From Podarcis tiliguerta (taxonomy: Eukaryota), in assembly GCA_965153285.1 (NCBI GenBank), contig OZ229115.1: DNA of 64,000 nt; one strand, written 5' to 3'. The number at the start of each line of letters is the position of its first letter. The first letter of the stretch is position 1. Made by a program: the position numbers and the translations under genes. Positions 1 to 64,000 of this stretch are shown piece by piece. The notes beneath the pieces were generated by a model. The model did no database searches. It saw only the letters and a list, made by a program, of their open reading frames with translations, and was not told the DNA's origin.

Positions 1-3000
1 AAGGTCATAAATATTTATTTTGCCAGGATATTATTTTCCTATATTGGCAGGAAAGAATTACACCTAGATTGTCAACCAAAAATGTGGCCTTAATTGTAGA
101 ACTTAATTTCCAAGAGTCATGCATGCATTAACCAATTAAGGAAGGAAGAAGCAGGGAAACAGATCAAACTTCAGTAATGAATTTGGAATAATGACACAAA
201 CATTTTTATTTAACCATTTTCTCTGGGAATTAAAGCCATATTAGGAGGTCATACACAATCCAGACTATTCTTCCTTCCCCAGATCTTGCATTAGACCTCC
301 TGTGCTGCTTTCCACAATCATTTGTTCAGTGTTTAATGTTTTGAGGCCACTCGTTTCCTTCCTATGCCTGAGTTGTTATCAAAGACAGACATCCCCTATT
401 TTATGTTTCTTCTTCTGGAAATCCTATTAGTCATATATCACCAAACATTGGATTGATTTGACACAGTAGTATATCTGAAAATAATGATGCTGTCTGTTTT
501 AGTCCTCTTGTTCCCATTCTGCTTTCTGAAAACTGCATTGTTTCAAATTTTTACACTCATGATCTAAATATATCCTCTCTTTGTGCAGATGTGATGTGAC
601 CCTGTCCCAGTATTGTATGCAGAGGAGAGTGTGAGATGCAGGCTGTGGCCATTCCTAAGCCTAGGAGACAAGCTGAGATGTTGATGTAATTGCATATCCT
701 AATGTCTTTGGTTAAAAGCAGGTACAGTAAGGAGAATTTGGTTTGGTACCATGGTATTGGGGGAAGAAGAGGTAACCCTGCCTGGTCTTTCTCCATACTG
801 TTTTTTATTATTTAGATCATTCCTCTCTCCAAGAGACAGCTATCATACAAGTCCCTGTCTTTCTCCGCCACCATGGTTAATAGCAGCTTTGAGTGTGATT
901 TAAACTGAGGACAAGACACTGGAGGCAGAGTGTTAAAATTTATATCCAAGCACCGCAGGCCCAGTTTAAATTGCCCATCCTCACACAAAAATGTTGGGAG
1001 ATCTGATCATGGAGCAGAGGATCTCCCATATTAATTGTGTTGCGGTAAAGAATCCTTACTCCCACTTAAGTATCTTCCACCGGAAGAAGACTTCCTGGAG
1101 CTTGAGAGAGAGAAAACACATCAAATCCTCCCAGTTGACTTCATTCTTGCCTTCTTCTTGTAACTATTGCCCCCTGGGAATTGGCAGAGAAAAAGAAATT
1201 CAGATTTATGTAGCTGGTATGGTGAAATATGTATGCAGATCAAAGACAATAAAGACTGAAATAATACAAAAACAGCACTCACAGCATATGGGAGAGAAAG
1301 TTGAGTGAAGAAATGAGCTGTTAGTCCTCTCCCCTCAAGTCTGGTGGCCTGTCCTCCTTTCAAAAAGCTAATAATAACAAAGTTAGTGACTGCCTACAAA
1401 ATCCTGGTGAGCATGATGCTTTCTCATTCCTTCATGTTGCATTTACCCAGGTTGCAGTTAGGTTTGCATCTGCATGGGAAGAGCATGACTTCTGCACTGC
1501 CTGTCTATGGCAGTGTGCCTCTTTAAATGCCACACATTATTAAGACAGACAGATCCAGCCCCTAACACAGGCTCCACTGCCCAGCCAAATGCCAATATGT
1601 TGCAACCATACATCAGTTCTAAGTACTATCTCTCTAACGTGGCATCAGCTTGTATGTATGAAAGAGCCTGAGCTGGATGTGTCAATTTTGAATATGGACA
1701 AGGTGCTTAATCAGTCGAGGAACCCAAATCCCCTTTGCCACAGCCAGAGGCACTGGGGCTTGGACTGGGCAGAGGTACCCTCCACACAGCCCTGCCAGCC
1801 CCCAGCAGGCTTCTGCCAACCACTGCCTGCAGAGGGATGCTGCCATCACTCTGCTGCTGCTGAACTGCTTTGACTGGAAGTGCAGTGTGGGGATTTGCAT
1901 TGGTGACGGCCAGTAAAAAACAACGGGGGCATGGCATAGCACAAAATGGCTGCCACATCCAAAACAGCTGAAAAGGAAATTACACACACACCACATCAGC
2001 CACACCACCAGTTGGGAAAAGGCCTGCTTCAGCCACTGCCATGCTACCTCTTTGCACCTCTCCTCTGTTCAGAATCAATGGGAGAGTGGTTATCCAATGA
2101 AACACTGGTCTGAAGGAGAGACTGAGCCAGTGCAAACAGGAACTGAGTGAGGTGAGTAAACAGTCTCTTGTGGGATGTGGATAGAGATGGAGGTAGAATT
2201 CAGTTTAGTTTCCCTTTGAGCCTATGCAATTCACACTTTGGAAACAATGCACAAACCAAAACACAGCAGTCCTTCAAAATTCATAGTTCTCAGAATTTTT
2301 CAATGCCGTTCCCCTGTCAAATAATCCATACAAAAAAAGGCATATTATATGGTAAAGTGTAAACAGAAATGCATATATCAGTGAACATAACATTCCAAAC
2401 TGTATTGTGTAGGGCAAAACTGCATGCAAAAATGTGTACATTAGAATAAATTCATAACATTGATTAAAAGAAAACAATTGCAATCAAATATGGAAATGTG
2501 GGGAGAGAGTTTAAGACTAGAAAAATGAGGGGGGAAGTTAAGTTTGTTGCTTTGTGTCCTTCTCTCACTGGATTTATTTAGCCTTCTCCCCTGAGCCAAC
2601 CTTCAAATTTGTCTTATTAATTGCCTTAACCTAACTGAACACATATAGGTCAATTGCATAGACAGGTAGTCACAACCATTCACCTGCAGCTACCACACCT
2701 GTCAAGTGTTCAGTTGCTTCAGCGGCTGCAGTTTCCATCTCTTTTGTTCTTGTCTCTTCTTTCAATTCCACCTGATGTTTTCAGCTTCAGAATTGAAAGA
2801 GAGGTGGAATGTTTTCTAGTCTATCAATGATGAGACATCATGAATAAACCAAGTATAGAACTGAGTGAAGAACTGTCTAAGAATGAAAGTATCACAAAGG
2901 GAAGACCAGTAACTTGCCAACTTTAAATTGAGGATAACACCTCCTTGGAGTATGTGTGTCCTACATATTTCTTAAAACAGCAGGAGAGTCATGTGACAAC

Positions 3001-5151
3001 CTATAAACTTGCTCTTGTTCTGTTTTCTGTATGCCTTGCAGCAACCGAAATGTCAAAGGAGTCACTTACAGATATCTGCTGTTCAAAACAAAGAGGGCCA
3101 TATCCCAAGATGGTATCTATTTGTGTCACTTCACTGAAATCAGCTGAGCGATGCTGATTCACACCAGCTCAAGAAATCATTCAGAAGACTCTCTGCCATG
3201 TTAGGTGACAAAAAAGAGATCCTTACATAGCCACACAGAAGCACTGTGCCAAAAATTACTTACATCCCCTTCTTCATCCATTGTGCCAATCCATGTGCTC
3301 CAGTTCTACGGTGAGATAGAGAAGGCATACCAAGCCATAGCTTTCTGTATGAAGTCGTCATACCACTGTACACATTGTTGTGAGTCTCTGGAGTGGTACA
3401 GGACATGGTTCATGGGCCAGATCTGGCAGGTCACATCCTTTTGTTAGATTGACTACAATCAATATGTTGCCATGGAAACGAAATGTTTCGCCAGCTACTT
3501 CTTGAAGTAGGATCCTTTTAGAAATGTTCTGAGTAGGAAAAACTGAGACGAGAAGGGGGCAGGTCTTCCTCTTTGTCATGCCTGACTCAGGTCTGAGCCA
3601 GGACAACTTCTCCTCTAATGAAGACCCCATGACACAAAATCTGAAGAGCCTGTGGAGGCTCCTGACTCTAGCACTACACCAGCCACTTCCAGTATCTCTA
3701 GAGAAACAAATCAAGGCAGGGCACTCCTTCCCAGCAAAGGGCACAGTAATCCAGGTGCCTGTCTATACAGGACAGACAGAAATTTGAGTTGGAAATAAGT
3801 GAAGGGACAGAGAGCTGAGTTTAATATCTGTATGGATCACAGGTTTCTGGCAGTCTCCACAGAGATCTTGTATAGGACCAGTGGACTTCAAGCCTATCTG
3901 TTCTGAATGTTTAAGCTGCATCTCTCCAACTCTGCTCAACTTGTACATTTGTAAACACTGTAAATGTAAATATTTTATCTCTGGTGTCTTCCAAAAGAAA
4001 ACTAAACCTGGGTTAGCAGCACCCCTAAAACTTCACACTACTCATTAAAGTGGAGTTTTCCCAGGATGAGGCTCATCCGTTGCACTCTGGGTGCACTGAC
4101 CCCTGCAAGTTCCCCAAATGTGGGAAACTTGACTGAGTAATTTATGATTAGAATAGTTTGCTGGCTTGACATTTCTACTGCACATCTTCAGCATCCCCTT
4201 TTCAACTTGTCTAAAAGTTGTTTGGAGCCAATAACGGCCTCCTGTGAGTATTATGTTCTGTGATAGCAGATGCTGACATAAAAGCAAATCAGATTAGAAG
4301 AGATTTGTTCCTCAGAACCACACATTTGTAAGATGAATTAAAAATAATTCAGTTTATAGAGGAATCTTCTAGAGAAGGATTCTATCTTAAGCAGAAGTCC
4401 CATGATAGAAAGTGCTAGAACAGCTCATAAAAACATTTGATGTTCATGGTATATAGTGAAGGAACTGGGTTCAGAAGTTTGCTCACTGCTGAAGTTTAAT
4501 GGCACTTTTGCCCACAAGTATTTCACATCATTACAGTTAGTACAGAAACGCCGGCTGATTAGGAATAAGAATAACCTTTCTTCATTATTCCTAATCATCA
4601 AAGGACAGAAAGAACAATTAGGTTAATGCCATATTCATATGCAAGATTAAGTGGTTTTATTAAAAATGGATAGGCAGCTTATTCCTGTTTTGCTCCCTCT
4701 GAATAGCAGACTGGGGGTCTGTCCAATAATTGTTTGGCTACAGAAATGGTCATAGTAACAAATAATTTCCCATGGAGCCTGGGAAAGTTCCTATGGGCTG
4801 GTGCTAAAGCCGGAGCACTTGAACTCAAAATTAGAATAATATGGATTCACATATTACTGTAGTGTAGCAAGTATTAAGAGAGAATGGTTTTTGAAGGAAA
4901 ATTATAATATATGTGTGTGTTGTGTGATGGGCTTGCTTTTATGTTTGTGTGTATGATCTGAGCAGTTGTTTCATTGTTTGCTATACTAATATAGCAGGTT
5001 TGGGGTACTAATAAAAATATTTAAAATACAACTATAAGACATAAAAAAGCAAAAAAAAAAAAACAGCATAAAAATTCCAGCAGCAGAGAGTAAAAGCAGT
5101 ATAATGTTTTGGGTTCTCTTATTTTTTAGAAGTGGTAATGGTGCCTGAAAT

Positions 5152-5424
5152 CTGCCAACCTAGCAGTTTGAAAGCACACCAAAAAGTGCAAGTAGATAAA
5201 TAGGTACCGCTCCAGCAGGAAGGTAAACGGCGTTTCCGTGCACTGCTCTGGTTTCGGTGTTCTGTTGTGCCAGAAGCGGTTTAGTCATGCTGGCCACATG
5301 ACCCGGAAAAACTGTCTGCGGACAAACGCCGGCTCTCTCGGCCAGTAAAGCAAGATGAGCGTGCAAATCCCAGAGTCATCTGCAACTGGACTTAACTCTC
5401 AGGGGTCCTTTACCTTTACCTTTT
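5152..5424 (+). mobile_element. Sauria SINE, 5'-truncated
   Basis: ctgccaacctagcagtt..gtagataaataggtacc..gtcatgctggccacatgacccgg; ends in an (ACCTTT)n-type tail; homologous to the copy at 8531-8900. Confidence 0.88.
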
Positions 5425-5425
5425 T

Positions 5426-5625
5426 AAGAATATAAGAATAACTTGTTGGACCAACCCAGTGGTCCGTCCAGTCCAGCATTCTGTTTTCACAGTGGCCAAC
5501 CAGATGCCAATCAGAAGCCCACAAGCAGGACCTGAGGATCTGAGGTACTCTCTCCTGCTGCAGTTTCCAGCAAGTTGTATTCAGGAGTATACTGCCCGCA
5601 ACAGTGGAATTAGAACATAGCAAGT
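5426..5625 (-). mobile_element. Old LINE (CR1-like) 3' fragment
   Basis: Similar to 18537-18716 (taagaa..ggacc..cagcat..ttctcac..agcaggac..gtggaa..aacatag); family call from memory of squamate repeats. Confidence 0.5.
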
Positions 5626-6307
5626 GGGTTATCAGCATACTCATCCACTATCAGCAGCCTTGGATCAGAAAAGGTTAAGTTGAGAATGGAAAATGACTCC
5701 TCCATCGCTTGAGCATTCATATTGGTGTAAAAGCAGGTTTCTGAGTTCAACTTCCAATCTTGATATATGCCATTTAATTGTCTGATAGCTGGATAGGGAC
5801 TTAGTGTACTCAGAACCATCCCTGTATTGATGTACCTTCAAACCATCACTAACCTCAGTTTCTTTGCTGATAGGTCTTATCTGTGGGGCTACAGTCAGAA
5901 TTTCTGTCTCCACTATCCTGACCAGTGTACCAGTTATGCCATTCAAATCCAAAACTTCCTTTTCCAGTGTGTTAATTCTGCTAAAGATTCCCTTTGCTGT
6001 TTGTCTAGACAGGAGACATTGGTCGCGTAAAAGTTCCCATAGTGAATAAGTTTCAGTCTGTGTTGTGGCTGAGTGTATCACACCAAGATTGCTATTACAC
6101 CTAGCTGAGGTTTCATTATATGGAAGAAGATGAGATTGCCTTGGAGCATATCTATCAGTGCCTAACATGTCCAGTTAGCTAAGCTTTCATTGGCCAGTTA
6201 GCTAAGCTTTCATTAGAGGAATATGTAGCAAAACCTCTCACTTTGGTTAAGGCTTTTCCAGGCCCATTACTTGCACTCTCACAATGTAAAGGACCAGGCT
6301 TGTCCAT

Positions 6308-6812
6308 ATTGTTGTTGTTGTTTAGTCGTTTAGTCGTGTCTGACTCTTCGTGACCCCGTGTACCAGAGTACCCCAGGCACTCCTGTCTTCCACTGCCTCC
6401 CGCAGTTTGGTCAAACTCATGCTGGTAGCTTTGAGAACACTGTCCAATCATCTCCTCCTCTGTTGTCCCCTTCTCCTCGTGCCCTCCAACATCAGGGTCT
6501 TTTCCAGGGAGTCTTCTCTTCTCATGAGGTGGCCAAAGTATTGGAGCCTCAGCTTCAGGATCTGTCCTTTCAGTGAGCACTCAGGGCTGATTTCCTTAAG
6601 AATGGATAGGTTTGATCTTCTTGCAGTCCTCTTGAGTCTCCTCCAGCACCATAATTCAAAAGCATCAATTCTTCGGCGATCAGCCTTCTTTAAGGTCCAG
6701 CTCTCACTTCCATACATCACTACTGGGAAAACCATGGCTTTAACTATATGGACCTTTGTTGGCAAGGTGATGTCTCTGCTTTTTAAGATGCTGTCTAGGT
6801 TTGTCATTGTTT
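6308..6812 (-). mobile_element. BovB (RTE-clade LINE) 3' fragment
   Basis: ORF 6448..6852 contains NLDSILKSRDITLPTKVHIVKAMVFPVVMYGSESWT..DAFELWCWRR..LKLRLQYFGHLMRREDSLEKTLML, the typical BovB ORF C-terminus. (CAA)n tail at 6308-6320. Confidence 0.95.
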
Positions 6813-7087
6813 TTACCTCTGCCTCCCTTGCCGAGTCACAATAGCCCAGCATAGATTTTTGGACTAAATTTGGAAATGGAGTTCTGAAGTACTGCAGGTC
6901 TGTGCTCTTGTAATAACCATGTTAAGAACTGTTAAATGTGCTGAGTATCCTTTGGTCGATATGGTCTTCTAAGTGTTTCTTTTCAGTTAAAAACACTGAG
7001 CCAAAACAGCTGCTCTTCCAGCTCCTGTCCTCCAATGAAAATATATGGCTTTTAAGCCCACATAGAAGTAAAACAGATAAAACAGAT

Positions 7088-7312
7088 ACAGTGGTACCTC
7101 TGGTTACGAACTTAATTTGTTCCAGAGGTCCGTTCTTAACCTGAAACCATTCTTAACCTGAGCTACCACTTTAGCTAAAGGGGCCTCCCACAGCCACACG
7201 ATTTCTGTTCTCATCCTGAGGTAAAGTTCTTAACCCGAGATACTACTTCCGGGTCAGCGGAGTCTGTAACCCGAAGTCTTTGTAACCCGAGGTGTTTGTG
7301 ACCCCAAGTGTA
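7088..7312. mobile_element. Tc1/mariner-type MITE (degenerate right end)
   Basis: TA+CAGTGGTACCT left end; internal sequence matches the copy at 40320-40561. Confidence 0.8.
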
Positions 7313-8530
7313 TGCACCTTGCCTACATGAAACAATTAGCATTAATTGCTGAGCCAACTGACTTTAAACATTTAAAACTGTTCAAGAGAAAAACAAATTA
7401 AACTAGAACAGACCACAACACTCAAGGGCAAGCAGTCTTATTTGTCACCATTTTCACTCAGAAGTCAAAGTGTGAAATCACTTCTTTTGTTCAAAGCACA
7501 TGAGCTGTCACCTGACCAGAAGGGGCAGGGAACCCAAAACAGACTAGCCTGCTCTGCTTTCTTTAAAAGCATCTTGCTCTGTGGAAATCAACTGAAGAAA
7601 GATAAGCTGGCTCTCATTTTCAGTGTGGCTAAGCCAGGATTTCACATTGTGAAAGGCCATGTATTTGACACTTGGTTTTGTGTGTGTGCGTATTTTGTCA
7701 AACCCTGTTTACTGTTACCAGTGATCCCCATGACACATCAACCCCTCAACCAGAGGTAGCTTAGACTTGTGTACATATGTGGTGCCTGTCAAAATGAAAT
7801 AGAATGGAAAGATAGCAGTGTGGCAGCAGAAACCATTATCTAAAGACCCCACCACCTTTCCTGATGGACTTACCTCTGGTGCAAGCAAATTGTAGTGATC
7901 TGTAGGCACATTTAGAGATTTGTTGCTACTTCCCAGCCATCTGGGTTAGGCTTTTCTAAATGAGAATGGAATTCCTTTCCCATTGATGCTGTCTGTATTC
8001 CTGATGAAATTTATCAGCCATAGACTTAAAAAAAATAGCAACATATTAGAAGGCTCAAACAGAAAAATAGTTGGTATATCCCGACTGAGAGTAGAACACC
8101 ACCTGGTGGATAGATAATGTCATATCTAAGATCATTGCAATTACCTCCGATCTCATTTAATCCTTCCATTTGCTGTACAGTTTCTCTTTAAGGTAATGTT
8201 AATATCATTTGACAATAAACTAGCAGGATAAAAACTCCTGTGCAGGAGTAAGGAATGCTGGCATTTCTTGGCAAGAGCTTATTATCAACTAACTCTGCTC
8301 TAGCTCTTCTCTAGAATGTGGTTGCCAACTCTTTCTGGCAGGGCTCCTATGCCATTAATATATGCATAAAAATCAGGAATTCAACAGGTAAAGCTTTTTT
8401 TAGCATGCAGGTGCAGTGATAGAGAGAGTGAAAAGTTGCCACATCCTTGCCCAAAGGTTGTGCTCATATTTTATTGTGTGTACTCTGAGGAAGGGGGTGG
8501 AAGGCAATAGCACCCCTCTTCTGTACACAG

Positions 8531-8900
8531 CAGATGGCGCAGTGGTCTAAACCACTGAGCCTCTTGGGTTCACCAATCGGAAGGTTGGCTGTTCGAATCC
8601 CTGCGACAGGCTGAGCTCCCATTGCTCTGTCCCAGCTTCTGCCAACCTAGCAGTTCGAAAGCATACTAGTGCAAGTAAATAAATGGGTACCACTGTGACA
8701 GGAAGGTAAATGGTGTTTCTGTGCACTCTGGTCACAGTGTCCCCTTGCACCAAAAGTGGTTTAGTCATGCTGGCCACATGACCCGGAAAGCTGTCTGTGG
8801 ACAAATGCTGGCTCCCTCAGCCTGAAAAGCAAGATGAGCACCGCACCCTATAGTCACCTTTGCCTGGTCTTAATTGTCCATGGGTCCTTGACCTTGACCT
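8531..8900 (+). mobile_element. Sauria SINE, near full length
   Basis: Pol III A-box TGGCGCAGTGG and B-box GTTCGAATCC, then the same body as 5152-5424, with a degenerate ACCTTG tail. Confidence 0.88.
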
Positions 8901-9974
8901 TATAAACATAATCTGCACAAACCCTCTGGGTGGTATGCTGCCATTCCATTCATGTAGCAGACATCCATTTGCACAACAGAACAACCCTCTCTTCTTCTCT
9001 GCACCCCCTATTCACCCTTCCAAATCTACTCTAGAACACTGAGGGACCCTGCAGAGCAGATTTGAGCCCCACTACAGAAACATAACTCTGCTCACAGTGG
9101 CAGATAAAAACTTGTCTGTGTACAAACTGTCCATATATAGGCTTGTCCACATCATGATCTGAAAAGCGCACTCTGCTGAGCTTACTTCTGTATGGGAGCT
9201 CTCCAGCTATGAGAAAAGTAAATGGGATGATGGACTGTAGGGAGACAAGACATGGGCGAGGGAGGATGGTGGTCATGTGCTCTACTTCTTTTTTGAAAGA
9301 CTTTTACTCCTTCAATTCTGTTTTAAAGAGCCACAAGAAGGACTCCTGAGAAGTCCTTGAAATTGCCCATCAACATTAGCACCTGAACAAGTGACTGAGC
9401 AGGCACACAGGTCACTTGGTCGCAGTCTTCCCCTCCATGTTGAGATTTCTGTTTCAATTACTGTAACTATCTAAGCTTGCATCTATAGCTATACATAAAC
9501 CTATGCAAATTTCACAGAAAAATCTGTCCTCTTTTTTTTTTGCATTTCCTCTTTTCCACTGATGCATACATGGCCACTCTATTCTTAATATATATATATA
9601 TAAGCCTATTTTGCTTTTTAAAACCACATCCTTTGCCACCCTTATTTCTATAATGTGAGGGTCAGGTGGTGGTTCCTGATTAAACACACCACTACAGCCA
9701 GACCGGTCCAGACTGTCAGCTGCTGATTGATTGTGAACCTTCATCACTGCAGGTACGTTTCATAAAAAGTCCTGCTGACTGACTTGTTTCGCAGCTGATA
9801 AAGACATAGGAATTACCACAGAAAGAGTTGTTGACCCTGCTTGGAGCTGGTTGAGTTTGAATGCCAAAGTTTGACCCACATTTGAGGATGACGCTACATG
9901 TTAACACAGGCTAGATCTCCCAAAGTTTTTATTTTCACTTAAAAGTAGTTGCAGGAGGAAAATACTGAGTGGAC

Positions 9975-10162
9975 CAAAGCTCAGTGGCAGAGCACCTGTT
10001 TTGTCTTCAAACAGTCTGAGATTTAATCTCTGGCATTTTCAGCCCTGGTAGGACTGGGAGAGATCCCTGTCTGAAACTCTGGAGAGCTTTTGCCCATCAG
10101 TATAAATACTACTGATCTAGATGAGCCAATGGTCTGCCATGGTATAGGGCAGCTTCCTATGA
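9975..10162 (+). mobile_element. Squam3-like tRNA-derived SINE
   Basis: gctcagtggcagagc head, ..ctgaaactctggagagc.., gcagcttcctatg end; similar to 38136-38312. Confidence 0.65.
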
Positions 10163-13100
10163 TGAGAGCAGGAGGGACTTAACCCTTTCCAGCAACACCA
10201 TTTCCCACTATCTGAACGTCCCCCCTCACTCCTTAGGCTGCTATTTGCCTTGCAGGGAATCTACATAGGTTCAAAAGTGGCAAATAGCAACTGGGGGTGG
10301 GATTTAGATCAGGAAAATGGCACTGGGGGGAATGTTCACCTCTCTTCCCCCAATCCACTGCTCTCATGCAGTTCAGACCACCACCACCCCATACCCTGCA
10401 GCTGTTTTTTTAGCACTGCAAAACACTGAGAGAGCTTATCTCCTCCTACATAATGTGTGCAGTTTGACCCTAAGCAGGAAATGTGGATTGGACAACTGCT
10501 GATAAGTCAGGATTCTTTATCGCATGGGTCATGTTAATAATAATAAATCTGGCCTCTAGCACAGTTTGCACTGATAGATCCTGAAGCTTAAAGACGTGAG
10601 ATTCTAAAAATAACAAGTCTACTTCCAAGCCTTCCACCCCCTTCTTTCTGAGCCTTCCTTAACCTTGCACACCCTTGGTTAAGACAGAAATCTATTCTTG
10701 CCTCACCTCGGGCCTTGTGAAAAATAGCATTACTGTCATATGCATATAAATGGCTTTCTTTGCTGCTGTGTTTCATGCTGTAAAGTATTTGTTTTCACAA
10801 CTGGCATCGCTTTTAGCAACAAAAATGAGGCTATGAGCTTGCAACCCAACCATTACATCATCCAGCAGCTACATTTTAAAGTCCCGCTGATTTCAGTGGA
10901 AGAGATTTGTAATGGAAGATATTTTAAGCACACGCTTACCATTCCTGTTGAACTAAATGAGACTTTAACTGAGCAATCCTATACACCATTTTGGGGGGCA
11001 GGGAGATGCTGCTGCTACACCTACACAAACAGTTGTGAAAGCCCACTCTTGCCCAGTTCAGAAGCAAAGTCCTATCATAACCAACACTTCAACATGGTGA
11101 TATAAGCTGGGTGGTTGGCAGGTTGGAGAGGATTTCATGGTTTTTTGGTGTTTTTCCTGCCTTGCATAAACAGAAGTGTTTTCTATTACCGCAAAACTGC
11201 CATTGAATTCAACCTACTATTAGACATGCATGGTCCAGCTCAATCTGATCCAGACTGTATTTTAACATAGTCATTACCAGGGGCCTTGGTTACTTCACAT
11301 GCATATTTCTCCAGTGAGCTACTGTAACAATCCCAGCAACTCAGGGGGTTTTTTTGCCAGCCTCGGTGCAACATGGGATCTGTCTTGCTGTGCTGAAATC
11401 AACAGCAACTTCTCCATGGAGCTGTAAGTACTTCACCACTTTCCTTTGGGGGACATCACGGATGATTCCGCTCAGGCCTTCAATGAGCCGCTCTCCAATA
11501 CTGAGGGTGCTGATTGGGTTGCCAGCTGGCCAGATAAAACAGCTTTGCTTGCTCGTGTGCTTTTGACAGCCACTTGATCTGCAGAAATCAGCAGGGAAGG
11601 CTTTCATTGGGAGAAAGAAATCAATAGTACCTGCTGCTATCTGCACATCAAACTGCTGTCAAAGGAGGGATGGAGAACCTGTGGCCCTCTGGATGTTGTT
11701 GGACTCCAACTTCCTTCAGTCCCAGCCATCATAGTTACCAGGAATGCTGAGGTTTGGTGGGAGTTGGGCCAAAGGTGGCCCATCCCTGTGTTAGGGAGAC
11801 AGCAGCCCATCAAAGAAGTTGGCAAACTTAAAAGCTGAATCTCGGGGATCTGTGATTTCAATTATGAAATTGTCATCTACTGAGCCCTCTGCATCCCTGT
11901 TGTTGGCCAATGCCCGGGTCATCATCATATTACCAAAACTTAGAATTTTGTTTAACATTTAAGCACCGGCTGCAATCAGAACAACAAACAGTGGTGCAAA
12001 ACACTACTGCTGCTTGATTGTCTGCCAGCAATGCACTCAGTTAACCTGCCTCCCTTCTTATCCTTGTTGACAAGATTAATATCGGGCATTTTGTCTGAAA
12101 TGGAGCCTCAGTTCAGGCCCATTTATCCTCTTTCCCATTAGCAAGACATTCTGTGAGCTCTTTATCAGGAGCTGGCAGATGGGGGCTGTATTTATCATGG
12201 CTGCCCAGAAACTCAGTCAGCTTTGGGGGAAATAGCAGAGCCTGTCAGATTCAGCCTAACTACAGGTGTGCTCGGTTTCTTCTCCTAGAAAAGTAAAATG
12301 CACACACATGCAAAAAAAGAAAAGAAAACCCCATAGTGGTACTTGAGTCAACCAAGCACCCAAAGTCAAACATTTGGTGAGTAGGCTGAACAAATGATCA
12401 GTGGGAGCAAGCAACTGGCACTGAGCCTGACTTGGGGTGGGGTGTTAGGCTCTTCCCAACGCAGCAAGCATAGGGCTGGCAACACCCCTTGCGCAGTGAT
12501 TCCCAAGCACCCAACATCCCACCCATCAACCATGTGATGCCATTATGACACCATGCAACTGACAGATGAGTTGTTAACCTGTCCTGCTCAAGGCCAAACA
12601 GTTCCCCCACCTCTTTGTAAGAGGGTAGGACAGTGGGCCTGAACCCCAGTTCTACATATATATAACTTTGCTTACACTAAAGCACAGTACTCATCATCTT
12701 AATTTGCCCAGTAGTGTCTATACATATAAATTAACATGTGAATGTTATTTTTTTAAAAAATGTGTCTTGGGCCTGTGCCCCAAGTCCTTTAAGTAGCTTC
12801 TAGCAATGTCCCTGGAGCCAGGGCCCTATCCCTGGAATGAAGAGGAGCCCAAGGCTGTGAGATGGCAGAGTAGACTGTGCAGCATGAATGCAGAATGTCC
12901 TCCAATTGCCCCTCTTCTGTCTGGGCAGCTGCCTTTTTCCGATCCCTTCTTTGTTGGAAATCCCATGGCCCTATCATCTCAATTTTTAGGAAGAAACTAA
13001 CTGCATTCCCTCCCCACTTCTTATTTATTTAGGAATACAGCAGCTGATACCCAACATAGGCATCACATATCAAACACCTACACAAGTTAGATAAATATAT

Positions 13101-13527
13101 ATATGCATACACCCCTGCGTTGTTATTATTTTTACACCCAATAACTTAACGATGATGCCAAAAATGATACCTTTCGAGACAAAGAAACTGGCATGAAATG
13201 TATTCTTTTAAAGGTACTTGCTGATTTCCCCACCCGCACCCCAAACTTTCCTCCCCTAAGCATGCATCTCTCTGTGTGTACATATAATTTATGGAGCTGA
13301 ATGTGCAGCTGGCTTTTTTTCTGACTCACCAAAAGAGAGGTGGGGCAGGGAGCTGTATGCTATTCGGAATAGGATACAGCACAGCTCCTGCTTTGTCTCT
13401 GCCTGTGTCTACATGTGAAGAGCAGTAAGGAAACTGATAGGAATGAAACATGTTGTTGGAGGGGTAGACTACTCCTGCAAAGGGAGGCTCTGTTGATAAG
13501 GTTATGCTGCAAGGAAAGAGATGTGAG

Positions 13528-13533
13528 CTCCCT

Positions 13534-13584
<51 letters not shown>

Positions 13585-13587
13585 TGT
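13528..13587. repeat. Compound (CCCT)n(CT)n(GT)n microsatellite
   Basis: Direct reading. Confidence 0.95.
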
Positions 13588-16587
13588 TATGCCAGTTATG
13601 CACACACACATGCACAGGAAACAGCTGTAAATAAATAAATGAATGGGTAGGAGTCTAGCATGGAGTCCAGAGTCTTCTCATGAAAAGGATTTGAGTCCTG
13701 TTGTTGAAGCAATGTCTCCAGGGAGACAAACCTCCATTAATACTGCCTATGTACAACACATATGCACTGCTATCTCTGCAATGTCAATCTGCATTTTGCA
13801 GCGGAGAACAGGCACGGTCAGCCCCAATACTGTGGTTGTCCTGCGTATGGAGAGACAACAGAATTAACTTCATCCATTCCGTTCACAAAGGGCAATCTTC
13901 CGCAGTGAACTATGTACCAAACCAAGGTCAGACTTGAATGGTCACAGCCACAAGATGTCACTGTTGCCTTACCTGTGTGAATCCACTTGGGCGTGAAGCA
14001 CAATTACCTGCTTGGTGGGCTTCATCCTATGCCACTCCAGGGCCATTTTGAACTAGAATTTGGAACCAGGTGGGCAGGCCCATTGGGACACCTTTGCACT
14101 TAAAAACAGCCGTCTTCCCAAGCTATAGTAAGCCTGAATTGGGCTTTATTCAAGCCACACAAAAGGAAAGAGCAGTTTACATTTGTCATGGATGTAACAT
14201 TGAAAACAGCCTCTCTGGAGTGATTGCTCCCCAGCCAAGTCAACCATATCTTTCAGATGTACAGCTTATAAGTATTGAGGCTGTCACATTGTGAGTCTCC
14301 CCCACTGTCCACTGTGGCCACAAGACAGATCTTTTACATAAGCCTTTAGAAAACAGAACTGACTTGTGTTAGCTTGATATTGATGGCATGGATTATTATT
14401 TTTAAACTTACTCCCTAATGGAAAGCACTAATGAGTCCTTGCTTTGAAACATTAATATGTTTTAAATTAATAATCTCTTACCGCAATGGATTGCACAATT
14501 GCTTTCATTTCATTTTCAAATGATCTAAGGCAGAGGTGGAAACCTGTGGGCCATTTATTACCCCCCTCCCCCAGTAGTTTTTTTACCTCCAAGATTCCCA
14601 TCCCCAAATGACTTCCTCCAAAGAATTCTAGAAACTGTAGTTTACGTCTCAAAGAGCTACAATTTGCAGCACCCTTGAACTACTGTTCCCAGGACTCTTT
14701 GGGGGAGGAAGGGGAGAGATGTGCTTCAAATTATTGCTGCCATAAAAAATAAAAATATTGTTGCCAACAAAAGGACAAAGGGGCAGGAGACCTCCAAGGT
14801 GCCCTGAGGATAATTTCTGTATTAAGACAGTGAGCCCCACAAAAACTCTGGAGCACACTTTTGAGCAATCTGATTAGCGATGATACAAGTGTAAAAGAGT
14901 GCTCTTAAAACTCCAGTTCACATGTACATGTCTACCTTCAATGTGACTTTTCTCATTTGTAAGCACCCAATGGGGCTGTGTTGGGTAACGCCTTAACTGC
15001 CTGGAGTGTGTGCACCATTAATGCCAAGTACCATTCAGTCGAGTAGCATTTCAGATTGCTTGATGCATTCACCTGAAGATGTGTTCATGTCACTTGATGA
15101 GGAGTACAGTATCTCTCCATCTTGAGGCTTGGCATTTTCTCTTGATTTGCTTTGCCGGTGCCTGAAATTGATTACCTCAGCTAAACCCACATATGTCACA
15201 GTACATAATGTGCAAGGCTTTGAACTCCTTTGATCTGAGATTATGTTTTACATCAACCAATATAACACGGAACTGCTTTGTTTATGCTGAACAAATACAA
15301 AAACATAGGGATGAGCCCAGAGAGCATATCCAGATCATAGTGAAAACTACTAACAGGGGAGCTAGAATGATAACAGGTATTTGCTAAGGAATACAAGTGG
15401 GGAGGAGATACCTAGAGTTGGGGTTACAAGGCTCTGGGAAATCAGGGCCCTCACAAAACATTGGAAAAACAGCAGCAATTTTCAGGCTTTGCTTTTGTTT
15501 TGTATTTTGCATTGCAACTGATTTCTTCTGCGTGTGACCTACAGAAAATGAATTGACTTGACATCTGCTTAATCAGATTGCATTAAGTAGATGTATTTGA
15601 CTTTAAGCCAATTTACCCATTCCGTGGGAGCTCTAAATATCTGAAAACTTATGGGCACTCTGAGATGTTCTTATAAAAGGTAGAAACCCCACCACACAGT
15701 TGAACAGTTGTAAAAGTTAGAACCAAGAGTCGGTGTTTTGGAGCCTGAGGGATACTGTTAAGGTAGCCCTGGAGCCTGCATGGCTGCTGTCCCTGTAGCC
15801 AGGCAATCCCCGATCCTAAATCTGTTATTTAACTACAGGAGGGAATGACAAGGGAAATGCTCTACAATATTTCAAAGAGCACTCTTCCACATAGGAGCTC
15901 CCTCACCTATTAAGATGATCAGGAAAGTCCCCCTGCCCCCGGTATATCATATGCTCAACAGGACTCTCCATGGAATGGAGCAGGGCCTTCTTAGTAGTGG
16001 CCCTGAGGCTTTTGAATTGTCTCCAAATTCACCTCCATAAATAATAAAGGAGCCGTGTATCTGTTCAGGCCTTTGGTAGCTAGGAGGAGAGGAGTTTGCT
16101 GTTTTTGACGTTTTAGTCAAAATGAACTGGCTTGGTTTTTCAACTTCCATTCATAAAGGTCAGCCCACAGTGCTGCCACCACATATTGACATCTTCTCGG
16201 TTGGGTAATAGCCAGAAGCACAAAACAATCACTGCAGCATTTGCTGCTTCATTTGTGGTACTGTTAGGTTAGAGCCTTCAGCCGCTTCACTGCAGTTGCT
16301 TGCCCAGTCTGAGCATAACCCATGATGCCCTCTAGAAATTAAAGATTAGCTCAGTTTCCTTTCAGGCTGCTCACTTCCAACACTGGTTTTGTTAGGAGAC
16401 TGGGTTATGGCTAGTGATGAAGAAGTTTTCAGTTTTCCCATGATCTTCTAGATGCAGAACCCAATCAAGAAAATAGGAGGCCTTGTAGGGCCCAGACCTT
16501 GAGCAAGGGAACAAGTGGTTAGTATTATCAGCAAGCTTTAAGAACATGTGAAGCAGGTCTGTTTGTTGGACATGAATTTACTGGGAG

Positions 16588-17783
16588 TCATGTACTTTCA
16601 AAATCTGAGATAGGCGAGGATGATGGGAACACAACATTTTCAATAACAGGCTGCTCTTCTAGCTCAAAAAGGGGTGGCAAAACAGCCCCATCTGGCTCTT
16701 CCTCTGGATTGGGAGGAGTTGGAAACATAACCCCTTCTTGGTCAGGATTCTCAAAAGTGAGAGAAGGCAACAGGGGAGAATCATCTTTTTCAGCATTCTC
16801 CAAAGTAGGATAAGGCAACAGGGGAGAATCATCTTTTTCAGCATTCTCCAAAGTGGGAGAAGGCAACAGGGGAGAGTGGTCTTTTTCAGCATTCTCCAAA
16901 GTGGAAGAAGGCAAGAAGGGAGAGTCATCTTTTTCTGCATTCTCCAAAGTGATAGAAGGCAACAGGGGAGAGTCATCTTTTGGGGAGTCCGGAACAGCAA
17001 GGACTGTGACTTCTTTTTCCTGCTTGGTCTCAACATCGCCTTTAGGAAAAGAATCCTGTTTCTTCTTCCTTCTACGGCGGAAGTACCAGAAGCAGCTGCA
17101 CAGAGACAGGGAATCTTTATTACCATAAGGCATGTGGCTCTTAGTAGGCACCCCTCCCATACAGCTCTGGTTGCCCAGAACCCCATGATCAAAATACAGG
17201 GAGGGACACATATAAGGAATATGGAAGCCAGATTCATAGCAAAGTGGTAACATCCCCCTTGCCCAAGAACTCTGTTGGGTTAGGGCAGGGGTAGGCAACC
17301 TAAGGCCCGTGGGCCAGATGCGGCCCAATCGCCTTCTCATGGACGGTCTGGGAATCAGCGTGTTTTTACACGAGTAGAATGTGTCCTTTTATTTTCAATG
17401 CATATCTGGGTTATTAGTGGGGCCTGCCTGGTGTTTTTATATGAGTGGAATGTGTGCTTTTATTTAAAATGCATCTCTGAGTTATTTGTGGGGCATAGGA
17501 ATTCATTCATTATTATTTTTTTCAAAATATAGTCCGGCCAACCACATGGTCTGAGGGACGGTGATCCGGCCCATGGCTGAAAAAGGTTGCTGACCCCTGG
17601 GTTAGGGTATGCTGGTTGGGGTATCTTGGCCAGGATCAGGTGGTGGTTACTGAAAAGTGATAATAATCAAATTGTAGAAGGCATGTGGGGAAACCATGCA
17701 AGGGAGCTGTATTCAGAGGAAGGGCAAAGGTGGAATGAAAGCAATACCTGTTTGGTGCACTCTAGTCCCAGAAGCCAGGGAAA

Positions 17784-17829
<46 letters not shown>

Positions 17830-20800
17830 TATTATTTTTACCCCGCCCATCTAGCTGGGTTTCCCCAGCCACTCTGGGCGGCTTCCAACAAAACACTAAA
17901 ATACAATAACCAATTAAATATTAAAAGCTTCCCTAAACAGGGCTTCAGATGTCTTCTAAAAGTTTGGTAGTTGCACTGCACTGGTGGTGCAGATATATGA
18001 TCCCGTAGTGGAGGCATTCCCTGGGCACCCCCACCCCCAATTATCTGTGATAACTGGTTGCACAGCCACTGTCATTTCTCAGGATCTCTTGGGACCCTGC
18101 CCTCACTTAATGACCAGCCACACATCTCTTTGGCCCACCAAATTTTACAGAAGTGGGCTTAGACAGGAAAGAAGAAAACCCAGAACTCACAGCACAATGA
18201 TACAGAGGCAAGTAAGCAGCAGGACGAGAAAGATCACCAACAGAGCAGGAAATCCATGTGTTGGAGGGACTGCGTGGAAAGAGACACAGATCACTCAAGA
18301 GTGCCAGTTCTCCTCAGCACCCAGAGCCAAGCTGCCTATCCAGCAGTAGCACCTGCCTCTATTAAGTTAAACAGCAGGTGAGCTTAAGTATCACAGTGGA
18401 AAGAAAGGCCAAAGGGAAATAGGCAGCCAGTATAAGCAAACACTGTTTGGACCAAATTCACACATGCACAGAACTGTTCCCTCACTAGATGCTCATATAT
18501 ATGGTTGCAGTCAAGGAGCTCTGTTTCTTAGGTACCTAAGAACACAAGAAAAGCCTTGCTAGATCAGGCCAAAGGACCACCTCCTTCAGCATCTTGTTCT
18601 CACTGAGGTCTGCAGGAAGCCTGCAAGCAGGACATGAGTGCAACAGTAATAACTTGTAATTCTGAGTAACTTCAGAGGCACACTGCCGCCAATAGTGGAG
18701 GTGGAACATAGCCATCTGAAGTTAAATCTGTCTTTGGATTTAACATACAGGTTTGAGGGAGCATTAAGTATACAGAGCATCACCTTAGGGAAGAGGGATA
18801 ATTAACACGATCACAGGAGGTGAAATTTAACTCTCCTGTTGTGAGTCTTGTGGTAAGAATTTACTTCTACATCACTCTGTCTGTTACCAAGATGAGGGGC
18901 CACCTTTTAAATAAAATACAGAACCAAGGAAACTAATTCAAGTCCAGCATCCAGGACTGAAGTAAATCCTCCTCTGGAGCTAGTATTTCTATTGGGAAGA
19001 AATTCCCCATTGCAGCAAATCTTCCCAACTTCAGAGGAGGGATTTTTCTCAGGACTGTGGCAAGGAAAGAGTTAAAATCCCCTCCCCCTTCACCCCCTAC
19101 AATCATGATACTTCTCAGCCCCAGCCACACAGTTGATGCTATGTTGTGTCTAGCTTGACTCTCAGTATGCTAAGTCCAAGAAACAGTGCTGGAAAATCCA
19201 GAGAGGTCTCTCAGGAAGCCCTTCCTCATGTCACCCACCTGATACATACCTTCTGGGCTCATGCATTCCGCAGCTGTTCTGGCAGCAGGGTGCAAGGTTG
19301 ACCCGTTGTGGTAGCACTGAATGCACACAGTTGTCCCATAGCGCAGGCTATATGTTCCGTATGGGCAGGGAACGCAATTTCCAGATGCAGCCACACTATA
19401 TGTTCCAGGAGGGCACGCAGCTGTCAAGCAAAATGGCAGATAAAGGCATGGAGGGGGGAGCGAAAGGAGCAGAGCCTGAAATACAGACAGCACACAGGTT
19501 TCATTCCTCCATCAGCTAAGCTGGAGGGGTGGGGAGGAATTAGGGAGAGAGGGATTTCAAGCTGGCCGCATACCGTGTGAGCCCTACCCAAGGGGCATCC
19601 TTTTTCAATCATCCTCCTCAAAGGAGTTGTGGAGAGGGTGTCTCTTCCTGGAATCAAGGGAGTCATGCTTAGCGCAATGTGCTAAACAGGTGGACAAAAT
19701 AGCTCTGACTGAATGGAATTAAAGATCGGATCCAAGGGCTGTGTACACACCATGCATTTAAAGCATGTGACTTCCCCCCCCCCAAAAAAAATTGGGAACT
19801 GTAGTTTATTAAGGGTGCTGAGAAATATAGCTCCACGAGGGGTGAAAACTAAAGTGTACACAGCCCAAGGGCACCTGGCAGAGCTACAGTGAAACTCTAG
19901 AACAGTCTTTCCCAACCTTGGGTCTCCAGCTGTTTTCAGACGACAGTTCCCATCATCCCTGACCAGTGGTCTTGCTAGCTAGGGATGATGGGAGTTGTAG
20001 TCCAAAAACAGCTGGAGACCCAAGGTTGGGAAACACTGCTCTAGAGGAAGGGAAGGTAGAGAGAAGAGAGCCATTACAAACCCAGTGCTCTCCAGATGTT
20101 TTGGGGCTGGTGGGAGTTGTGTTCCAAAACATCTGGAAGGCACTGGGTTTGCAAAGGCTGGGGTGACAGCTAAGAACAAATGTGGCGAGAGGCTTCCCAG
20201 TGACGTGAACAAACACTGCAGCCTATGGGACCAGAGGCAGCGTCTGAGGAGGGATGAGGCAGCAGCTCATGGATCACCTGCTCCACTCACTACAGCAGTC
20301 GGGACAGCGTGCCTGTAGCTCCGAGGTCTGTCCATAACCTTCCAGGCATGTTCCACCCTCCAGGAAGTTGACAAAGGTGTTGACGAAGGAGGTGCGGGAG
20401 GTGGGCACCTCTCCCAAGGGGAAACGTTTGTTGTTCTCCATGAATATGGTTATTGCTTCCTCGGCCTGTAGGGAGATGCATAGGGTGGTTCAAGAGTGGG
20501 GGAAGGAAGACTGGGAGGTCTGCTTTTTGTTATTGATCTGTTTTTCTGAAAAAGGAAGGTAAACAGGATTGCAGGGAAAACTGAGAAGGATAAGAATCTG
20601 ATGACAGGGTCATCACAAGAGTGAGTGAACAAAATGTGGCAATTCCATAGTAAATGCCTAGAATGCAAGCATCCATCCTTTCTTTGAAATATGCATAACC
20701 ATGGGGTTCTTGCTTTTATTGCCTCAAAGTAAATAGCCCCAGCGATTCCATGTGCAGCAATGCACATTAGCCTTGTTCCAGAACGTATGTAGGTACAAAA

Positions 20801-23800
20801 CCCCAGCAAACTTATTTCCTGGTAGGGGAGAGATGAAGTTTGGTGACGTACCTGCTGCAGATTGCTCAAGACAGCTCCATTATAACAATCAAATTCCAGT
20901 GCATCAGCCTTGGGGGAGCAGAACTTATCCCAGCCCTTCCCAAAAGGAGATACTAGAAAACAATGACAAATATGTTACGGTCCCTTTGCCGATAGGCTCG
21001 CTCTTCCATCAGTGCACACAGAGTCCAAACCCTCATTCCAGGATATGGCAAAATAGATCCAATATAATGCTTGCCTGAATGCAGTTAAGTAAATTATGTT
21101 AATTCAACTTAGCGCAACCCTCCAGATCATGATACATATCCATTGCCACCCTTGCTGCTTAAGAAATGTTCCTCCGGCAATCCAAGGGAATGTACCTTTA
21201 CCCAAAATCTGTCTGTTCTCAGCAAAGACACACACTGAGGCTACACTTACTTCTGGTGTTTTCAGTAGGCAGTCCTAGCTGGTGAAATCCTGCCTTTCTG
21301 CACGAGCCTCTCCTGCTCCAAACTTCACTTCCTCCCCAAACTGTGACTGAACCCAGCCAACCTGAGTTCCTCTGCCATCCTCTAGAAACACCCTGAATTT
21401 CTTGGCTCTGACCTTCAAGCTCTACCTGGAAGTTGAACTCATCCAAGGGTTTCTCCATGGTGGGGAAGCAGCTGATGGCGCCAAGCAGAAGTTCACAGTG
21501 GAGGTGGTGCACCACCTCGCTCAGGTGCTCTCGCAGGGTCTTCAGGAACCCATGCGTCAATTCCTCATCGCAAGAGTTGCACTGAAAAAGGAGTAGGACG
21601 TGCAGCTCTGCACGTATGTGGTAGCCTGGGGAAAGAGGCAGAGGAAGGGGAATCTGGAAGGCAACTTCTCCTACAAAAACAGGAGCTCAAAAGACAGCAA
21701 AAGTCACATCTTCCACATCATGTCCACTATGAAGAAGTTCAAGAAGACGGAAAGAAATTGTAAACACCTAAGAAAGACTGTGGATCCTCAGGAGAACAGA
21801 GAGAAACTACCTATGTTTGGCCACAGTGTCTGGCCACAGGCCAAAACTTCTCCCACATTTCTCCCAATATATGTCCGTCCATCCCCCACCACTAGCTTCC
21901 TCCTGGTTCCAGCCAATCACCCATCTAGTCAAATAGTTCAGTCCCCTTTGTTTCACTATCCTTCAAGACATCTGGAATCCACTCACCCACCACTGTGTGA
22001 TAGAAAGTTTTAGTATGGAGCTGGCCATCCGTGGTGTAGGAGACTGTGCAGACATACAGTCCACTGTCATCAGTATGAAAATCATGCAGAGTCAGGGAAG
22101 CATCACCACTGAGGGGATGGGTTCCTGAAAGTAGAGGGCAGAATCAGCCTAAGAAGAACAATGTTCTGTTACAACCAGCTTAGGCACCAATACTGAGGTC
22201 AAGAGAAACCCCCGGTCCTTTAATACTTCTATAGCTTCATGTGGCTCTTGGCTCATTGGTACATGGATGCATCGAGAGAGTCTAATTATTTTCTGCTGCC
22301 CTTATGCCATGAATGCCCATACAAAATACCTTTCTTGAATCCCGACATTCTACACCATATTTTCTTATTATAGGAACCATGCACTGGGTAGCTGAGATTG
22401 GCAGGTACAGTTAGTCAATATTTTGTGACATGCTGATACTATTTTACAACCAAGTTTTGGGTTTGGAAAAGCAAGTTGTCTCGCAGCTTGCTTCAGTTAT
22501 AACTTTTAAGTAACAGGAACCTTTAAAAGCTGAGCTCTGAGTCTATTTCACTTCCAGTAGTTCTGATGTTTTTGCCAATATGCCTGTTGTGAAGAATAAT
22601 CTGTTGAGCTCTCCAGACTTTAATTTGGGCAGGCAATTTCAGGCCAACTTGGTTTCACATCTGGGAAGCTTAACAGATGCATCAATGTGTTTGCGAGTTA
22701 CCTTTTCATGCATCTTCAGGCCTCACCCCAAGCAGTGATTGAACTGGTATAAGAAGTAAAGATGGGCTCCTTAATGAAATCCACAGGGCCCAATACCCAC
22801 TCACTCCAATTTTAGCCACATAATGGCCTCTCTGTAGCATTAGGAGGAAGAGTGACATAACATTGGCTCTTGCCCAAGGCACAAGGACACAGAGGGCATA
22901 GGCAAGCCTAAACTTATTCTCAACATAAAATGCTTGGGAAATATTATCTTGGGTGCTAAAGTTCAAATCAGTCTGAGGAGCAAAAAAATCTCTGTTGCTG
23001 ATCATTCTAGAAAAAACATTGGCAGCCCTGGGACACCAACAGGTGCCTTTTCCCAAGTAATCCAAACTCTTCTTTCCCTCACACATCTGTCCCTGACATC
23101 TACTGAAAGATCCTAGAGTCCCAAGCAATAAGGCCTAACCTTCATTTTCCAGGCTCCAGTTGTAGGTGGGATTCATACCAATCACAACATCCATCTCTGA
23201 AGACTTGCAGGGGATAGTAAATTCCTTGGCACCAATGTGGACAAAGATGGTGTCTGAAAAAATAGGCAGGTATTGTGGTTAGCATGTCTGACTAGAACCA
23301 GGAAGACCCGGGTTCAAATCCTCCCTTGGCCATGAAGCTCCCTAGATGACCTTGAGCCAGCCACTACCTCTCAGCCTAATCTAGCTCATAGGGTTGCTGT
23401 GAAGATAAATGGAAGGTGGAAGAGCTGTGTACTCTGGCTTGGGCTTTCTGGAGGAAAGACAGGGTTCAAATTTAGTAAAAAATGAATAAATCAGAAGAAT
23501 CAATTTGGCATTGGTGACAGGGCAATGGGAAAACAAGGTTCTTGGTTGGGCTTTGTGTTAATGGGCACAAATCATCTAATGATCATCTATCGCTTGGCTA
23601 GCTCAGGTGGCCAGATTGAAGTGCCAAGGCCATGGATTCAAGGCACAGATCAGATGGCCACTGAAGATGGATGAAACGAGGCTGCAGTGATGATGTCCCC
23701 ATTTATTGCTTGTTTATTTTACTTAGTGCAGTGTCAGCTAAATGGAACTGATCTTCATTACAGTCTCACCCAGCTCTCCAGCTGTCTTTCTAACACGTGC

Positions 23801-24928
23801 CAGTCCTGCAGGAGTTCCATTGTCAGACAAGTCAAGGTGAAGTCCACAGCCTGAAAAGGAGCAAAGACCTCCTTCTGTAAAGTATCATACTGTAAAGTAT
23901 CATTACAGACTTAACTGCTGTATCTGTGTATTCATAAAGCAATGGTTCCCAGCTTCATGGTACATTGTGCAGTCTGAAACTCACCCCGGAGCTCCCATGT
24001 TTTGACCAGGGAGAGTCGGAGGTTAAATTGGGATATACTGGCAAATCCCCAGATGACACAGTATTTCCACAGCAGCAAGTAAAACTGATATATATCTGCC
24101 ATTGCTGACTTTGTAGAAACCACTTATTTCTCAGCCTCAGTGTTCCTCACCTGGAAGGTAGGCAGCAATCTTAACACCATACCCAAAAGGAAGCCCTATT
24201 AAATTCAACAGGACTTCCTTCTGAGTACACATGGGATTGCATTATTGGCTGCCACTGGCCAGTTTTAGAGTTCTGTGTTAAAATCCCTAAACTGCAGTAA
24301 CTCAGATGTTGAATTATTTATTATATATTTATTTTTTTGATGTAGTTATTGTTACAATACATTTTCATTTGTGTATGTAGTTTATTCCAGTGTATGGTTT
24401 GTGGGGTGGAACAGGTAATTCTTCCTGCTGAACCCCCCTTTTCCATGGGGTGCCAATCCTGTTCCCACCGCCACCTTTGTACAATGTGGCTCTGTACTGT
24501 CCACCCACCCCAGCCAGGATCTTGCTCCTGACACCATCTGGTAGACCTCAGGATGACAGCAATATACAAAGCCGGTTTCAAAAGTCTCAAATTGAACTTC
24601 ACTCCAACTCTCTCTAGCTCCATGCAAGGAGCCATTTCGGTCCAGAATATTGTGTTTTTGAGCTGCATGCGAGGCGATTCCATCCGTTTTTGTGGACAGA
24701 TTCGAATGTTAATTGAATTAATAAACTCGTATAACAGGCAGGCGTTTAGGAGACCGTGCCCTTGGCTCTTTCCACAAGCAACTGCAGCTCTGATGTGCTA
24801 CCACCACATCCTCGAGGAGACACCCGGCTGCAGCCGAGCCCCTCGATAGCACCCTTCTCCGTACCGGGCCCATCGCACAGCAATAGGACTAGGATCCCCA
24901 AAGCGACGCCAGCCGACCAGCAAGACAT
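16588..24928 (-). CDS. ZPBP/sp38-family-like type I membrane protein, 10 coding exons, ~547 aa (557 aa if the in-frame upstream ATG at 24958 is used)
   Basis: Exons (-): 24928-24865, 23850-23770, 23253-23140, 22124-21987, 21625-21413, 20952-20852, 20465-20291, 19420-19250, 18269-18191, 17095-16588. All introns are GT-AG, all phases are compatible, and the 1644 nt read open to TGA. Signal peptide MSCWSAGVALGILVLLLCDGPGCG. Ig motifs FTIPC..YNWS..LTLHDFHTDDSGLYVC. ZPBP2-like blocks VSPFGKGW, NLQQAEEAI, CLEGYG..CPDCCTACPPGTYS. TM GFPALLVIFLVLLLTCLCIIVLCFWYF followed by RRRRKKK. Confidence 0.85.
16741..16980 (-). repeat. Coding minisatellite, 5 x 48 bp (16-aa unit KDDSPLLPSxTLENAE) in the cytoplasmic tail of the ZPBP-like gene
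   Basis: AAGGCAACAGGGGAGA-like words recur with a period of 48 bp; the translated units are visible in ORF 16588..17340. Confidence 0.92.
17286..17599. mobile_element. hAT-type MITE with perfect 8-bp TSD
   Basis: TIRs CAGGGGTAGGCAACC...GGTTGCTGACCCCTG; TSD GGTTAGGG at 17278-17285 and 17600-17607. Confidence 0.92.
17785..17970 (-). mobile_element. (AAT)n microsatellite abutting a LINE (L2-like) 3' end
   Basis: About 14 AAT units at 17785-17828, followed by ccccgcccatct..ccccagccactctgggcggctt..ttcagatgtcttctaaa, a repeat I recognise as common in lacertids; family call tentative. Confidence 0.6.
18537..18716 (-). mobile_element. Old LINE (CR1-like) 3' fragment
   Basis: Second diverged copy of the 5426-5625 element, in intron 8 of the ZPBP-like gene. 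Confidence 0.5.
19903..20038. mobile_element. Palindromic hAT-type MITE
   Basis: Near-perfect fold-back (cagtctttcccaaccttgggtctccagctgtttt...aaaacagctggagacccaaggttgggaaacactg) with near-identical 8-bp flanks CTCTAGAA/CTCTAGAG. Related decayed copies lie near 11665-11790, 34365-34490, 36385-36500 and 40670-40815. Confidence 0.85.
23272..23490 (+). mobile_element. tRNA-derived SINE (MIR/CORE-like)
   Basis: gtggttag..B-box GGTTCAAATCC..tgaccttgagc..ctctcagcct..gggttgctgtgaagataaa, A-rich end. Confidence 0.65.
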
Positions 24929-24959
24929 GTAGCCAGACTTAAGGGCGATCTGTCCCATT

Positions 24960-25400
24960 CTAGAGCCCCCCGTGAGAACGGAGAGGTCTCCGGAATCCCT
25001 GCAAGAGCCATGCGGTTGCTACGCAACCTAGAGCTCCTTCGTGACGTCGAGGCGTTCTAGAACCCATCTCCGCCACCGTCCCAGCGGAAGACGCCGCTAA
25101 GGTTGCTTACGCCTCTGATTATTTCTGGTCCTCGGCTGCCCCCGTCCGCGCGCTTTTTACGTCATCCGATTGCGACAACCTGGAAGCAACGGTTTTTCGC
25201 AAACCAGGCGGCGTTGTGTTCGAGGTGAGGACTACCGGAAGGTAACGAGCAGCGTTGTGTCGCCTTAGAAGCCAGGAACGGGTGACTAGAGGTGAGGGGC
25301 TAAAGAGAATAGGTGCTGCGCGGGAGGCAATTGACACCCTTGGGCGTGTTTTCTCCTCCTAGGTTCTTAGCTTTTTATTGTTTTCTCTTTTCAGCGCCAT
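24960..25400. promoter_or_regulatory. CpG-rich bidirectional promoter, ZPBP-like (-) / SNAPC2 (+)
   Basis: CpG-dense; the two ATGs are 471 bp apart. X-box-like palindrome GGTTGCTACGCAACC 25014-25028; CRE-like TGACGTCG 25042-25049 and TTACGTCA 25157-25164; ETS core CCGGAAG 25235-25241. Confidence 0.75.
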
Positions 25401-27973
25401 GAAGCCGCCCTCCAGGCAGCGTTCAGCCCCTGCTCGCTACAGGACGGCCCCCACGAGCCAGGCTTGGACGGACCCAGAAAAGCGACGCCTTCTTCGGGCC
25501 TTGAGAGCTCACGGCCAGGGTCCGCTGCGGCCCGAGCTGTTGAAGAAGTACCTGCCTTCGAGGGATGAAGAAGAGGTGGGTGGCCACGTGGTGGAGGGCA
25601 GGATTCGAACTTGGCCGGGCTGTGAGCTTCCTAACAACCCCACGAGTTGGCGGACTGATGGCCAGCATGCAGGGTTTGGAGACGAGGACTCCATCTCTGG
25701 TCAGCCACGAGAGCTAGGTGGCCTTGGCAGATAAATCGTAAGGGACGACTGGGGAGGATGAATTGGGAGAGACTCCTTTTTTAATCCTTCTACACATTCA
25801 TACTGGCAAATCCTAGTTAAAGGGGAGTAATTGCAAACTTTCTGCCTTGAAGAAATACTCCATTTTTATGTTTTCAGAAAGTAGAATACTGTCTCCCAAA
25901 ACATTCCATGTATGTCCCCTAAGTTGTGCTGCTCTTGCAGATCATGGCATTTGTGGAGCACCTGAAAGAGCGTGTGGCAAAGGAAGCAGTCAAGGAACAA
26001 TATCAGTATCGCCAGCGTAAACAGAAGGATGCTCCTATTCCAGCACCTATTGAGGTATGAGAGTTTTAAAAGTGTAGGTAATGTGATATGGCACAACATA
26101 AGCTAAGGGCTATTCACACAACTGACACTTCCTTTTTTTGTTTTTTTAGATATGGACAGAGTTAGCTGAGAAATTGACAGGTCCCCTTGAGGATGCTATT
26201 GCAACTGCTTTTTCCCAGGTAACCTTTTCCATGATCTTAATAAGATAGGTATTGTTCTTGGTGTAGTAATTTAAGATATCTGTATGTCTCCATCTGACAA
26301 AATGTCTCTGAAATACATGGCTCTGTCCTGGTTCTTTTGGTTCTTTTATAACTTTTCAGACAGATTTAATGCTGGGAAATGTATTTGGTTTACTAGAGAA
26401 TCCCTGACTGCTTGGCATACAAAGTCCATACTTGATTGTGACTTTTTCTCTACTCATTAGGTTTGGACAATTGCATCTACTGAGCCACTCACCTTGCTCC
26501 ATTCCGTGCCTCCAAAGTCAGTGGTGATAAAGAATTCTCAATGTTCATCCCAAAATCTTCATTGTGAGAGTAGGAAATCCAACGAAGAATCTCATGAACC
26601 AACTGTATCATCAGATGTAGAGGAAACAGCCCCTGCAGAAAACAGTAGGTTCCATGTGGACTTTGAAAAGATCTACAAGTACCTTTCTGTGATCTCACGT
26701 GGCTGTAAGGCACCTGAACTCCCACCAGGTGGTAAGTCGGTGTTTGTCTTGGACCAAGATGAATTTAAATAACAGGCAGCTACTGGAAGAAATGTTTCTG
26801 CACTGGAATGTGACTCCAGGTAACCAAGACATCTACTACAGCATGCCTACTATATTCTTGGTGCCAGGCAAAAACATTTCTCCTTATGGAAGCTGCCTTA
26901 TTGAGTTTTATTTGCAATCATTCCATCCCTTCCTTTTTATTCTGTTGCTTTTTCTGTATTGTGCCATTTTTTCATCTGCTGTGGAGTTCTATTTCAGCTG
27001 AAGGGCTGGACACTAAATCTTAAAAATGCTTCCCATAAATGGAGCATCCCCTAGAACTGGAAACACTATGTGTCCTGTCAAAAACTGTACTCCTTCTGCC
27101 AAAACTTCCAACATATTTAGTGCTACTAAAAGCAACAACCACCTTGCTGGGCATAGTTGGGTAACCTTTGAGGTTACTGTTGTGGATGATGGGTGGGATT
27201 TGGGGGACTAAGGAAAACATTTCAGAAGGGAATTGTTTGTTTCTCCCCACTCCCCAGTGAAAATATGAGTGGCCCATGAGCGTGGAGACAGGGAGAGTTT
27301 TCCTAGGTGAGAGGAAGCAGCAACCTGTCATATAATGTAAAACAGATAAAAGGTTCTCATCAGATTTCCAGTCTTTAAAATAAAATTTCTTATATAGAAA
27401 GTTATCCTTAACCTCTAAGACGTAATTTTTAAAAATCTAAAATAGCTTAGCTGTTAATGTGAGAAAATTTACTCCTTCATTTGTTACACATGTTGGAGGC
27501 AGGGTGAAGTTTCAGAATCTGTAACTGGAGAGCAGGAGATAAAAAACCTATGTTTCTGCCAAAGTGAGTGTAGCCACTCTCCTCATACATTTTGCTTGCT
27601 TTCTGCAGAGTCAGCTGTGGTCCTAGATTTGCTACTGTCACTGCCAGAAGAGCTGGGCTTTCTAGACTTCAAGAAGCTGAAGAGTCACATGCACAAATGT
27701 TACACAGAGTTGAACACCCACTACACAGGTGAAAGAAGCAGAATGAAAGAGGGCAACCAGCCTGTAAGCAATAATGGGGAGCTATTTCCACATGTGCAGC
27801 CAGCTACTACTGGCTTACCACAACAGGAGGAGAGTAGTAGTTCTCCTACCACCTCCAAAGATGATGCAAGTTCTGCCTCTGCCATGGACTGGAAGACTCT
27901 GGGTATCTGCCCTTTGAATCCATTCTTGTTTCCTTTAGCTATCCTTGCACGTAAAGAAGAAAGCTTTGACTGA
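25399..27973 (+). CDS. SNAPC2: snRNA-activating protein complex subunit 2 (SNAP45), 5 coding exons, ~331 aa
   Basis: Exons 25399-25575, 25941-26054, 26150-26218, 26461-26731, 27609-27973 (GT-AG, 996 nt open). MKPPSRQRSAPARY...[43 protein letters not shown]...VDFEKIYKYLS...ESAVVLDLL...GICPLNPFLFPL match motifs I recall from SNAPC2. Confidence 0.93.
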
Positions 27974-29537
27974 GGGAACTGGATTCTGTGCTGCCCAGTA
28001 ATGAACTATGTCCTCTCATAACATGTGAGGGAAGACTAAACAAGCTTGCTGAGCTTTCCTTAGCCATGATCCCCCTCATCGTAGCATGGGGGTTAAGCAG
28101 CCTGACCTGCTCTTTTACACCTTGGCTCATGAGTATACTTGTTTTGTATTAATATTATATGTACACTGAAGTCTGGTCTTACTACTCCATGACAGCCGCT
28201 AGATCTTATTTGGCCAGTTGCTGTGTAGCAGCTCAGAGATGGCCTTGAGTGTTAATCTTGACCTTGTTCTACAGATCATTGTGGTTAGTATAATAAGTGA
28301 TGTTGGATATCATTCCTGAGTCACAGAGTAGTCAAATTATTTTGTAATAACCGTTTTTAAAAAAAAAAAAATATGGACCTGAAAAGTATCAGTTGCAAAG
28401 CTGTAATAATCTCATATTACTTGCCAAGTGCCTTTTGCCTTCTACCTGTAACATGCTCACCAGGGGTTACCATCAGTACATTTTGAGGAGTTATAGAAGC
28501 CATGAAGGCTTTAACTGAAATAAACTAGGCAAAGTTAACTTATAACATGCTTAGGAATGTTACTGTTAAGCAATGCTTGGTGATGCAGTATATCTTCTTG
28601 GAAGAAATGCCCCCCATCTACCACTAACACAATACTGAACTGTTATAGTGGTAGGCACTGAAGAATGCAAAGATGAAGTTACTATGTTATGGCATAGAAG
28701 CATAAATGCTACAGCAGCCTGTGTCAAAACCTAAACCCTCCATGTAGCATTAGTACTTCTTTTATTAAGGAGATATTAGCATGGATATACTTGGACTCAT
28801 AACAGCTCATAGCAGTATTTGCCATAAACTGGTGGAACTGGGGAAAGAAACATAACATAACTAGCACCTTAAGTAATTATTACTTCAAACATAGACTCAA
28901 TGCACTTCTCAAAATCTGAATTTTAACTGAACCATGTTAACTTGGGAAGAAGTTTTTAGCTCCTAAATTGGCAACATGCATATATAGTTTAACAAATTGT
29001 TACAATTTAGCATCTTTGCTTTATTTATTTTATTTGAAGAGGCCTCCTGTAGAGAATGTAAGTAACAGGCAGGTCCTAGAAGACTAGTGTGCCATCTTTG
29101 TAAACTCAAGACTCTTGGCATGTCATACACCCATTATGTGCTGCACTGAGAGCAACAATTTCGTTCACTTTTATGTCCTTTAAAAATAAAGTGCATTCTT
29201 TATTATTCAGTGTGTCAAACTCTTGCCATAGGTACAATACTGTCAATGCAGATGTTTGAATTAAAAGACTTACTAAAGGTATGATAGCAGAACATCTTAC
29301 TGCCATTCTAATAACAATTTTTGGTAAAAAAATGACATTTAGGTTCATCTCTTGAACTATGATAGTCTATGGAAAATGTTTCCAGGATGTTGTTCTACTG
29401 CTAGAAAACCGAGTGATCCTGGAAGTATCAGGAGCTGCAGTGCAGAAAATCCATGAGCTGATTCTCCATGGAAGAAGTTTCCCACTTAGTGGTGTAGATT
29501 CAATAAAAGTACAAGGAGCAATAAAAGTATGTCAAGT

Positions 29538-32500
29538 TCAGGCAGCTTCTTCATTTTCTTTATTAGCTTGAATAGAGGAGTGTAGCAAAGCCTAAAGAAC
29601 AAAAGTAACAAGTTATACACAGCTACTCACATTTTGTATGATCCCCCAGGGGTGGAGGAAGAAGGGGTGGGCCGCCCCAGGTGTTGCCACTGAGGGGGGT
29701 GACAAAATGCAGGGCGGCACTCACCACAGGGCCCGCATCGCGCCTGAGCCACGCGTCTCTCCTGGGAGTAACACAATGGCTTGGGTAGGGCAGGCTCCAC
29801 ACTGCCCCAAACGGTCCACTCGACGCCTCTCCCTCAGCTGTAGGGCGGCTGAGTGGGAGGTGGCAGGCAGACTCCTCGGAGGCCCCACAGAACGTCCTGC
29901 CCCGGCTTGGGTGGCCCCCGCCCCTGGGCACAGGGCATGTGTGCCTCCCCAGGTGCCCAATCAGCTTGCTCCGCCACTGTGATCCCGGGGGGCGGGGGAC
30001 ATTTCTGCCATATGGAAGGAAGGGGCAAGGATTCACTATGACCTTCCACTACTTTTTTCTTTAATAAAGTGTGGGCTTGTAACAGTATATTCTTCTTCGG
30101 AGAGGGAAATGTAGGGAAGATACATTTTGCAATTAGGGCTGCAGACAGATAATCACTCAAGAGCATTGTGTCTATTTCAGGGTTACAGAGGAATGGTGGC
30201 CAGATATCCCTAATTCACAAAGCCCTTAGTCACCTGTGGCCCTTGTTCCAGGCTCCTATATTGCCCTTTCTCCCACCCTCCTCCCTTTGCAGTTTATACA
30301 ACACAAAATCAGAATATCTACGTTGCAGATGGTTATGGTAGCCTAGTGGCAGATTATCACTTTACCTGGGTTAGAAATTTGTCTCTCTTCAAGTGTCTGT
30401 AGAACTGCAACACGTATGGATTGGCTCTCACTACCTTGGGATCAAAATCCAGAACACGAAGACCTGCAAGGCTACGTGCTCGAGAAAGTGCTACATAAGC
30501 CTGGCCAAATTCAAAAACACGAGCCAAGGAAATCTCAACGCAGTCCAGAGACATACCCTAGTAAAAGAGAGAAAGTCAGGAAGCAGATACTCCCTAGTTA
30601 CGGTATTCTGATAAGTATGTGCACCCCCAGTACAGTAAAGTACCTATATTTTTTATGTATGATGTTTGATTGCACAAAATGGGTACCAGGCAAATAGGAA
30701 GAATTAACACTGCTGAACGACATTTCCACAGTTCCCTCACCCTTTATAATTTTGTTTGCAGGGTAGTGTGATTTTCGATATTTTCTAGAACAGCCACATG
30801 TTGCAAGGAAAACAGCTTGAGTTTGATTGGTGTACAGGATTGGTCTGCCTAGATTCCACTGACTTATAATTAATTGGGGCAAAAGAAGACAAGCAGATTC
30901 TTACAGATTCTGCATAGATGTGGGGTCCAACTGGTAACATCCAACATTTGGTGGGAGCTTTAGTACAGATAAACCTAGATAAACACAAGTTCCTTAAAGA
31001 CGTCCCATTATGGACCATTTTTACTGTCTTGAGTTCTTGTACAGAATATCACACAATGTATCACTAACCTGGCTCTTGTGGATGGAAATGGCCCAGGCAA
31101 GTTTCAGCGGCAGCTGCTGGCGACTCAGATAAATTCCTGCTGGTCCCTTAAAAACCCATCGTTCCAACCCAACAACATTAGTGACACCACACAGAAATCT
31201 CACTTTCGGTAGCCCTGTAGAAAGAGAGCCAAGTCAGAACTTTGATCTCCTATGCCCAGGAGTCAAGGGGCAGGTAACCTCCCAAATATCTATTGTCTTT
31301 AAGGAGATACTGCAAGGCAGCCTAGAACTCATCCACTTGAGTTCTTGCAAATGGGACGCCAATAGAATAGCAGCTCATGTACAAAAAACTGGATGGCAAA
31401 GAACAGCAACTATGTCTCAAAAAATCCTCCACCTCTGGCACAGTGCAGAGGCACCCACCAAAGTTTCATTGTGAATCTAGAAGAGTTCAGACACAGTCCG
31501 AAGAACACCCAGTCATGGGTGATAAGTGCATCTGTCAGAAACTAACCTTTTCCTTCTGTTTCAAATCCAATCACAACTCCACGAGCCCCATTCACAAGAC
31601 CTTGGGACACATCAAGATTCTTAGTAAGCATCACCTAGTGAAAGAATGTAAAAATTACTAATGAAGAAAAACATCCTAGCTTTCACCTCTCCAGTCAGTC
31701 GACTTTTTTGTACATAGTCAGCATTAACAGTAGAGTCTCAAGAACTGCCACTGAAAACAAGAATGTCCCCACCCTGTTCCTTGGGTAGAGAAAGCCTCAT
31801 ACTTGTTTGGATGTTATTCATTGTATACACTTATCCTGCTTTTCAAGAAGGCAGCACACAAGGTAGATAACCAAACGAACAGTCAAATATTAAATACATA
31901 CATATGAGACCAGAAAAAACCCAGTAATCCATCTAATAAAGTGAATAATGCGTTGAAAATGGTAACTGGTCTCAGTTAAACTTTAATACTACAATACAAT
32001 CACAGTTAAACAGCATCACAGATTTGCCACCCATATTTAATAGCTGGGTGCAGCTCTTAAAAGTCAAGGACTCTGTGGCATTTGGCATGGCCTGACTTCC
32101 CAGTTTTAAGGTTTAAAAGTTATCGAAAGCAGTGCACAACCAGCTCAAATAAAGCAAATGGCAGCCACTAGGGTCCATAAGAGTATCATTTCACTCAGCT
32201 GATACTCTAGGTTCTGTCATGTAAAGATCTGTCCAACCTAGCCATGGCAGTGCAGGTAACAATTCCTGAGAAGCTATAATCAGTGCTAGCCAGCCACGCA
32301 TTTGTAAGAGAGAAATCAGTATTAATAGAATGCAAGGAGTAATTGAATTGCTCAGCAGGTGAAATACTGAGCACATATAAATAGTTTGCAGATGTGCCCA
32401 AGCCTATAGCTCTGACATTCCAAGCTACAGTCAACAATTACCTGTAAGTGCCACCATGACACCCTCAGACAAACTATATAATAGATATTTGTTATAGAAA

Positions 32501-35500
32501 CCATTCATTTTACAATTACTCTGCTTGCCTGCTCCTGTAAGATCCAGCCAGCATTTGCCTGTAACACTTTATGCTGTCATATTCTGCATCAAGAGGACTC
32601 CAGTATCCTAGGGTTGGGGACCCCTTTTGTGAGACCCCATGGGAAAGGTAAAGAATACAGGACTGTGGTGCTAGTGTGAGAAGCAGATAACATAAAAACC
32701 TTTCCCCCCACAAAAAAAGCAAAATTCCATTGCCTACTAAAGAACCGCCTCTCGCTTGGGCAATGCTCACCTGGGCACCTTGCTTAAGTTCAATGTTGCT
32801 GCTTACTGGACACTGTGCATCAAGAGTTTTCACCAGTACAGGGTCACTATCCGCTGCCTTGAAGGACCTTCGTTCTCCTAGAAGACAGACAAGATGTAAA
32901 AAACTTGCATCCCTCCTGCCTGATGTGTTTTGAAAGGGTTACTCCCCAATAGCTGAGCTGCATGTAGGGGGCTCTGTTTCATCCTTCCACAGCCCCAGGT
33001 GTTGTGAGCTCCAAGTATTAGGCTCTGCACACTATTCTGAAAGCATAATTCTGTAAAATTCCAGAATTCCATACAATACATATCATAACATGTTTCCCAC
33101 TTCTGCAGATATCAGCAACAGAAGAAAATATTATAAAATAAATAAATGTGTCCTTGTATTCACCTATCAAAAAGCGGTGCAAGAATATCAGGACTGGAAA
33201 ACTTAACTATTGGTGTCAGTAGGATGTATTGCCTAATTTTATAATGGTCTTGTGTTGTTTTATTCAGAAAGAAGAGGGGAAGGCCAGTTCCCAAGGGTTG
33301 GTTCCCAGCTCTTAGCTGAAAGTCTGTCTCTAAAAGGAAAGGGCTACTTGTCACAGTTGGAGTCATTGCAGCATTCTCACCAGGCAACTCATCCAGCCTT
33401 CTAGCATTTGTGAGCTCCACATCATCCTTGTGCGTACACAACCGGGTAGCCAAGATTCCATCTTTCTCCACCCGATGGGTAGCTGTTAGAGTTAGCTGTC
33501 TGGTAACCTCCTCTGTGCATCTGAATGGGGACAATTAAAATTAAGAAGACATTTGTATCTGATGAGAAACATTGAAGACCAAGAAGAACTATCAGGCTTG
33601 CTACTGCGCCCATTCAAATTACTTTCCATGAGAACATGAGGCTGTAACCAGCACCAAAACATGGAGATCAACTCTGCATCGCTAGTATATGAGCAAGGAT
33701 GCTTGCAGGTGAAGGAATACCCCAGCAAGCACAGTACCTCTAAATTCCCCATTCCTCCAAACCCAGTGTCTCCCAGCATTTCTCCATGGTTCCTCAAAGA
33801 GTACTGGACCCAAATTTCAAACAGTGCAATGAGTTTAAATGAAGAATTGGAGCAGGCCAGCCAACTTGACAGAAGCAGCTATATCAGCATTCAAATGTTT
33901 GGTGATGTCTCTCTAGACATAGGACTTCCACCCCAAGAGATTAGAATCTCCCCAGCCCATTCTGCTGGGGGACGATGGCATCTCACCTGCCCAGGCGGAC
34001 AGTATGCAGAAGAGAAATGAAGTCCCTGTCAGTCTGCCTCCGCACCTCTGTCAGCTCCATGTTCAGGTGGATACACCTGCGCCAGCTCTTTGCCTGTGAA
34101 GGAAACCCTTTGATCAAACTATAGCTCGGCCTGTGACAAGAGCATGCAGTGACAAAGAGCAACAGCAGCACACCTGGAAACAGAACCTGGGCTGCTCGGA
34201 GGATTTGCTGACAGGAGGCAGCTGCAAGAAGTCTCCACATACGATGAGTTGGATTCCTCCAAATGGGTCCTCACATTTCCTGACCGCTCTACCAAAAGAG
34301 AATGGAGACACCTTCAGGGAGCTGATTTTATTCTGGTCCAAGAGAAAAGAAATGCAATACCCTAGGCCAAGGATGGGAAGCCTGTGGCCCTCCAGATGTT
34401 GTTCTACTGCAGTTCCCATGATGCCTAGCTGTTGGTCATGCTGCTTGGGACTGATGGGAATTGTAATCCAATTGCATCTGGAAGATTCCCTGTTCCTGTT
34501 TCCCTTGCAACACTTACACATGCTCTGCATACGCTAAGACAGAGTAACAAATATAATTCAGTTCTGCTTCTCTCTGTGGCTGCAAACCCCCCTTCTAGGA
34601 CCACATTATACTTAAGGAGTCATTTTAGAACTATTGTGCATGGACAGGAGCATGGGAAACAGACAGGACTGAAGCACAGAGATGGCAATGCTGACTGGTG
34701 GCTCTGGGTGGACACTGGCCACAGCGTTCCCAAAACTAGATGTGGGACTGAAGAGAATACACGGGCAAAGCTGTGAGTGTGAGACTGTTTGCTGCAGAAT
34801 TGCATCAAGTGCCTGCTTAGGCAAAACTTTAGAACAACTATGCAGTGTTTTGTCTTCTGCCCTATTAATACCCTCCCCAAAGCCATGTACACACAGGATT
34901 AATGCAAGTGCAGCAATATCCCCCAAAAGGAAGACTCCACCCACCTAGCTACTGCCTCCAGTTTATCAAAGAAATCCCCCTCCACCATAGAGATTTCATC
35001 TATGATCAGATGGCGGCTGTTCAGCCATTGCTGCCGAATTCCGGGTCTCTGAGCCAGCTCAATGCACTGATGTAGGGAGGCCTTTCCTGACCCGATACCT
35101 ATCAAAGGAGCGGGGAAAGAGTATGTCAGCAGTAACCCATCACTAGGCTCTTTTCCGCTTCCCTCCTTTCCCAGGATCCCAGTTACCTGCAAAGGCATGG
35201 AGAGTAGTGCCACCGATCTGACATGCTGCCACCCCTGTGCTGGCTGTGGCGTAAGTGCTGTTTGGAGGCAGCGAGGCTATGATCTTTTTCAGCAGGTAGG
35301 ATTTCCCAGTCCCTACAGAGAGAGCCCTTGTATTTAGAGGCACACAATCTAAATTTCAGTTTTACAATTACTCCAGCACCATTCATACTTCCCTTCAAAG
35401 CGGAACCATTTAAATGGCAAGAGGCAGATGCAAAACTTGATCAGTTTTAGAAGTGACACCTAGATTGTAAATCAAAGTCGACTCAATGGTATCTGCCTCT

Positions 35501-37123
35501 CATAAATCTCCATCTGCCCCATGCCACTACCCCAAAAAGGAGAGACATCAGAATCACCAACTTTACATACCTTAAATCCCAGGTTTATTCAGTGGAAGGA
35601 ATGCAAGATTCCCACTATAGTAGATGAAGCCACTACAACCTTTAACCTGCAAACGCACAGACCCTCCTTGACCCTCTTCTCTCACCAGCACTGCCTGTGA
35701 AGAAAACATTCTTCCCACTCAGCACTGCATTCAACACCATTGACTGTTCCTGGGAGAGTTTTGCTCGGGAGCACATGGACCAAGTCTTCTTCACCTGCTG
35801 CTTTTCAGCCACCTGAAAAGAGCACAGAAACCTGCCTTATGCTGAGTCAGACCAGTGGCTCATCTTGTTCAGTACTGTATCCACTGACTGGGAGCAGCTT
35901 CAGACAGGGGTGTTTTTAGCCCCACCTGGAGATTATGTGGGTTGAGCCTATGACATTCTGCCTGCATAACAGAACTTAATACATTCCCCAAAAGGCAAAC
36001 TCCTCTGAATCCAAAGTGCTCATGAGAATTTTCCATCCCATCTCTCTTGATTACAGCAGCCAGAAAGGAGAATGCCTCTCTTACCCAGTGGGATAGTTCT
36101 TTGAATTTCAATTGGACCAAAGAAGCCTTACGTTCAAATAAAATAATAATTTGACCTTGCCCATACTACTACGGAAGTTCTGCTCAGGTATCCGCCAGTA
36201 AGACCAGCATGCATTGGAGAAAGGGCCTACTCTGTGGTGGTCTCAGTTATGGAACTTGCTAAGTGAGTTTCTGAAGTGCTTAAGGAGTGCATGAATCTGT
36301 CACTCTGCATAACCACAACTTCAGCATATGGGATTAGCAGGTGAGTATGTCCACTTTTCAGAAACTAGCCACCACTCTTATGCCAAGGATGGGGAACCTC
36401 CGGGTATCCTTGGACTCCAACTCCCAGCAGTCCCAGCCAGCACTGCCAGACCATGGGTGATGGGGGTTGGAGTCCAACAATACCTGGACGGCCAGAGATC
36501 CTTTTGTTATGGGCAGCTCCCGGCTAGATCATGCTTTCCGGCAGAAGCTGGCTCACCTGTTTCCCATCGATGGACTCACTTCGGATCCGCTTCCGAGACG
36601 CGCAGCGTAAGGGCTGACCTTTCCGCGGGGTGCTTGTCACGTCAGTCAGAGCCTGCCGGGCGCTCGCCTGCTGCAAGTCGCGAGTCTGCACCGGGCTCAC
36701 CGTGTCGAACGTCCGCGGTAGGCCAGCGAGAAGCCGCGTTCGCTCGGCCACAGGCTTGGTCCCCCTCTGGGCGGCTGCGTGCTTGATGCGCAGCGTGTGG
36801 ACGAAGCGGCGCAGCCGATCCGGAGGACAATTAGAGAGCAGCAGCTGCACGTGATTGTGGTTTGCACCGAGCTGCACTGAGCTCTTCCCCTCCTTCACGA
36901 AGCGTGTGAACAGCCGCACTTCACCCCGCCGCAAGGGGAAATCCTGGGGGCGCCCCGGACCGGCGGCGCTGGCCACTTGCAGAACCAGCTCCTGGAACTC
37001 GTCCCGGCCCAGTGTGACCCAAGCATCGCGGAGAAGCACACGATTCGGGGCTGCTGCAGCACCCAGGTACTCGATCGCTACAGTGCAACGAACCCGACCG
37101 TCCACTTCGGAGCCTGGTTGCAT
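29538..37123 (-). CDS. PIF1: ATP-dependent 5'-3' DNA helicase PIF1, 12 coding exons, ~640 aa
   Basis: Exons (-): 37123-36557, 35812-35686, 35312-35187, 35098-34945, 34288-34174, 34093-33987, 33520-33381, 32877-32771, 31634-31547, 31214-31069, 30557-30366, 29591-29538 (1923 nt open). Motifs: FFTGSAGTGKS (Walker A, split by an intron), [66 protein letters not shown]. Confidence 0.97.
29628..29980. mobile_element. GC-rich interspersed element (probably a non-autonomous DNA transposon) in the last PIF1 intron
   Basis: Abrupt GC/CpG-rich island ending in ..gctccgccactg; a similar terminus (cagtggcagagc) starts the GC-rich insert at 60473-60660. Confidence 0.5.
35830..35965 (-). mobile_element. 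Squam3-like SINE fragment
   Basis: Reverse-complement match to the 3' part of 38136-38312 (ctgccttatgctgagtcagacca..). Confidence 0.55.
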
Positions 37124-37129
37124 TCCGTC

Positions 37130-37535
37130 CGACTGAAAACAAGGAGGCAACGCAGAAGTCTAGACCAGCTAAAATGTCTGTATTGAAAAGACGCCGACTT
37201 CTTGCTGCCTTTCCCTTTCGCGTTGATTTCGGCAGCCACTTATTTCTCCCATGTGCCTAAATAACTCTTCCAGCCGTGCCTTCGCTTCTCCCGCAAGCGG
37301 ATTCAAACCTTTAACGGGGTCGCAGCAGCCAATCAGCGCTGCGGGAGATTTAACTCCTCGGCCAATGAAAAAGAGAAGGGGCGCGGTCAGAATCCCGGCG
37401 CAACTTTCGGCTGCGACGTTCCGCTCGGTTGCTAGGATACGAAAAGGTGGGGAAACGCCGCCCGCAACATACACGAAGGGCATTTCGGGGCGCTCCGGGC
37501 ACGTTCTAAATAGCCTCCCCCGCAGATAGCGGCAC
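37130..37535. promoter_or_regulatory. CpG-rich bidirectional promoter, PIF1 (-) / CFAP144 (+)
   Basis: CHR-like TTTGAA on the minus strand (37302-37307); CCAAT boxes at 37329 and 37362 (33 bp apart); X-box-like GTTGCTAGGATAC 37428-37440. Confidence 0.75.
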
Positions 37536-40500
37536 ATGGCAGGAGTCGCGCGGGTCCCAAAGGAACCGTTGGACCCAGTAAGCCAGAACAAGATCTTCTG
37601 TGAGACGGTCCGGAAGGAGCTACGATGCCAGCGCCTGCAGACGGAATACGCGATGAACCCCCTGATGACGGGTACGGGGGTACCGGGAGAGACTTCCCCC
37701 CTTCTCATGGGCAGACGGAGCTTCCCAGTTAGGTCTAAGGGGGTCCTCTGGCTCTTGACTCCAGCTGGCTCTAGTTTCCCTCTTTCCACGAATGAACGGT
37801 GTTTGGGTGCAAACAAAACTTGCTGCAAACTAAAACAAAGAACCCCAACCACTACCACCACCAGAGGGGTTTGTGGCACTTTAAAGAGTGTGATCCACTG
37901 GTCTGTGGTACACACACACCTATGTAAAGGAAGGAAAGTTTTAGGTTGGAAACAAGGAACAAAGGAATGCAAAAGCAGTATTTGTAGTTGAATTAGAGCT
38001 TAAAGGTATGCAGACTGACCCTCACACCAATAGCAATTTGTGTTATCACATAAAGTGCACCTTAAATGCCCAAGCTGCAATATGAGTGGTTAGATCTCCA
38101 TAGGATCAGAGCCGTTTAGAGGTGCAATAACTAAAGGGGAGGAGCTGTAGCTCAGTGCATGTGGAAGATCTCAAGTTCAGCCCTCAGCATCTCTAGGTGA
38201 GGCTGGGAGAAAATCCTGCCTGAAATCCTGGAGAGCTGTTGCCAGCTGGTGTGGACAATACTGTGTTACATGGACCAATAGTCTCACTCGGTATAAGCTT
38301 CCTATATTCCTAAACCACATTCTCAGTGCCAAACTGAATTCAGGAGGGATTCATAGAATAGAGCCATTTGTTGGAAACAACTATGCAGTTTTCTGTGTAC
38401 CTGGATTTGCAATCCTAAAACTCAATCAAGAAGACTTACGAAGAGCCATTTCATAAACACATCAAAAAAGCTTGTTACAATATCCTTTTGCCTCCACATA
38501 CTAAGGATATGTTCACATTACTGCTTTCTCCCCAATCCAGGGCACCCACTACTTTTTGAAGCTGCATTCACACGATGTTAGCCAATCCATACTGATCTTG
38601 TACTTTGACAAATACTATTGTTTGATGCATTTCCCAGCCCCCCTCCCAAATTAGCTTTAATCTGGCTGGAAAACTGAATGGGGAGTAAACAGCAATGTGA
38701 ACATTTGAGACAGCTATCTCACATGCCCAGGTGAGCATACTTATACAGATGACAGCTTCATGAATAGGAGTTGGAAGGTGGGGATTGCAGGGGCAAGGAA
38801 TCAAAAAGATCTCACATGCGGGAAGACAACCCCGCCCTGTCTCCGATGTGAACACTGCTGTGCAAATGCAGATTGAACCACAGCAGCAGGGGCAATGGCC
38901 TTGCTACATTTTAAGCCACTAACGTAAACATACACTAACAGGCCTACCCCTCTGGAAACTAACATATTACACAAATCTCTCTCCAATAGTTTTGATCCCA
39001 AGTGCCAGTCTTTTCCTCTAAAATGATGCATTGGCTTTGTAGTGTCTCCCATGCCTATCTGTGGGACCCCCAAAAGTTATGGAACAGTTGTCCCCCAAAT
39101 ATCCTAGTGGTTCTTTGAAAACCTGCATTTAAGAAAAAGGCCTAAATTCCTGCCAAAGACGGGTGGTGTGGGGAAAGAAGAATGATAAATTTCTAAGCTT
39201 TGTTAGTTTTCCTCTGCCCTTGCTTAAGGTTATTTAGTGATTAATTTGCCTTATTTTGCTTTTACCTTTAGTTTACACCATAACTCGAAAGCCTACCTCT
39301 TGGCATGATAACTTAGAAGAACCTGCAGATGGTAAGCACATGCTTTTAAACAGTTACATTTAAGTTAGTGAAACAGAGAGGAGTCATTTATGAAATGTTT
39401 TCCAGCATGAATCAAAGCAGGCAAAGTATGTAGCACCATACTGAAGTCTAAACGTCAAACTTCACTCTTTCTCCCTCTGTAAACCAAAAAGCATTATACT
39501 ATACAATCTGCAGTGAAATGTGGCAAGAGACAGCTGATAGCTCCAATTTTTGTATTTCTTGGATCTTTTATTGGATCAATTCCTTTCCATGTATGTTGGA
39601 GTGCTGAAACTTTCAAGTTAAGAAAAAAGTCACTGCCATTATGTTTTCTTCTTAATGATATATTTTTGCAAATAAATATTTAAAAGCACAAGCTTCAATA
39701 TTCAAAGCAACAAACCCCAACTTACCTAGCCACACAGTGATACTATCAAATTTGACTTCCAACTTAATATTATTTCACTAGATTAGTTCCCATTTCATCT
39801 TTTTAATTCTTTACCTTTCTAAGGGTTCTGAGAGACCTAAATGGTGCTTGTTATGTTGAAATGCCTTTATCCAGGATATTGGTTTCAGGATGGACACTGG
39901 TTTGTGGCCTTTTTGTAACTTGAATTCTTGCCAGCAAATACTGTTCTAATATAGTTAAGCCTTTTGGGACAACAATGAAGTTAACCTAAGGCCAGTGACA
40001 GCTAACCTTTTTGGAAGGGTAAAATGTAGAGCAGCCAAGAGGACATGTCTTTGGGAACTGAGATTTTCTGAAACTTCTATTAAATTATACAAAATACTGT
40101 AGTCATCTCATTTTACCAGAACAATGCAGGCCTCCTGTCTGCCTTAGAGAAGATGTGAACTTCACTGAAAATCTTTTCCAAGCTTCATTCTCCTGTCATG
40201 CATCTACAGAGCGAGAGCATGGCAGCATAGGCATCAGCATGCAGTTGCTATACTCTGTGCAGAAGAGCAGTGCCTGGAAATCTAGAATTAGGGCAAGGGT
40301 ACAAGACGTACTGGAAATACAGTGGTACCTTGGGTTAAGTACTTAATTCGTTCCGGAGGTCTGTTCTTAACCTGAAACTGTTCTTAACCTGAAGTACCAC
40401 TTTAGCTAATGGGGCCTGCTACTGCTGCCGCGCCGCTGGAGCACGATTTCTGTTCTCATCCTGAAGCAAAGTTATTAACCCGAGGTACTATTTCTGGGTT

Positions 40501-41812
40501 AGCGGAGTCTGTAACCTGAAGCGTATGTGACATGAAGCGTATGTAACCCGAGGTACCACTGTGTTAGGAAACAAGTTTCGTTACGTAAATTAGGCCCGAG
40601 TGAAATTGAAAGAAACAAGACAAAGCCATAACACAAGCTAAGAGTGTGTTCTTCAGAAGGATTTAGTACCTGCTATCCCAGCCTTCACAAAGCTCATGCC
40701 CTCTAGCTGTTTTGAATGACAACTCTTCATCAGCTCGAACCAGGACAATTGTACTGGCTGGGGCTGATGGAAGTTGTGGTCCCAAGCATCTAGAGGGCAC
40801 CAGGTTGCCAAAGGGTGGGATATCCTATTCTATGACCTTGTCATTAAATACAAAGAAAATTCAATTGCATTTTTACTAGGTTTGCCAGTGTTTTTAGATA
40901 TTTGACACACACAGAACGAAAGATACCAGCTTTTTTGCAATGCTGCTCACAGAACAGGCAAAGCAGCTGTCATTCCTCATTCACAGCAGGAACCAACAGC
41001 ATGTTAAACTCCTCTAACATTTTTTGAGGGGGTGGGTGGTGGGCATTATTGGTATATGATTAATTTTGTTGTATCGGTTTGTTGTTGTTTGATGCAAGCC
41101 AACTTGAGAGAATTGACCATGAAAGGCAGCATATGCATTGTGAAATAAATGAAGTATGTAAAAACTTCAGGTGCAAGCTAATAAGTTATGCAAGCAGAAC
41201 AAACATTGAAATCGATAGTGTATAAGCATTTAACAGAGCACTGTAGCATCATCACATCTAAAAATTTCAGTGCAATCTAAGTGCCTTGCACCCAGTCTAC
41301 ACTAAGCAAGTCTCACTGCCAATGCTTTAACCCTATAGCTAAGTTCCTGAAACTAATTCATCATGCTGCACTTGAACCAAACAAGAAATACACAGAACCA
41401 CAAACAGAAAGCCAAGAAATCGGCTGGTTTTCCACACCTTTGGTAAGTGGGTTTTTAAGGAGCTTCTGGGGAAGTGTGTGTAGTTGACTGGCATTTTAAG
41501 AATCCAGACTTTACAGGAAAATAATTTTAAGCTGTTATAGCTATGGAGAAAGCTTTGAAAGTTTGTAGGGAGTACCTGGTTGGCTATCAGAATCTAGACA
41601 TTTTACCAAATGGGGAGATAGTTTGGGGAAAATATTCAAATCCTAGCTCCTCCCTTATGCCAAATGTTCTTATACTATGGTAATATTCTCCTTCACAGAT
41701 CAGTGTAAACCGGAATGACAACAGGCTATACTTCCCAAGTCGGAGCACTGAAATCACCAGATATATGGCTGCTATGTGGCGCCTGAAGGGGATGACAAAA
41801 GATAAGCGATAA
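37536..41812 (+). CDS. CFAP144: Cilia- and flagella-associated protein 144 (FAM183A), 4 exons, ~137 aa
   Basis: Exons 37536-37671, 39272-39331, 41339-41442, 41699-41812 (414 nt open). [68 protein letters not shown] at 41985-41990. It lies next to EBNA1BP2, as in human. Confidence 0.93.
38136..38312 (+). mobile_element. Squam3-like tRNA-derived SINE
   Basis: gctgtagctcagtg..cctgcctgaaatcctggagagctg..ggtataagcttcctat. Confidence 0.7.
40320..40561. mobile_element. Tc1/mariner-type MITE
   Basis: TIRs CAGTGGTACCT...AGGTACCACTG; TA on the left flank, TG (probably mutated TA) on the right. Confidence 0.88.
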
Positions 41813-42628
41813 AGGAACACAGCATTGCAGGACTTTAAGGGAAGGACTGTAGACATAAATTTAGGCTTCCAGACTTCCATGGTCTCCATCTTTTAATTAT
41901 TGCAAAGCATAAGACAGAGGCCTGACACAGGGTGCAAGGCAGTGGGTATAGGAAAGTCCTGTGTTATGTGAACATTTAGTATTACAATAAACCTGACCTG
42001 AAACTGCCTGCTAGTCTTTCTGCCACCATATTCATTTTGTACAAGTCATCAGTTTTTATAGTGGGTGGATAGGACAATCTGTTTCTCAACCAGAAGTTGT
42101 GGTATGAGCAGCAACAGTAGTTCATGTGATTGTTTGCTGGTAAATCACCAGCTTCTGCTGTTGAATGGAAGAGGAGGACCCAATGCCCTTAGCAAAGAAA
42201 GTCATAAAGTGGCAGAAATACAAAAGCTGTTGCTTAGTACTCTGCATGCACCACTGCTGGGTGACAAGGAGGAGCACACAGGCTGATGTTATGTACCAAA
42301 AAAATTGAAGGATTTAGTGAGACCCAATGCAAACCAGAAAGGATCTCTCCCAAGCTGACATGGATGATCAAGCTATCAAGACTTTTTAATTCACAATCTT
42401 GCACAAGGAGGATCAAGAAAGACCAAATCAGTATGAAATATAGGCAACCAGAAGCATCTGCTTGTTATTTATGTACGAGAAGTGCATACACCCAGTGTCA
42501 GGCAGTACCACTTGCTGACTCTGAATGGCAATCTGAACGGCTATGTTGTCCAGGTCAGCATCACTTCACGCCAATGTTCCGTAGGGAGTCACACTTCACG
42601 AAGAAGGAAAGGTCACCCATTTTACTTG

Positions 42629-45600
42629 TTATCGGGAACGGTTCTTCATTTTCTGCCTCACCTTCTTGCCAGGCCTCTTCTAAAATGAGATACAAGTTGA
42701 ATGTTATCATTTTACTACCTTAGCTATACTGTACAAGGGAAAGGGTGATGGCAGGGAGGGCGAGGGGGAGTTGTGTACCACAATGGGCTGGTTCACATGT
42801 AATGGCAAGCCAAGCCTTATGGGTTGCTTTTCTGGGTCCAGGCGCAGGGCAGAGTGACTGCTTGTTGCTCATTCACAGAACGCCATGGTTTACTTGTTAC
42901 TGTGGCTTAATGTGAGGTGTGAACCAGCTCAGCAAATGCTCTACTAGCAGCCAGATTACAGCAAGATTTTCCCAGTTGGCAGCTGTTAGCTAATTTTTAT
43001 TTATGCCAGTAGAAGACACGCTGATAAATTTTAATCATTTAATTTATGCACTTATAAATTTAATTTATACCCTCCTTACAAAGCTCACTATAAAAGAAGA
43101 TAGCAATATATAAAGCAATGTAAGTAAAACTCAAACACACGCCCTCAATATAATAAACAGCAGCCATAAATAAATACTAAGAGCCCACTCTAAACCATAA
43201 GAAATGTAGCCTGATTAAAATCCCTCCAAATTATATGAATGCATTGGAAATTTATTATAAGCCACTTCTGTTTATTAACACTAAATGTCTAAATAAAAAC
43301 AATGCATGGTAGGTACTCACATTGGCACCCTTTTTCCCTGCTTTCCCAGGACCCTTGTGGTGGGCCACACTAGCACGGAAGTTGGACGTATCATTGTGAC
43401 TTTCTCGAGTGTTCCATTTTGACCCTTTCTTCTTGCCACCAAAACCAAACTTCTGATTCTTGTAGCGTCGTTTGGCACTCGGTCTGAAAGAAAAACAACC
43501 AGCTAATTACGGCTGGGTACTTAGCCATCTCTCTCCCAATAAACTGGCCGGCTCCACAGCAAACATTTTTATCTTTCTCTCCCTGCCCTCAAAAGGAATT
43601 ATTCCAACTTCAGTACTTTATTATTTTAAGCAGCACCGCACACCCCATCCTGACACTTCACAACCCGCTTCCCACTTTGCCAGACACCTAATGGCAAAGA
43701 CTACTCATTCAGCATCAAACAGAAACACTGGAAGCCAGTAGTCAGTTTGCTTTTTCTGTGCACCCAAACAGCAACAGTTCTAAGGCTGTAGGTCTCAGAC
43801 AGTTCATTCTTACTAGGCTAGTTTAGCTGAAGCGATCAAGCGCTCTGAGGGCATTAGTCTTAGATGTTAGGTATGAAAGAAGTTAAATTTTTATCTTGGG
43901 CTCCAATGCTGTTGGTGTGATGGCAGTGAGATCAACTTGGGATCCAACTGGCCAGCTCAACCCCTCCCCACCTCCAAAACACCATTTTGGAGAATTTCAG
44001 TGACTGTCACCAACAGGCACCTCACTGACAACACCTGTGCACATGCATTTGCAAATGAAAGGGGCAGTGCCACATCAGTGGAATGACATGCCACTCAGTT
44101 GCCATCTGCCATCAGCTAGCAGGAGGCTGCTTTAGCTGAGAGAGCTGGGCAGAGGGACACCTTTGGCCAATCCAACCCCATCGCTGCCGCCTCGCTCCCC
44201 CTCCAGTGCTCTGCTAATGGATCGACTTTTGTTTTTGAAGGACTTAGAACTTAAACACGAAACAAAACAAAACTGATCCAATAAAAGACTTATTCATGGT
44301 AAAGCAAAAGAAATGCAAGTTTTAGTAGACATCCCGGCACTTCACAGGCCTTACCCTTTATTTTTATGCTGGCCTCCAGCCCCTGCCTTCTTTCCCTGAG
44401 TTGCTGGTGCTTTTTCACCTTCCAAGAAGTCCAGCTTGTCTGAAAGACCTGAATAAAAGACAAATGAATAAAATAAAATGAGCTGCATGCCAAGCCAGAA
44501 AAGAAACTCCAGGACAAACACTGCAGGAAGGCTTGCTTTATCACCCAAAGGGGTATATCTATGCACAGGAATATTGTGCAGCATTTAGACCATGGGTAGG
44601 CAAACTAAGGTCAAGGGGCCGGATCCAGCCCAATCGCCTTCTAAATCTGGCCCGCAGATGGTCTGGGAATCAGCATGTTTTTACAGGAGTAGAATATGTC
44701 CTTTTATTTAAAATGCATCTCTGGGTTATTTGTGGGGCATAGGAATTTGTTCATTTCCCCGCCCCCCAAAATATAGTCCGGCCCCCCACAAGTTCTGAGG
44801 GACAGTGGACCGGCCCCCTGCCAAAAAAGTTTGCTGGCCCCTGATTTGGGCTCTCAAGTACTAGATTATAATTTCTATATTTTCTATGCAGCAGTGGCTG
44901 GAGGTATCAACAAGCTTTCCCACAAATCAAGTTCTTGCAACATGGACTACACATAAGCCTTCCTTTAGGTATTCTACTTGCATGCAAAAGCAACACAGGG
45001 ACAGCAGGGCTCTGAATCATGCAGGGAGCTTCCACAACCCAGGAAGCTCTCTGCTTCAGAAGTGTGCTCTCCCAATTTGTGGAGGGACTGTGATGGAGCT
45101 GAGCATACTTATCCCCATGCAAGTGGAATGCCTAAAGCAGGCTACAATTTTCTACTGCTGTAGTACGGGTTGGGGGTGGGAGTAGTGAAGGATAAAGTGG
45201 GAGTGGAGTGCCTCACCTTTCTGGTATTTCTTGATTGCATTCAGCATTGTGGATTTCTCCTTCTGCCTCTTCTGCAGCACCTCAGTTTGGACCTACCAAC
45301 AAGAAATAAAAAGTGAGCCTTTCCTTCCACAGTACCTCAGTTCTTTCCAAAATGCTCCCCTTTTTTGCACACAGATGTATCCTTCCGACACCCTAGGAGT
45401 CCTGTTCATGATGTTTCTAGATACTTCTGCCAAAGGATTCCAATGCTGAGATTGCCAATCAAAACAATGGGCGTGTCTTTCCCGCTTCCTCCATTCCAAG
45501 GGGGCTTCTATGTTTTTGACACCATTTTTCTCACCTTTTTGCCGTATTTTCTCAGGGCACGGAGCTGTTTGGCTCTTTCAGACTTTTCCATTGCTTCTTG

Positions 45601-48600
45601 TTTACTCTTCAGCTTATGCCGAATCTAATTGAGAGAGAGCAACCGATGTGCTTTTTATGCAGATGAAGGCAGGTTCCCTGAATTTGTGATTATGAAAATC
45701 TGCTTGTTTGTGGCAATTATGCTCTTTTTTATTTCAGAAATGAAAACCAAAGCAGCTTAGAGTGTGCTGCACTCCTAAACGTGAATTTTGACAATTGCTT
45801 CAACTGTTTAGGACTACTCAGACTCTATAACTGTTGGGCAAAAGTTGCAGTCTTTCTCCAGCAAGGTCACACAAGGCAAGAAAAAGCATCATGCCAGAAA
45901 CTCATAACCCACCATTATTTGTTGGATACATAATGAATGACCAAAGGGAGAGGTGAGAGCAGATGCACAAATTCACTATTAATACCTCAAAATGCATCCA
46001 TGGCCTTAGATGCATCATTTTGTTAATACAGAAAAAAATGACAGTTCTCTAAAGAGCTTGATAAGGATGTATTGCTGCCAGAGAAGTGCTACAGAATCCA
46101 AGGCTAATTCTTTATTCTGAGGCCCAAGACAATATGCAGCAGGGATGGGAACCTCTGACCCCTAGGCCTGGCACAGGTCCCAACTGAGTCCGCAAGACCT
46201 GTTTCCCTAAACTACACATTTGCCCCACACCCAACGTTGTATGTGACAGCATTATGTTCCACACAAAATCAATCTTCATTATAGTCCCTCTTTCTTAAGT
46301 GTTCAGTACAAACTGAAAATGCCCACAAGCAAGCTTTTTATTAACAAATTTTTAATTAACAATTCATGATCTGTAGCATTATGCACTGAGAAGAACTTTG
46401 CTAGAGCTCTTTTTCTCCATTTGCTGATGCATTACGATGAGGCACCATCAAAATACCAGACCCAATGTGCCACCATTTTGTATATGGCCAGCAACTGTTA
46501 ACACATCCATTATAGCAGCCAGATGAGAAAAGAAGAGGAACCATGCACCTTACCTTCTGCATCTGCTGATCAGATTTTGCCATCTCTGCAAAATAGTCAT
46601 CAGGCCGCCTAGTAGGGATTTTGAACTTATGCAGCCGAGGCAAAGCTTCTAAAACAGATGCTTGTGCTTGACGATAGCTGGGAACACAGGATAATGTATT
46701 AAGATGTTATATGTAAGCAGCCATTGGGCCATTAGTAAATTGTTACTTCTTCCATTGGACAATAAAAAACTTAAACTACTAACATATTGTTCCATTGTGC
46801 ATATGGCTGAAAAAAGCTAAAAGCTCAACACACCACGCTGATAAGAAGCAGCTCTACTTCCTATACACAGACTTACAAGCTCATCTCTCTCTTGAAATCA
46901 TCCTCGGGGTCAACATCATCTTTGTCAAGTGTTTGACTAGAAGCTGCATTTGTGGCAATTGTTTCCAAATGAGAGGTAACATCAAGCCTTTCAATCCAGG
47001 CCAGGTGTTTCTGGAATTCAGACAAGCACTGCTTCAATCCATCCTAGAAAAGAGCATATTAATTGTGCATTAAATGCAACCCAAAATCTTCTACATGATA
47101 ACATGCCAACCAATGCAGAACTAGGAATCTCTCCTCCCCAAACAGACCATGTCCTGATACTCCCACCCCAAAAAGATGCATTGTCTTCTGCTCTCTATCA
47201 AAACAGATGCCAGAGGTTTTTGAGCCTCAAACTCCTCCTAGTGCTTCAGTCTTAACAATGATAACACAAACAGAGGCCAATACAGAATTTCCCTTATAAA
47301 CTTGAAGGAAACTGAATAGCTTAAGGGGTATTATCAGCCTGCAGAACATGGTACCACTCTTATTTTGATAGAGTGTAGTTAAATAAGTGTCAACTTTTTT
47401 TCTTGCCCCACCTCCAGCATGTCTTGATGGTCCAAATGAGTAAAGCATCAAGTTACCATGTAAGTGGTGGATGATGCCCAATCTAAAAGGTGAGATTCAT
47501 CAAGCATGCAGATAAATAAGCCCAAGCCATTCCAAAAAATGAAAAGGACTGTAGATGCCAGGAATTCAGTTTAAAGGTTTAGTTCAGCAGACGGACTGAA
47601 CTGAGTGGCTGAACAATTTTATTCTGGCTAAATGGTATACCCATCCAAAAGAAGCTCAATCTGCCCACACAAATTAATCCCACAAAGGTCATGATCGTAC
47701 AGCACTCACCACGTTGTTGAAAGCTTTCGGCTGTCCCTCTAGCACAACATTTAGGCCTGGCTTGATTGAACCTTTAGAAAATGCGTCTTGGAGCTATATG
47801 GAAGGAAAGTGATAAAATCAGCAGCATCCCAGATTGCTGAAACAGAAGGATGTTAGCTCACCCACCCCAAACCCTTAATAATAGAAACCTTGGAAAAAAG
47901 AAACAAAGAACACAGGAGCACAAGTGAGAGGAAACCTAAAATGAAGCGCTCAAATTGCAAGTGATAAGATAAAGCAGCTCTCTATCTGCCCTATGTAAGC
48001 ATGCTTTGCTTTAGATGCTGAACTGACACTGCACTGTGAACAGGCATTGGTGGCTAGGAGTGTGAGCCGTTAAGATACTAACTCAAATTTCACTCTAGTC
48101 ATAAACCAACTAGGCAAGCCCCCTCGGCTGCTTACTTACAATATGAACAATAATATAGGGCTATTACTTAAAACACCCAAAAATGTATGTGATGTATGAT
48201 GAACCCATGAAATGGGTTGTGGAAGCTCCCAGCACAATTCACTATGGAGAGATGTTCAGTGTTGCCTGGAGTTACACCATCACATGAGCAGCTTTAGCTA
48301 ACATGGATTAGCCCTGCTGTCCCTGTGTTGCTTCTACATGCAAGTAAAGATATTTATATAAGGAAATGCCCTATATAATTTTTGATTTTTAAGGTATAGC
48401 TATTATATAAATATAGTCCTGTCTACAACCTTTGTAAGAAATGAAGTGTAGCCCTCCACGGCAGGCTACAGAGAAATGAGCTAAACATCACCAGCCATAA
48501 CAAATATCCTGCCCACACTCCAGCGCAGCATGATCACAGCACTAAACTTACCTCTCGGTCAGTGACAAGAGACTCTTCCGAATCCGATGACGAGAAGCCT

Positions 48601-48623
48601 TCCTCCATCTCTACGTGAGGCAT
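42629..48623 (-). CDS. EBNA1BP2: rRNA-processing protein EBP2, 9 coding exons, ~306 aa
   Basis: Exons (-): 48623-48552, 47793-47710, 47043-46877, 46677-46554, 45624-45535, 45292-45217, 44448-44355, 43483-43321, 42679-42629 (921 nt open). Motifs TDRELQDAF, WIERLDVT, DDFKREMSFYRQAQ, RRPDDYFAEMAKSD, KFGFGGKKKGSKWNT, KRPGKKVRQKMK. An alternative in-frame ATG lies at 48608. Confidence 0.96.
44591..44843. mobile_element. hAT-type MITE, same family as 17286-17599
   Basis: CATGGGTAGGCAAAC...GTTTGCTGGCCCCTG; shared internal sequence; degenerate TSD ATTTAGAC/ATTTGGGC. Confidence 0.88.
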
Positions 48624-48899
48624 TGCACACTGTGCTTTGGAGTGCCTCGAATCCACCGAGCTACACGAAGAACGGGGGTGGGGGGACACAGAAAGTGCGC
48701 TCCACCTTCAATTTCTCCACTGGAGAGATTGGTATTGCTTCCCCGCCTCCCCGCGGCCAGGCTGGTAAAAGACGGAGAAACGGCATACACTTAAATTCCG
48801 GGAATGCTTCACCTGTTGAACTTCCACCTGCCGCCCCAACACATTCCTAACATTGCATTAAGCCGAACCTGGGGCTTCTTCCCTCCCTAGAAACCGCCT

Positions 48900-49213
48900 T
48901 GCGTTTTATAATCCTGTTCGGAAGGAGCCCCCGCTGTATTCAATAGCGTTTACTCCCACGTAAACCGTACATGCGACTACAGACTTGGTCTTACCACGAG
49001 TCCTCTTCTGGCGGCCCCTTCCACGACTCCAGCCAGACGCTGGTTCAGAAACCACGCGGAACGGCACAAAGCTACTTCCGGTTTCCGTGTATTTCCTCTT
49101 CCGGTTAGAGTGCCCCACCTCCCCCGCCCGCTCGCCATGCGACCAGGACGCCGTCTCCATAGCAACCAGCCTCGACTTCCTTTTTTCCTTTTTTCTGCTC
49201 TTTTTACCTTAAG

Positions 49214-49256
<43 letters not shown>

Positions 49257-49450
49257 CTGGACCCCAGAGGGGAGAGAGGTCTGGGTAGTTAGGGAAGAGC
49301 AAGACCCGGGATCAGCAAGCAAAACGACTTGGCGGGTCGGGGCCCCATCCCTGGGCGCCTGTTGGGGAAGGAGCACGACAGCCCCACCTGGGAAATCTTC
49401 CTGACGCTTCTTTCTCCTTTTCCAGCAAAGTTTGCTGAATCTCTGGCGCC
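48900..49450. promoter_or_regulatory. CpG-rich bidirectional promoter, EBNA1BP2 (-) / CFAP57 (+)
   Basis: ETS/GABP-like ACTTCCGG 49074-49081 and CTTCCGG 49098-49104; X-box GTCTCCATAGCAAC 49153-49166; CpG-dense. Confidence 0.75.
49216..49252. repeat. (GA)n microsatellite in the CFAP57 promoter/5'UTR
   Basis: About 18 GA units, ~200 bp upstream of the ATG. Confidence 0.95.
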
Positions 49451-52400
49451 ATGTCGGTGATTGTGGCGCAAGCCCTCCACATCTTTGGCTTCCAGTCCCG
49501 GGTAGCAAATAATATTTGCTTCTTCGATGAACAGATCATAGTGTACCCTGCGGGGAATAGCTGTGTGAAATATCACATTGAGCAGAAATGGCAGAAGTTC
49601 ATCCCAGGTAAATCAGCTTCCTCCTCTTCCTCCCCCCACCCCGTTCTCCCATGTCTCCTCACTGCCAAGGCTGAATTTAGGAAAGGAAGCGGGAAGGTGC
49701 AGCTACCCACCTAAAATATCAGTCTTCTAAATAGGCAAGGCCTCGTCTGCATTCCTAGCTGTTGACCCTTCCCTTTCAGATTTTAGACATGATACTTGTG
49801 CTATTTCTTACTAATAAAGTAGCCACCTGGGTTTAAATAGTTGCAGTGTTAGAGATTCAGGCTCGGAACCCACATATCACATTAAAGTTGGAAAGCATGG
49901 TTGAAGCTGGTAGAAAACTCAGTTTACACTGCCTCATGGTTTCCAAAAAATAATTACAGTATTTGTTTTTATGTGCTTTCACAAGAATGTCGTTTACAGA
50001 TCTGACACTTGGTTGCAAAGTGGCTTCTGCCAATTGTTATGTTCTGTCTAGATTTAGGTGAAAGATAAACATTTTCGCTTCTTGCTTATGCTGTTTTAAA
50101 ATGCAGCTTCGCATTAGGTGTATATTTTAGAGATGGTTACATTCAAGCATTGCTGAACAATTCAACTGAGTATCTTTGGAATGTTTTTGTATAAACTGCT
50201 TAGATATTTATTCTATTAAGTGGTATTAAAATGTCATAAATAAACACAACAGATGTTCAGGAAACTATGGTTTAGCATCATGTGAATGAACCTGAGTGAG
50301 ATTGTTAAGCAGAGGTTGAATGGCCACCTGTCATGTGATTCCTGCATTGCAGGCGGTTGGACTAGATGACCCTTGAGGTTCCTTCCAACTCTATGATTCT
50401 GTGATTCCATGGGCCTTGCTCTTGCATACTTCTCTCTTCTTTAAGGTGGCTGTGTTGAGGAGATTGGAAGCGCTAGCCTATGTTACCAGTTACCTGACAT
50501 TTAATTATTGTTTATTGAAACAAGCCAAATTTGTAAACCAATGTTTGAAGCTTGGCTTGTTTTAGTAAAGGAGCAAAGTGACTACAATCCCATCTCTGAG
50601 AACCTGCATGGTCACACATTCATGCTAATACATAGATTCAACTATTCTAATACATAGTTTGGCTTAATGTTATGTGTGAACTGAGCCAATGTCTCTACAA
50701 CAAGGAAATTATTGGGATTTCAGTTTCCTGGATTATCATCTCTATAACTGTTTAATCTCAGTAATATGTAGTTATTTCCTGAAGTCTTTGAAAAAAGTTA
50801 AAGCCCACATGGGCAACCTTGATATTGGACTTGGCTCCTGAAAATGTAATGTTCCTACATGAAGCTCACATAAACTTTTTCTCTGTGCTTTATAGGCTCA
50901 GAAAAGAGCCAAGGGATGCTAGCCCTGGCAATTAGTCCAAATCGACGCTATCTGGCTATTTCAGAGATACTGCAGGATAAACCTACCATCACAATCTATG
51001 AACTGTCATCTGTCCCATGCAAGAAGCGGAAGATCTTGAACAGTTTTGATTTTGCGGTCCAAGAATTTATTAGTGTAGCTTTTTCCCCTGATTCCAAATA
51101 TCTAGTGGCACAGACAGGACCTCCAGAATCAAACCTTGCCTACTGGATGTGGGAAAAGCAAAGAACAATGGCAATTATCAAGGTTGATGTCCAGAACAAT
51201 CCTCTTTATCAGGTAACATAGAAGAGAAGCACCACATGCATCAGTCTAGTATTTGGGTACATGAGGTAATTATCACCACTTGTCATTGCCTCAAAGAGAA
51301 AGGCTCTGCCTCCACCATTGGAGACCTCAGTGAGAAAAGTTGCCATATGGAGATAAACTCAGTGTGAAATCTCAGATCTTCTGTTCACATTCACACATTT
51401 ACATATACGTCTGAGACACAGAACTTGCATGATTGAATGGGTATATAAGCATTGCAGCTCCGCAATTATACTTTTGTCTTTTTCTTGACCCTGGTGGTTA
51501 GGGTGTATGGAGTGTTAGGGGAGGGGTAGTACTTCTGGTGGGGAACATATTGTGCTCCTTCTGAGGTAGTTTGTCTACCTTTGGTCCCCACCCTGTCACC
51601 TCTGGCTCCTAGAAGCTGTCAGCATGTGATAGCAGCCACGCCCTGGGAAATGTCTTCAACTGGCTGGCTAAACCAGGTGATGGGTCTCAAAAGTTTGGTC
51701 AGGGAGGAGCTTCCTCTGTATGTGAAGACAGGTTAGAGCAGATGAGACCAATAGTGGGTCCTACAGTCAAGAAGGTGTTTTCTGCACATGCTGTAGAGGG
51801 AAATGAGGGGCAGATGGGGTTTGTCAACCTGGGAAAGTAGCCCATCTAGGAGATCTTAAACCTCTGCTGCCTTTTGGGTGGTATCTTTGGGTGAAGAAAA
51901 GGCTAAGGAGTGAACCCTACACAAATCCAGGGTGGAGTCTCTAAGATGGTTGTATGGCACTTTGTGCTTCTCATTCTGGCAACTCCTTCAGCCAGGCTGG
52001 TGCCAAACGTATTGCTCTGCTTTCCTTTGAACCACATCAGTAAGACCAAGAAGGGGATCTTGTTTGGGCAGCGTAGGACCTCCATACACACTGTCCAGGC
52101 TTGTGGCCTGGGGAGGTCACTTCGGTGCTGTTAACACAGCAGTTTGACTTCACCCCTGGAGGCGCACTCCATTTTCTCTTGTCTCAACAAGTGGTTGAGA
52201 ATTGTACTGCAGTGTAACATCCTTATTTATTTCACAAACTGTGTGTCCTAAACGTGGCTCCTAGCTAGAGTCAAGTTTCTTATTTAGGTTGCTTAGGCAG
52301 AACTGTGCAGTTACAAAGAAGGGCGGGACAAATTCCCTACTCTACTCCTTGTTGTATCATGGAGGCCTTTTTTCTGAAGTATTATGTTTAAATATTTATG

Positions 52401-55400
52401 ATTTTTGTTCCTGTTTGTTTCCTTTATTTTTACACATTTTATATTGTAACACTCTGGTGACCTTTGCTCTTAATTTTTTTAATCAATTGTTCATGTTGCT
52501 CATCAAGTAATCATTTATTTTATGTTGTTTTCCTTTCCAGGTGAGCTTCAATCCACAGGATAACACCCAAGTCTGTGTTACAGGATATGGCATTTTTAAG
52601 CTATTTAGATACACAGAAGGAACCTTAAAACAGACCAACTTCTTGCGAGGGGAACCTCAAAACTACTTGTCTCATGCCTGGCTTTCGGAAGAGAAGGTGG
52701 TTGTGGGCACTGACACAGGCAAGATCTACCTATTTGACTCCGGTGATCTTCGCTGGGAGACAAGTATTGAGCGCAAAGAGATAGTCTCTGAAGTAGATAA
52801 GGAGGAACCACAACAGGATTCAGAGAGGTGAGACTGCCTTCAAACTATTGACACTGGAGTGGTCAATGTGCTCCAGCAGATAATGTGTTTTACTATGATC
52901 TACAAATGGTATCATGGTCATGACTGTATTGCCTCTCTGAGAAAGGTTATTGCCTCTGAGGCAGCCCTCAGGCTTGAAAAGGTTGTCCACCCATTTTATA
53001 CACACTTTCCAGAATGTGAGTCCCATTGAACGCAGTGGGACTTAACTTCTGCATAGACATGCACAGAATTGTACCGTTTGTCCCACTGTCATATGGGACT
53101 AATCATGATCTGCCACACTTGTTGGAGGATGAATAACTGAAATTTATAAGATATTGTTTAAAAGCTTGTGTAAAGTGCTAATTAAATTCAAGAAGCATGC
53201 TTAGGATTGGAGTGTTAGGCTTTATATACATTACTGGCTTAAAACGCAGCAAGGTCGTTGCCCCTCTGCTGCATGTTGAATTGCATAGGCATGCCCTTGT
53301 ACACCTCAGTACTGTTGGATATGTTTCCAAGTCACATGCCGTCTGCCCACATCAGTTGGCAGAGGGGGGCATGGTGCATTCATGGGTGCATTCAATCCAG
53401 ATTGACACTGGTTCGAGGCAAGAAACATCAAAACACATTATTTCACAAACAACTACAGGACAGATGTGGATTGTGGCTAACATTGCATGGACATGGCTTC
53501 AGAAACCAGTAGTGAGAGTGCACTGAATGCAGAGTAAATGTGAGTGTGTGCACAGCTTTAGTATCTTCCCTAAACCCTTCAGTATGCTGACTTCGAAATG
53601 TTATACCAAGTTCAATGAGACTTATGCCCTAATATATGTGTACAAAATTTCAAATAGGGGAAACTTTATGTTGATACTAGGACTATGTGGTGTCTCTGAA
53701 ATGAAAAAAACAAGTTTAAAATGAACAACAATCATTTTTTACGCCTCATGCAACTGACATTTGGAACTTGTTAGACTTCTCTGTTTGCTGCTGATTGATT
53801 GATGAATTTCTTTTTAAAGCCTTATTGAGTTTCCTGCTCACAATTCCCCTGAGATTTCCACCGAGGTGGTTTGTGAAACTGAAGCACAGCAGCAAGCATT
53901 TCTACCTCGGGTCTCTGCTATTGCTGCATATTCCAAGGGATTTGCTTGTTCAGCTGGTCCCGGGATTGTTCTACTGTTTGAAAAGTCAGATGAGAAGGAA
54001 GGTTACAGAGAAAGCCGAGAGATACGGGTAGGTAAGATGTCTGAGACATGGAATGCTTGATTTATCGCATAGCTCACCACCAATATAAATGTTGGAGGCA
54101 AAAGGAGGAGATTCAGCAGAACTAGAACCCGCACTGCGCCAGACACCACTCAACCCCAGCCGCAGGTAGGAGACAAACACATGATGAGGCATTTGCTGAT
54201 CCCCAACCAACAGACCCAGCCATATCAATGAGATCCAAGGTGGCTAAATGACAAACCCTACCCTGTGGTGCATCACAAGTCTTGCATACAGGAGGTCTCA
54301 GGTTCAGGCTTTCGATATGATATTGTGAGGACTGCTGGAGAAAGTCCTCACACACCTACAGGTGCCAAAGCCAATCAGGGGAAGCATTCACATTCCAGTT
54401 GGCTGCTCTCACACACCCAGGTTGCTGTTTGCATCTTGCAGCCACTATCATCCCACCTTGCTGTACTTGTTCCCTGCTCTGCTTGTTTAATTGATTGCCA
54501 GTCCTGCAGGTTATTGCTGCAGCAGACCTTGTTATCTGCCCACCCTATGCCGTCTGAATTATCATTGTAGCAGTAGTGAGCTTGTGAGCTGCATGGAGCA
54601 TGCCCCTACCCTTCACTGGAGCTCATAGATGGAAGAGAATGTTGCTGAGTCATAGTAGCAAAAATGGAGTACATGGTTCCAGCTAAACAGCCCATTCTCC
54701 ATCACCAGCTCCAGCCCCCTCCACCCTACAGAGGGTTCTGACGAGCTAAGAAAGAGCCTTGAATAAGAGACTGTGTTGACTGTAATCTTCATTAGCCCTT
54801 ATGAATCATGGGGTGGGGACATCCTTGCAGCAGCTGCAGTGATGAGATCATCAGGATGACGCTAGGTGGCAGCAGTGAGGTTGGGAGAGCTCCATGGTGG
54901 AAATACCCTTGTAGGTGTATACCTATCTGCAGGGCCAATGGCACCAACCCAATGCTTCCCCAACCTCACCACCACCACTTCATCCTGCTGCTGCTGGGAG
55001 GACATCACTGGCCCACTATTTCTTCTGCTCCACTGCCCAGGCTGATGGTGAGAGCTGTTCAGCAGTGGAACAGACCCCCACAAGAGGTCTCCTTCCTTGG
55101 ACGTTTTTAAGCAGGGGTTGGATGGCCATCTGTCATGGATGCTTTAGCAGAGATTCTTGCATTGCAGGGGGTTGGACTAGATGACCCTTTGGTCTCTTCC
55201 AACTCTCAGATTCTATGATCCCTCAAAACACAAGGGCTGAAGAGTTTTTGACAATGTAGGGTAGGGGTGGATATTATGTTCAGTTCAAAATTTTCTTTTG
55301 TATCCCCTATTTTACCAGCATAACATTGTGAACATAGGGGTCAGAATTGAGGTTAAGGCAATTTAGGTTATGGACTAAACCCTCTCTGCCCTGGAACTGC

Positions 55401-58400
55401 CCATTTTTGGTCCATGTGCCATTTTGGCTCTGTGCTTTTAAAGGTGAAAATCTTTATAAAGGTAATCTTGCTGCCATTGTTTATGGAATATTATCTATTA
55501 CTTTGCTGCAAAACTGGACTAGAAAGTATGTATCTAGGAAAGTGGTTAACTAAGCTGCTTTATTTCATAGATTCCACAAGACCAGTGCAGCAATGATCCA
55601 AACCAGTCGGACAAACAGGATGTTGTGTGTATTGCCTTCAGTCCTGCAGAGGAAACACTTCTGATCAGCACAACTAAGAATCAGCTCTATCTCCTCTCCA
55701 TATCAGCAGCTGAGATAAGCAAGGTGAGTTCATTAAGAGCACTGTGTTCTGAGCAACGACTCGGAAATGTGGTGTTCAAAGTAATTTTATATTCTTGTGC
55801 TGCAAAGAACAGAATGAAAACAAGAAACTAAGATATTCTGGTAATATGATTGCACCAAATCAATTACTCAGCAACCCTAAAAAAAAGTGTTGAAAGGAGA
55901 ACCAGCAACATAAAGAATACTCTCAATTGCACAGTTCCTTCACCGGTCATGATATCACCACTGAATAACTCCTATAGCAACTTCACATTGAAAGCACCAA
56001 TAACCATTCAGCAATATCATGACCACACAACTCACGGCACTTAGGCCTTTCATTGGTATCTCCATCCGGACCATAGCCAGTATCAATTTATGGATATAGA
56101 GAGTGGCAGCCTTTCCTGTTGCAACCTCCTTTGCCCTGGTGCATAGACATGTTGGTGTAATTGTCATCAAAACAATTCAAAATGTCATGTTCTCCTGCGA
56201 GACAGCAAGGACACATTTCAGCTATCTGAAATACCTCTTGCGGAAAATCTCCCCAAGATTTGAAAGGTCTGTTCTCCAGTCAAATTTCCAGTAGTGGCTG
56301 TTTCTGTTTGGACCTCTTCAGAGTACTTTTCTATAGTCACTGGTGTACTTCTCTACAAATGCCCTATTTGTCACTAGACTTTCCAGTGCTTTGATAAATT
56401 TAGTTCATATCAAATGCCTCCTTTTTGCTATGGAGAGAAGTTCAGTGTTGCCTGGTGTTACATCATCACATGAGCAGCTCTAGCTAACATGTTTGTGATA
56501 TTTCACTAGGGGGAGACAGCTCACTTTGAATACCTGAACCACCCAATACATTCTGCTTCCATTACTGGCTTGGATACCTGCATTCGCAAGCCCCTCGTTG
56601 CTACCTGTTCACTGGACAAATCTGTCCGCATCTGGAATTATGAAAACAAGTAAGGGGACATGATTTGTTGCACAGCCTTTTGATTTGTACTCGGACTATG
56701 AATTGTACTCAGACCATGAGTGAGTGGCAATTCACTACAGAGCCCCAGGCAATCATCAGGGCAAGTGTCAGTCCTATTCTGATAAAAATAAACTGCTTAT
56801 ATTTACTCAGAGAAAAAAATAATATTAAGAGATGGTGGTTGCTCTAGAAATCAGTTGATAGGCAAGGTTCAGATACATAATTGTACTTCTTCATGGGACT
56901 CCTGTGTATGTAACAGAAACATAACCCTAGTTCTAAATCCAGAAAAATCCATTAAAAATCTGGAGCTATCAAAATTAGAAAGCCTATTTCTTTTATCAAC
57001 TTTAGGTTTAAAAAAATGGCAATTTTTTTGTTAGTTCTGGTTATACAAATTGATTCTCATGTGATGCTGAATTAATTTGGTTGCCTGACAGTATGAACTG
57101 CCTGTCATGTGAAAAATTATTTTTGCTGCCCTGATGTATGCATTGAAAGGGACTGGTATATGTATGACGCTGTCAAGTTGTCTTTGTTCCCCTTTGTTCA
57201 CTGTTCCCCAGCATTTGACCTTCTTGGGGGAACTGTGACAAAAAATAGCACTAGGTACAACTTAGTTGCACAGAAGCGTGGTCTGTGCTTTGATTGCCAT
57301 GGTTGCTCTTGCTGCAGCACACTGGACCTGTACAAGGAATACCAAGAAGAGGCATATGCACTTTCCCTTCACCCTAGTGGGCTGTATGTGTTGGTTGGTT
57401 TTGCTGACAAACTCCGACTTATGAATCTGCTTATTGATGACATCCGAACTTTCAAGGACTTCACTGTACGAGGGTGCAGAGAGGTGAGCAGTGCAGGGAA
57501 GGAACTGGTGGAGGAGCTTGAATGGGGAACACCAGATTGGGAGGTGGCACAGGCATTTTATGACTAGTAAGTTGTGTTACCACGTTTACTTGGAACAGGT
57601 CTCTCCCTACACATCGACAGACTATTTTTCTGTGTTCAGGAAATAACCCATACCAGAACACAATTTCTGGGGGAGATTTTGCTCAAATATGCTAGATGAA
57701 TTTCCCCACATTCTGCTGGAATACAGAGTAGGGTGTGATTCCAGAAGGGTGATTTCCAGGTACATACAAAAAGACTATTGCCTTCTTCCAATGGAATAAG
57801 GAGAGTCTTCGAGTTAGGTAGAGTTTAGGATACTTCTTATACAGACACCTGAAGTCTCAGGGTTCTCTGTTGCGAATCAATTAGGCTAGGATTTGAAGGA
57901 AGATTCAACATTTAAGCATTTCAGAAGGTCTTATGCCAGTATAGAGTGGTACCTCCAGTTACGAATGGGATCCATTCCGGAGGCCCGGCTGTATCCTGAA
58001 ATCTTTGTAGCCGGAGGCTACCTTCTGCACACGTGGCGCGATTGAGCGCTTCTGCACACACACGGTGTGCAGAGCACTTCTGCGCATGCACGCGCAGCGA
58101 AACCTGGAAGTATACATTTCCGGGTTTGCCATGTTCGCAACCCTAAAGTTACGTTACCCAAAGGCATACGTCCACTGTATAGTGTGCGGACACTCCCTTT
58201 TCCATTTCAATAGAGTTCAGTGGGACCCTCAAGTAACTTTGTCCTAGTTTGGTAAGTCCTTAATAGCTCACTTTCCCAGACAAAATCTGGAGCCAAAGGA
58301 GGAGCACAAAATAGCAGAATACCACTCTCTGACAACAGATGCATCTGGTTGTGATGAAGGATGATTAGAGGCTGTTTTCTGCATGGCCTCCAAATTATGG

Positions 58401-61400
58401 ATATCTGGTACCTTCACAAAGAGGTTACCTATGTGAAGTCTCATTGCTTCATGCTGTCTCCTGCTTCTGTCTACAGTGTGCCTTCAGTACAGGAGGTCAT
58501 CTGTTTGCAGCAGTAAATGGAAATGTGATTCACATTTATTCTGCCATAAGTTTTGAAAACATCATTAACTTGAAAGGACACAATGGGAAGGTCAGTAAGT
58601 GATGCCTACAATACAAGTAAAATAGTACATTAAGCTGAATATATTTGAAATGCCAAAAGAACAGGATTTCTCAAGAAGCTGGTTTTGAGGCTCTGCTTAT
58701 GATTGAATTATTTTTTTTATTACAAAGGCACTAGAAACTAAAAATAGGAGTGAAGGATTAAAAATACTCCAAGGTGCTCCTGAGTATAGTTCTCTGGCAG
58801 TGCAGATATAATTTGGATCACTTTTTACAAACAGTGGAATCAGCTTTCTCCTCTGTTATGTGCAATAGCTTAGGTTAAAAGAAAGCCAGCATTTTTACAG
58901 TACTTTGTAATCCTATACACACATAGCTGGGAGTAAGTCCAACTGAACTCAGTGGGACTTAACTACTGATTTTAATAGGAATGTGCTTAAATTTCTCTTG
59001 CTGAAACAGTAGGGCTTAAAAGTACTTTTGTTTGTCTGGGCTCGGCTTATCAAGAAAACAGATATATTATTTAATGTTTGTTTACTGAATTGCCAACAAC
59101 CTGTTAGATGACTGTGGAGACGACATTCCCTCCTACCTCCCTTGCTGTAATTGGCCTCCCAAATATCAGTGCAAAAAAGACTTGAAATACCCTGAATTTA
59201 AGAACTTTGACCCAATGAATTTTAAGGAGCAAGTGGATTCCTCAGCCCTGCTTTGATGCCCTAGTGATCACAAATAGGTAAATTCCAAGCTTATGAAATG
59301 TCTTGAGATAGCTCCATAAGTTCCACCCATGATTACCTACAGCAGTTCAGTGCCCTCTTATCTCACCATTTTGTGCTTGTGAGTCCAATTTATAGTGAAA
59401 GAAGCTGAAGCTTTGCTAAGGAAAGCAAGGGAACTATCTGGGATGGAATGAGATAAGACTTATTAGCGATAAGGGAAAAGGTTAAACAGAATTAAGCAAG
59501 TTTGTAAACAGCCACTCTTATGTGATGAGAATTGCCTCCAGGCAACTAGGCAGATAATTTATTATAATTTGGGAGAGTTTCATAAATAATTTTATAATTG
59601 ACTCCAGTATTTATAAACATTTTTAAGTTACTACAATATACACGAGAGCAAGGTGAATGTGAAAATGAAGCGAATACCTGTTTAACTGAGTTATTAGAAA
59701 TATGTATGGGTTCAAAAACTACAGAGGATGTTTTTTGTTATTCACTTTTTATTGATTTGTCAAAAAAGGCATAGAACTTTGAGCAGGGGAGGACAAAACC
59801 TGAGGAGCTACAAGGACAGATGGTAATCTGCAGGCCTTTCCTTGCCACTGGCTATTAGCTATGATGTGTTTGGAGACCAAATGTGTGAGCTGTTATAACT
59901 CTGGATTCAGTTCATGAACATAATTCCTAACCCTCTTAGCCTGACCTGCTGGATTATAATGGGAATCTTTATCTTAACTGCTTACAGGTAAACTGTGAGC
60001 ACAAAGGACACAGGGTAAAAAGGGGCTGTGTACTGTGAGTCTCTTATGTAAAAGGTTTGATGCAATGACACCAGGTAAACAGGCAGAGTACCAAGCAGCA
60101 ACCTGTCTCTTGTGCCTAAGTAAGGATTCCCTGAGCATTCTATATATATATTCTCACTCGTCCCTCCAGGTACGCGCAGTGGCGTGGAGCATGGATGACT
60201 ATAAACTGGTCTCCTGTGGCACAGATGGGGCAGTATATGAATGGAACCTCCAGAATGGCAAGAGAGAATCCGAGTGTGTGCTCAAGTCCTGCAGCTACAA
60301 TGGAGTGGCAATATCACCCGATGCAAAAGTCATATTTGCTGTCGGATCTGATCATAGCATCAAGGAGATCTGTGATTCTGCGGTGAGCCCATGTGCAGAC
60401 ACTTATGGAGCTGATCAAAGTGAAGCAAACAATGCAGAAGAAAGTGAAGCTCAGTGAACCCAGTGCTGTAGCCAGTGGCAGAGCTTCATACTCCGGCAAC
60501 AGGGGGCGGAGAGCAGGCGGGGGCAGGGCACACCGCCTGCAGGGGCGGGGTGCCCAGCTGGGGCAGGGGGGGCAGCCGCAATGGCACCCTACTGGGATTG
60601 CACTGCCGGGGGCGGTGCACTCCCCCCGCACTCCTCTTCCTCCGCCAGTAGCTGTGGCTTGCAGTCCCATCCCCCCCTCCAGCTTTTAACACCAGTGGTT
60701 GCCTATGCCATGTAGTGACAGTTGTGTTCATAGTTTCCTTCTTCTTCTCTATAAGAGTATAGCCATCTATGGCATCTATACCTTGCCTTGGTTGCCAAAA
60801 ATTGTGGGTTTCTTCCCAGTTATGAAGTTGAGAGGGAAATCCATGACTCTTGAGGCGTTGAGAGGATAACAGGACATTCACAGTGGAGAGAACGAATGAT
60901 GGATTTGTGTACCCTCTGCCACTTTCCAGTGCAAATTTAATCCTTGCTGAGTGACTTGCTAAAAGCATGGTGGGTGTCCTTTCTTTCAGATACTGCGAGA
61001 AGTACCCACTTTTGAAGTTGCCTACACTTTCATAGTGGTATCTCATTCTGGACGCATGGTGTTCGCCGGAACCTCTGCAGGGACCATTCGGTCCATGAAA
61101 TACCCACTACCTGTGCACAAGGAATACAATGAATACCAAGCCCATGCTGGTCCAGTCACCAAGGTAAAGGCCAAGTCAGTCTCCAGGTCAACTTAATTGC
61201 CATAGCCTTTATTTATCCCTTCTTTTTCTGAGTCTGCAGCAACAAATAATGAAAGGAGGCACACCTTATATCATGCAATGAGCCACAAATGGGCATATCT
61301 AAATATGATATATTTATTGTGTATCAAAGTAGCTTAATAAGAATGACAATAGACAACAGAGTCTCTAATCACAGTAATGGGGAAAATAATGAGAATGAGT

Positions 61401-63218
61401 TCTATCTAAACAGTACACCCATCAGCCTCATTCTCTTCCAAGCTGAGTGTATGTAGCTGGGAGAGTGTAGGGGAAATCTCTCTGGGATGCTAACTTCTCA
61501 GACACTGGAGTGCAACATTTACAACATTGTTGCTGTACAGTACTATTTTTTAAATGTTATTTCATCCAGAAGGCTTGTTTATCACTTATACTTTCACCAT
61601 AGGTTCCAGTAATGTTGAGAGCAAGGGTGTGAGGGTGACTGTGCTTCTTGGTGTCATGTTTAAAATCAGTCTACTACTGTGCCTCATTAAAAAGATAAGA
61701 CTGAGATTGATAATGAGAGCGAATGGAAAAGCCACTGAAAACAAGGACAAGTTGTTAATTAAATGGATTCTGAGGAATGGACACCAGCCTGACAAATGGC
61801 AAGGGGAATGCTTGGAGCATAATGGGGAAAGTGGAGAAGAAGAGAAGAGATATCACTAGAGGCAAAGAGATGGATATATTTTAAAAATAATTGATCCTTA
61901 TTAATCCAACCGGAGCATCTTCTTCTGATTCTGCCAACTGCCCTTTCTTTTCTCTGACTCTCCAATTGTGTTTTACTGGAGTTCAGTATGCCTTTTTCTC
62001 TCTCCACAGATGTCCATAACAGCTGATGATCAGTTCCTACTAACATCTGCAGAGGATGGCTGTATATTTATCTGGAAAGTTTATGACAAAGAAGGGCGGG
62101 GGTTGAAAAGGGAGAGAGATGTGCCATACTCTGATGAAGTATTGATCACTAGAACAGACATGGAAGAGAAGGTCAGTATGGATGAGTTTTGAAGTGGGAA
62201 GAGAACACATCAGAAGTCTTTGTATCAACTAACCCAAATGTGCTTTATTTGTACCTACCCAGTACATATAATGGCCCTAGTAGAGAGGTGACAGCAGGTT
62301 TGAATTAGCCTTATAATACAAGAATCAAACATTGTACACTTAAAATGTAGCTCATGAGCTACATTGCTCCCTGTCCTGAAACCTACTTCACATGTTATAG
62401 GAAATGCATATATATATGGCCAGATATAATATATGCTGTCTTTATATATTATAGTTTTTCAGACAAACGTGAAAGGCAGGATTCACCTGGCACCCATCAG
62501 TGGAAGCCCTGTGCAAGGACTTTTGCTTGCGCAGTAGGGCTTCTTCCCCCACCTGCTTGAAATGGGCTTGGTGGGGGTTGGGAGAATAGCATTCAGGGGG
62601 AAGAGAGGGGGAATTGTTCTGCCTGGCATGCTAGAATGCTTGCACTAATGGGACGATTGAAGGCCACCATTTTGAATTCCACCTGAAATGCCTTCTGTGT
62701 ATCCATGACAAATTTAACATATGAAACAGCCCTAAAATATAGATCTGGCAAGATACTGTGTACAGTAGATTTTTATTTAATTTGCATATCTGAATGTTTT
62801 GCCACCAACTTCTTTTCTTATGATTCCTTACCCTGCAGACTCAGATAATGTTAGAACTAAAAACACGTGTAGAGGAACTGAAGATGGAAAATGAGTACCA
62901 GCTGCGCCTCAAGGACATGAATTATAATGAAAAGATTAAAGAACTAACTGAGAAATTCATCCAGGAAATGGAATCACTGAAAACCAAAAACCAGGTGAGG
63001 GTCAAACAATAACTACAACTCTCAGCATTATTGTGTCTTCTTTTTCCCATCATGCAGTCACCTGAGGGATTTGAAGGTTGGTATGCCTAGTTTCAGGTGT
63101 AATTCTCATCTCTATGTATTTCAGGTTTTGAAAGCAGATAAAGAAAAGCAGGAAGCACAACACCAAGAACAAGTTGCAGAACTAACAGAGAAGCAAGCAA
63201 GAGAGGTGCAAGACCTAG
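49451..63218 (+). CDS. CFAP57: Cilia- and flagella-associated protein 57 (WDR65), first 13 coding exons; gene continues beyond the window
   Basis: Exons 49451-49607, 50896-51212, 52541-52827, 53820-54027, 55571-55723, 56510-56649, 57318-57483, 58477-58590, 60170-60382, 60990-61163, 62010-62171, 62839-62994, 63125-63218, all phase-compatible. Starts [16 protein letters not shown]; WD40 repeats ([34 protein letters not shown]) are followed by the start of the coiled coil ([22 protein letters not shown]). Confidence 0.95.
50304..50411 (+). mobile_element. CR1 LINE 3' end (short)
   Basis: ttaagcagaggttg..ggttggactagatgaccc..ttccaactctatgattctgtgatt. Confidence 0.8.
51525..52190. mobile_element. 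Probable interspersed repeat (possibly an RTE-like 5' region)
   Basis: Composition shift inside a CFAP57 intron; the sequence resembles squamate retroposon leader regions; family not established. Confidence 0.3.
55048..55220 (+). mobile_element. CR1 LINE 3' end
   Basis: agagctgttcagcagtggaac..gggggttggactagatgacc..ttccaactc..ATTCTATGAT terminal repeat. Confidence 0.85.
57941..58179. mobile_element. Tc1/mariner-type MITE, related subfamily
   Basis: ta-gagtggtacctc..ttacgaa..ttccggagg ... tccactg-ta; degenerate TIRs related to 40320-40561. Confidence 0.6.
60465..60690. mobile_element. GC-rich interspersed element in a CFAP57 intron
   Basis: cagtggcagagct..ggggcg..cctactgggattgcactgccgggggcgg; explains the spurious GC-rich ORFs at 60314-61046. 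Confidence 0.45.
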
Positions 63219-64000
63219 GTTAGGAGGACTTTAAGTCACACTTTCCTGCAGACTGTGAGAAAGGGCTTCAAGCCTATAGTGAAAGATGAAGAAAGAAAAC
63301 CTTTCCCGTGCTGAGTGTTTGTCGGTCATGGCAAAGGGGCAACTTAGAGGACTGAGAACATAGGCATATTGACAATAATTTGCTTGAATGTAACTGGAAT
63401 TAACTCATCTTTTTATTTATAATTATATCTCCCTGCCAATAAAGGCAGGAAAAAATGAGCAAACCTAATAAAGAAGAACATAAAGGGCAATAGATAAGCA
63501 GGGCATAGTAAGGTAGGTAACTTTCTGAAAACTGGGGATACCTTTTTAAAGCATCTTATCTCTGCAAGCCACCAAGAAACAAGGTTTTACTGCACATTTC
63601 TTCCATGGCCATCGGTATATTACTGTCATTGCAAAGCCACCACAAGTGGAGTAGTCTGTATCATCTTAGCATCTGCACAGCATTATGCACGTCACATCAT
63701 TCCCACTTTTGAGGGGATGGCGTACAGAAGTTAATCCCCCAGTATTTTCTTTTCTGCCTAAAGAGCCAGAACTACTGAGTATGGAGTTCTGATGTAGATG
63801 CACCTGTAAAGAGTGTGCAAATGGGGCTTCAAAGCTAGTGATTGAGGAATAGTATGAGCTAGAGGAGAGAGATGTGAGCAGGCACCAAGATGTGGGTCTA
63901 AAACTGCTCCCTAAGACTAAGGATAACTGGGAGAGGACAAGACATACCTTACTCTGTAATACATCCCCCCCACCCCACCCCCACACATTAATTTGTTTTT

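Follow-up and report, generated by a model that had tools for sequence, protein, structure and literature searches.

A conserved sauropsid gene beside SNAPC2 encodes a probable membrane-anchored member of the ZPBP/Sp38 family

Does the zona pellucida-binding protein (ZPBP) family include a member that is anchored in a membrane? ZPBP1 and ZPBP2 are secreted proteins of the acrosomal matrix, both are needed in mice for acrosome formation and sperm shape, and the family is regarded as consisting of these two secreted members. The question is raised by a ten-exon reading frame in the lizard Podarcis tiliguerta, found in a 64,000-nt stretch of contig OZ229115.1 (assembly GCA_965153285.1), hereafter the window. 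The locus very likely holds an intact, conserved gene for a type I membrane glycoprotein of the ZPBP/Sp38 family, most likely of a third lineage, the latter judgement drawing in part on a literature statement. The identity and architecture of this ZPBP-like protein are well supported.

The ten exons lie on the minus strand (24928-16588) and join in phase into 1644 nt, i.e., 547 aa plus a stop codon (TGA at 16590-16588), with no internal stop in the spliced frame; the length agrees with that of the original prediction. Every intron starts with GT and ends with AG, and the codons split at the exon joins specify, in order, G, D, G, G, V, none, T, V and L. The splice model of the original prediction is thus confirmed in phase, stops and GT-AG borders, and its junctions 19250>18269 and 18191>17095 fall where they had been placed in the recomputed genomic exon model. 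An ATG at 24958, in frame upstream of the ATG at 24928, would add 10 residues to give 557 aa, and it is at this upstream ATG that the RefSeq models begin. The gene and its flank comprise the following features.

24959..25398, no strand: intergenic segment of ~440 bp from the upstream ATG of the gene to the SNAPC2 ATG on the opposite strand
24865..24958, minus strand: exon 1, start codon (ATG 24958 in RefSeq, or 24928) and a signal peptide with a hydrophobic core; donor site GTACGG at 24864
23770..23850, minus strand: exon 2, linker with an N-G-T sequon, phase 1-1, poorly conserved in the ortholog alignments
23140..23253, minus strand: exon 3, N-terminal half of the Ig domain, including its first conserved Cys (C74 in P0047)
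21987..22124, minus strand: exon 4, remaining half of the Ig domain, which carries D-S-G-x-Y-x-C
21413..21625, minus strand: exon 5, start of the middle beta-alpha-beta-beta-alpha-beta domain (strand, helix and strand pair)
20852..20952, minus strand: exon 6, middle domain with conserved P-F-x-x-x-W-D-x-x-C ... C-Y
20291..20465, minus strand: exon 7, end of the middle domain (its last helix and strand), followed by the opening half of EGF_Sp38_C up to C-P-D-C-C
19250..19420, minus strand: exon 8, Ephrin_rec_like (GCC2/GCC3-type) Cys-rich module, phase 1-1, overlapping the second half of EGF_Sp38_C
18191..18269, minus strand: exon 9, the whole transmembrane helix, 79 nt
16588..17095, minus strand: exon 10, Cys/polybasic juxtamembrane stretch, acidic Pro-rich cytoplasmic tail, conserved V-F-P-S-S-S-P at the C-terminus and TGA
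16742..16981, minus strand: 48-bp minisatellite of 5 copies (TRF), encoding 16-aa tail repeats with D-D-S-P-L-L

The window exons were searched singly, and whole-protein properties were judged on P0047, a natural full-length ortholog of 557 aa (RefSeq) from another Podarcis species. In a tblastn comparison with the window, P0047 gave 10 pieces that fall on the 10 exons, eight of them at 89-98% identity and the remaining two at 63% and 85%, overrunning an exon end into the intron; this match to the exon model is far beyond chance. An alternative donor for exon 1 at 24853, which would add T-E-K-G, was dropped, as the RefSeq orthologs and the original prediction use the GT at 24864. The signal-peptide core encoded by exon 1 has a mean Kyte-Doolittle hydropathy of 2.6 and corresponds to helix 14-28 in the AlphaFold2 (AF2) model of P0047.

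The gene is real and intact, and it is not hidden, as had been claimed, since the same gene is already annotated in RefSeq/GenBank across Podarcis, other squamates, turtles, alligator and birds. The nearest matches are Podarcis models titled "zona pellucida-binding protein 2-like" or "uncharacterized LOC", and annotated orthologs, most of them named ZPBP2-like or ZPBP1-like, are found in Podarcis muralis, P. raffonei, P. lilfordi, Pogona, Anolis, snakes, turtles, alligator and birds. A phmmer search with exon 5 returned Podarcis models of 100% identity together with orthologs in snakes, Pogona, alligator and a parrot, and homolog searches from ortholog sequences and alignments added further orthologs in turtles and birds. 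Within the reach of the searches run, orthologs occur in sauropsids only; those started from P0006 and from ortholog alignments returned orthologs alone and no bona fide ZPBP1/2. A gene tree built on the orthologs of the SNAPC2-adjacent gene agrees with the species tree (squamates, turtles, crocodilians, birds). Literature searches under family and record names brought up no publication that deals with this gene.

The assignment to the ZPBP/Sp38 family was examined with Pfam, at cut-offs of 24 bits for EGF_Sp38_C (PF20626), 23.1 bits for the Sp38 N-terminal Ig (PF07354), 23.1 bits for Ephrin_rec_like (PF07699) and 26 bits for V-set. EGF_Sp38_C matches residues 287-338 of P0047, a protein with 93-95% identity to the window over exons 7-8, at 27.6 bits, and all the full-length orthologs that were scanned exceed the cut-off (26-31 bits). 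The same model was not matched when window exons 7 and 8 were scanned separately, because an intron divides the domain. Ephrin_rec_like matches window exon 8 alone at 37.7 bits (32-40 bits in orthologs), and V-set matches exon 4 alone at 27.3 bits. The Sp38 N-terminal Ig model stays below its cut-off in squamates (16-18 bits; 17.2 for window exon 4, 16.6 for P0047) and exceeds it in birds and sea turtles (27.5-32.8 bits) and in a kea fragment (28.7 bits). Single-exon scans gave no Pfam match for exons 3, 5, 6, 7 and 10, because single exons are too short. In the HMMER comparison proposed for this protein, EGF_Sp38_C in P0047 and Ephrin_rec_like in exon 8 exceed their cut-offs, while the Sp38 Ig remains subthreshold in squamates.

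An ESM Atlas search with residues 30-345 placed the protein nearest to the ZPBP2 (0.97, 225/256 features) and ZPBP1 (0.96) clusters, and the ten best matches having a family all share one with ZPBP1/2. Together with the EGF_Sp38_C scores of the orthologs, this upholds the earlier assignment to the ZPBP/Sp38 family, and the claimed domain order (Ig, middle Cys domain, EGF/Ephrin-like Cys cluster) is also recovered. Nearly all of 24 sequences keep the ectodomain cysteines of the Ig, middle and Cys-rich domains, C74 being conserved in 23 and C122 in all of them. The Cys and motif spacing of the middle domain presumably matches that of human ZPBP2, which we take as a lead rather than a test.

From N- to C-terminus, the protein is laid out as signal peptide, Ig domain, S6/SEA-like domain, EGF_Sp38_C/Ephrin_rec_like cluster, transmembrane (TM) helix, Cys/polybasic stretch and repeat-rich acidic tail. 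The structure was taken from the AF2 model of P0047, in which the Ig and middle domains are confident. The first of these is a beta sandwich at 59-143 (pLDDT about 74-91), and with the V-set match, the two conserved Cys and the D-x-G-x-Y-x-C motif, it makes the protein a member of the immunoglobulin superfamily. The middle domain is modelled as strand 149-158, helix 163-182, strands 187-197 and 206-215, helix 235-258 and strand 273-284, with pLDDT about 90 in the exon 5 region. In this model it is of the S6/SEA-like ferredoxin fold class (beta-alpha-beta-beta-alpha-beta), a statement about fold class and not about family membership. VIA-align superposed it on ribosomal protein S6 (Z 9.8, rmsd 3.0, 93 aligned), on extracellular residues 375-507 of Gpr126, which we take to be its SEA domain (Z 9.5, rmsd 3.2, 104 aligned), and on the SEA domain of mucin 16 (Z 7.9), and Foldseek matches include the alpha-dystroglycan N-terminal region (5llk, 1u2c). 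No Pfam model spans middle domain residues 144-286, an ESM Atlas search with the middle domain alone gave no usable match, and in a sequence search of the PDB copy used all matches were to generic Ig and Ephrin_rec_like entries, none to a ZPBP structure.

The claimed extension beyond the Cys cluster into a TM helix and a cytoplasmic tail holds across sauropsids. Exon 9 has a mean Kyte-Doolittle hydropathy of 3.1, the AF2 model shows a helix at 369-404, a TM segment is present in 21 of the 22 ortholog models, and the tail measures 168 aa in the window and about 90-370 aa across orthologs. The tail minisatellite (TRF period 48, 5.0 copies, 89% matches) encodes D-D-S-P-L-L five times in the window and in P. 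raffonei, four times in P. muralis X2 and P. lilfordi, and once in Rhineura. An acidic dileucine-like motif was considered as a family-wide sorting signal and rejected, as it occurs 3-4 times in Podarcis, 0-1 times in other lizards and not in snakes, turtles, alligator or birds; among the ortholog models compared, the tail motifs are without conservation outside lizards. The turtle record names 'proline-rich protein 36-like' and 'mucin-1-like' are taken to reflect tail composition, and P0073 comprises only the TM and tail of the Pelodiscus ortholog.

Transcripts lacking the TM would speak against a membrane protein, and RefSeq does predict some (P0001, P0043, P0053), alongside TM-containing isoforms in nearly all species found. 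Isoform X3 of P. muralis and P. raffonei (P0001, P0014; RefSeq-predicted) joins exon 8 to exon 10, and since exon 9 is 79 nt long, skipping it shifts the frame. In Pogona X4 and a Varanus model (P0043, P0053) the exon 7 donor is not used, and the frame stops some 12 residues further on. These models favour a main product that is a soluble ZPBP-like protein, through TM-exon skipping or an end after exon 7, with the TM form minor or artefactual. However, conservation of the TM exon, its Cys residues and the polybasic stretch extends from lizards to birds, and lizards, turtles and alligator share the normal-frame C-terminal motif, which is unexpected for an unused exon; the frameshifted X3 tail is a side effect of the repeat, several frames of which are open. 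A soluble main product is thus quite improbable. Convergence, or generic Ig and EGF/TNFR-like modules, could likewise give an unrelated Ig plus Cys-rich receptor a ZPBP likeness: the squamate Ig scores 24-27 bits with V-set vs 16-18 bits with Sp38, EGF_Sp38_C overlaps the generic Ephrin_rec_like model, and the middle domain alone is without a match. Against this, two ZPBP-specific Pfam models exceed their cut-offs and stand in the correct order in the bird and sea-turtle orthologs, and the ten best ESM Atlas matches that have a family share it with ZPBP1/2. An unrelated receptor is very improbable.

It could also be that the gene is the sauropsid ortholog of ZPBP2 (or ZPBP1) with a TM exon kept or gained, as suggested by the automatic names 'ZPBP2-like' and 'ZPBP1-like', by the plain 'ZPBP1'/'ZPBP2' used in the newest Pogona release and in two bird records, and by ZPBP2 being the closest ESM Atlas cluster. 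However, isoforms of the single Pogona gene are named both ZPBP1 and ZPBP2, so that the names track best hits and not orthology, and the Sp38 Ig scores reach only 16-33 bits. ZPBP1 lies by IKZF1 and ZPBP2 by IKZF3/ORMDL3/GSDM. The neighbours in the window are SNAPC2 (head-to-head; Pfam matches at 25399-25731 and 27596-27970, + strand), PIF1 beyond it and a WD40 gene, and the synteny expected of a ZPBP1 or ZPBP2 ortholog is not present at this locus. In addition, PMC7647744, citing Lin et al. 2007, reports that birds have both ZPBP1 and ZPBP2, yet birds carry the TM form too (P0066, P0069). Plain orthology with ZPBP2 or ZPBP1 is therefore improbable. Because the locus adjoins SNAPC2 and birds are reported to have both genes, the SNAPC2-adjacent gene is probably a third ZPBP lineage; this claim rests on synteny, the one literature statement and the weak Pfam scores. 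The third family member originally proposed is in this way borne out in part, by the SNAPC2/PIF1 locus and the reported avian gene pair.

The protein carries an ectodomain of ZPBP layout, in which an Ig domain and a disulfide-bearing S6/SEA-like domain precede an EGF_Sp38_C cluster extended into a full Ephrin_rec_like module. Past it come a TM helix with conserved Cys residues, a polybasic stretch next to the membrane and an acidic tail that is rich in repeats and evolves fast, and the gene is single-copy in squamates, turtles, crocodilians and birds. A ZPBP-type binding ectodomain may be tethered to a membrane of the secretory/acrosomal pathway or to the cell surface, with sorting possibly controlled by tail motifs. 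By analogy with ZPBP1/2, the protein might act in acrosome assembly or egg-coat contact, which is a guess and a tentative one. It is more doubtful still that the membrane-anchored form is an old third lineage, possibly ancestral, kept by sauropsids and lost by mammals, in which the protein either binds the egg coat (perivitelline layer) as a receptor in the sperm membrane or is the membrane tether that organises the ZPBP1/2-type acrosomal matrix.

Among known systems, ZPBP2 and ZPBP1 (sp38/IAM38; PF07354 and PF20626) share with this protein a signal peptide, an N-terminal Ig, presumably a Cys-bearing middle domain, and EGF_Sp38_C in the same order. Unlike ZPBP1/2, which are secreted without an anchor, the sauropsid protein has a TM, a Cys/polybasic stretch and a cytoplasmic tail, its Cys cluster makes a full Ephrin_rec_like module, its gene lies in the SNAPC2/PIF1 neighbourhood, and its Ig domain resembles the Sp38 Ig model weakly. 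The modelled extracellular Ig followed by a beta-alpha-beta-beta-alpha-beta ferredoxin-like domain resembles the N-terminal region of alpha-dystroglycan, and the predicted middle-domain fold resembles SEA-domain ectodomains (Gpr126/ADGRG6, mucin 16); these are likenesses of fold only, at 5-13% identity and with Z values common for so frequent a fold, from which no shared function can be inferred. A functional analogy may exist with IZUMO1 and SPACA6, sperm membrane proteins of type I that have an Ig domain, in that a single-pass Ig membrane protein could be sperm-exposed. However, there is no significant sequence relation to them and no Izumo helical domain, the Izumo-Ig Pfam match in the Pogona ortholog being faint (18.1 bits vs a cut-off of 26.7). 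The exon 8 module (GCC2/GCC3, PF07699) is also found in SCUBE, ELAPOR, thyroglobulin and mastigoneme proteins, and the PDB sequence matches for it include 8tx1 and thyroglobulin; unlike in those proteins, a single module is joined here to a ZPBP-type ectodomain.

A conserved membrane-anchored third member, if true, would mean that the ZPBP ectodomain can also act as a tethered receptor, would offer a new candidate surface molecule in bird and reptile fertilisation, and would help to date the gain and loss of genes in the ZPBP family. The gain is modest, the gene being already in databases under a ZPBP-like name. The predicted succession of Ig and S6/SEA-like folds, as in the dystroglycan N-terminus, offers a structural hypothesis that can be used for the ZPBP family as a whole. 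Upstream of exon 1, the intergenic segment 24959..25398 is a possible shared bidirectional promoter of this gene and SNAPC2, and the GC content reaches 0.506 in 24001-26000.

In the window, the ten-exon, 547-aa spliced ORF of the original prediction was recovered on the minus strand, in that ten segments match the listed peptides and the same length was computed. The boundaries of the exons were set from the flanking bases, as follows:

24928-24865, minus strand, exon 1
23850-23770, minus strand, exon 2
23253-23140, minus strand, exon 3
22124-21987, minus strand, exon 4
21625-21413, minus strand, exon 5
20952-20852, minus strand, exon 6
20465-20291, minus strand, exon 7
19420-19250, minus strand, exon 8
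18269-18191, minus strand, exon 9
17095-16588, minus strand, exon 10

All nine introns are of the GT...AG type, no internal stop occurs, every split codon is sense, and the coding sequence totals 1644 nt, i.e., 547 codons plus TGA. An upstream in-frame ATG at 24958, which adds 10 residues, is the start used by RefSeq models of related species. Single exons were searched separately, and the whole protein was judged via a natural full-length ortholog, P0047 (Podarcis raffonei LOC128415914 isoform X1, 557 aa), obtained from further homolog searches. The tblastn alignment of P0047 to the window consists of ten pieces coinciding with the ten exons, eight of them at 89-98% identity; the remaining two show 63% and 85% because they extend beyond the exon end into the intron. 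From these identities, the window most probably belongs to a Podarcis species or a near relative. Intron 9 also carries a trinucleotide microsatellite (17713-17900), which in translation gives stretches of I, Y or L.

The gene had been called hidden; however, public databases already list it for numerous species, with names that mark it as ZPBP-like. A phmmer search of 1.84 billion representatives using exon 5 alone returned 13 proteins, the top two of which, both annotated models, are 100% identical over the exon, namely Podarcis muralis XP_028589641 ("zona pellucida-binding protein 2-like isoform X3") and P. lilfordi CAI5777382. Orthologs were found in further squamates (Rhineura, Pogona, Phrynocephalus, Sceloporus, Phrynosoma, two Anolis species, Varanus and the snakes Python, Pseudonaja, Vipera, Crotalus, Naja and Ophiophagus), six turtle genera, Alligator, and the birds Numida, Pelecanoides and Nestor. 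No account of a third ZPBP, or of one bound to the membrane, turned up in a literature search, and the gene is an annotated yet unstudied, membrane-anchored variant of a known family. Two turtle ortholog fragments, P0073 and P0068, bear the names "proline-rich protein 36-like" and "mucin-1-like". Human PRR36 lies near SNAPC2 on 19p13.2, so that a remote link to the mammalian locus is conceivable. Most probably, however, sequence composition accounts for the name.

Membership in the ZPBP/Sp38 superfamily, as originally proposed, is supported by Pfam scans of full-length orthologs together with ESM Atlas clusters. EGF_Sp38_C (PF20626) scored 26-31 bits in all full-length orthologs scanned (27.6 for P0047), above its cut-off of 24, and the first ESM Atlas clusters for P0047 residues 30-345 were ZPBP2 (0.97, 225/256 features) and ZPBP1 (0.96). 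With the Sp38 N-terminal Ig model (PF07354), bird and sea-turtle orthologs scored above the cut-off (27.5-32.8 bits; 28.7 in a kea fragment) and squamate orthologs below it (16-18 bits). Scanned singly, exon 4 matched V-set above cut-off (27.3 bits) and the Sp38 N-terminal Ig under it (17.2 bits against 23.1), exon 8 matched Ephrin_rec_like above cut-off (37.7 bits), and the other eight exons gave no Pfam match above cut-off. For the middle domain, which lies between the Ig domain and the Cys-rich module, no Pfam model spans the region, and the ESM Atlas returned nothing when it was the sole query.

Alignments of 13 and 24 orthologs showed a conserved ectodomain, in which nearly all 24 aligned sequences retain the cysteines of the Ig, middle and Cys-rich domains, followed by a TM segment carrying conserved Cys residues and a basic juxtamembrane stretch. 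The predicted TM and C-terminal tail were thereby borne out, the TM being present in 21 of 22 ortholog models. The tail evolves fast; lizards have a short C-terminal motif in common, of which turtles and alligator carry a related version. The bird orthologs (P0066, P0067, P0069 and P0012) form a clade whose branch is long, at 0.74 changes per column, their TM is without the Cys pair kept in other sauropsids, and their tail is short. An AlphaFold2 model of P0047 built with the ortholog alignment (mean pLDDT 60) contains two confident parts, an Ig sandwich (59-143) and a beta-alpha-beta-beta-alpha-beta domain (149-284, pLDDT ~90), as well as a long helix (369-404), with the Cys-rich module and tail modelled poorly. 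The middle domain gave the following structural matches:

ribosomal protein S6: Z 9.8, rmsd 3.0, 93 aligned residues
Gpr126 extracellular region, residues 375-507 (which we take to be its SEA domain): Z 9.5, rmsd 3.2, 104 aligned residues
Mucin 16 SEA domain: Z 7.9, rmsd 4.2, 113 aligned residues

Foldseek also matched the alpha-dystroglycan N-terminal region, which consists of an Ig-like and an S6-like domain. This fold is very common and therefore describes the domain without assigning a function. By analogy with ZPBP1/2, one tentative reading is that a ZPBP-type ectodomain might be displayed on the acrosomal or surface membrane of sperm.

Within the tail, a minisatellite with a 48-bp unit is present in five copies; the repeat motif occurs five times both in the window and in P. 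raffonei, four times each in P. muralis X2 and in P. lilfordi, and once in Rhineura. Its D-D-S-P-L-L unit matches the acidic dileucine pattern [DE]xxxL[LI], which was not found in snake, turtle, alligator or bird orthologs. As the pattern is multiplied in Podarcis only, a putative sorting role, if any, would be specific to that lineage. In RefSeq-predicted isoforms P0001 and P0014, exon 8 is spliced straight to exon 10. As exon 9 is 79 nt long, this changes the frame, and the repeat is then read as a Leu/Cys-rich sequence. At 16659-17250, the minisatellite is also open in a second minus-strand frame (192-aa ORF), i.e., the Leu/Cys-rich repeat of P0001, and in two plus-strand frames (170 and 91 aa). 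Other RefSeq predictions are without exon 4 (P0058), without the Ephrin_rec_like segment that window exon 8 encodes (Alligator P0057), or continue past the donor site of exon 7 (P0043 and P0053). Such read-through in the window (20274-20291, minus strand) stops after five residues, S-E-W-S-R. An identical 12-residue read-through peptide occurs in models of the distantly related lizards Pogona and Varanus (P0043, P0053 and P0059), which could mean either that the start of the intron is conserved or that a short soluble isoform is indeed made.

Whether the gene is a third family member, as predicted, or a plain ortholog of ZPBP1 or ZPBP2 was weighed using its relatives, names and neighbours, the last being:

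25399-27970, plus strand, SNAPC2 (Pfam PF11035: 34.6 bits in the first exon, 93.1 bits in the last)
33160-37150, minus strand, PIF1-like helicase gene (PF05970 matches in two exon ORFs)
50916-60454, plus strand, WD40 beta-propeller gene (several exon-sized ORFs)

This SNAPC2/PIF1/WD40 neighbourhood differs from those known for ZPBP1 and ZPBP2. A tree of 21 orthologs of the ZPBP-like gene mirrors the species tree, with Lacertoidea, snakes and Iguania in the squamates and turtles, alligator and birds opposite, a pattern consistent with single-copy descent from the ancestor of sauropsids. The names assigned automatically disagree with one another: a single Pogona gene has isoforms named ZPBP1 and ZPBP2, so the names follow best hits. 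The membrane form was found in birds too, which according to a paper on the turkey transcriptome (PMC7647744, with reference to Lin et al. 2007) possess ZPBP1 as well as ZPBP2. Together, these lines make a third ZPBP lineage likely, the homolog searches and the tree covering orthologs of this gene only.

SNAPC2 and the ZPBP-like gene stand head-to-head with their ATGs ~440 bp apart, so they may have a common bidirectional promoter. In the PIF1-like gene, the N-terminal exon (36524-37147) has a 52.7-bit match to PF25344, the LRR1 pleckstrin-homology model; GC content peaks at 0.551 in 36001-38000. The ORFs of the WD40 gene, which seems to resemble a cilia/flagella-associated WD protein, match both WD40 and EML-type propeller models, with only WD40 reaching the family cut-off. 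Long overlapping ORFs were also observed on both strands at 6179-6852; the one scanned gave no Pfam match, and the minus-strand peptide resembles the tail of a LINE (RTE/BovB-type) ORF2.
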